Source: Bugula neritina
Taxonomy: Eukaryota > Animalia > Bryozoa
Assembly (NCBI GenBank): GCA_964035545.1
Contig: OZ037765.1
Location: 6,024,698 to 6,088,697 of the forward strand
Length of the DNA: 64,000 bases
Direction of reading: 5' to 3'
Below are positions 1 to 64,000 of this stretch, one piece after another. Both the position numbers and the translations under genes were made by a program. Positions within the stretch are counted from its first letter, which is position 1. Each line of letters opens with the position of its first letter. The notes below the pieces were generated by a model, which was not told where the DNA came from, searched no databases, and worked only from the letters and a program-made list of their open reading frames with translations.

Positions 1-12
1 ATTGTGTTTTAG

Positions 13-2238
13 CTCTGCCAGCGAGTATTGCTAATTTGGTCAACTTAGAAGTATTGAATCTCTTCAATAACCAGTTAGAGGTATGTGAAACAGTAGCTAA
101 ATACTCTTTACCTGAACAGCATGAATATGCTGATGTTGAATCTACTTTAATATAGCAAATATTTAATTACTATTTTACCTGTAAAAATATACATTAAAGG
201 TTACATCACTTTGCCTCAGCCTGTTGATTTTTGACTATTGAAAGCAAGACTTTCATCTATTGGTAAAATTTAAATATTGTTGTTGATTCTTTTCTGTCTA
301 CTTAATAGTAGCTTTCAAACCAAAGCGCTAGCAAAATATATTACATTTTAGTTTCTTGTTATTTCTAAAAATATGCACAAAACATTAGATTTATATTGAT
401 TAACTTTTGTTGTTATAGGAATTGCCCACATCCCTGAGTTCTATGCCGTGCTTAAAACGTTTGAATGTTGGGTAAGATGCAGATATATTGTCTTTAAAGC
501 AGCTAATGAATAGTTTACTGCTATTACTTGCCGTGGATTGCAACTACTAATATTTGTACCGCCATGTTCTATTCCAGCATGAATCGGTTAAACTCGCTAC
601 CCCGAGGTTTTGGTGGTTTTCTGGCTTTAGAAGTTCTTGATCTGACTTACAATAATCTCAATGAAAAGTCTCTTCCTGGTAACTTCTGCCAACTGGGTAA
701 GCTACAAGTGGTGTACATACTGTTTAGGTTGTCTCTGAAATCATATCCGGGTGTCTGGTTTTTACTGTAAGCTAATTTTATTCTGTCTACCTTGTAGAAA
801 CATTGAGAGCCTTGTATATGGCAGATAATGACTTTGAATATTTACCTACAGAAATTGGACAACTCCAAAATCTACAAATAGTGAGTTTATCTATATTTGT
901 ATTCCATTAGTAGGATATCGAGTTTTAATCTACGAATATCTTATAGATTCCTGATATAGCTGGCAGCAACAATGCCTAACTAAACATTAAAGTCACCATG
1001 CTAGCTTTTAGTTATTCGCATAGAATAAGAGTATTTGTTACAAGGTTGCGTTTGTACTCGAGTGGTATCAGATATTTGCATGCGGTGTGTTCAATAATAT
1101 CACAGATCTTTGTATTTACTCATGCAGCTGGTACTAAGGGACAACGAGCTTGTAGCACTGCCCAAAGAGATTGGGGACTTGATTCGTCTCAGAGAACTGC
1201 ACATTCAAGGCAACCGTCTCACTGTTCTTCCACCAGAGTTCGGTGGGTCACATCATCATGAGTGTAGACAGTCTCTCTTATCAATTCTGTTTACTTATTC
1301 TTGGTATCAGTAGTATCAGTAGTGTTTACTGTCTCTGCCATGTTGAAGCATTCTATTTGCTCTCTTTCACAGCCAATCTGGATCTGATGGGAACTAAAAA
1401 TGTATTCAAGTACGAGGGGAATCCTTGGGCTCCCCCAATAATGGAGCAGCTGAAAAAGGGACTCGCCAACATGTTTGATTATATAAAGTCTGACACTTAT
1501 AAATAGTGAGTTGATTAAACATTATATTTGGAGTGGCAATGTATGCTAGGTCAATCTAAGTCTGTCAATGTAGCACCTGAGCTCAGTGTAGACATGATGT
1601 TTAGCATTCGTATTCCGCTTTTGCAAAATCTAAGCCGAGATAACAAGTTTATCTGCATAGGTTTTATCACTGGCTCAATTGGCCATATGTAAGAAATATA
1701 ATTGACGGTGTCTAACTTCTAGAGCACTTGAATCAAATCCTTTAAATAATTTAGATTTTTATGGTTTTCAGGAGCTCAGGCTTGGCTCCAAGCTATTATT
1801 AGTATGAGCAGACAGTTCCTACCTAATAAAAATGTTAATGAAAAATCCCACAAGACCTGGTGATCAAAAGTCCAAGTTTATGTCTTGAATATTTTTTCAA
1901 ATATAGTATGTTGACAGGTTTATTTTTTTTAATTTTTCAAGTATGTTTATTGAGCAAATCATATTATTGTGATAAGGAGATTATAGATCTAGGCTATGTT
2001 GAACTGAGTTCCATAATATTTGACTGTTGATTCATTCATAAATACACATCTGAATGAAGCAATAATTGTGTTTTTAAATGTATACATCTTCTATAATTCC
2101 ATGAAACATAACACAGAAGTAATTTCAAATTATTTCAGTTTGTATGGCAGACGTATTGCTGCTGACGCACCGCCTCCTCCACGGTCACATGACAAGTCCA
2201 AGAAAGCTAGTAGGAAAGGGATGAAGGCTAAGAGTTAA
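13..2238 (+). CDS. RSU1: Ras suppressor protein 1 (LRR protein), 5' part lies upstream of the window
   Basis: GT-AG exons 13-80, 419-471, 578-696, 798-880, 1128-1242, 1373-1505, 2139-2238 splice in frame into LRR repeats (LPRGFGGFLALEVLDLTYNNLNEKSLPGNF; LRELHIQGNRLTVLPPE) and end YKYLYGRR...PPPRSHDKSKKASRK, typical of RSU1. Confidence 0.93.
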
Positions 2239-2626
2239 GACTTAATTAGTTGGGAAACTCATATTCATTGATATTATATCTTCCAGGCTTATACCTTGTA
2301 CTGTTTCTTGCAGGTAACTTAATAGACTGTAGATTTATTACATTACAATCAAATTCTTACTCATCTAAATCATGTCGGGAATGTACTTTTATAAGCTGTT
2401 GCTGCGCTTACTGCATAAACACAGTTTTTTGTATGCATATTTGATTATTCGTGTTGACATTTATTTATTCATTTTACTCAGCTCTAAATTTTATTTTTCT
2501 AGCAAATTGTAGTCATATTGCAAACATTTTTTGTATCAAAACTAAATTAGCATTATGAATAAATTATGTAATAAAAACTATATAGAAAATAGCAAAGAGT
2601 AAATTGTTGCATAGATTGTCCAATAT

Positions 2627-4823
2627 TTATAATGACGATGAGGGTGGTTGGCCCAGTAGCCCACTATCTGGTGCAGATTCCATTATAATCTTCTGTATTT
2701 CTCTGAACTTGGGGTGGGCTGCATCCTCCACAAAGCCCAGTATGACACTCTCACTTGTGGTTAGCTGTGCTCCAGCCTCACTCATAGCTTTCAGTGCAAA
2801 CATTCTGCAACCCAAGGCCATATTGTATTATCCCAATTGTCTGTTAGTAAATAGACATGTTACCTACTATCCACTACACCAGCAATAGCTACACCTGTGT
2901 GTACACATCACCAAGATGCCTGATAAGGAATGCTAATATGATCAAAGGTGAACACAGTATCTCTAACTACTGCAACACCACTAACATAGCAAACTTTCTA
3001 TTTAGATAAAACTCTACAAGTTTATATTACAACACATTGTCATTAGAAATAATTGTAATAGAGTGACTTGTGTATTAGAACAGCTTTCTACAATAATGAA
3101 TAATAAAGAAGGCTTCAGGTCATCATCTTACCTTCCATTTATCAGCCACAGAGAACTTATAATATAATATTATATACCATTACTTAACCAATCACGAGAC
3201 TGATTTACATACCGATCAACCATGCTGCGTGACGAAACAGCATCCACAACTACATGGGTGTGGATTCCTCTTTTAAGTAACTCAAATACTGTAGACTTTA
3301 CACAGACATGCCCCTCAATCCCACAAATCACAACATTTTCTACTCCTAAAATAGTTCATACGGTTTTGAAGGGACAAGTCCAAGACAAATGAATTTAGCT
3401 TAACCAAATCTAAACGTGGCAAACTTGTTTTTATCTAACAACATTTAATATAAGTAAAGTGACATTTCTACATGAGATGAGATGACTCAACACTAAATTC
3501 TCCTATAATATGATTCGTCAAAACATAATATTTTCTGATGTATTGCGTCAATAAAATATCTCACTATTAGTTATACATTTGCTCCAACAGTATACAAACT
3601 ACAGCATATTCATTGATGAGAAGCTGTATAAGATTCAGTGTCATCACATAATGAATTTTAAACATGGGCTTATCTAATATAAACTTAAATATGAAACAAT
3701 AAATGAATATACCATAATGAAAAGTGTAGATACCTTTAAATGATTTAAAATATTCCTCTACATCTGGTTGAAGCATGTTGAAGTTTGTCTTAGCAAAAAC
3801 TGGAAGTTCAGATATTTCTAATTCACTGCATGTCTTTCCCAATGCTGCAGCAAAAAAGAAAAGGCTACATTTTTTTTATCAGTTTAAAGTTACAATCATT
3901 TTGTTAACAATGTTTTCTGCTGCTTTTGTAGAAGTGAAAGCATTGATCACTCCTAAAAATAATTACAACTGCTTAAGAAAACATACAGAAATGTAAAATG
4001 ACAAGAACTTGTGGGACAAGAATTTCAAAAGGTTTACTATGGCTGGTAAAAAATGCTGCTATAATTTAGCAATTAGACTTCCTCTTTCATCCCATCAGTA
4101 GCTTATTGAACTCACAATTCATCCTTGTTTCAGAACTTGAAAGTGCTGCTAACTGAATTGGCACACATTTGTACCACACTCAGATAATCTATATTGAATT
4201 TTGTTTGCAGTGGCCTACTGACATGCAAAAGGTTAGTTCAAAAGCTCCACACATAACATAACATTCTGTACTATTATTAAAATATTTAGAAGTTTAACCA
4301 ACAATTCAAGTAACCAAGTCACAAATTGAAATAATGATAATATGTGCAATTAAATAAAGCAGCCAACATTATTTTTATTTTACAAAAAGTTTTGAGGTAG
4401 TATTTAAATGCAGAGTAGTTTACAAACTGACTAGACAAAATATCTAATTTGATACTGTATAAATGAAGTGTGTCAGATGTTCTTTAACATAATTGATAAT
4501 AATATAAATATTATTAACATTATTATTTAATTAATACTAATACTAATAGTAATACTAATACTAATACTAATAGTAATGCTAATTATAAATATAATCATAA
4601 TCATAATGGTAATATTCATATATTCAGTGAAGTTTAAATTACCTTTGGGATACTGTTCCGTAACTATGATAGGCATTTCTAAAACTTTAGCAGCTTGTAA
4701 TACTCGAGCAGAAGTTTGAAGGATTTGAGGATAGTATGAAATCATATTCCGAAACTTTTCTTGCATATCACAAAGAAATAATGCTGAATTCTTTGGTATG
4801 GCTTTAGCAAGTTTTCCTGCCAT
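2627..4823 (-). CDS. ISOC2: Isochorismatase domain-containing protein 2
   Basis: Exons 4823-4643, 3844-3734, 3345-3213, 2804-2627 in frame. Motifs [55 protein letters not shown]. The short N-terminus fits ISOC2 better than ISOC1. Confidence 0.88.
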
Positions 4824-5779
4824 TTCAATTTTAAATTGTTATGATCTAAAATAAAAAGAGCTTAAATGCTAAAAAAACAATGTCTAGTTAGTGAATGCAG
4901 CCTTCCACGTTCAGCTTGATTAAAATTTAGTAGCTAGGTTGAGTTTCTCCAGCTCGATCTACCATACTACTAGTACAGATATCAATCTTTCAGTGTGCCT
5001 GCAGACTTGTTGGTCGTAAATCGTTCGAAACAGCACTAAGTTGGGGGTGACTTTGGGTTTGGGAGTTTTGAGTTTGGAGTTGGTGCAACGATATATTATA
5101 TACAAATATTAGACTTAATCACTTTCAAATTAGTGCTGTTTCTAGCTATATACTTGCTAAGAATGCACAATCTAGACTTAGCTCAATTAGATTTATATTT
5201 TAATATCATTATTTCGTATGATAAATTCAAATTACAAACGCTACGTGCAATCATCTTTTCTTAGCCTTAGACTGACATTTTTTGTGGGCGTGTTTAGAAA
5301 CATTTGTCGTATTATTTGTTGACCAGATGTCAATTTCTGCTGTCTTCAAATAAATTATAGTGTATAAAAAATCACTGCAATAATTAAAAAGTATACTATT
5401 TTATACAGTGAACTCAATAATAATATTATGGTCTTTTCCAGCTCAGTGATTTTATACGTCTTGAAGTTGTAGCTGTAGCTAGAGGTCTGCCATAATTTTA
5501 ACGATATATGAAATTATTATTCAGCTAGATGTCATTGTACTAATCGATAGATTCCGTCAACTGTTACACAGCGGTTCCATTTCTGTTTTCGAAACTTTAT
5601 TGAAAATTCAGCATTTGCAATTCAATTTTAATTATGTTTTACTTTTAGTTTTATTAACTTTTATATTATTACAATCATTATGATTCGTGATTGCTAGGGC
5701 TATTAACAAATATATTATTATAATTATGGAAAAAAATTGATGACAACGTTGCAATAATTACAGTTAGTGCTATCAGTAC

Positions 5780-6230
5780 CAGACTCATCGGCCATGGCCA
5801 TGCTCAAAGTCAATCGATATCATCATCATGCTCATGCTGTGACACTCACACTGACAGTGGACTGTGGAGTGATACTCATAATCATACTGATAAGCCTAAA
5901 GTTCAATTAGTAAAGAGTAAAGTAATACTTATACAGTATATCAAGTCTAATTCTAATACTAATAGTAATACTAAGTCTAATACTAATAGTAATAGTAATA
6001 GTAATAGTAATAGTAATACTAATACTTATAGTTATAGTAATCATTATGATTATTCAGTATTCACATTGACATTGTCATTGACTCATTATCATTACGATAA
6101 CTATTGTGATATTCATATTGATAAACTCATAATTATAGTCATAGTGTCACTGTCAGACTCAGTGATACTGATGCTATTATTTATACTTGTATTCATAATG
6201 ATACTCATAGTCATAGTCAGATTGAGATTA
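5780..6230. repeat. Degenerate hexamer-periodic low-complexity tract (AATAGT/AATACT/CATAGT/GATACT units) between the divergent ISOC2 and RAE1 starts
   Basis: Visible 6-nt periodicity, purest at about 5945-6035. Similar tracts at about 4528-4620, 17140-17240, 38255-38355, 45833-45985, 53400-53810, 59255-59340 and 60515-61020. Confidence 0.75.
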
Positions 6231-7147
6231 TTAAACTTAGGTTAACACTATGACAGTAACAGAATTGATTTTAAGTTTCACTAAAATAGTTGCTGACTCA
6301 ATTACTTAAACTTCCTCAACTAGTCAACTTGCTAAAGTCATCGACTTCACTTGGCACCATCTACTTCTACTTCTAGTTGGACTAGTCATTACTCATTGAA
6401 ATTTAAAAAGCAGTTTAATGATGACAAAGCTTTGTCTAATTTTTATTACAATCTGTTTAAATCATTATTGTTCAACAAATTTATTTTATTGCATACTACA
6501 AATGCTACAAACCAATTTGAGCACTTATGAGCTTTGATTTGCCTAAATTTCAATTGCATATTCAAGTCAAGTAAGTTAGTTGAACAACTCAAATTAAGTC
6601 TATTATTTTAGTAAGTTAAGTTGCACCAAAGACTAGATATGAGAAGTGTTTCAATTTATGGGACTAAAACCTGGCACTGATTATTATTAAAATTTCTACC
6701 TGTGTAATATCACAATTCTGAAAAATACATTTTTACACAATACTAATAGTTTATGAGATTTATATATGCTAGCCTACAAATACATTCTGTCTATATATGC
6801 TGCTGTAAAAACAGGATTATTTCTTATTGGCAACTTCAATAGAAATAGTTTTGAAAGTGTACACCCAGTACATCACATGTAGAACATTACGGCCATGAGC
6901 TGGGTTTTTTAAGCCATAATGGTATCTGAGATTATTTTTCTGCTTGCCGGCTTAGCTTTTCTTAAGCCCACCTTAACATATTTTTTACAATTTGTTAAAA
7001 CTGAAGAACATTAGTTCAGTTCGAAAGTCAACAGGTGGCTGTCCTTTACTTTTTAAAAGTTTAAAGACTTTTGTGTTGTTTTACTGAACTACAATGCTAT
7101 TCATATTTGCTAGTACTCTGTGTATTATATTTGTAGTAAGCTACACA

Positions 7148-10100
7148 ATGTTTTCCGGTAGCTCCAGCGGCACAGGTTTTAATACAAGTTCAGTGTACAC
7201 GTGGTCTACAGGCAATGCTAACCCTAACAAGGACATTGTAGTAGCTTCTCCACCAGAAGATAGTATTAGCTCTTTAGCATGGAGCCCAACTGGCATGTTT
7301 TTGTGTGCTGGAAGTTGGAATAACACAGTAAGTTTTGTAGTAAAAAATGCAATTAAGTCAATGCAGGTTAGTTACTATTATTTCATTATGATATTTGTTT
7401 AATTATATTTATTTATTTTCTATTATATTCATTTTTTCTTTGTTATAGGTGCGTTGTTGGGAAGTTCAACAGACTGGTCAAACAGTGCCTAAGGCTGAGC
7501 AATCACATACGCACCCCATTTTGGATGTTGCTTGGAGTGACGTAAGCTAGACAAAATTACTACCTCAGAATCTTAATAAACATCAAAATGTAATCTTGAT
7601 TTTCAATGTCTATTAAGTTTGTTTTGAATTTTAGGATGGAACAAAAATTTTCACAGCCTCGTGCGATAAAACTGCTAAAATGTGGGACCTGGCCACGAAT
7701 CAAGCCACGCAGATAGCACAGCATGATGCTCCTATAAAGGCTGTACACTGGATCAAAGCACCCACTTACTCCTGTGTTATGACAGCTAGCTGGGACAAAA
7801 CTCTCAAAGTATGCTATTTATAGTTTCATATTATATACAGTCTATGGCTCTCAATATACTGATGGCTTTTATGACTGATTTGTTTCTGGAAATTCACAAA
7901 TTGTTGATACAATATTTGATTTTGCACTCCTAATTTTTATTGTCCAAGGGTCATGTGCAATTCATGTATATGTACTTGTGATCTACATGATCATGAAAAT
8001 AACTGGAAAGTATTTCTATGCATTTCTGTTGCCTGATTCACTTCTCAGCGTCAGTGATTATTCTATAGTTTTGGGACACGCGGACACCCACCCCTATGGC
8101 ATCTCTGAACTTGCCTGAAAGGGCATTCTGTGTTGATGTGGTGAGTAATACAAGTTGTTCCAGTTTCTGAATATCTTATGTTTATATTTTTAGATACTTT
8201 GCAAAAATAAGCCCTAAACAATTTATGAATACATTTTATTGCCATGTTATGGAAATAAAGCAGTTCCTTGCCACCTTCGACTTTTGAAATGAATACATTT
8301 GTTTATGATTAAAGTTGAAATAACAGTCGCGTATAAGTTGTATTTAAATTAATCCCATTACTATACACTCTATTGTTTAGTACAATGATGAACTGGTAAC
8401 TTCAGTATCATGCTAATATCGTAATATTTGGTTGTACAGAGTATACAGCATTTTAATTTACTCATTTATAATATAGCATTAAAGACATTATTTTATTGAC
8501 TTTTTGAAACCGTATATAATATAAATGTTTTCTAATTGGTTATATTATAATTAATTGAGTCAGTGGTATTCGCACAGAGCATGTATTATATTGTTAGGTT
8601 TATCCGATGGCAGTGGTTGGGACAGCAAACAAACAAGTTATAATATATCAACTGGACGGTCAGCCTCGCGAGTTTAGGACTATGGAATCTCCACTCAAAT
8701 TTCAAGTATGTGCAGCCTTTTCATTATATAATGTTGTTTTCCTATTATTTTAGGAAAGAGTTGTGTCTTTAGGGTATAGAAACTTGGCTTGATATGAATC
8801 AAAACAGCATTAGAAATTTAGCTTGCAGTAAATTCACCTTTTTCTTCTGGATATGGATCACTAGTTCTCATTCGGTTCCCTAAGTTATTAGAGTTTATTG
8901 CTGTACGTGCAGTGTGTAGGTATTAACTAGTTTCTAAAGTTCACATTATGTCAATGGATTTGTCAGTATCATGTAGTCGACCAATGGGAACAGTATCATG
9001 TAGTTGACCAATGGGAACAGTGTCATGTAGCAAATTCCAAGGTGGTGTAAATGGAGTGGAAGCACTGGGAGGCATTAACTAAAACTAAATGAATGTCAGT
9101 CATATTTGTTTACATTAAATGGCGACAAGATAGATTGCTTTCAATGGCTGATTAATTTGGACTTTTCTCTTTTGAGAGACGAACACTTCGTATGGATTGA
9201 CTATAAGAACTCAGTTTTATTCAATGTGACTTGAACAAGACTTCATTGTAGTGATCAACAGCTATTTGTAATTATGTATATGCACTAAAGTTTATGAGCA
9301 TATTACCACCCACTAGTGCCTTGTGCAAACATATGCAGTGTCATCTTAATAATGAACACAACTAAGTGAATTGCAGATGGCTGTCTGCCTTTTAACCAAG
9401 TACTATTAAAAAGTCTTGACTCTTTGATGTTTAATCATAGGGTCACTGAGATCTAAGAAAATAAGTGCCGGTTTTGTTATTGATTTGTATTGTTCCAAGA
9501 GCTTCCTGCTGTTATGTTTTAGCATAGAGTTGTTTCAATCTTCAAAGACAAAAAGACGAATATGCCTGCCGGGTTTGCCCTGGGTGGCATTGAAGGCAGG
9601 GTTGCCATACACTATGTTAATACCTCCAACCCTAAGGATAACTTCTCATTCAAGTGCCACCGCTCTACGCCCGCCACAGCTGGAGCTGTTCAAGATATCT
9701 TTGCCGTGAGTTTTTTGTCTGGGATTTCCGCTACACTAATTCTTTTCATCATGAAATGAATAAATGTTGTGTTAGGCCTCAGCTGTTTTTCTTGAATTCA
9801 TACATGTTGTACTGTTTGTAGGTAAATGACATAGCATTTCACCCTGTGCACGGAACTTTAGCCACAGTGGGTTCTGATGGACGATTCAACTTCTGGGACA
9901 AAGATGTCCGCACAAAGTTGAAAACATCCGAGCAGCTCAATCAGCCAATTACAGCTTGCTCATTTGATTCTACTGGGAAAATATTTGCCTACGCTGGCTC
10001 ATATGATTGGTCTCAGGCATGTTTGTATTGTGATTTTAAAATACAGAAGTTATTTGCATTTAAATAATAATAGTATATAAAACATACTATATACAAACTC

Positions 10101-10365
10101 ATGCAAGTTTATAGTCACTATCCATGTGAGAACCCCGGATGGAAAGGTTTTTTTTAAAGCGGCTAAGGACTTATTCACATCCACACTGCTACACCAATAG
10201 GTGCTGTAAAAGTTCAACCCTCCTTCCAATGTGTTCTTTCTTTTTCTATTAAGGAGGTCTTTTATATTGCAGGGCCATGAGGGATATAATCAACAGCAAA
10301 TGAAACCAGCCATCTATTTACGTGACTGCTTTGATGAACTGAAGCAGAATCAAAACAAGAAGTGA
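7148..10365 (+). CDS. RAE1: mRNA export factor Rae1/Gle2 (WD40)
   Basis: Exons 7148-7327, 7449-7541, 7635-7808, 8069-8140, 8598-8705, 9523-9705, 9822-10016, 10273-10365. Motifs [69 protein letters not shown]. The last intron needs a GC donor. Confidence 0.95.
8964..9030. repeat. 27-bp tandem repeat, about 2.5 copies, in a RAE1 intron
   Basis: CAGTATCATGTAGTYGACCAATGGGAA at 8964 and 8991, partial copy at 9018. Confidence 0.85.
10095..10180 (-). mobile_element. 3' fragment of the tRNA-derived SINE family, in the last RAE1 intron
   Basis: AAACTCA..CAAGTTTATAGTCACTATCC...GGCTAAGGACTTATTCA matches about 62494-62580, which is the reverse complement of the SINE at 61049. Confidence 0.75.
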
Positions 10366-11092
10366 TTACTATTTTAGTTTTGGGATTTAATGTAAATATG
10401 TGTAGAAATAACATTAATTTTACAAGCATGTGAGTAATTTAGGAGTTCTGCTAATAGTACCTCTTGTACAATTTTATATCTGTGTAATGCAGTGTCAAGA
10501 AATTTGTTGTTAATATTTTTATAGATTTTCTAATATATGTATTACTTTCTCTTCAGAAGATGAGCAATAGAGATCTAGCCCATCATCATTGTTATTAAGC
10601 TGAACTGTACAAGAACTGTAATCTGTCCTTTTCTCTCATAAGTCAATACATGCCAACAGTGAATTTTATAATAATAATTTGTAATGGGTCTGCAATTTAG
10701 TGTTGAGTAAACTTAGCAAAGGAAATTTTGATTCATAGATCAAATTCTTTGTCATCCCAATGTCAAAACCAATGGTCTATTCAGAGTGTAAATATTGGAG
10801 TATAACTGTGTGCTCATATAATGTTATAAATGCTCCTCTCTGGCTGTTTGATTTATGTGATAACCAAATTTGTCAATCCGCTGTAGCTTTAGGGTTTAGA
10901 TCACATCAACATTCAGTAAAATACATCAGGCTGGATTATGAAGTAAGGAAAAATCTATCATAACTCTGAACACCAATTTCTTGCACCAAAACATTTGTAT
11001 AATTTGATATTTCAGGTTACTTAGTGCATTATTGAAGAATTAATGATGCTACAGAAAAATGAGATTGTGCCATAAGGTCAAGGTCAACTAAT

Positions 11093-13173
11093 AGACGATG
11101 TAAATTTGGTACATTTAGTACCTTGTACCAACTCTAGAATACTCACCACTATAACTTATATAAACTTCTGCAAGTTCAAATGCAAAATGCATACTTTTAG
11201 AAAATAGCTGTGCAACTTTTATTACATGCATTATTTTATTTCATATCTTAAACTTATGAACCATGAGTTCATTTTTCAAAATGTTTAAATTAAGTGTTCA
11301 AAAAATGCAATTAAAATTTTTATTCTTGCACAAATACCCTGGTGCAGTTTGACCACAACCCCAGCTGTTTTGGCAAACACATTTAATGGTTTTTTTAATG
11401 ACATAGTGGTGAATGAGCTGGTTGTTTTTGGCAGTTGGGTAGACTTGAAGCTTGGCAGCTTTTAAACAATTCTGATTATCAGGATTTTACACGATAAGTT
11501 GATGTTTGTATCTGATTGGCCTAATAATGCATTTGCATTTGAAAATGTAGAGTTTTATTTAAGCTATAATGGTGATATTTTAGAGTTGGCACACACCCCT
11601 TTTGGGTTGAGTTTTATAGTCTGTTCCTGCTGTAGTCATCTACAACAACAGTGTATAGGGAAATTATTAGTATTACGAAATCTGTTTTGGCTTACTTTGC
11701 TATGCCAGTATTCTGACTTAGTTTGTAATCAACTATGTTGGCAGTTAAAACTGAGGGTGATTTCATCAAAGGTGGACATTGCTGAGGCCTTAGAACATCA
11801 AATCAACCAGTGCTATTACTTGGTTTTATTGTAAAGCAGTAGTGAGAGCATAGCACACTATCACAGTCACTGAGCTGCAATGACAGTGGCTACACCAAAC
11901 TCGTCAGTTCTATTATATTATCTTATGTAAGGCACGTCAAAACAATATAGACCCACATGCAAGGCACTACATGCTAATACTCATTTTTATACAAAATTTC
12001 TACATTATCTATTGCTAATAGCTGTGCATTTAAATCCAATGCAGATGAATATGTGACAGAGTAAAAAGCTACTGTTTTACAAATTTAAAATAAAATAATA
12101 GTGCGGGTATACACAAGCAAATAATTTATAGTTAGCGTAGGCTAATGCATTTGTAATGTGCATGTTAAACAACTTTTTTATAATTTATTACATTAGACTA
12201 TGAGAATGTATTTAGTAGTATGCATTGATTTAAAACTAAATCATGAAATGATTATCATTATTGCAACCTCTGTGCTTGGTAGACAGGATAGAGAGGGGTG
12301 GTGTGACTGCTGTAACTGTGCTACTGCTCTACATACTAACAGAGACTAGGCTAGTGTTTTGACGTGCCTTACATACTGTCATTGCAGCTCAGTGACTGTG
12401 ATAGTGTGCTATGCTCTCACTACTGCTTTACAATACAACCAAGTAACAGCACTGGTTGATTTGATGTTCTAAGGCCTCAGCAATGTCTACCTTTGATGAA
12501 ATCACCCTCAGTTTTAACTGCCAACATAGTTGATTATAACAAAACTAAGTCAGAATACTGGCATAGCAAAGTAAGCCAAAACAGATTTCGTAATACTAAT
12601 AATTTCCCTATACACTGTTGTTGTAGATGACTACAGCAGGAACAGACTATAAAACTCAACCCAAAAGGGGTGTGTGCCAACTCTAAAATATCACCATTAT
12701 AGCTTAAATAAAACTCTACATTTTCACATGCAAATGCATTATTAGGCCAATCAGATACAAACATCAACTTATCGTGTAAAATCCTGCCAATCAGAATTGT
12801 TTAAAAGCTGCCAAGCTTCAAGTCTACCCAACTGCCAAAAACAACCAGCTCATTCACCACTATGTCAATAAAAAAACCATTAAATGTGTTTGCCAAAACA
12901 GCTGGGGTTGTGGTCAAACTGCACCAGGGTATTTGTGCAAGAATAAAAATTTTAATTGCATTTTTTGAGCACTTAATTTAAACATTTTGAAAAATGAACT
13001 CATGGTTCATAAATTTAAGATATGAAATAAAATAATGCATGTAATAAAAGTTGCACAGCTATTTTCTAAAAGTATGCATTTTGCATTTGAACTTGCAGAA
13101 GTTTATATAAGTTTTAGTGGTGAGTATTCTAGAGTTGGTACAAGGTACTAAATGTACCAACTTTACATCGTCT
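11093..13173. mobile_element. Non-autonomous foldback DNA transposon with ~820-850-bp terminal inverted repeats, AT on both flanks (ISL2EU/PHIS-like, tentative)
   Basis: 11093-~11944 is the near-perfect reverse complement of ~12355-13173; the left arm has a ~37-nt extra segment and the spacer is ~410 bp. Termini AT|AGACG...CGTCT|AT. No transposase ORF seen. Confidence 0.85.
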
Positions 13174-15988
13174 ATTGGAGGCAAATTTTGGATACTATAA
13201 TTGCTGTATCAATTGTGCATTGCTCTTGTTTTTTCTTCAGATTAGTTTATTTTCAGCCTAAACATGCTTTCTTACAACCTTCATGATCAGTACTAAATTA
13301 TATATGAATGCTTTTAATTGAAACCATCACACCATCAACAATTAAAACTTTTGTGTCACTGTCCACAATTGTTTTTTGGTTATATTTATGGGCATCAATG
13401 CAAAAATTCATTGTGGAATTGCCACTTCCGTGGATCACATGCAGCAAATTCGCACAAGTGGGTAGCCTATATATCAGTTTCGCATAATGGAAAAGCAGCA
13501 AAAAGTCACAAAGAAAATAGAATTTCGTCTCAAAATAAATTGTTATAATTTGATTGTATTCCCTATGTACTGTTGCAGGAGTAATTTAACAGTGGTCAAC
13601 CCACACTATTGTTTATATATGAATAATTGAAAAGAAAAAAACTTTTTTTTTCGCTGCAGAATAACAATAACATCTATAGACAATCACAAGCCTTCAATAG
13701 ATGTGAACCTGTGTTTCCTGTATCTCATAGTTGAATTTTTAAGTAATCCAAGAGCTGAATTTATATTTAGAGATAGTAAATAAGCAATAGTTTGTGAACA
13801 GTCTGAAAAATCAGCTGCTTAATGATTATTCATTGAGGAAATATGCCAGTATAAGTTTGTATAAATGACACTTCATGCTTCTAGCTGTGCAGCTATTCAG
13901 ATTGTGCTAATCTATTTCATTCTTTTTATACTGCAAGCTGCTTGGACACAATGATAAACTTTTTATGCATAATTAAATCAGGTATGGATATTTAATTCAA
14001 TTGGTGTTAAGTTATGACTTTAGGATAGAAATGTATGTATCTCTTTTGAATGCCTTGGTTGAAGCTTGCATGGCATGCTTTCGGTGAAGTACTTAATGTA
14101 ATTTAATCTGCTATAATATAACATATGACATACTCTGTATGCTATGCTAGTGGCAGCATATTGCGCAAATGAGACACCTTACTTAGTATTATATTGGATA
14201 ATAGCTTAAAGTGCCATTGTATATTCTACTTGATTGCATAATATAAACAAAATTGCTGGCTTCCCTTGCAAAAGGCCTTCAGTTTTAACTACCACTTAGT
14301 TCAGTTTGATGAATGTTAAGTGCATACTATATAACGGCATCATATCAGTGTTTCCCGCAAGATGTTTCTCTACCCAGTTGCTACATATTTGAGAAACAAG
14401 ATAGCCTTATTTGTGTATAATTGTAAGATATTACTTCTTCAACTCAGGTTTTCAAATGATTGGAAACTGACTAGAGATGCTGTCACCATTGGTTAGACAG
14501 CTTCGCATGAAAGCAACATACCAAGACACTTGTAGTCTGGCATTATTGGCATCTGTGTGCATTCATGGTTTGTCAGCTACTTCTCAAGAAAGATAAGAAT
14601 GGAATGCGGTATGGTGCTAAAAAAAGCAAGGGAAATGTTAGGAGAGTGTCAGAGATAAGAGTGGAAGAAAGACATCTAAAGGAAACTAAAGAAAAGCTAG
14701 GACAAAATTGTTACAGAACCATAAAGGCTTGATCTTGGCGATGTAGTCTCAGCAAACGGATGGAAAAGTTTGATGGAACTGGGCATCAAGCCGAAGCCCA
14801 ACACGCACAAGACAAAGCTGTAGCCAATTACAAATTTTACAATTCCCAATGTAATAATAAAGTACTCCCTTCTCAGAGCTTTTTAAACTGTTGCCACAAG
14901 CTGCATATGGAATCATCTTTAAAGACTAAAAGCATACGTGCAGCAGTTGGTCTACTTGTTTATACATTGTAGTTGTCCTGACTTACTGCACTCATGGATG
15001 TATAGTTTACACCTGAAATATCAAGAGTTAGAAGATAATGGGTGGCATGTTGACTTTTCTGCTGTTACATGTCATTATTAAACAATGCGAGTCTATTTTG
15101 CATATTTATTTCCAAAATAAATTTTTTTAGAATTTAGCATAATAAACTTCCCAACTTCTATTACAAAATATACTCTCAAATTGTTATATTAAATTACATT
15201 TTGGTTAAATTAAATCAGATTATTTATTACTACAGTATAATATGACTTAACAAACTACCTACAAGAGATAGCATCTAATTTTTCTTGACTAGAAGACAGC
15301 TTTCTTGACTAGTAAATGAGGCTAATTTTCAAATTATATTCATTAATTGATTGAGTTTTTGAAAAATTCAAGAAAATAGCAGAGAGGATAGTTTGTTGTT
15401 GTAACCTTATGTTCTTCTAATCAAATTACCATGATGCTTGGCCATAATTGGCTTCTGCAACGTTATAAGTGAGCTTTCTCTCAATATTCAATTGACACCA
15501 TTCAATGACTAACGTCACACTCTTCAGCACACATCCCAGCTCAATACATCTAATGCTGTAATTCAATTTCTTATTATAGATTATGTAAATTGCATGAACT
15601 ATATGTATATATAATACTAATATATAATACTTATAATAATATGTATATCTTGGCTATATTCCAAATGCTACTCTACGTATTATGAATCATGATCAATGAT
15701 CAACCAAATTTGACTCAAACTATAAAATAATAAAATAGAACATAATAATTATCAAGTGTATGACCACATGTTTCAGACTGAATTTTTCAGCAATTCTACC
15801 ACATTTAAAATTAAATTATCAGGTTTTATGCACGTGTTCCAACAATTGGTGCAACTGTTCCATTAACCTTAGATAATATCAATCTTATTACCTAAATATT
15901 CCCCATCTTCATCAATTTGAGTCAAACGATAAAAAAGTAAAATAACTCCATAGGTAGTTAAATGAGAGTTTGTGCATATCATATATTA

Positions 15989-16511
15989 CAGGGTTATAAC
16001 TCTCAGCATGCAAATATTCTGCTTATGGCAGCATTAGTCTGTTTATAACCATTTATAGTTACCACCTGCAACTACCAGTTATACAGCATGTAAACATGCA
16101 CTATGGTAATAAGCATTATACATTAATATACACATGTACTACAAGTCTGTTAATTAAAAGGCAATATGCTATTTTACATTTGAAATAATTATATTAAAAC
16201 TGCCTTCTGACTATAATACGGGATCGGATATTTCTCTGCAATCATTAAAATATGACTTCAATAGGAAAACTTACAAATTTACTGTTAAGAAAAAATACAG
16301 AAGGGAAGTTATTGTATAACAACAGTTATATGCTGATACTTAGTTAACATATTGGGTCCTTGTCATCAGTTTTCTGAATTCTAAAATAGCTTTTGCACTT
16401 ACTGTGCATTAGTAATTGTAAGCAAACAACAAACTTTGAATCGGTTTGCCTCTGAGGCTAAGTCTTAGCAAAAGTTTTAGTGACAAATAAAACCAAAAAG
16501 TTATAACCCTG
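15989..16511. mobile_element. Possible old hAT-type MITE upstream of the nephrin-like gene
   Basis: 13-bp inverted termini CAGGGTTATAACT...AGTTATAACCCTG. The 8-bp flanks ATATATTA/AGATTTAA match only partly. Confidence 0.35.
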
Positions 16512-16904
16512 AGATTTAAGCTTAGCATCTGACCATCAACTTTATTCATTTCCAAGTCATCTGCTCTGTTAGTGCCGGCTTATTGTCTGCAGTGTTATTG
16601 TGTTTTCAAAGAGTTTTTGGCTACGCATAAACAAAGTAAACAACAAAGCCCAGTGTCTTTTTATCTATTAGTAGTTATATAGATAGCCATCTCTTCCGAA
16701 CACCGAAAGTAACCTTTTATTTCAGCTAGCCAATCAAATCTCGGGTCAACCTTAGCAGTTACTGCATAATGAATGGCTTGAATGAATGGTAGTGATCAGT
16801 AGCACACTGCTGTGGCATTCGTCCGACACCACTTTACCTAAGTGACTGTCCACGAGCATTTAGCAAATATTTCTGTGGATAACTCTCGCTTGAGGAAGTC
16901 AATA

Positions 16905-19900
16905 ATGAAGATACAAGTGAAATTTCTGCTACTTGTTCTATTTTGGAACATACCCTACCTTTTTGCCGTTCCTAGTGTAAATTATGAGCCAGTAATAGAA
17001 ACGCTAACTAGCCGGACAATCACATTATCTTGTGAGGTAACATTTGATGGAGACACATTTCTTGTGGGCTGGGCTCTCAACACCGGAATCTATATTCCGC
17101 GTAAGTATAGCAATAAACAAACAAACTATAATATTCGGCCATTTACTAATACTTTCACTAAGTCTAATACTAATCCTAATAGACATTACCTATGGCTTTA
17201 GGCTTTACAAGCACAAGTACATAAACTTTAACTTTAAGTGATTAACATATACTTAGTCTTATGTGTCCCCTTATTGTTAATTAACTGTAATATGTGTTAC
17301 ATATAATTTCTGATATATGAATTCATTGAATATATATTATATTATGTTATTATCTTAGATCAATAACTAATTCTCATAGCCATACTGATACATGCACATA
17401 GCCATTGATGATTAAATATAATGTAATGTCATTTTATGTTTTCAGTGTTGAATAGCAATATATTTATAAGCTATTACATTTACTAATAATAACATTAATT
17501 ATTGTTATAATTATATTGATATTTCATTATTTTGTCTTTATTATTTTTATTTGTATAATATCAGTTTCAGAGAATAGCAATTCACAATATAAGAATTTGA
17601 AACATTTAGGATATTATTATTTGACATAACAATAACTCTAAAACCCTCTATCTACTTTCTATTAATGCTATTATTTCACAATTATTGAATTAATGATAAA
17701 GTAATTATAGAAATATTTGTGGAGTTATTATGAGAGGCTGACTAATCATGTGTCATGCTGTCAGACTCCGGTTCAAATAAAAAACTCATAAAAAGACCAA
17801 CCTTTGCTTTCAAACCTAAGCCTATCGGTTTCTCTATACTTCCATTATTTTTTAAGTAAACTAAATCTAGATATTAGTGCTGCAATCAAATGAAAAAAGT
17901 GCCTGCTCATACCACCAGAAATTACTACAAAAATGTTAATTCTGATACTAAAGCAAAAATGTTACTTTTAATTTTACTTTGTTTTCTGGCAATAATTCAA
18001 AATTGCAGCACCTAATGAATGCTGAACATAAGCCAAATCTCAGTTGGAAAAGAAGTTTTGCAAATCAATTTTACTTTTTCCTGGATGCGTTCGCCACAGG
18101 CTGGTGCCACTCTGTAGGCATACAGCGTTTCTTACAGTAGCCATGGTCTCTGATAGCTGGTGGCATGTTTTGTTTAACGTGAATAATAATTTAGAGTTTT
18201 TGTCATTGCTGACAGTCTCAGCTCTTGTGGGTAGGAGGGCGTTCAGCTGTTATTATCAATAGGAAAGACTTTATCATAATAATAACAGTTAGCTGAGAGT
18301 AAGTCACATTGAATTGATGCCTGATTCTACTGTATCAACTGTTCATCTTTACACAGTCAGTAAAACTCATAGCTGTGACTTTACTAGCCACGAAATAAAT
18401 AAATGCACATTTATGCCAGCATTTGGTCAGAAATACCATTATAGATTCCAAAGTTTAAGTTTATTTGAGTCTATTATGGTGCAGTTTGTATTTTATTGAA
18501 CACAGGCTTAGTGTGTAGGTATTCTAGGTTTGCTATTGAGCCTCTTCAAGTTCTAATTAATTCCCAAAATGCTATTTACTGACTGACACACTATCTCCTT
18601 CTTTGAGTGCTGTTTGTTTTCACACATTTCCTACCATCATTCAGCAAGTAAAATACACAAACACATGTGCATTTTATGAATGCTTCGCGTATGAATGCTT
18701 TGATTGTTAAGGCTTGAAAACTAATAAAACTTTCAAATGACCTATTGTTGTATTGTTATTCTAGCGAACATGTAACCAAACATCATACTTATTTAAAACT
18801 ATTGAGCTAATATTATGGCTAATGTATAATGGCCCTAGAGAGTCACAGCTTGGTGTAGATTTTGTAATCTTCAAATCCTCTTGAAACTGAAAGTGATATT
18901 CTCTCCTCACTTGACTTGACAGTCTGAGTACTGTAATATATCTTGCTTCATTCATCATAAAAGAACTTTTAAGAAGTGCTTGGCTTGGGCAGTCCAATTC
19001 TGAGGCCAAGCTTTTGTGGTCTACAACGAAGAATATTGGCTCTTTCTGCAAGGCGAATTTGTTTATTCTTGACTCAAACCAGACAAATCATCTCAAGTTA
19101 CAAAAGTGCTGCCTAAGAAAAGTGATATTTAAATATAGTAGCAATAAACTGCGAATATAAATTATAAATATCCAGTCTTGTGGTTATCTGGCATAATTTG
19201 ATACTTAATTTAGTATTTTGTGGTTACATCTAACAAGTTATGATGCTTAGCATTCAATATATAAACGAACAGGATATTTTAATAAAGCATGTACAAGAGA
19301 GCTATACTTTCGTTACTTGTTTACTATTTCAAATTGTAACATAAGAATATTGATCTAACCTAATCCAGACTACCTGCTGACACTCTATATCTTGTGACAG
19401 CAACTAGTGATAGTGACTTTCCAATGAGATTAGATTATCTTCTGATATGTGGCTCAGCAGTGCCCAGTGAAACAAAAGGCGTGTAAATTCAGAGCAGGTG
19501 GGCTGCATATTGAGGTGCTCATTCACTTAACCCTCCAAACAAGAAGTAAAGCTCTTCATATGCAAATCAATATATCAAGTTCGGACATTATGGGCTGCCT
19601 AGTTTGTAACGCATAGCAATTTTCTCATTAATTACACATATTATGGGAGACAGTTTCTCCTGCAAAGTTGTCGAATCAAATGTTTCAAAAGCTCTACGAC
19701 AAACACATCCAGCTCTGCGTGTCTCTGGTAGTTTACATAAAATTCGATTGTGGCATGTTTATAAAATCTACTCCAGGAAATTATTATTGGCTTCATTGTA
19801 CTGTAGCTAGACAGGAGTGGCTGGATCATCTTCTTTAGCAAACAAATTATCAACTGTGATCAGCTTTTGTATTCATTGATTTTATATCAAGTTAGTGTTG

Positions 19901-22900
19901 ATATTAGTTCTCGTAGCAGCAGCTACCACAGGTAACGATTTCCAATGAGAAGAGTTGCTGGTCTATTCATGTTTATGTCTCATCACTTTTCATTCAGAGA
20001 GAACATTCAATGCTTGCAATGACTTCTGGAAAAGTTCTGTGTGAGATACTTGATAAATCTTTTATTCTACAAATATTGTTTTGCTTTTTGCTTGCAGAAG
20101 GAGGAACAATGCCTAGGTTTGTTTCTTGGCATCAAGGGAACATACACAAGCTGAATATAACCAATGTTCAGGCCTCTGACGATGGCCTTTATACCTGTTT
20201 TGTCGAAAGTAGCCCTCCTGTTACTGGTGATATACATGTCAAAGTCTTTGGTAAGTTTGGAATTCAACTGCTACTAAATTATACCAACAAACTAATTAGC
20301 TGCTACTCCCTTTCTTTGTATCTTTAATCAGGACAAACTGACACTGTATTTATGTCTGTTTATAGTGAAACCAGGCCGCCCTGTAATAACTGGAATAAAA
20401 AATGCTGCCATCGAGCCAGTATCCAGGAGGCAGCCTGTCGAAGTCATCGTCATCTCTCACTCTGCTGACCAAGCACAGATTCAGTGTACTATTGGACCAG
20501 CCAAACCCGCTTTTCCAATAAAATGGTATGGCTACTTTTAGCTATTCATTAAAGAGACTTCCTATAGTCATGAGTTAACACAACAACAGCATCTTCAGTC
20601 TTGCTTTCTTTATGCAGAGTCATCAACCACTCTCTGAATACAAAAGGAGTGTGCCTTACTCATTCCCAGCTCTTAACTCAATCAATAAATTGTTTTTACA
20701 CCCTAAAGTGAATGAACTGTCTCTGGGGCTGTTATTGTAGCTACTAAAATTGTCATTGATACTATCATGCAGGTGTAAGTAGGTTAGAATGAATTGCTAT
20801 CCCAATGGAATAAGGCAGCATCTACTCATGACACTGTATCCACTGTGTAGTACCAGTTGGAGATAGGGTACTTTTAGATAGAATCCTCTGCTGTAGAAAA
20901 TTTTTCTGGTATTGATTTTAACAATCAAATTTTATATAGTTCTTTCCCTTTCCAGATCAATTCAAAAAGTACAAGAAATGTCGAAAAAGGTACTTGAATA
21001 TATTAAGTTTGATTGCAGCATGTATTTTCTTACAGGTTTATAAATGGTGCTCCTTTGACATCTGGTGGATCTCCATCTCAGTCCACTACTGCAACAAACA
21101 GCTTAGAAACAACTTCCAGTATTTTAACAATAGATCAGCCTAGTGAGATTTTTAATGGAGCTCAGTACAAATGTGCAGCTGATCTTGAGCAGGTTCAACT
21201 AGAAATAATATCTACAATTTCTCCTATAGAGACTGTCTTCAACCTTAGTGTTCAGGGTGAGTACGAAACTTACAATATCTTACAATATTGAAAGTCAGAC
21301 AAACCACATATTTTTAAGTGAAAAATTGTCATCAAATAGTGTTCATTCGTGCATATGTTCAAATAACATCTCAACAATGCCCTAGGAGTAGTCTTCTTTC
21401 AAGAAATACTAATGACTAAACTATAAGCATAATATTACTCTGACCAATAAACTTTCCCACACACACATTTACTACTGCAGAAGTAAAACAATCAGTTTTC
21501 ATACTTTGTTACTTATATTAAATTTTTTGCCGCCAGAGCAAATAATGGTACTGCCTGGGTTTTGAATGTTAATTTTATCGTTACAGCTGTTGTAGGCAAT
21601 AATAACACACATACTTTATCGAATCAGTACGACAGAATGTAGGTAGTCACAGTTAGGTATTATAAACTTTTAAAATATATTCAATGGCTGCCCTGTAAAG
21701 ACATAAACGATGCTAATCACTCAAACTATAATTACAGTTTGAAATCATAAATGGAGTAAAGCTAGCTTCTTATGTATTTAGAAGTGCTTGTTTGAGGTAG
21801 CGTTCATCAGCCTTGTAGCAACTCTAAGTTATTTAAGTTATGAAATTTGAAAAATTATGACCACATGGTACTGATTAGCTGATGGCAGCCAACTATGATA
21901 AATAGTGTCTCATTATAGCCTTTGTAAAAACGTCTAGATGTGGCATGCTTACTCTAACACTTGACTGATATTGTGCAGACTCCATATACCTACTCACTTT
22001 ACTTGTGTTAGATGTGCAAGTCTGGGAAAACTGTGTTGCCTGTATTTCCAGTCGCATGTCATAATCACTTTGAATATATGGGAATATATATAGAGTTAAT
22101 TTAATTAACCTTTAGTGTAACAAAGTCTTCATTGCTACACAACACCAAGTCTGTGCAAAATATTAAGAAGATAATAATACTAAAAATCAATGCATAAGAA
22201 AGGAAAATGACACTATGACTTTTTGTTTTGCTTAATAATATGAATGTCAAAGATATTTGAGGTTAAAATTTGCAGAACGCAATGTATGTTGGTGTCAGTA
22301 GTATATATATTATATAACCACTTTCAGCTCAAGCTTGGTTACCATGTTAAACGGCCCATCTTAATAACCAAGTTATCATACATTCTATATTTAGAGAATA
22401 TGAATGCTAGTCTTCACACTAAAATTTGGATATATGCAAGTGTTACGAATTACTGGTTAATAAGATACAGGCAGCGCACCTTTTACTTGCACCTAATCAT
22501 CTTGAATACATCAGGTAGTCATTGGCCATGGTATGTAACTTGGGCTAACTATGTACTGTCTGATTCTATGCCAAAAATGTGTTAGAATAACAAAGATGTA
22601 TGCACTATGTATACAGTGTAGGCCATTAATGTAAATATTACTATCTTCCAACTAAAAAGAAAAATGGCTGACATCTGTTGCAGTGCCTCCTGGTGATCCT
22701 AAGATAGATGGAGCTGACCCGGATGTGCTGAAGGAGCGAGGTGACCAGTTGAAGCTGATCTGCACGGCGGTAGGAGGCAACCCTCTGCCAACCCTACAGT
22801 GGTACCGAAATGACGAGCCTTATAACCACGTGTTCACAACTGTTGAGGAGTCTGGAGTGGTGAAGAGTGAACTGTTGATAGAAATTGAACCAGCTGATAA

Positions 22901-25900
22901 CAATGCTGTGTATAGGTGTGATGCATTCAATGCTGCCATCACAACGCCAAAGTCAGCCTCCGTGAGATTTCGGGTCAGGTGTAAGTAAATAACACTACTA
23001 GTTGATACATCAAGATTATTTGGTTTAATTACTGCAGTCTATCATGTTTTCACAGGATATGCCTCGGACTTCTGTAGGAAATGGGCACTTGCTATCGGGT
23101 TACCATTTACATTGAGTGATATATTTTCTTTAGGCTACCAACAACATAATTTTTATTTTCATATGATATACATGTGTTTCTGAAATTTGTATTAATTAAT
23201 CAACCCTTGTATTACATGGGATTTGTTTAGATAAGTTAGTCAGAAGTAAATCACCTGTATAACTGGGTATAAACTAACTTGTAGTGCCCTAACTAAATGG
23301 CTAATTTATACTTGTTCACTCAGAACATAAAGCTAACAAAAATTCAATTTTTCCAACTAGTAAAGTTGATAATTTTTACTGTTGGTATAAAGAGTTGATT
23401 TTCTAAAGTGATTTCAGTCCTTCAGTAATGACCATAATATGCCTTTGTTAGGCTATCATTATTAATTTACAGGTCTTATCATGACTAATTATCATGGTCA
23501 TAGTCTGCAATGCTTGTATTCAAAGTTTTGAAAAAATTGAATATTTTTAAAATAGGGGAAAAACTAATTTATGAGATGAAAAGTCCAAATTCTAGTTTTT
23601 GGATATATTTAACCCCTGGTCAAAGCAGTAAACATTGTAAACAAAAACCATTGGAGAGGTGCTGGTAGGCTTTTTAGCATTGAGTATGATTTTAATGATC
23701 TGAAACCAGCTTTTTGGTTGGAGATCTGTCCAATCTACCAGAAACAGGTGTCAGTCATAATAGCTGGTGGTTTTATAGTTGCAGTCATCTAGTGCTGCCA
23801 AGTATCTCTAAGAATACCCATACCATCAGCAGTGGTCAACCACCTTATTGAACTTGTCAATATCCCCATTGGGTTATTTTATATGACATCTTATTCAATT
23901 AAATTTAAACATAAAAATTCAATTTTAAATTCAACACTTTTATTAGGTACTAAAACCTGACACTAGAAACTGGTTGAACTAAGTGAACTCTTTATAAGCT
24001 CAAAATGTATATTGCCTATAATATGATTAGCAGAATTACACATTAAAGTGTTATGTCTGTCGCAATTTTAAAAACCACAACCACGAGTGTCAGCACTCAA
24101 TCGTGGTTTTCAAAAGTGTTATCACCAACTCGTGCCAAACCATTCATGAAATTAATAGCATGAAAAGGTAAAGGCCAAACCGCTGAGTCAAGGGCTGATG
24201 ACAGGCTAAGGTTACTGGTTTGAGAAAATTTCAAAACATGCTGTTCACCAGGAACTTCTTACCCTGCATTGCAGTTGCCCCAGATGCTGTTACCATAACT
24301 GGCAATGAAGAAGTCAAGGATGGGGATAGCCTCACCCTCTCCTGCACCACAACAATCAGTAACCCTCAGGCTGCAATCAACTGGATTAGCAGAGGAGCTG
24401 TCATCAGTGAAGGAATCGCAACCTCTGTGAGTTCTGTTTTCAGCTGATTCTCCCTTAGAGCTCATAGCAATCTTTGTTATATTATATCTGAAGCTATACG
24501 CTACTCAGTAAGTTGCAGTTTTATGGCGCTAGACAGTTTTGCTGTATGCAAAACACTCAATAAGTAACATTTGAGCAGGTAACATACACCGGATATACAG
24601 CTGACTCTAACTTACCATGACATTTCATCGTGCTGCTAAGCTCTACAACCTTTGACCTCAGTATTTGTTTAGTTTTTGTCAACTTTTGTTAATAAAGTTG
24701 ACAATCTATTTGAAACGTAGTTAGTAACATAATACTTTTTTGTTTATAATCTCAATTCTAGAGATATGCTGCTAGTGTATCTTTCTAATGCATAATTTTC
24801 TTGAATTACTTACAACTTCATAGTTAATCACGTTTTTAATTGTCAAAGTATAAATTACTGGAACTGAAATTTTGTCATGGTAGAAATATGTTGAAGGGAA
24901 ATGATTAAATACATAACAATATCTAGGTTACCAAGTATACACTTTTACCCTGGTTTGTTGTTTAAAATGGCATACTAAAACCTCACCAGTCCAACTTTTT
25001 TAACTCAAGCTATTGAAAGCAGTTTAATCTCTAAAATTGTACAAATATAGAAATATTCAATTCTAAGAAAGAATTCTAAACTGGAAAGCACATTTCAACA
25101 TTTTTTTCCAACTGCTTTAATTGGCGAAGATTTCGTCTGAATCATTTTTAATTGATTTTGTAAAGCTGCACTTGAAAACATTAAATTGTAATAGCCAAAT
25201 AATTGTATTGCATTAAAACATTTATAGTTTCCATTAAAAGTTGCTTTTCATGTGATCTAAAAAGTGAAAGTTAGTAGATTTTTGTCTGTCAGCAGTTGAA
25301 TCATATCTCTTAAAGTCACATATCTGAGATATGAGTTCACATATGTACGCCATCTCCGCCATCGTATTTATTACATTGAAGGTCTTAAATTTATTACATC
25401 TAAAGTCTTAATGTAGGTTGAAGGGTCAGAAGAAGAAGGATACATTACTCAGACTAACATCACTATAACCCCTGGCAGGCTAGATCACAATGCCGAGTAC
25501 TTGTGCAGGGCTCACGTTCCACAAGTCAATGATATGAAAAGTGACAATGTTCAATTGAATGTTTTATGTAAGTTACTACTCTTGTATTACTTACTAACTT
25601 CTTTCACTGCTTCTGTGTGCGTACTGTAGGTGCTGTCTTTAGTGTCATAAAGAATAAACCGTTTTAGCTGAACAATTATTAGTTCTGGGCTTATGGTTGG
25701 CAAATTTAAATTATAGTTGCTATTGACGTTTGTTTAGTGGCACTTCTGGCAGCGTACAGTAATAGACTGATGCATCTTACAAATGAACTATTTTTTGTAC
25801 AGCTATTACGTCATAAACATTTAAATGCTTTAAAAAAGCAAATTACGTAATATTTTTGAATTTGTAAATAAACAATTTGAAGATTTCACTGAAAAAATTA

Positions 25901-28900
25901 ATGGTTTCGTATATTGACAGTTTTGCAAAAAGAGGTTTTAGTTGTTGAATAAATAAATATTATTTTGGCACAGCTACTATCAGAGTAGGCAGGTGTAATA
26001 TGTTTTCATTATTTATTCGTTAAATTAAATACAGTTCATGTTGCACTGTTTAGTCTGCAAGTAAATGCTGTAAAAGCTAAAATGGCATGACGTAGATTCT
26101 AGAACTATCTTGCTTGTGGACAGGACTATAAATTTCTTAAGTTATTTAGTTTGTTATAAGTTGATAAATGTTGGTTTGTTACTAGATTAGCAACAGTTAA
26201 AATAATTCTTTATTCATAATGTTTTTTTAAAACAAGGTGAATGCAACTACAATCAAAAATAGTAAAATGCATGATGGTGAAAATAACTGAAAATTTATAA
26301 TTTGCATATAAGCTGCATAAACAATAATAAGTAATTAATGGAAAAGCTTTATAAACAAATTCATATTGCTGCGAAATTTTTCCGGGTTATTTTTTTGCAT
26401 GCTTATCCAATTATTACTGTCTATTCTATATAAGTACACAAAGCAGCTTTTCTGTATCAAATATAGATATTTAGTTATTTTGAATCTCAACTTGGTTTTA
26501 ATTTTATGCTTTTATTAAAAAACTTAGCTCCCAAAAACTAAAGGAAAAGCTCTTCTTGCCAAACCTTTCTATTTGGTATGTACTTTAAAATCAAACCATT
26601 AACACGAGTCTTTTTTAGGGCCACATATTAGAATATATATTTGAAATGGTTTGTTGTGTCACAGATCCACCTGACAGTGTAGAAATTACTGGTTTCAACA
26701 ACTCAATTGCTGTGAGGATGGATACAACCCGTAAAATGACGTGCACCTCCAACGAAGGGAACCCTCTGCCCTCTCTCACCTGGTACACAGGTTGGTGTTG
26801 TGTGTATATAGAAGCCCTTATTGTGATTAATGTTACAACTTGATGATTTTTTATATTTGCCATCATAATCGTAGGTTTTACAAAGCAGCATCGGTCTAGT
26901 GGTTGGAGCACTGGTTTAATGAATGCTAGGTAATGTCAATAAAGGCATCTGATCACAATTTCCTCTGTGCTCTAAGCGGAAGTCTTTAAAACCATGTTAT
27001 AAACATAAAAGTTGGAAGGGTCAGTCTTTACTCCAATTAAGCAACCCAAATCAAAATTCATGCTGAGATCGAAGCTTAAACCTGTGACATCATAATCTCA
27101 GCTTTTGGCTTACCAAAATCAGTGATTTTAGATATTTTCAAAACCCAGTATAATGTAAACATGTATTAAAGTGGCATAATGCATATTAATAGTATTAAAT
27201 TTCTAATAACCCAAGTAAGTGTATAAAAAGTGATATTTATTTCACTAGGTACTACAGCGATAGCTACTAATGTTGGAGAGTTGCAGACTCAAGGGACAAT
27301 TCGTTACCGAGAGTTGAGATTCACGGCCCAACCTAAAGACAACGGAGCCAGGTTCAGTTGCACTGCAACTAGTTCTGCCACCACTAGCCCACTCCGAAGT
27401 GACTACATTGACATCATGGTATACTGTAAGTTTTTAAACCAGTAAATAAATCGTAGAAAATTTTATCTCAAAAAAGTAAATCTACTGTGTCTCCCCCAAA
27501 AAGTGCATTTTTTTACAACATTCTTCGCTTCCATGGCTGGTTTTCTTTAATAAAGCACAAATAATTTCTCATCAACAAAAAAATGGAAATACAAATATAA
27601 ATACATGTTGATATTTTTCGTGAAATGGATTATAGTTGCTCTGCTAAAATATATTCACTTCAGGTTGGAGACTTTTGAGTTTTCATGGTTATTGTTAAAA
27701 TAAGGTCTAGACCAGCAAATCTGCTCACCTGTTTATCAAGTTCAAATTCTGTCAATTATTGGCATACCAACTTTCATTTAGTTTTCAGTTTCATAAATCT
27801 ATTCTCAACTAGTATTGAATTCTCTCAATTTCCCCACGTTAGTATTTTTCAGGTTATTCATGTTTGAATGCTTCATTGCCCCTTCGTTTCACATTTTACC
27901 ATATGTTATTCTAATATTATAAGATATATTAGTAAGAGTTTAAACTTATGTTTTTTGTCACTATTTTTTTATAACGTGGAGAGATTATTTACTCAACTAG
28001 AGCTAATAAAAAGAATTAGCACAGAAAAGATTGGAGCATAATTGACAAATTATTAGTAATTAATTCTGTCAGAATATTTTGCGCATGTACCACTCAAAAC
28101 AGTTCTAGGGTTGTATATCCAACCAAACTGATTTTATAATAAATGTTGTTTAAATATATCAATTTAGCAGCCTCGTTAGATTGTGAAATCATTTTGCTAT
28201 TAATAATACTGTGTAATTGTGAACAATTCCAAGGCTGCATTTTGTTGGGGAGAGCTACACAATTAGACAGTAACAACATATAAAAAAGCTTTGAAATCAA
28301 TAATTTAAAGTTTATCATCTTGTTTTATAATATAGTGAAAGCAAGTGAAGTAATTTGTAGATTTAAGTTGGCAGTGATTAACTGATCGGAATTGAAGCAG
28401 GGAGGGGTTGTTGAACAGACCAATGTTTCGAAATGTGAAAATAAAGTCAGATTATTTAAATCACAGAAATAATATAGCAATTACTAAACACATCACCCCA
28501 AGCAAACTTGATTTGGTGTTAAAACCTTTATTAAACCTAAATTCTACAAATCACACTTGTAATTTATGTTATTTGAAACATGTTTATTGCGATTCTCAAT
28601 GCTGTATTTATAAAATAGGCACCATATTAGTGTCTAATTACTATCAATAGCTATCATTGTACTTTAGGGGTAATTAGAAGATATTTAAGTTACATACCTT
28701 TAAAACCTGTGATTATTACCCAAATTGAGACTATTGAATCAATAGTGAGTGCATTCACTGGAATAACTATGTGCTAAATAAAGTGTTTAAGTTGATAATA
28801 GGGCAGGTTTGCAAACTATCCTATGAATTTGCCATGTTGCATTATCAAAACACTGGTACTATTAACAATAATCATGATAGATGCATACCTCTGATGTACT

Positions 28901-31900
28901 AATGCATTTCCTGGCCTGTCAAAAAGCTGTCATAAATGTAGCTACAATGGAAATATATTTAAAATTCAAACTTTTTGCTTATTGTCTTTTCAGTAAACAA
29001 TGGATGCCATCTTTGACTGACAGTTGAATGTCATCTTACTCTAAATGCTTTCCAAAGCACCTAAGTTACAGTTTCTACAAATTCAATAGTTGATTGCTAT
29101 GTGTTTTGACCAACACTCCTTGGTGTAATTGAATGATCTTAAGACTCTCAAATACAAGCTTTCATGTTACTTTAATGCGTAAATATATACTGTACGTTTT
29201 AGTTCCACCCCAGAATGTAGTGATAACTGCCAATGGACCATTGAGAGAGGGAGTAAGCGTCACCCTAATGTGCAACAGTGGTTCTAGTAACCCTGAGTCT
29301 ACAATTATATGGTATAAAGACAACACAGAGCTATCAAACCTTACTGATAATATACGACACGTACGAACAGAAAATGGTGACTTTAATGGGAAGTCAACAG
29401 TGAGCTCGTAAGTGCAACATTTCCTTTGGCACAGCAATTTTTAAGTGATGAGACACGTTGCCTTTGTTTAACAGCTGACTGTCTCAAATTTCACTGCTTA
29501 CTTAACTTCGGTTAATTTTTAACACCAACGTCTGCTGAATATGGATATTTTGCACCAAAAGTTCAAGTTCAACATGTAACATGATAATGACAATTTATGT
29601 ACTTATATAATGTTTTATATTAGGGCTGAATTTATTATATATTATCGTGATGCCATTAATAACTTAAGAATCAAGGGTATTCAGTCATAAAACTCATAAT
29701 TATATAGTGACTAGCTAGCTGTTTTATTTGGAATGTTGTAAAGTTTCTATCACCTGCTACTTGGACTTTGCATCATATGTTACTGTCAGTTTGTGCTGGC
29801 TCTTCTCTTTTAGGTATACATTTACACCAGTTGCCTCAGAGAATGGGGTCACGGTGCACTGTAGTGCACGGAACAGTGAGATTCGCAGATCTACCGCCCG
29901 AGGAATGTCACTAAATATCCTCTGTAAGTATCCTTTGCTAAACACTGTTGACAATCTACCATATTTTTAATTGTGACCTTGGATTTACTATTGTAAACAA
30001 TGTGTCTGGGTAACAAAGTGTATATAATTCTAATAAACGAGAGGTTGACTGGGTTATCTGGAATTAAGAGAACAAATTCCACTAAAATTGCAAATGATTT
30101 AGAATGAGAGTTTGCTTTGAATAGAATTCTATAAGTAATAGGTGTTTCTGACTCTAGCGATGCTTGGTAGTATGTAAACTTTGTGACAATAGTTTTTGTT
30201 GTAAAAATGAAATATCAACTTTAAATGGAGTATTTACTGTGAGTGCAAATACTAGGAGCACTTATTTTAGTAGAAAGAGGAGAAATGGGTAGGGGTATGT
30301 TATATAATATATAACTATATCATATAAACATCCTATGTTTTGTCTTATATTTTTAGACAAACCAAAATTTACTGACGTTCCAACTGTTCTCCAATTAGAA
30401 GAAGGAAAAAATAAAACTAACAACAATTTCGCAGCATTGAGTAATCCACCCGAAATAACTTATACATGGTTTAAGGTATTTTAATCAGATACCTCCCTAA
30501 ATTGCTTTTAGTGTAACATTTTAGCTATATTTCAGTTGTTGAAGATAAGATATGTTACATAACTATCATAATTCTGCCTGTGGTATTCATAAATGAATGA
30601 GGCAGTTGAAATTTTTAACACAAGTTCCCAAACAATTATTTGACAGTTGCCATTCAAGGGGAAAAGCATTGAGCTTTTCATTAATGAAATATAATAATGA
30701 TTAATGACAGACTCTAAGCCTAGGGCCACACTGTGCGTATTTTCGCATGCGAAAATTAAAATCCCGAGTAGCAAAGGTGTCCACTGTAGCGTCAGTGATG
30801 CGTGATAAATAAAGCTTTCATTTTTAAATCGCACTCGCTTTCAATAAAACGCAATTTACTGGAATATAGCACTAAATAAAGAAATTGGGCTCGCTGAATA
30901 GTTACCAGCCAATTAGGTGACGACGACAGAGACGATTCGCACTTGCGTTGAAAATGCAGAGCGACAAGTGCGAAGGTTTTCTCAACGCGCACAGTGGACA
31001 CCTTTGCTACTTGTGATTTCAATTTTCGCATGCGAAAATACGCACCGTGTGGCCCTAGGCTAAGTGAAAACCAAGGCTGAATCTACTAACATGATTTCTT
31101 ATCACAGCTTGATGGAGACACAGAACAAGAAATAAAATTCACCACCAAAAGAGACATCACTATCCCCCAGCTGTCGGCTACCGGCGCAGTTCTCAACCTC
31201 ATCAATGTGGACCGAGCTTTGACTGGTAACTACCGGGTGAAAGGAACAAACAATGAAGGGACATCTAATGCCAATTTCAAGATAGATGTACAATGTAAGT
31301 GCAATAGAGAGCAGGAATATAGTACATAGTGGACCTCATTGCAATTGCACAATAAGTTAATTAACAGTATAGTACTCAATGCACCAAGCAAAGCTGCACG
31401 CAATAATGGAAGAACAGTTTATAAAGCTAATCAAAAAGAGTTTATGTTGATATAGATCAAGACTTGAATTTGTATTTATTAATACCATGCTAAAAATACT
31501 ATTTCTTTACTCTTGGTAACTTAATAATTTAACATGACTTGATTAGTAGAAGTATGCCTGGGGCTTCACAAAGTTAGCTTTCAATAACAGCGTGTAAGAT
31601 ACAATCCTCTATGTTTTAAAGATGGTGCAGAAATAATGGGCTCGCCAACACAGACTACAGATGGTGAAGGCATATCCTTGCATTGTGTTATTGATGCGAA
31701 CCCACCCGTTGTTAAGAGTCATGCCAGATGGACGCGACTAGACTATGACATGACTCGTGGCACGCAGACTCTGTCCGAGACAGGAACTACTCGCACGCTA
31801 ACTCTCACGATACCAAGTGTCATGAGAGATGATATTGGCACTTTCACCTGTGAGGCCAACAACACATTTGGCTCTGTCAGCAAAGAATATTCTGTTGATC

Positions 31901-34900
31901 CAGTACCATGTAAGTAGATGCTGCTTGACTATTCCCTTATAGAGTTTGAAATATCTACGTATGGTCGACTGGCTATAACAATTTTTTATGTTATGGTGCT
32001 ACTGCTAGTCTTTATAAAATAACATAGCATTTAAACTAATTCAATTTTTTGTTCGTCTTCTAAAAAATCTAGAAAAGCATCAGATTAGTAAAAATAAACA
32101 TATCATATATGCTTGTCATTTTGGTAGCGGTATTTGTTATAATTATACGTAAGCAGAATATAAATTAAAGGCAATAAAATGTACAAATAAAATAGTATTG
32201 TGGGTGAAGTATTGAATATGTCAGTTCTTCGATGAGATAGAGACTCAGTAGCTGTTCATATAAACACGGGTGTACGATTACTTATTTATTGTACTAGGAG
32301 TTGAATATATGCCCTTTTGTTTAATGTACTTTAGTTCAACCTGTGATTGATAAAGCCCCCAGAACATCAAAATCTGCTGCTCAAACGTATGATGATGGCT
32401 ATATAAAGTGTAAACTAGATGCCTTCCCAGCTCCAGTGATCACCTGGCAAAAAGGAGACGATCCCATCACACTGGATGATGTAAAATACAACATGTCTAG
32501 CAAAACTGAAGGACCAATCAAGTTTAGCTATGTACTTATCATAAAGAATGTGGGCGAATCAGATTATGGCTCTTATAAATGTACTGCACAGAACTCAAAA
32601 GGCGTAGACACTCATGACATCATTTTATCTGGCACAAGTTAGTTACATTAACTAATATATTTTACAGCCGTATATATTATGATAAGGTAGTAAAATAGTT
32701 AGCTTTGGCCATTCAAACTTGCAGGAATAAAAATGATTACTCAACTTCTCTAAAACGATTTGTTATATAAACCTTATGGTGAAATGAATCTTTAAAGTGA
32801 TGATTGATAAAGTTGTATTTATGTTTCAACTGCCAAGTAAAAGTATCTGTTTATAAGTAGGTAGTCTAAATTCTCATCACTCTATTTCCATTGTGTAATC
32901 ATGATATAAATACATGTGAATCAGTTTGAGTGAGTAAATTTAAAAGCTTACATAAGCCTGTTTTATACCCACATACTTTTGACTTCCTAGGCAAACCCGA
33001 TCCTCCTACGGATATAACTTTGTTGAATGCTACTGACACATCTGTCATACTCTCCTGGACTCCAGGGTTTGATGGAGGTCTCCAGCAGAAGTATAATATC
33101 CGGTATAACTCACCTGGAGGAAGCTACATGTATGCTGATGCACCTTCTATTCCATTCACTGTTCGAGGTGAGATGACCTAAATTCTACGCTGACACACGA
33201 AGTCTAGGGCTACAACTATATGAAATATAGATACAAAAATTATGGCCTGGTTAATGCTTGTACTGATTTTAGGCTTAGATCCTGATACAGAGTATGAGTT
33301 TACCGTTCAAGCCTTCAACGATTTGGGTAAAAGTAATTACCAGCCCGTAACGGTGAAAGCCACTACTCTCCGTAAGTACCTTCTATAGTTTAACTGACAA
33401 TTACAGTTGGCTTATATATAAATTTTTCATTTATCTCGTTAATTTAGTATGAATTGTAATTATTTATTTTTTTTAAATATCCATGGTTTGATTTTATATA
33501 GAATTTGACAAATCTAAAGGTAACTATGCTAAATTAATTGCCGTGTATTTTATAATGATGGTTTTAGACTTCTTTTGCACAATTATTCTTTCTCTCAGCT
33601 GTTCTAATTGTTCAAAAACAAGCAAGCTTTAATCAAACTTGTTTATATTTTTACTGACTGTTTCTCATTCTCTTCACTCTACGTTATCTTTCACTCGTGT
33701 ATAATTGTATATTTATGTTAGCTAAAGCTAGGGCCACAAGCAACGGATTTCCGCTAGCGAAAACCTTTCGGAGGCAGCAAAATAGGGCTGTTTGGTGCAG
33801 ATTTTATGCAGTCAAACTGCTGAACAAATACTGCAACAATTGATGGTGATTCAATTGGTTCATCACTATTTAGCAAGTCCACTTTTTGAGTTTCAGTTCT
33901 ACGCCCTCTTTCCAATCAATCTCGAATTTATGAGAATAGCTAAAATGAATTCAAACTAAAATAATAGTTTAACACCATTGGCAAATACAATTGGCTACTG
34001 GAGTATTGCTCTCGATGACAACAATTGCGTGTGGCAGACAACTTTTGCAGCAGATTTTCACCATAATAATATAATGCTCTCATGCAAAATTCTGCTCAGC
34101 GTGGCTCTAGCTTAAGCAAGTTTAAGACTTTGGAACTTCAGGCTGCTTCTGATTCATAGTTATAGTGTAGCAGTGAAACATTGTTTCATTGCGTGTCGAT
34201 ATATTTGTTAATTTTATTAGTTTGCTCGTCATGTTCATGTCTTCATTCAGACCACATTCTATAACTCTTGCTTTGCGAAATTACGTTGATGGCATGATGC
34301 CAGCATAATATTGGTGATTTAGCAAAAGTTGGATCTAAGAAGTCAAGTAAAGCTTCTAAAGTTTAAACCAAGTCACATGATGCTTAGAGCACTTTTTTCA
34401 TGTCATTCATACAAGCTGATGCATGCCATGTATAGATAAATATTTACTCAAGTTTAACACGCAGTTTAAGAGTCATAGCAGTTTATAAATAAGATGAATA
34501 AAAGTATAACACCTGCAAAATTTTGCAACACAAAAACCTGGCAGTTACAAATTCTACAGGCTTGCAGTTAATTGATCAATAAAAAGTGCCAAGTCAAATC
34601 AAGTCAGTAGCTGTAGCAAAACTCCTCGAGTCAAGTAATTGTTGGGAGTCAAAATTTTTATGAAGTTGTATTGCTGCTTGTGCTATGTAATTACAACTAG
34701 CAATTTGCAGTGTAATTTTCAAGAATTATCCTGCATGATTTCTGAATATATTTATTACAATTTGCAGCAGCCACCACAGCTAAGCCTCAGACCATCAAAC
34801 CTGATGAGCCAATGTTCATAATCATTATGGCATTGGCTGTGGTTTTCGGCCTTTTACTTATTGTGACAACTGTACTGGTGTGCATCTTTGTAAGAAGGAG

Positions 34901-36684
34901 GAAGAAAAGAATGCTAAGTGATGGTTGGTTTATTCATAGTAAAGTATACAACATGTTTTATTATATTTCATTGCTACCTGTTTTAAGGGAGGAGCAGTAA
35001 TAGAGAAATTTGAAAATGAGAAATGCTGAAATTGGAGTTATCTCATTGTAATATTTTTAACCAGCAACCAAATCAAAGTTCATAAATACTTTAGCTGTTG
35101 AAATTAGTCTGTCTCCGCACCTAAACACTTTGTTTGTCCACTTTGAAGGCAACCTAAAATCTATATCATGTTTATTTTCTAAAATTAAGAACCTTTAGCA
35201 CTTGAACTAATAAATAGAGTTTTGCTTACAAAAACTGTATCATTTTATCAATTCTGTTCTCCTCTTAACTGCTTAAAAAGTATTTATAAACCAATTATGA
35301 TACTGTTAAATTTATGTTTTGCTTGCCAAAAGTATCACGATATCATGCTAATAGAGTATATCTACTTGGCTAAGTTAAAATGGAGCTCATATTTTGGTTA
35401 GCTCTTGTAGCCACAGACTCAGCGAGCCAGAGTAACACTGAACAGTTATATGGCACAAGTGTTGGCTCTCAGCCTCAGGATGATGCAAGGAGCTACAGCA
35501 CATCCTACGAGAAGGGATACGAAGATGATTATGCTAAACATTATGAAGATGATGAAAAAGATAACATAAAGTCAGCTCCTGCTAATGATAACTATATTTC
35601 AGCTAAAGATGTGCAGCCTTGGTCCAAGACAGAGGGTAAGCAAATGTGACCATCATTTATAAAAGCAGCACACTTTATGATAAAGAATAAAGTTGTAGTC
35701 ATTCAGGATTATTTTTATAATAAACACACTTGAGTTATGTTTCATGTACTGTGTGCAGGAGGAAATTTCGGTAACTATGGTCGGCAAACAAGTTTCAGAG
35801 GCGGATCTTCTGTGGATGAGCAATACGCCAACAGACTAAGAAACGCTACGAAGACTATGCAGCAACCAGACGCCAAACAGCGGGTAAATTGTAGACAGCA
35901 TCTCCCATTATTGTTTAGTAAGATTGTGTTAAGTTTTGCTAATTTTGCTATGCAAGAATTTTTAAACAAGGCCGTTAAAAAAACACATAAGAAGCAAAAA
36001 AGCAGTTCATTAAAACAAATTTGGTTTTATTCAGCATAGATGCATGTTTGCAGTGTTTCAACTCAATTTAATTTCACCTTACAAACAATTCCACTAACAA
36101 ATGTTTCAAGCCTTGAAGAAAATCTTCAACGATATATATTGAAATGATTCAACTCACAAGGTGCTTAATAAATAGATGCTAAGCGTATTAGCAAAACTTG
36201 CATCTGCAAGTCTGTAAATTATAACCTTCAACCTTATTTTGGTTTCAGCCTGCATTTGTGATGGGACGCCCTCCAGCCCCCAAACCTCCCACAGCTAGAC
36301 CCAATTACAGTGAATATCCCCCTCATGTACCAGAGAGAAACTATTCTCCCCAAATAGACTATAATATATCAGGTAAATGTTGGTGTTTTACCTAAGTGTG
36401 GTGTTGAAATTCCCCAGTAGCTCCTATAGCGCAATGGTTTGCACACCGACTTGCAAGTTAGAAGTCTGAGTTTCAATTTCCGGTAGAGGCAGAAGTTTTA
36501 CAAGTTATTCTATTCAACGTGAAAAATTGATACAAATTGGAAAAGTTGCTTTTGATATAAAGTATTTAGCGGCTAATGATTGTTTCTTCTTTTTCTAGGT
36601 GAAATAGGTCACACGTCTTTTGTCAGCAATACTCCAACACCTTCTCTTGTAAATGGAGATGACCAAAGAGGGGCTTTGGTGTGA
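16905..36684 (+). CDS. NPHS1: Nephrin / Sticks-and-stones / SYG-2 family Ig-superfamily receptor (signal peptide, 9 Ig, 1 FN3, TM, cytoplasmic tail)
   Basis: 22 exons in continuous frame: 16905-17100, 20098-20250, 20366-20525, 21036-21256, 22684-22980, 24275-24426, 25417-25567, 26665-26790, 27249-27425, 29203-29407, 29814-29923, 30357-30475, 31108-31294, 31622-31909, 32335-32637, 32991-33167, 33273-33371, 34768-34923, 35411-35635, 35759-35883, 36249-36372, 36599-36684. C2-set motifs GGNPLPTLQW and SSNPESTIIW, FN3 motif WTPGFDGG, TM followed by RRRKKR, C-terminus QRGALV* (nephrin ends RGHLV*). Confidence 0.88.
26884..26987 (+). mobile_element. Highly diverged, internally deleted copy of the tRNA-derived SINE
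   Basis: AGCAGCATCGGTCTAGTGGTTGGAGC...GGTAATGTCAATAAAGGCATCTGATCACAATTTCCTCTGTGC...AAGTCTTT is collinear with the SINE at 61049. Confidence 0.55.
30718..31060. mobile_element. PIF/Harbinger (Tourist-like) MITE, 343 bp, in a nephrin intron
   Basis: About 70-bp TIRs (GCCTAGGGCCACAC.GTGCGTATTTTCGCATGCGAAAATT...) and an exact TAA duplication on both sides (30715-30717, 31061-31063). Confidence 0.88.
33726..34112. mobile_element. Older, related Harbinger-type MITE in a nephrin intron
   Basis: Termini AGCTAGGGCCAC...GTGGCTCTAGCT flanked by TAA on both sides; shares the CTAGGGCCAC terminal core with 30718-31060. Confidence 0.65.
36420..36491 (+). pseudogene. Degenerate tRNA-like sequence (SINE head or tRNA pseudogene) in the last nephrin intron
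   Basis: A-box-like TAGCGCAATGG, acceptor stem 6/7 paired, decayed B box; the anticodon stem does not pair. Confidence 0.5.
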
Positions 36685-38355
36685 ACGACATCTTATCCAA
36701 TCCGAATAAATATTTATTTGAAATCAGAACTTTTCAGAATAGTTCAACAATAAGTTTCTGTTGAGTAAACAGTGCTACTCATATCTTATTATATGGTGTT
36801 GCACATATTTGTATAATATGGTATAACATAGACTTTGTGAGTGTAATGTAAATTACATCAGTGTTAGTGACGCCATGCTCAAGGCTTGACTGCTAAATAC
36901 ATACAATTAATTAGCAAAAAATCACTGAATTGCTTCTTATATATTTCAAGATTTCTACAGTTTTGGTGCTACTATTTTCTATGTTGGTGAATCCAATAGT
37001 GAACAATATTAACTCGAATTTTATTTAACACCCTTGTATTAGTTAAGCATTTCATGTATTTACTTTTCCGCTGCTCCACATCTTGGCTAATGAACAATTA
37101 CTGCTAATGTATATATTAATCATATTTGTATCACATATTTCTTCTACATGTACGGAATGCTCTTTGCAAGATGTATGTCTATGTTTGAAACAAAACTGTA
37201 AATTTTACATGAATTCACTTATACTATTCTAGTTATGGAGGTGCTTAGCATTATATAGTTATTTTATTATGTATGATGACAATATAATATTTGTTATATA
37301 ACCTGCATATTAGATCTCACATGACATTTTATTTGTATAGAAAGAAACACCATTGCTTGACATTGCTCTGTTAACGCAGATTATGCCTTATTGAATTTTA
37401 CCAAAGATAACTTGGTAGATTTACCATGTTTATTAACTCTTTTGTAGTTGAATAGAATACATGTAGTGGTTTGGTTTTAGACAAACTGGTGCTTTTTAGA
37501 TAAACAATAAAAATAATAATTTATTCTTTCTTCCGTATTTCAAAAAAGTTGAGTTATTACTGCATTTATATTTAAAAACATATCTGAGGCGCTAGGTATA
37601 GTCACTGGGTTAAAAAGAATACAATTTAGTCTAGGATGGGTTATACTGCCTTCTATTATTTAAGGCTTTCATCAATCTACTGCAATAGAAATTGAAAGCA
37701 AACAAAAATTTAGGGTGGGTCTTTCTCACCATATTATTATGTTATTCAAATAAAGCTTCATAGTTACAAAGATAACGGAGTTGTCTTTTTAAATGAAACA
37801 TTTGCTGGTACTTTGTAGTGTAGAAACACTGCAAGCACGTAAAATATTTAACAAAAAACACTTTTGACAAAAAGTGATTTTTTATGGTAAGCCTGCACTA
37901 TTAACTAACGCGACTTGTCAGTATAGAAAAGCTGGAAAGCCAGAAAGGCAAAGTCTACAGTGGTTTTTAACCAAATAAAATAATTCAAGTTTTATAAATA
38001 CATACGTGTATGTGCCTCAGCAATTATGAATACTAATAGCCAATAAACAAGTCAAAAGTTATATTTATTGCTCTTATTTTAGACTAGCAAATATTTATAA
38101 TTTAAAATATTATAATTATTATTAAGTTTAACTGAATTTGAAATTAAATATTAATGAATTTTAATTTGAAATACTCAATTTTAAAAGTAAATAATATTAT
38201 TTATATAGGAATATTAATATTTCATTATTTGTATTAACTATTATATTGATCTTTATTAGTAATGATTAATACAGTGGTGATTGTCATTCTCATTGCAATT
38301 ACTTTCAGTGTGAGTATTACTATTAGTGTATTACTATTAGTATTACTATTAGTAT

Positions 38356-38621
38356 TGTAGTAAGTTATGTAACTACTATGCGTGGGTTCCTAGCTTGTAA
38401 TTATGTCTATTTATCCACACCAATAAAGTATTTAGGTAAAAGTTTCCAAGTTTATTTACTACTAATTATATAAAAGATACAGCACGTACACAGATTAGAG
38501 ATTACATCTTTTCTTACACGCTCGCTCTACTGCAAAACTACTACTAACTGAGGGCTATCACGTGACGCACTTGGATAGGCTGAAGGAATACGGGGGACGC
38601 GCGCATTACGTCCTTACTACA
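38356..38621 (-). repeat. 3' LTR (266 bp)
   Basis: TG...CA ends with 9-bp inverted termini; preceded on the minus strand by the polypurine tract GGGGGGGCGG (38622-38631). Confidence 0.95.
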
Positions 38622-38972
38622 CCGCCCCCCCAGCAGAAAGCCCTACTTTCTGATAACACAGATACAATAAATTCGAACATAAAATGTTATAAAACTATAT
38701 AAAAAAAAACCGAGAGAGCGTGTGGCACATGAGAGAAAAACATGGCTATGTACAGTAATAAGAAACATATACATATATATAAAAAATATAACAGTAAATA
38801 CACAATGGCACCGGCGGGAGGCACTTATAAGGGATAGTTTGTAGAGGTAGAGCTGTATACTGGTAGGTTACTAGATTGTTACACTGAGTAATTGTTTGTG
38901 AGCACCGGCGTGAGAAGGGTCTGTAATGGGGCACCACCTGCTGTACCATCACGGATAGGGAGAGGAGGGACA

Positions 38973-40066
38973 TCATCTCCAAGCACTTCCTTTCATTCGG
39001 GCTACAGAGGCAGAGAGGGCCCGGAGTTCTGATGCGGCGGCGGAGATTCTCGGTGTCAGTCTTTGCACCTCTTTCTCTAATTCTCGTATCCGCTCTTCTG
39101 CCTCGCCTAGATTCCTGGCAGGGGCAGAGTGTCGGTTGGGGGATGAAGATGGCCAACGCCGTTTACGAGAAGGCCTTGGGGAGACAGGGGGGAGGGACGC
39201 CATCGCTGTGGTATATCGATGCGTCGTAACACGACTCTTGGTATGGAGTCGGGGCGGGGCACTGTGCGTGCGGGGGGTGAGGAACGGGATACGCGTGGTT
39301 TCCTATATCCTGGTGGTTTAGGGCAGGGTCCCTGTGTGATGGTCCTGGGTGCGGGGAACTCCTGACGCAGCCGTTCATATCGAACTGGGTCTGATATGAA
39401 CGGTCGGATGAGATTAAGGAATTGTGGAAAGGAGGGTTCGTCGACTTCGAACAGGTGTCCAATATGGCATCCCATAGTTCGCTGGTGACGGAGGATGTAG
39501 TCCCTGTGGTAACTATATTCACCACAGGGACAAAAGGTGGTGAAATAATGTTGGGGAATATGAACTCGAAGTCTTCGTGGGGTAGTGAAGTGAAGCTGGC
39601 ATAAACGGCAGGTGGTGCATTGGTCGTCTCCCTTGTGCTCTCGTATCAGTGTTTCTGTATCTGTTGTAACCTAGCATGATTGTTGTAGGAGTGCCTCCGG
39701 AAGAGTAGTGGGAACGGGTTCCTCGTTCCAAGCCATTTCTAGTGACGGCATGTCACCAGAGAGAGGAGAGAGAGCGGTATCTAAAAGAGCAGAATTACTG
39801 TTAGATCGAATATGATCTTTACACCATAATTCTGATGACAACCGACTGTTACTAGTCTGGGAGTCATACATCTTTTCAGATAGCACTCGAGGGACTGAGT
39901 CGTGTCGTGTAGACTGGCAGAGAGACATAGTGTCAAGCTCCAGATCTAGTAGATCGTCGGCCATCTTTATGTTCTCGTCGCCTTTCACGTAAGACTCAGT
40001 CCCCAGTAGTTGTGATTCAATCAAGGCGATTAAATCAGAACTGACTGATGGTAGACTGGTTTCCAT
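38973..40066 (-). CDS. Gypsy accessory ORF3: Ser/acidic N-terminus, C2H2 and C2HC-like zinc fingers, Pro/Arg-rich linker, basic motif, coiled coil (interrupted by one TAG and one frameshift)
   Basis: The frame of 40066-39671 stays open past the TAG to 39107 and encodes CRLCQLHFTTPRRLRVHIPQH and CPCGEYSYHRDYILRHQRTMGCH. A 1-nt shift at the G6 run 39187-39192 joins PSRKRR and LGEAEERIRELEKEVQRL... Confidence 0.7.
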
Positions 40067-40131
40067 GAGTAGAAATGTTAGCTCAGAGCAAGCTTACCTG
40101 AGAACCCGGTATTTGTAATCATACTCAGCGT

Positions 40132-43100
40132 TCAAGCTTGGATGTCCGTGGATTGAGTTTGAATGCGTCTTCCCTTGACAACGTCAGCGTACGAAAAGAC
40201 TGGGCAGCGTGGTTGTTGCGCACGGCTGGAACTATTTGCCCCGGGCGTAGTAGTTTTGTTTACTACTCCGCCTTCGCAAAAGTTGAGATTTCCGTGGTGT
40301 TCACAACTCCCACGCTTTGCTGCCAGTCCTTCCGTACGGCGCCCAGCTAGACTTTCATAACTGCCGTTTGTAACACGGTCACATATGTAGTCTTTAAGGT
40401 ATGCTGGGGGTTGTCTAGTACGCTGTCCCCGTTCCAGGGGAGGTGACGTATCAGCTGGAGAGGGAGTTGTAGCTGTTGGTTGGGGCGGCGTACTCACTGG
40501 TGGGCTATTTTGCTCCACCTGTGGTGTTTCTGGCCCGCCGTTGGTGGTGGTGTTCCCCTCTCCGCTGTTGTCTCCAGATGGAGCCCCTCCCACGGGGGGG
40601 TTTTGCACTTCCGGACGCGGATGCGGAACCGGAAGTGGTGGGGGTAGACTTGGTACTGGGGGCGGTGGGCGCACTTCCGTTGGTGGGAGTGGCGTCTCCT
40701 GCCTCACCAAGTCCTCTCCCCGCGGCACGACCACTTCGTACTCTGGTCCATGCCGTTGCCGCCCACGCGTCACTGTCTGCCTCCTGGGCTCCAACAACGG
40801 GGGGGGGCTGCTCCTGCTGCTCCTGGGCTAGCCCAATACGGTTTCAAGCGGGTTTCGTTCTGGACAGAGACCTGTCCAGATCGCTCCAACTTGTACGTAT
40901 GATTGGGCATAGCCTCAACTACTACGTAGGGTCCCACAAACTTAGGCTGGAGCTTAGCCGCTTGTCCTCGACGCCTACGGTAGTTGACCATCCACACCCA
41001 GTCCCCAGTTTGATAGAGAGGTGGTTCCTGAGAGTCCTCTCGCCGTACCTGCCACTGCTTCGCCCGCAGTATTTCGTGTGCGGCCCTCAGGTCCTCTATC
41101 AATTTACTGGCATACTCGTGGATGGTATAGTCCTGCTCTGGGATGTGGTATGTGAGGTGGTCAGGCACTCGCGTCTCTCGACCGAGCATCAGGAGGTTAG
41201 GGGTTTCCCCCGTACTGGTGTGTGGTGTACTACGGTAGGCCCGCATGACTTGCGGCAGTACCGTATCCCACTCCTCCTGACCCCGGCCGAGGAGCAGACT
41301 GCGCAGTGCATCGCCCAACATGCGATTGTTGCGTTCCACCACCCCGTTGCCTTGAGGATGGTACGGGGTGGTCCTGCTTTGGTTTACTCCCCAGAGGCGG
41401 CAGAGGTCGCTCAACAGTTGGGACTGGAATTGAGCCCCCTGGTCCGAATGTATTTGCTCAGGTAGTCCAAGATAGCAGAATACATTTTGATCCAGCACCC
41501 TGGCCACTGTGGGGGCGGACGCATCTGGAATAGCCAGGGCATCCGCCCACCGTGTAAAGTGGTCGGTTAATACTAGGATCCAACTGTTTCCTCTGGGGGT
41601 GACGGGCATGGGTCCGACTAGGTCGATAGCTACCACCTGCCACGGCCTTCCAGCATATAGCCTACGCCGTCCCGCTTCACCAGGGAGACGGCCATGCTTG
41701 CTGGCCTGGCAGATTTCGCATTGTTTGACTCTACGCCGCACCTCACGCTCCATGCCGGGCCAGTACCACCGGAGTTGTAACTTGGAGAGCACCCTGCTCA
41801 CCCCGGCGTGGGCTTGCTTGTGGGTGTCCCATACTAACTCCCGGCGTATGGCGGCTGGGCAGATCACCCTCTTCCTGCTGTACTGGTTGTTGTGAGCAGC
41901 CACTGTGATGGTCAGCAGACCATCTGGCCCGATCCGCAGGGAGTCCCAACGTTGGCAGTACGACCGTAACTCGGTGCATCCCTGCCGCAGTTGTTCTTCA
42001 CTGGGTCGTCGCCCCTCCTTTTTGGCACGATATACGTCGGCTACCACTCCAGGGAGGTCCTCCTGGAGTCTTCGTAGCTCCCTAACGTTATCAGCCAAGA
42101 CAGGATTGGCACGGAGGCGTTGGATAGCCTCCGGGGGCGTAGCGGCCTTCTGTAGGAGTTGACCCTGGTCCCAGTCATACTCCGTTTCAGAGTGGTTCAG
42201 TGCTCTCAACTCGGATTTTGGAGGACCTCCGTCCCTCTTCTCGATGTTGAGGCACTGTTTACACCCCTCGTCCGGTCGCCGGCTCAGTCCATCAGCATTG
42301 CCGTGTTTCTTACCGGGTCGGTGCTCGATCCGGTAAGAGAACTCGGCCAGGACCTCGAGCCATCGGGCGACTTGGCTGGACGGTTCTGCTCTCTTACATA
42401 ACCAAATCAAGGAGGCGTGGTCGGTCCGCAAGCGGAACTTCCTGCCGTATAGATAAGGTCTGAAATGCTTCACTGACTTGATTACTGCCAGCAATTCCTT
42501 TCGGGTAGTGCAGTAATTTCGTTCAGTGGGCGAGAGAGACTTACTGTAGTAGGCCACGACTACTTCGCGGCCCTCCTGCACCTGGGACAGCACAGCGCCG
42601 ACATTTTGGTCACTGGCGTCAGTATCGAGGATGTACTCCAGGGCAGGGTCTGGATAGGCCAGGATAGGGGCCTCCAGCAGGCGGCCTTTGAGGCAGTCGA
42701 ACGCTCTCTGTTCGACGGGAGTCCACTGCCAGGTCACCCCCTTTGCGGTGAGCCGGTTTAATGGCTGCGCTATCCCCGCAAAGTCTGGTATGTATTGCCT
42801 GTAATACCCTACCAGCCCCAGGAAAGCCCGTAGCCCGGTCAAATCCTGGGGGGTTACCCAATCTTCTATAGCTCGTACCTTTTCAGGATCCGTCGCCACA
42901 CCGTGACGGCCGACGATGTGCCCCAGGTACTTCACCTCTGGCTGCAAGAGAGCGCACTTGGAGGGTTTGAGCTTCAGATTGGCGCCTCGGAGTCGATCGA
43001 AGACCTCCCGCAGACGGCTGACGTGCGTCTGAAAGTCTGGGGAGATCACGATGACGTCGTCGAGGTATACTAGCAGTGTCTTCCAGTGGAGTCCACTGAG

Positions 43101-45500
43101 GACCTGTTCCATGAGCCGCTGGAACGTGGCGGGGGCAGAAGTCAGTCCGAAGGGGAGGACTTTCCACTTCCATAAGCCGTCCCGCGTGATGAACGCCGCC
43201 TTCTCCTGGGCGTCTGGGCTGAGGGGGACCTGCCAATAGCCGCTCAACAAGTCTAGCATACTGAAGTACTTGCTGCCGGCTAGGGCGTCCAGAGATTCGT
43301 CGATCCTGGGTAAGGGGTAGGCGTCCTGTATGGTCACGCTATTGAGCTTGCGATAATCCACACAGAACCGCCAACTGCCGTCTTTCTTTCGGACCAGAAC
43401 GACCGGTGAACTCCACGCACTATGTGCTGGCTCGATGAGGCCGCGGTCCAAAAGATCCCGGACTTGTTGGCTGACCTCCTTTTCCTTCTCGGGTCCCAGC
43501 CTCCTAGTGGGCTGCCGAATAGGGGTAGTCCCTGCAGCCAGCGGTATCTCATGACGGACGGCCGTGGTCAGGCCGACGTCATGGTCCCCACTGCTGAACA
43601 CGTCGCTATAATCACGTAGCAACTGAGCCATAGTCTGGCGTTCCACGTTGCCCGTGCAGCCGTTACACGCTGCCTGGTATAGCTCTTTGACGTGTGATGG
43701 GACGGTCCCCCGCCTAACTGACGGGCTCTGTTGGGGACCTTCCGTCGCAGCTCCCAGCGACGGCCCTATATCCTCCTCCTGGATGGAGTGGAAGCGACCC
43801 AGCATGGATCCTGACGGTAATTGTACCGCTTCGGAGAAGGGGTTGACACACTGCACCAAGATCTCTCCTCGGTCAGTCAGCCGGTTAAGACTGCTGGCGA
43901 GTTGGATTCTAGTGTGCGCACCTTCGACAACCCCTAGCCCCGAGAGTTGGCTATTGTTCACTCTGCAGTGAACGGTAGCCCGGGAGCGGCCGGGTATAGT
44001 ACAGTTGCGTACTACCTGCACACCTCCCGCTAGAGGACGACCGAACTTGTCGACGCAGGTGAGCTCTTTGCCGCCCATTAGCATGGCTGACTTGCTAAAG
44101 TCAATATGGCACCCGTGTCTCTTCAAGAACGGCATCCCCAGTATGGCATCTTCCTCCAGTGGGCTGATGACGAAGGTTTCCTGAATGGCCTGGTCGCGGA
44201 CGCGTCCAGCCAATTCTATGATACCGTAGAAAGGAATCCGTGACCCGTCAGCTAGGGTGCCCGGTTCCCCGGTATAGGGAGCTAAGGCTCCCCTCTCCTT
44301 GAGAGGGAGGGTGTCGAAGACCCGACGGCTGAGGAGATTAGTGGTACACCCGGAGTCTAGCAGGAAGGTGACAGCTTTACCGGCCACCTTCCCTGGCAAG
44401 AAGTAGCTGCCTCCGTGAGGTTGTACCCGTACTCCCCCAGCGTGCTCGGTCTCGGCCGAACGGGGCTGTGCCCGTTTGTTCCGCGGTTTGCGGGGCCGGT
44501 GAGAGTTTCCTTGCGGGGAGGCGTTCTGATCCTCCCCGATGCCCTGAGGGGCCTCGCTGGTCTGTTCCATTACTGGTAACGGACTGAAGCGGTTGGTGAG
44601 AGGCAAAGAGAAGGGGTCTCGTGGTCGACCCGGTTGGCTGGTTCGGCGAGGTGTTTGCCATTGACGGGGGGTGTGTTGCTGGGCCCGTTTGAATCGTGGG
44701 CCGCTCAGGTGGCGGTGCCCCTGGTTGCCGCTTTCCCAGCGTCGCATCATAGGTCTGGGGGGTTTTGCTGCCGTCCTCTTACTCTTCCTTGAGTGGTTGT
44801 ATGTTATCGTCGCCACCAATTGTCCCAGTCTAGTCATCAAGCGGCTTATCTCCATCTCTATGGGGGGTTTAGTGGTCGCGGCAGCTGTGTGGACCGGATG
44901 GTGTGGTTCCCTAGAGGTCTGGGGAGTGGTCTCTTCCGTCTTATAGAGTCGCTCGGCTCCAGCGTAGGCCTTGTTCTCCTGGATCGCAGCCTCGATTGTG
45001 GTCACTCCCTTGGCTTGTAACTGGTGGTGGAAGTCCAAAGAGTTGAGAGACTGTACAAAGGCTTCGAATGTGTAGTGCCGTCTGTGTGTTTCTGGCAGAT
45101 CGCTATACGCGGTCCGTGCCAGTCTCTGCACCAGAGTGGCGTGGTCAGAAAGCGGTGTACATGTCTTGCGGAGTAATCCTCGCAGCCTGGACTTGGCGAC
45201 GGCAACGGGCATGCCAAAACGGGCCCGTAGTGTAGCAATGATCCCGTTTATGCTAGGCTTCCACCCGTACGGCTTGGCTTCTTCCGTCAGTGCCATCCGC
45301 AGTTTTGTAAGGGTTACTCTTGGCGGCCATCTTGTAATGGCTGCAGCTTCACGGAATTCTTGAATGAATTGTTCAATATCCTCGCGGCCTGTGAACACGG
45401 GAACCTCCAACGTGTTCCTATATACCTCCTCTCCAGCTCCGAGAGGGCCTATAATAATGTTCTGCTCACCTCCTTCCATTGAAGTTACTCCCTCGTCCAT
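40132..45500 (-). CDS. Gag-Pol polyprotein (gag, aspartic protease, RT, RNase H, integrase); integrase tail continues after a 1-nt frameshift
   Basis: 1576-aa ORF 45500-40770 with LLDSG, YLDD, DTDASD, HHCC, IDLVG/SDQG/VERNN and FVGPY. The ORF 40797-40132 carries the typical integrase tail motif RGQRTRQPPAYLKDY and joins at the C9 run 40799-40807. Confidence 0.95.
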
Positions 45501-45541
45501 GATGTTCTAATACTTCTCATTGTTCTCATACAATAGCTAGA

Positions 45542-45560
45542 AATCCCACCGCTGCCACCA
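45542..45560 (-). promoter_or_regulatory. Primer-binding site complementary to the 3' end of tRNA-Leu
   Basis: Minus strand TGGTGGCAGCGGTGGGATT, 1 nt from the 5' LTR. The plus strand reads AATCCCACCGCTGCCACCA, the 3' end of metazoan tRNA-Leu(AAG/TAG) plus CCA. Confidence 0.88.
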
Positions 45561-45561
45561 C

Positions 45562-45832
45562 TGTAGTAAGTTATGTAACTACTATGCGTGGGTTCCTAGC
45601 TTGTAATTATGTCTATTTATCCACACCAATAAAGTATTTAGGTAAAAGTTTCCAAGTTTATTTACTACTAATTATATAAAAGATACAGCACGTACACAGA
45701 TTAGAGATTACATCTTTTCTTAGTTAGCACGCTCGCTCTACTGCAAAACTACTACTAACTGAGGGCTATCACGTGACGCACTTGGATAGGCTGAAGGAAT
45801 ACGGGGGACGCGCGCATTACGTCCTTACTACA
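45562..45832 (-). repeat. 5' LTR (271 bp)
   Basis: Matches 38356-38621 apart from an extra GTTAG near 45723; adjacent to the PBS. Confidence 0.95.
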
Positions 45833-46322
45833 GTATTAGTGTATTACAGTATTACTGTATAGTGTATTACTATTAGTATTAGTATTACTATTTGAGTATT
45901 ACTATTTGAGTATTACTATTTGAGTATTAGTTATTAGTTATTTACTATCATTATGTCTATTATTATTAGTTTTTATCATTATGGTTTTTTGATCATGAAG
46001 TATAAGTTTAACACTTTAAGTGATGCAAGAATAAATTTTTTCATTATAATAAAACTTTCAATAACAAAATTAAATTTAGCAGATATATTTATAACTTTAG
46101 CACTAGTTGATAACCATGTTATTGATTACAGCATTCTGTTGACTAAGAATAAGCATACTTGCAACTTTTCCTCTGATTTTGTTAAAAACTAGACTAAATA
46201 ATGATAGGTAGTGAGAACTTATCTAGTAAATTGAATTCACATTCATACTAATGAAACACAGCTGATAATTGTGTCAGTAAAATGATCACCTTTTCATATT
46301 TAGTTTTTGTTGCAGATCAATC

Positions 46323-49300
46323 ATGGCCAAAAGTAGATTTGAATATGTAAAGATGTTTGAACAACTCGATAGATGTCTACCAAATAGTTGGATAGTTGTA
46401 AGAATTGATGGTAAAGGTTTTCACAGGTTAGTTTATAAATATGATTTCTGGTTAAAAGATAAATTTTAACTTAGTAAATACACCCATAAGTTTTGAAAAG
46501 CTTTGAAGTTAAAAAATGTACCCTCTATCAACATAACATTTTCAGTGTTTTAAAGTGAACGGAAAATTTTACAATTTCACCCTACGACCAGCATTTCCTA
46601 TCATTCTGAACAAACAGGTGATTGCTAAGCTGGTGCCGCCCCCCCCCCCCCACAACCTCTTCAACACAGCAATTTTCATAGCAGATGATTAAAAAGACAA
46701 CATTGTGTCATTTTTTATAAATTTTTAGAGTATTGAAAGAAACACAGTCCCACAATTTGTTGCATGAAAATAGTCAAATTATTGTTAAGATGAGATATCT
46801 ACCTATTTTCTAAGAGTCTTTTGGGGAATGTTGGTAATGGCCAAGCGTGTTACGTGTTTATCTTCACCTTTTTTTATTATTTTTCACATGAAGAGTTTAA
46901 ATTGAAGTTTTCTGAGTTTTTTTATGTATTTGATGAGAAAAGAGAACATCTTTGTAATATGAGCTTGTTATTTACCTTACATAGTTATCTCAACCTTTCA
47001 TAGGCTTTTTCATTTAGATTTTTTGCTAAAATTTTGTTTCATAGTTTGCTTTTCTACACAAAAGTTTGTACTAGCAGATTAGTTCTGAAAACTGGTAAGT
47101 TGTATGATAACTTTACCAAGGGCTTACACTGTACCACACATGATAACAATTTAATACAATCCGATAAGCACATTCAAGTTATGGTCTACTGCAGCCGCAA
47201 TAAGTCGAAAGCTTTTCTTAGAACTATTTATGGATCATAAGATTCAGTTTATTATAATATCTGCTTTAGCTCCTTCGAATTTTAGATTTTCTGAGCAACA
47301 TAAGTTTAAGAAGCCAAATGACGAGCAAGCTTTGAGTTTAATGAATGACTGCGCCAAAAGCGTCTTAACCAACTTTAGTGACATTGTCATTGGATATGGT
47401 CAGAGTGATGAGTACAGCTTTGTTTTTAAAAGGAACACTGAAACATATAACAGACGAGCAAGGTAGTGTATTGTAAAATATCACAGCTTTTTTGGGTCAA
47501 ATTAACAGGTTAAATAGTTGTAAAAGGTAAAATATGATTTATTCATGTTTGACTATAAATCTGAGTAATTTACAGCTCCTTTCATGATCGTATCTTTAGC
47601 ACTCACCAACAATTCTATATCTACACAATTTACACAACAAAGATGCATGAGATAGTTTTTATTACATATTAAATTTGTTTTTATGTTTTAGTAAACTGTT
47701 GTCAACTGTAGTTAGTCTGTTTACTTCAAACTACGTGTTCAAGTGGACAAAGTTCTTCCCAACAACAGAACTACTTTACGCTCCATCCTTTGACTCCCGG
47801 GCAGTCCTTTATCCTACTACCCAAAATCTAAGAGACTATTTAAGTTGGAGACAAGCTGATTGTGAGTTTATGCTGTAATAAAACAGCAAAGTGTACCTAG
47901 CAGTAGTAGCACCACCCCCATCATTTCCTGCTATGATGTTGCAGGCTATAAACTAGTGTCAGCCATGAGCTTGATCAGGTTAACCAATATAGCAAAATGG
48001 TCTTATCAGATGTGCTAGCTGTTGTATTTTAGAGTTGTCTTCTTTATATAAACACATTCTACAAGTACGCATAAAGATGTCATTTGGATTAGAAGCTAGT
48101 GTCATTAGCATTTGGTACTTTCACTTATATTTATTATTCAAGCTTGAATAAGTATGGATTGTATGAAGCCATGTCAGGGTTGTGGTTGTGACTGTGTAAA
48201 CTGCATTCTGGGTACTTGGGTAACAGCTTGTTTGATGTCCAAAGAGCGTATCAATTACTGAATATAAAAAGATAACATTCATGCAGCTTGTTTTTATTGA
48301 TAATGCTGCATTATTTGAAAGATATTTCTCTGTAGTTTCTGATTTTATAATCTTGTTTTCGTCATCATTAGCAATGTGTGGAGAACTATTGTAGCCAAAC
48401 GTTAAACCCTTGATAATATATTTTGTAGGCCACATTAACAACTTGTACAATACTTGCTTTTGGAAGTTGGTGTTGGAATCTGGCCTGAATCATCAACAAG
48501 CTGAAGCAAGATTAAAGGTACTAAATACAAGAAAATATTTTTTCTTAAATCGATAAATTATATTTATACAACTCGGTTTTTTTTTCATTTTAAATAAGAT
48601 GTAATTGTAAACTGAATTGGGTTAATATATATTGTTAGATATACACTGAAATTTATATATTTCAAACTTGGGAGTAATAAAGAGCCACTATTCCAATATC
48701 AACTACGGGTTTGTAAAAGCAACTTGGGATGATTTGCATTCGCTTAATTCAATCTCATGTATCATTGATACACATTTTAACAGTGATAGTCTCACTGTCA
48801 GCTACATACTGTTGTTACTTCCTTCAACTTACAGTGCCTATAAGGGACATTATTTAACTTTGTGATTTCTAGATATTCGTAATAATCTTGTTCACAGGGA
48901 ACGGACTCAGCGGAAAAAAATGAGCTGCTGTTCTCAGAGTTTAATATCAACTACAATAAGGAACCAGAATTTTTTCGAAAAGGCACCGTATTGTATAAAG
49001 AAAAGGTATTAGTATTTTCCTATATTTACTTTTATATTAGATTATAAATATGGTGCTGCAGCTTCGATGAAGTCAAACACCCTTAGATAGATCCCTATAT
49101 AAGATAGTTGCATACAGTTTATATTATTTAACTGCAATATATTATTTTTAGTAGATTGTTCTTACAAACATAGTTTGCTTTCTACTGTAAATTTCTATTA
49201 AAAAGGGAGCACCGAATTTTGCGGAATTAGGCTTTTCATTGTGTACCATAATATGTCAAATTGCCAATGCTGCTATGTTGATGAGTCAAACTAATTCTGT

Positions 49301-49602
49301 AGATTGTGTAATATTTATTTTCATTTCAATTTTAAAAAGTCATACTATTATGGATATGAATATTTGATTCATAAAAAAAGAATAAAACCTATAAAAGCAA
49401 GATAAATAACCAAGGCAAGATGAAAATATACCAACATTACAATATTTAGGTTGTTGAGGAAAGAAGTGTTCCATTAGATGGAGGTGATGGTGAAAAGTTG
49501 GTGAAACAAGCCAGAAATGTGATAGTGGCTGAACACGTTGATATAATAAGAGCAAACTTTTGGAAAAGTCATCCGTCACTTCTTGGAGAGCAACAGGAAT
49601 AA
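46323..49602 (+). CDS. THG1L: tRNA(His) guanylyltransferase
   Basis: Exons 46323-46426, 47286-47462, 47692-47861, 48429-48517, 48898-49005, 49450-49602. Motifs [73 protein letters not shown]. Confidence 0.95.
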
Positions 49603-49878
49603 GACAAGATGAGGAGTGTGAGATCTGTGGCGAAGCTGTGATGGATTCCTAAGGCACAAATGTATAAGTGTCGAAGAACAGTTGAGCAGTTGCAGGCAAT
49701 GGCAATTCCCTATAGCTCTTCTCTCGCACATTACATTCTGGTTTTAAAGCTCTAGGAGAAGTCAATTCTGGTTTTCTGGAATTTCTCGCAACTACTGATC
49801 AATGAGTATGCAATGGCGAATGTGCATCTTACTGATAATGGGCGGGCGACAGTATTGCTTGTAGACATCTCTAACTCT

Positions 49879-52421
<2,543 letters not shown>

Positions 52422-54019
52422 ATTTCTATGCACAATCTAAATCTATAGAAAAGAAAAAGTGAGGTTTTATAACTGAAAGTAAACTTAGTTAATGCTATGA
52501 GTGTCCCATGAATATAAATAAGGCTACAGCTGGAATTTAAAAATTAAATTTGCTTGTGGGTAATGTTTTTAGGAAGGATGTAGATAAAAATTAAAAAAAA
52601 TTAATTAAAATAATTTTGATAGTTAAGCTGGAAGGAGAAATTTAAAAAAATTTGTATTGTTATTGTAAATATTTATACTTGTTTTTATATATCTCCAAGC
52701 TCTACCTCTGAAAAGTTCCTACGTGTATATTTATAGTTGGTGCTCTAACTGGTAGTGGTAGGATGACAACTTCAACAAAACTAATATTTGGAGTTGTCAT
52801 GAGAGTTTGAAAGTTAATTTGAAGTTGGTTATTATCATTATTTATTTATCATTATTATTAATTTAACCAGAAGTATAACTAAAGGTAAAACAAAATATAA
52901 TTTCAAAAGAATTCTTACTATAATTGTTGCAGGAGCTTTTTGTTGTAGCTTTGAGAAAAGTATTGTGTGATAAAAGCTGTTTGTAAAAGCTTTTGCAACA
53001 TCTTTTTACTAGTAGTTTTGGAGTTAGTTTAGCTTAATTTTCCTCATGGTAAAGATGCAGGCAACTTAAACTTTATTGTCCAAATAATTGTAAGTATTAT
53101 GTATTATATTATCTTTTGTTTTTAACTTTATTAATTAAATGTTTTGTCAGCTGTGATGATTAACATAATTTAACAAGATGTTTTTATGGTTATAGGTTAC
53201 ATTTTGAGTTTGGTGAGAAATAAACTGTTGGCAATAGACAAAAGGTAGAGTTGTGGCCTGCTTCTGTGTCCTTCATTCATTCACCCTTCGTTAAGTGAAC
53301 CATAATACCTACATAGGCATCCGTGCCATACAGCACCCGTGCTGTCACAGTAACAATTATTGGCTGTCACAATAATGTAACAACTACATCAATTTTAGAT
53401 TTAATAATAATATTGATAGTATAAGTAATACTGAATTACATTTACTGATGGTCACTATCAGTATCATAATCATTATGATAGTGCATTGCCATTAGACTTA
53501 GTCAACAGACTTAGAGTTAATTACTTAGCCATACTCACACTCACTATGACTATGACTCCGGTAACTTGAGTACACCTAAAAGTAAAATATAATTTTCAAG
53601 TTAATCTAATCACTGCAACCGTAACACTAATTATAACTATAGAAGTACGTGCAAGCAACACTCATACTATAAGTCATACTGATATTAACGTACTCATACC
53701 CATACACTCGTACTCATACTGATACTCATAGTCATACTCATTTACTGATACTGTGAATCACTGAAAGTGAATGTGATACCGGTATCATAGTGATAGTGAA
53801 ACTCCAACTGAATCTGATACAAGGCGCAGGTGTAGTAACTGTAAAGAGACTGCAACTTGGATTATAAATTAAACTAATTATTAAACGTTTGATTAGTACT
53901 TTGGCAGATCGCTAAAGTCTTTTTTCAGTCTTATACTTATAATTAACTTCGACTGCAATAAGTATAACTCACTGCAGTACATGCTACTTTGACTTTCTAA
54001 TCGCTTTGGGTTCTATAGC

Positions 54020-54029
54020 GTCACGTGAC
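54020..54029. promoter_or_regulatory. Palindromic E-box (USF/MiT-TFE CLEAR-type) upstream of the C5orf22 homologue
   Basis: Exact GTCACGTGAC next to the periodic tract at 53400-53810. Function is unproven. Confidence 0.3.
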
Positions 54030-55112
54030 TAAAGTTTATTTTACTTTCACTTTGAAGGATGCTTCTTTCTGCTTTTCAACGTTCCATTCGAGTTGATGAG
54101 GGGATAACTCTCAGTAGATAGACATTACTGAAAGTTAAGTATCCTACATACTTTGAGGTTATTGATTAATTAAAGGGAGACCTACACACAAATCACAATA
54201 TCATTATACTGACAGCTGAATCTGCAATGTATATGACTTTTGATTTCAAAACCAAAATGCCAATACGAAAACACTATCTAGCTCTCAGGGTCCTGATAAT
54301 ATCCTATGAAAAACCTAAGCAGCAATTTATTATATCTTCAACATTGCACTTATAGATGCATGCTGTATGCATACATGCAATAATATGATGCATAGATATG
54401 CAAAATGCTTGTTTGCTGATGTAACATCAAACAATGATGTGACTATAACTGTATATAATGCAAAGGAGAAACTTACTAACCCAAACATGCATATATTTTT
54501 GATACGGGATGGGAAGCTGTGTGCACAAACATGTAGGTTTCAATAATTAACTACACGAGTTTCTTCACAAATAAAATGCTTATTTTAAGAGTATTCAACA
54601 AGATATAAGTCAATATCCAAAAACACAGTACAGGACCCTAAAGTTGCAAGATATTCAATGCATATATCATTCAATATAATTATTTACTTAATGCATAAAA
54701 TTTATATTCTGCAGACTAGCAGAGACAGTCATCACACTGTTGGAGTGTGAAATCTTCCACTTCATCATATAAATTCTGTGAAAAACCAAATAGTGATGAT
54801 GCTATTTCTAATGTTTAAATAGGATGCTGCTTATTGAACGGTCTCATGAACGAAGATGCCAAAACTTTCTACCTAGATTTTTATCGAACTCAATACATTG
54901 CCATGTGGGAAGTCAAATTAGCTTTCCACGTAATCTTTGAGTCCCATTAAAATGGTTTATCCAGAAAATGGACTTCCATATGACAATTTAGAGTCCCTTC
55001 ATAGATTACAAACATTGCATTGAAATGATAATTCTTCTGTGGGAGTTCTTATGTGAAAAATGAAAGAAGGTCCATGTGTGAATTTATGGCGACTTGTTTA
55101 ACAATGAAATGG

Positions 55113-57204
55113 CTATTTTCCTGTATGATGGATCTTCATGTGATAATCTAGGTTAGATTTCTGAGTAAATTTACTGGTGCAAATATGACATTGAAACGGC
55201 TTTTCCCCTGTATGAGTTCTCATGTGAGCATCCAACTGAGATTTCTGAGTAAATTTCCTGTCACAAGTGTCACATTGGTATGGTTTTTCCCCTGTATGAA
55301 TTCGAAGGTGAAAATTTAAGTTGGTTTTCTGAGTAAATCTACGATTACAAATATCACACTGAAATGGTTTTTCCCCTGTATGAACCTTCATGTGATAACT
55401 TAGGGCAGATTTACTAGCAAACGTCTTGTCACAAGTATGACATTGAAACGGCTTTTCTCTATGGGTTCTCATGTGAGTATTTAGGGAACGTTTCTGGGCA
55501 AACTTCTGGCCACAAAAATTACACTGAAAAACCTTTTCTCCTGCATGAGTTCTAAGGTGAAAACGTAAGTTGGCTTTTCGAGAAAATTTTCTGTTGCAAA
55601 TATGACATTGAAATGGCTTTTTTTCTTTATGAGTTTCGAGGTGAGTATTTAGAGAATGTTTCCGAGTAAACTTCCTGTTGCAAATATGACATTGATACTG
55701 TTGTAGTCTTGTATGAGTATTCAAGTGCTGAACTACTTGGGATTTCAGGTTACTTTTCATATCACAATAAGGACATTGGAATGATTTTCCTCCATCTAAT
55801 CTCCTTATATAGAGATCCTTACTAAAATTCAGATTAATTATATCACCGTCAGCACGTTGCCTTTCCCCTGCAAGTCATAAAGCATGTGAGAATATTATAT
55901 ATAACACTCAAGTTGTAGCTCACATGCCAAACATATACTTTTTAAAAAAACAGTTTTTAATCAGCAGGCTATAGATTTAGGTGGTTTTCAAATCAATAAA
56001 GATTCAGTTAAAACCACATCTGATATTGAAAGAAAATGAATGGATTTTAAATCAGCATTTTTCACAAAAATTAAATTCTACAGATTCAGATATTTAATAT
56101 TAATTAGAAATACTGATGTGTAGAGTTATTGTGGCTGAATATGTGAATGAGACTATCAGAATTAGTATAATATATAAATAAGACGATCAGAATTAGTATA
56201 ATATATAAATAAGACGATCAGAATTAGTATAATATATAAATGAGATGATCAGAATTAGTATAGCCCTAACTATGTGTCATCCTAAATATTTATGTGAATT
56301 CACTACCTTCCTCAGCCTGTTCCTCCTGACTACATAGTAATGTCACTGAATTAGAGTTGTCTGCTTCTTCCGCACACTCAAAATACTCCACTTCGATGTC
56401 TAAGTCAAACAGAGTAATAGATAATTAACAAATAAAACCGATTGGAAAAATTTTCTCATGTTCAAAAGAAGTGTTTTTTTCTATTGATCAATGTGAACAT
56501 CAACTAAACATTCTATCCTAGAAAAGAAAATAAGAAAAGCTTCACCATAGTGGAGTGATTAGAAACTATAAGCAGAAAAGACATCAGATGACTACTAACC
56601 ATTTGGTAGTTCTACTTCCTTATCACACACAGTACTAGTTTCTGATATAGCCTCCACTCTGCCTACAAACATATTATATACACTACACAATGTATACAAG
56701 TGTAGTACCTACTAGGTGTGAACTTAGCCTAGGAAAGAGCATGGAAAAAGATGGTAACACAGGCTATGAAACTCTGAAAATTTGGAAAGTACAGACTACA
56801 CTGAACTGAAACTTAGTTTAACTCAACCGAACTTTAAAATTGAAGAAACCATATTATCACTTGATTTATACTATCAGCAAAGGACATGGGCATAGATTAT
56901 CAGCAATCAATTAGAATTAGATCATGCCTTGTCTAAAAATACTATTTTCCATGATTTGTCCTATTAGGAGAAAGAAGACAAGAATGTCTTATCTACTTCA
57001 TCATTATGTAGAAAGAAAAGATAAATCATATATATTCATATAAAAAGTATGTACAAAGGTTGAACTGTTAAAAGTGACTAAGCAATAAGCATTGCCAAAA
57101 TATTCAAAATGAACTCATACTGAATGCCCACCTCCATATTCTGAGTAACCTGGTCTATCATTTGATGTCTCTACATAGTAGGAGGGCTCCTGCTTTACCT
57201 TCAT
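55113..57204 (-). CDS. C2H2 zinc-finger protein with 8 tandem fingers
   Basis: Finger exon 55867-55113 with HTGEKPFQC linkers; small upstream phase-1 exons 56399-56307, 56662-56600 and about 57206-57130 (MKVKQEP). The start is uncertain; a micro-exon 57657-57645 (MDLQG) is possible. Confidence 0.8.
56155..56262. repeat. 31-bp minisatellite, about 3.5 copies, intronic
   Basis: ATCAGAATTAGTATAATATATAAATAAGACG-like units at 56155, 56186, 56217 and a partial copy at 56248. Confidence 0.9.
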
Positions 57205-58589
57205 TCCTATGAGAGAAATAGAGAAAGTATTAGGTTTTAAGGGAGATGTTAGAGACAGAAACAACTATAGTTAGTTACTTAGTGAGCTGAGATTTTGTAA
57301 ATAGAATTAATGGTAAGTCAATCAAACATTACCAATAAAAAGAAGTTAAATAATAACTTTACTCCTATACCTCATATCTATACAAACTCTTAAAATATTA
57401 TACAAAACACTGTGATTTCAAACATTCAACTACTAAAGAGATATCAGTTTATATTTAATCACTGCAGCTGACTCAGTTGACCCATGATTTTAATTTGACA
57501 AGAATTTCCATTGCTTTGAATATATCAATTGACCAGTTCCTAAACACTGAATGAGAAGTATATTAGCTTAATGGGAAGCAATGGGAATGCAATGGATAAT
57601 TAAGCATACAATATGCATTGGTAGTAGGAAATAGTAAAACCTACCCTGTAAGTCCATAGCTGCTTCAAGTTACTAATAGTAACAACACATGGCTAAACTT
57701 CTTTATTTAGTATCATCACAGCAACCATAATTAGAAAAAATGCTTAGGTTAAACTCTTGATTTTGTATCTTCACCATTGCTATAATTAAAGACACTCAGA
57801 ATGATTTAAGAATAAATGAAATAAAATCTTAATCACCCAATAAACTATCTTGGTAATAAACTGAGTGCATTCAAATATGGAAATGCTGAATTACAACTTT
57901 GCAATGACTGACTACAAAACCAGCACCGTCAGGGCCATAATTATTACTCTAGTTATTACTATGACTCAATATTAGTCTGAAAGTAACCCTGATCAACTCA
58001 CAATAACTTAGCTGAACTGATTAATGCATATGTATGACAATGTTCAAGATATTGATTGGCTTTCATTTCCAACAATATGATTCAATAGCATTGAACTCAA
58101 AAAAATACTAGAACTTTTCAGTATAATTGAGTTGGACTTGAAAGGATAATATGCCATAAAATGAATTTATAGTAAAATGGTACTCGAAACAACAAATATT
58201 GAAATAGTAAAACTGATAATTGTGTCAAGAAGTTAAACTGTAAATTATACACTTTGACAATATTTTCACATATAAACACTTGAAATTCAATTTCATTTCA
58301 ATTTTCCAGGCAACAGCTGTTGTGTTAATACCAAGAGGATGTATTTTTAAAAGAACCATACGCCCTATAACTACCCATAAGAATAAAACAAAACAGTAAA
58401 GTAATTGGAGTATAATACAACACCTTTCTTTCTAAAACAAACACAACTGAAATGTAAACATGAGTGACATACGAAAAGTGATACAAAGCGTATAAATGAA
58501 TTTTGTGAGTATTAATAGGTTGATAAGCATAAAAATACAAACATGTTAAACATTACGAGAACATAATACCAGAAGATAATATCAGAATA

Positions 58590-59220
58590 TAACAAGGCAC
58601 TAGACAGGAGGCTAGACCTAGTTTTGGACTAACGAACACCAGAGCTAGAAACTGAGTGGGTCTGTTTGGCCCGATCTAGAGGAACAACTGCCTGGTGGGG
58701 CTAACCTGAACTGGCTTTTCTCGGGCTGAATATCCAACCTAACATCTGATAAGAATTGTTGGGCTTCACTACCATATACAGCGGTCTGTCTGGGACTACT
58801 ATGAACTGGTTGGTTTGAACTGAACAGCTACATCACTTGCTTGGTGACGAGTAAGTTGGTGAGAGACAAGTCTCTAATTTTAACTCTGTCACCTCGTTTC
58901 AACGGAGAAGTAGTGCAACTTTACGCCTAATATCAAAATTCTCCTTCACTTGACTGCCCTACAGCTCTTATTTCTCTTGAACTGCCAATCTCTCTACAGC
59001 TACAGGGACTAACAGCTTAGTGAGTGCGGGAACAGTAGTCTTCAGCTTTCGGCCCAACAACAGCTCAGTAGGAGACAAGCCATTTTCCAGAGGGGAAGAT
59101 CGATAGGCTAACAGCGCAAGGTATGCATCTGTCTCTTTCTTGAGCAGAGACTTGACTGCTTGGACTGCCCTTTCAGCCTCTCCATTAGCCTGAGGATGCT
59201 TTGGTGAACTAGTGACATGT
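58590..59220 (-). mobile_element. Decayed Ty3/Gypsy integrase fragment from a different lineage than the full-length element
   Basis: Translates HVTSSPKHPQANGEAERAVQAVKSLLKKETDAYLALLAYRSSPLENGLSPTELLLGRKLKTTVP, then in-frame stops. Confidence 0.85.
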
Positions 59221-61048
59221 GCAACTGAAACGTCATTGTCAATACGGATACCAGCCCTACTGATACTTATAGTGATCCTGATACTGTAATAGTGATACTG
59301 ATAGTCATACTCATAGTGATAGTCACTATCATATTCATAGTGCCTAGGGCTAGTCGGCTAGTGGCATCTCAAACACTTATGATACTCTGATAGCAAATTT
59401 TATTATAAAGACTACACGGTTATTTTATAATGTACTAAATGTGTTTAATATAAATGTATTCATATTGATTACAATGATCATGAATAATATTCTATTCTTT
59501 TTTACCTTGGTTCAAAGGCCCAAAGGGTTAAAGTTAGTCTGTCGACCCCATAATAAATAATAGTAATACGAGTAATTATTACATTTTAGAGGCCTCGATT
59601 TTTAAGCAAATAAATTAATTGGAATCGCTGTTGCATCTTTTCTCTCCCATAATCATTATTAATTTTTACGCTGATTAGTTATAACCCGAATCAAAAGGCT
59701 GCAAATTTTATTAGTATATTAAGTACGGAGTTGTCTTTACTCGGTTTTTTTAACATTATGGCTGACTTCCAGTAAATGGAGATCGTTTTAATAATAGCTT
59801 TTTATTACTGCGCTTAAACTTAAACTTTTAGCATTAAAATAATAAAGCTGCAATTATTGAACTATACGCGTACATCACAGTTTATTATGTGGGTATACAA
59901 CTATAAAGTTATCCTACCCCAACTTAGGTAAGATGACTCTGAATTAGTAAAAAATAAATGAATAGTGTACGCAATTTCTGTAATAATTTATTGGCTGTTT
60001 GTTTAGTTTTACATACAATCTGCTATATTTAATTTCTAAAATTACCTACTATCAACAGTTATTATTTTTATCGAGCAGTTGAAAAAAATGTCATTAAAAT
60101 AGTTAATTTAGCTTTTCAATCGACCGAGGGAATAAATTCCTTTTCTCATTTCGTAAGTTTATAAAGATTGCACGAATGCCTAATGTGTGCATAAATAAGG
60201 AACGAAACACTAGAATGAAATCTGTGGAAAAAACATAGAATTGGGGAAATCCGAGAATACAATGATTATTCTTCAGGAAAACTGAAACTGTAGTACAACA
60301 GCTCTTGTAAGAGTGACAAGTTGTCGTGAATATTACGTTTTATTGTCAAGAAAAACTGTAGTTTCAGTTTGATTTTTAGTTTTATTACTGTAATAGCTAA
60401 ACCATTCAAATTAGCTTTTTTAATCTTTATTTATTCCATTGTTTAGCATGTAAATTAAAGTGTTGGCCGATTTTTTTCAGGCAAATACCTAATCTAAATC
60501 TTAGTTCTTACACTTACTCACTAACTTACTGTTACTGTATTAGTGTTACAGTTAAATTCAATGTTATTCGCATTGTAATAGTTAAAGTTGATCTCAAAGT
60601 CAATGAATGAGTCATCAGACCATAATGATTATGGAGATCATTATTGTGGTTATCATTACGATGAGTAATTATCATTATGATTATGAGTATATTATTATTG
60701 CTATCAATATAAATATGAGTATCTTGATCATGATTATCATTGTGGTATAACGTAAGACTAAGAATAATGTTATTGTAATCGTAATACCAATGGTAATTAT
60801 TATTTTAATAATTTTAGTATTACTATTGCTATAACTATTTACTTTTAGCGAATATTGCTATTTTAAAATTACCATTTTAAATAATCATGATAATAATTTA
60901 AATTAGCAATAATCAGGATCAGTATCACCAATACTAATTTAGTAGTTAACTAATTACTATTAGTGATTACTAAGATTAATAGTAATACTGCAAACACAGC
61001 AATAGTCATAGTTTAAGTTTTAGCCTATACTTGTGCTTATAATTTAAA

Positions 61049-61290
61049 GGAGCAGCCCTGGTCTAGGGGTTAGAGCGTTCGCCTAGTAAGCACGAAGTCA
61101 TGGGTTCGAGCCCTGACATAGGCCAATGGTGATGTTAGGAAGAGCATTCAGTCATAATTGCTCCCGTGCCTCATTTGAATAAGTCTTTAGTCCGATTTAA
61201 CAAAAAAACCCTTCCATCAGGGATTTTCTCCCAGGGATGGTTGTTGTGGTGGGTTTTTACAATTTGGAGTAACGTAAACTCACTGAATAA
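61049..61290 (+). mobile_element. tRNA-derived SINE
   Basis: A box TGGTCTAGGGG and B box GGTTCGAGCCC with no acceptor stem closure; body is shared with copies at 62494-62705, 10095-10180 and 26884-26987. Confidence 0.82.
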
Positions 61291-61296
61291 TATATA

Positions 61297-61584
61297 TGTT
61301 GTAGCCTTTGAGTGAGCTTGGGGTCAGTGTACAGTTACGGGTTAATGGCCTGGCTGCGAGGTAACTCCAGCTCCCGTCCATCGGTAGGGGTGAAGTTGAG
61401 ACTCCAGGTTAGGGTAGTTGGCCGGCGGTGCTCCTCAGTTTATGATCCTGGGCTAGCACTCACTAACGTACCCTAACACATTCTAATTGAGTCGCATACA
61501 TTCTATACAAATATCTTCAATCGTCCCTCTATCAGTCTACAATCCCTAAATTCTCCCATTTACACTAGGTTTTATAGCTACAAC
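61297..61584. mobile_element. Probable solo LTR (288 bp) with a GC-rich, potentially structured 5' half
   Basis: Termini TGTTGTAGC...GCTACAACA (9-bp inverted, TG..CA); size similar to the other LTRs here. No TSD visible. Confidence 0.5.
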
Positions 61585-61646
61585 ACTCACACAAGCCACG
61601 CCCACGCTATATCCAATATCTATGTCAATCTCAGGGTTGTGCACCC

Positions 61647-61664
61647 CACACACACACACCCACA

Positions 61665-61756
<92 letters not shown>

Positions 61757-61794
61757 ACACACACACACACACACACACACCCACACGCACACGC

Positions 61795-61826
<32 letters not shown>
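61647..61826. repeat. (CA)n microsatellite, about 180 bp, with CACGCA interruptions
   Basis: Directly visible. Confidence 0.98.
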
Positions 61827-62493
61827 GAAACAACAAGAGGAGACAACTACACATACTTATAAATCATGATATAAACTCGCGTGAAATTTTTTCATAGTTA
61901 TAATTATAATATAATTATAATAATATTGTAGTTTACACTCTACAGTTGTCGGTTGACTGAAATTTAACTTTACATTTATATAATTATGTAGCATTATTTC
62001 GATCATCGGTTTGTTTTTATTTTTAATTTTATGTAGTTTCATTATTTACTTATTATATGATAGTGAAACTAGAATTTTTAATATAACATCAACTTCAATG
62101 TATCATCTTTTATTTATATATATTTATTATCACTGTGAGTATCATAGATGATTGTCCCGCTGCTAAGGATTATTGTACTTATGTTGGTCTGTAACTATGA
62201 CTATAAAGTTCAATGTAATTTTACATTTATTGAAATAGTATGAAACATCTCAAGTTCTCAAGTAATGCAATTATTTATGGGTAAATGGTTATAAAAAACT
62301 ATACATATAAATTGTTTTAATTTTTTATTTTAGTAAGTAAAAAATATTTTCCAGTTTAACACAAATCGCCCAAATTTCAAAGACAAGTGGTGATGCACCA
62401 GTGAGACAAATTTGCTCAAATTTATGTGCGGATGGTCAGTGTTTAATTCTCGCTATGAATTATAATGATACTAATTTTCAATTATGCTTAATG

Positions 62494-62705
62494 AAACTCA
62501 CCCAAGTTTATAGTCACTATCCCTGGGAGAAACCCTAATGAAAAGGGTTCTTGTTAAATCGGGCTAAGGACTTATTCATATGTGGCACAGGAGCAATTAA
62601 GACTGAATGCTCTTTCTAACATCACCAATGGCCTTTATTGGAGATTGAATCCATGACTAAGGGATTAATAAGCCAAGGCTCTAACCCCTAGACCACGGAT
62701 GCTCC
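62494..62705 (-). mobile_element. tRNA-derived SINE, second copy, inverted relative to 61049
   Basis: Reverse complement begins GGAGCATCCGTGGTCTAGGGGTTAGAGC and continues GGCCATTGGTGATGTTAGAAAGAGCATTCAGTC. Confidence 0.82.
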
Positions 62706-63116
62706 TTTCAGTTATGTTTAACGCTTAGCTTTGTTATCAATGTTAAAGTTAAATCATTACCTTGTTTTGAATAATTCAAGAGCTAAAATAATAATATCTA
62801 TGCCTGTAAATTATATTATTGTAAATGTTTCAACATATGAATTTTAGACATTTTGTTATTTCTGTATGTTGTGTTTTAGATTTTATAACTTGAAGAAATT
62901 TTAAACAAGAAGGAACTTTATGCTCAATAATTTATGTTAAAAATAACTTGTCACATTGATTGTCCATTTAGTTCATTCACTTCTTATGTACATCTTTTAT
63001 CAATGCTTACTTATAAGTATATTATATTTGTGTGCATGTATTGGTGTAGGTTTTGGTGCAGTTAATGTATTTGATAGATTTATTATTTACAAACTTGTAT
63101 TGTAGCTAACTTTATA

Positions 63117-63586
63117 ATGGAACTGGTCAGCTCAAATGGTACCACTCTTCAAGGACCCAGCTCTTTATCTTCCCGGGAAAGAGTATCTGAGACAACTGAT
63201 TTTGTTGTTTTTAATGGCCAAGGGAATTCCAGCTCGTATGATGAGCCAGATTTTGATCTATTTTCTAGTTTATCCCAGGCTGATGCTGTTGCTCAAGTAA
63301 AAGAACTTTTACAACAACGTGAGATGTTGCAAAGTAAGTGAGGTCATGTGTCTACTAGAATGCTAACATAGTTTATAAAATTATTCAATACACTCAGGAA
63401 ATAGTGCAACTATTCAATTCACTATATTATGAATATATTACAGGCAATTTTGCTGAATGCACACAGAGGTTGAGTGATATGACTCTGACATGTAATGAAT
63501 TGAAAGTTCAAGAGCAACAGAATTGTCAGAGAGCAAAAGATCGAATTGATAAGTTGTTGAAAGAAAAAGAAACTTTGCAAGAAGAG
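63117..63586 (+). CDS. First two coding exons of a coiled-coil protein, possibly optineurin/NEMO family; gene continues beyond the window
   Basis: Exons 63117-63333 and 63444-63586 splice in frame: SSLSQADAVAQVKELLQQREMLQ-SNFAECTQRL...RAKDRIDKLLKEKETLQEE, which resembles the NEMO/OPTN N-terminal coiled coil. The exons are well supported, the family call is weak. Confidence 0.55.
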
Positions 63587-64000
63587 GTATATAAACTGAT
63601 GACTATAAATTACATCTGGGTACTGTAGGGCAAGTGGTCATTCACACTTATTTTACTATCCATTGGCTTATTCGCAATAAATTAAAGTTTATTTATGATT
63701 TTATTTCATTCGACTTTAAAATGCAACCATGTTCCATAAATTTACATACCTCAGTCAATATTTGCTGAGTATTTGCGCCAATCACAGGGTTTGGTTCAGG
63801 AGCGCATTTCTACTTTGATGCCACATCAGTACAGTCTTATCAAAATAAATTATTGTTAATTTTATAAATATTACTAAATTGCTGTGGGTTGGCCTGTGCT
63901 GTAATATAATGGGGATTTTTGTAGACTAACCAGATTATTTGACTGATCATCTACAGTTTTAATTTGTTGCTTTCTTAATTCGTTGTTACCATATGCACAC

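Follow-up and report, generated by a model that had tools for sequence, protein, structure and literature searches.

A Gypsy element in the genome of the bryozoan Bugula neritina carries, between pol and the polypurine tract (PPT) and hence in the env position, a real and conserved accessory gene that is under coding constraint. This gene, ORF3, occupies positions 40066-38973 on the minus strand of the window, as the analysed stretch of 64,000 nucleotides is called here, and is broken in the window's copy by a stop codon and a frameshift; it belongs to a large, old group of Gypsy elements. Its product, in which an acidic disordered N-terminus is followed by a zinc module, a basic motif and a C-terminal coil, is tentatively read below as an element-encoded transcription factor that binds the element's DNA and sustains its transcription against host silencing.

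ORF3 is present in the window as three pieces, which were analysed separately and neither joined nor mended. Piece 1 (39671-40066, minus strand) comprises an N-terminal helix, an acidic region predicted to be disordered and an NES-like motif, and ends at a copy-specific stop at 39673-39671, beyond which the frame continues open over 39670-39107; piece 2 (39193-39670, minus strand) holds the conserved double zinc-finger module and a Pro/Arg-rich linker; and piece 3 (38973-39186, minus strand) follows the frameshift with a basic PSRKRR motif and a predicted 47-residue coiled-coil helix, the motif and heptad tail being read in a different frame (39302-38973) after a frame change within the C-run at 39187-39192. 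The original prediction had placed all of these features correctly (the ATG at 40066, the stop, the open frame to 39107, both fingers and the C-run). Among 436 candidates, 11 homologs of the middle piece were recovered (342-383 aa, 58-74% identity, E 3e-75 to 5e-56), and ten of these 11 full-length proteins are intact and contain counterparts of the three pieces in the same order, from a shared start Met through the coil, the exception being P0010, whose C-terminal third diverges. Another protein, P0137, matches piece 1 and the opening 23 residues of piece 2 without a difference and reads through the stop position; it may derive from the window's own species. At the ORF3 stop, all five contigs listed from run X1, a run containing 55% of the sampled words, differ from the window (depth 5285/5285), and at the C-run five contigs differ from it in length (depth 4424/6806). 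Because ten of the 11 homologs are intact and the run X1 contigs differ at both breaks, the stop and the frameshift are specific to the window's copy, and the gene is conserved in relatives; mutation and assembly error are both possible origins, two of the element's three breaks lying in C-runs (slippage). That a coding gene exists in this slot at all, the central claim of the original prediction, is upheld by the colinear homologs and by the variants in the run contigs: among the 33 best-supported ORF3 variants listed, one row at the stop being left out, 23 are synonymous, where the transition/transversion mix predicts 9.8 (p 3e-6), and no variant creates a stop.

The element that harbors ORF3 is 7.5 kb long, lies on the minus strand and has paired LTRs and a 4-bp TSD; the window averages ~33% GC, with an island of 52-59% GC at 39-45 kb. 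The 5' LTR (45562-45832, minus strand, 271 bp, TG...CA termini) and the 3' LTR (38356-38621, minus strand, 266 bp, TG...CA ends) are 100% identical save for one 5-nt indel, and the insertion is young. An 18-nt PBS (45543-45560, minus strand), which we take to be of the tRNA-Leu type, precedes a gag-pol ORF of 1578 codons (40770-45500, minus strand) that encodes protease, RT, RNase H, integrase and an SH3-like end, the Gypsy order according to Pfam matches; neither a chromodomain nor a CCHC match was found by Pfam in this ORF. The gag zinc knuckle at ~44750-44720 (minus strand) looks eroded, the zf-CCHC match being absent in the window's copy and present in the gag of the related locus L067. 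Pol is followed by a Pro-rich C-terminal tail (40132-40827, minus strand) that is out of frame with pol in this copy, the two frames differing at the C-run 40807-40799; this third break goes beyond the original prediction, and the relative P0169 reads through the same region in a single frame. Downstream of ORF3, a non-coding gap of ~340 bp leads to the PPT (38622-38631, minus strand).

The most strongly conserved part of the protein is its zinc-finger module. A HMMER scan of 1.84 billion 50%-identity representatives returned 130 matches at E<=0.001, 55 of them at 1e-10 and 14 at 1e-30, at least one of the 130, P0101, being a false, repeat-driven match; local iteration over 141 proteins then gave 116 domains of ~110 aa each. 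Finger 1 (39548-39610, minus strand) has the C2H2 consensus C-x2-C-x3-F-x5-L-x2-H-x3-H and meets the C-x2-C-x12-H-x3-H pattern, and finger 2 (39467-39532, minus strand) reads C-x-C-x12-H-x5-C, with a fourth ligand that varies across the family. Across the 116 aligned domains, ligand columns 1-7 are conserved at 93-99% (105/109, 110/111, 113/114, 111/116, 114/116, 112/116 and 107/115), and the eighth in 78/96; the Arg-rich helix of finger 1, the finger-2 segment C-x-C-G-x3-S-x2-R-D and a V-D strand end are likewise kept. An AlphaFold2 model built from 99 sequences shows the core (pLDDT 89-98) as one unit of helix, finger 1, finger 2, strand and two helices. The original prediction of two zinc fingers thus stands with regard to the conserved Cys/His residues and needs revision with regard to their independence: as modeled, the fingers form a single compact module of ~110 aa, in which 5 residues link them and additional strands and helices occur, rather than a Kruppel-type array, and the 7-residue TGEKP-type linker of such arrays is absent, as is a standard second finger, its place being taken by one that starts C-x-C.

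The profile and structure searches proposed alongside the original prediction yielded these 130 profile matches; no Pfam family passed its cut-off, and no solved fold proved close. Pfam gave sub-threshold C2H2 and coil matches, including zf-C2H2_4 in 43 of 99 family members at E<=1, with the window's piece below the curated cut-off; Foldseek returned no match at E<=0.001 against PDB and BFVD; the best VIA-align Z was 3.6, weak and confined to the fingers; and the best profile match to solved structures (E 1e-6) was likewise to the fingers. The nearest solved matches by both profile and fold are DNA-binding C2H2 proteins, again restricted to the fingers. A possible resemblance of the module to ASCIZ/IDD/STOP1-type finger pairs found no support in these searches, fingers of these types being absent among the best 25 of 83 Pfam families and the solved-structure matches listed. 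The module is therefore described as C2H2-related and as lacking a catalogued family, which is distinct from any claim of a new fold.

Beyond the module, the overall layout is retained across the family. In a set of 45 long homologs that includes near-duplicates, the N-terminus is acidic in 43, the middle is basic in 40 and an NLS-like motif is present in 37, and the C-terminal heptad score exceeds that of 95% of shuffles in 39; the basic motif and heptad tail noticed in the original prediction are thereby confirmed as family features. In the model of P0002, a short N-terminal helix leads into a disordered stretch (residues 24-86); after the core and a linker modeled with low confidence comes a C-terminal helix of 47 residues. 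The N-terminus has a pLDDT of <50 and the C-terminal helix (312-358) one of 89-96; a homodimer prediction, run without an alignment, scored 0.03. That the protein is a divergent envelope or fusogen, as its position would suggest, is barely conceivable: none of the 45 long homologs has a transmembrane-like segment (a 19-residue window with Kyte-Doolittle >1.6; the window's pieces reach <=0.93), the N-terminus is acidic rather than hydrophobic, and the Cys and His residues follow zinc-finger spacing. The 187-aa middle piece, the sole query of the structure searches, gave no significant match, to a fusion glycoprotein fold or otherwise. Because no signal or transmembrane segment is present, ORF3 is not env, unless an unseen spliced exon adds one; the original prediction had drawn the same conclusion.

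An acidic disordered region combined with a zinc module, a basic signal and a coil is the layout of a transcription factor, although acidic disordered regions are common and not diagnostic. This layout is kept family-wide, including in pol-fused and integrase-less forms, and for this reason a role as trans-activator or anti-silencer is favoured, tentatively, for ORF3. The protein would enter the nucleus via its basic motif, dimerise through its C-terminal coil and bind DNA with its Arg-rich finger helices, and its acidic region would activate transcription or counter silencing. Coding constraint, the seven near-invariant Cys/His positions and the DNA-binding C2H2 proteins that are the nearest solved matches are in favor of a transcription factor; against it, the fold matches are weak, and the short linker and extra elements are unlike canonical DNA-reading arrays. 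C2H2 fingers also bind RNA and protein.

Several relatives carry the module within pol, which fits a targeting role better than a transcriptional one. P0169 encodes RNase H, integrase, tail and module in one ORF of 1460 aa, its integrase region sharing 57% identity with the window's pol across 588 aa and its module being 26% identical, and an integrase-tail motif precedes the module in frame in P0128 and P0122 as well, making three of the 130 proteins with the core. These fusions would fit an integration tether, in which the zinc module, in the manner of a chromodomain, would direct the integration complex towards a DNA repeat or chromatin state that it prefers, either as an extension of the integrase or as its separate partner. 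The window's copy is itself inserted in a hexamer-type simple repeat: the left flank (38298-38355) has the 4-bp TSD (38352-38355) inside a TAATAC/TAATAG-type array, and the right flank (45833-45948) has the TSD (45833-45836) and the remainder of the same array, arrays of this type accounting for 508 of the 56,519 host bases of the window (0.9%). Nevertheless, this is a single insertion site, and the run X1 contigs gave no informative loose ends at the LTR edges. Moreover, in the window's subfamily ORF3 has remained a frame apart from pol, and its own start is conserved. In P0169, the stretch between integrase and module is ~480 residues long, and loss of a stop in a single copy could look like a fusion. 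Also against a tether stand P0095, P0151 and P0106 (two clusters), candidate non-autonomous elements keeping the accessory module, in which protease, a long spacer and the module share one ORF with no RT or integrase match; since these join protease to module in this way, the module is kept without an integrase of its own. A tether, the main rival of a transcription factor, is rated rather unlikely. The pol-fused homologs retain, by eye, a Met and then an acidic segment ahead of the module. P0062, in which the integrase end is joined in frame to mid-ORF3, is probably an internal deletion in a close relative, and shows the linkage of integrase and ORF3.

The same gene position recurs in a distant element. 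Motif scans picked up 8 viral and 84 metagenome loci, of which L067 alone is genuinely homologous (106.6 bits; the runner-up reached 20.6 bits, from the motif alone), and the other 91 of the 92 were dropped as chance matches. L067 runs from an ORF3-like gene through a stop, PPT, LTR and a PBS of the same 18 nt as the window's to gag with a CCHC knuckle and protease, which is read as a collapsed, permuted or tandem element; its ORF3-like gene, 34% identical over 90 aa, lies directly before the PPT. Gag and protease of L067 (1556-1) do not share a frame, and a slippery-type site lies where gag ends; in the window, a single frame covers gag-pol. The ORF3 position appears, from such comparisons, to be old, being shared by elements only ~30% identical in this gene, and the remaining homologs, mostly without sequence context, would all derive from elements too. 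A quick tree built on 134 columns, in which 55 of the 122 inner branches are left open, separates the window's subfamily from most pol-fused forms across the midpoint with limited support, and the direction of host-element transfer is not derivable from it. Among the metagenome contigs, 78 pattern matches included none confirmed as a related locus, and the viral contigs held no match for P0169; a profile search of 941-2685-aa proteins found zero module carriers among 6051 candidates, a count of little weight since P0169 surfaced by another route.

The family also extends to annotated host proteins. When 30 clusters were looked up, four had species-named records, all from cheilostome bryozoans (Watersipora subatra and Bugula neritina), the others being metagenome or Logan entries. 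The module occurs once or twice in XP_067940964.1 and XP_067944745.1 of W. subatra and in KAF6040922.1 and KAF6040923.1 of B. neritina; these proteins share the zinc module with ORF3, and some a C-terminal coil, but are annotated as host genes and uncharacterised. P0165, P0166 and P0116, from Bugula and Watersipora, have by eye a common N-terminal motif that is absent from the element proteins and suggests a host gene family built on the module; protein-atlas searches with P0165 returned generic C2H2 and unnamed clusters only. The bryozoan proteins suggest either domestication of the module or a host source for it, and the annotated genes may be domesticated copies, the source of a capture or unmasked elements. 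Taken together with a GC3 of 0.43-0.48 in ORF3, lower than the 0.64 of pol, and with the broken state of the window's copy, they lend some support to the notion of a functionless passenger, a host zinc-finger exon that was recently captured. Such a passenger is highly improbable and largely refuted by the coding constraint, the intact copies and a deep tree with the same position in distant elements; likewise, a recent capture unique to this copy, contemplated with the original prediction, is not borne out.

A further alternative is an export or packaging factor like Rev or CERV, which would bind unspliced element RNA in the nucleus, multimerise via its coil and exit by a leucine-rich signal. 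The list of features is as reported for CERV of the Caenorhabditis elegans element Cer1, namely a zipper, an NLS, a candidate NES and a Cys finger, and CERV, likewise encoded by an animal Gypsy element, is according to the accessible text a nuclear accessory protein other than env, which Cer1 RNA requires for its export but not for its transcription (PMC10309623). ORF3 has the predicted NLS-like motif and coil helix, together with an NES-like motif at residues 35-44 in seven of 12 close homologs and in the window; this motif fails in the other five. The need to export unspliced RNA would be created by two candidate donors, the only strict consensus splice donors in the element by motif scan: one at 45469, within a donor-like site (45463-45472, minus strand) 31 nt into gag, and one at 40097, accompanied by a branch-point-like candidate around the ORF3 start (40056-40100, minus strand). 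Both the NES-like motif and the donors thus count against a transcription factor. The finger of ORF3, however, is C2H2/C2HC where that of CERV is a candidate C4, and nothing like the M or G domain of CERV is predicted. CERV further differs in being spliced from exons partly shared with gag and in having a ring-forming M domain and a G-protein-like domain, and is described as having no obvious homologs outside nematodes in the part of the text available (PMC10309623); ORF3, a free-standing ORF after pol with a C2H2+C2HC module, is set apart from it by description rather than by sequence comparison. An export factor is considered unlikely, and a transcription factor remains the preferred, if tentative, reading. 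ORF3 itself would be expressed from a spliced or internally started message; no consistent in-frame splice joining gag or pol to ORF3 was found by eye and motif, and the ORF3s of rotifer elements are typically spliced, according to the accessible text (PMC5408684).

Third genes of this kind have precedents, such that the original prediction was right in calling the gene a non-env one and overstated the rarity of that condition, non-env ORF3s being already known in animal LTR elements (PMC5408684; PMC10309623). The bdelloid rotifer LTR retrotransposons carry family-specific non-env ORFs after pol, including a coiled-coil type; these differ from ORF3 in encoding GDSL esterases, DEDDy exonucleases, or TM or coiled-coil proteins, and neither 'zinc' nor 'C2H2' occurs in the main text of that paper (PMC5408684). 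Chromoviruses resemble P0169 in bearing an extra module at the pol C-terminus, as far as the accessible texts describe it (PMC12440569; PMC3605345). The chromovirus module is a chromodomain, whereas the one here consists of two zinc fingers and has a gene of its own in the window's subfamily; no chromodomain family is among the Pfam matches of the window's pol and tail or of P0169. Chromodomains of chromoviruses have a targeting role. Foamy virus Tas is a trans-activator of a complex retrovirus, encoded between env and the 3' LTR, and VANC proteins are anti-silencing proteins of plant VANDAL transposons; both are element-encoded nuclear regulators of other element classes, and no sequence or fold match between them and ORF3 was found.

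Within the literature searched, mostly at title or listing level and with Repbase, Dfam, subscription journals and supplements outside its scope, no C2H2-type ORF3 was found to be described for an animal Gypsy lineage. In the text available, the word 'zinc' is absent both from a survey of errantiviruses across metazoans, bryozoans among them (PMC13524379), and from an annelid LTR survey (PMC8556966), and the accessible portion of a bryozoan genome paper has neither 'gypsy' nor 'zinc finger' and reports that repeat libraries for the group are scarce (PMC13326412). To the known non-env ORF3s, this Gypsy accessory gene seems to add a conserved one with an uncatalogued double zinc finger.

Animal Gypsy elements are usually viewed as gag-pol with or without env, and C2H2 fingers are normally a host weapon against transposons; here, a transposon lineage carries C2H2 fingers of its own and has kept them over deep divergence. 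Few element-encoded nuclear regulators are known to us, CERV being a tested case. With its unbroken natural proteins, a confidently predicted structure and both a free and a pol-fused gene layout, the family makes activation, targeting and export directly testable, and the module, for which Pfam has no entry, accounts for several uncharacterised proteins of bryozoans. It is conceivable, if doubtful, that these elements form a 'complex' Gypsy lineage with its own sequence-specific zinc-finger factor, which has switched between extending integrase and standing free as a third gene, acts on the element by steering or activating it (possibly at a simple-repeat target) and has been domesticated as a bryozoan host gene family.

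Other features of the window were observed in passing. The host exons on either side of the element, at 31588-36039 and 47155-47466, look by eye like those of an Ig/FN3 membrane protein and a tRNA-His guanylyltransferase, respectively. An array of 84-bp repeats at 55140-55728, typical of a tandem C2H2 zinc-finger gene on the minus strand, belongs to the host and has no match to the ORF3 core profile. At 61039-62715, 168-bp inverted arms (83%) flank a long CA repeat, and a long inverted repeat at 11090-13176, with ~800-bp arms of 98-99% identity and a 487-bp spacer, constitutes a young foldback or DNA-transposon-like element.
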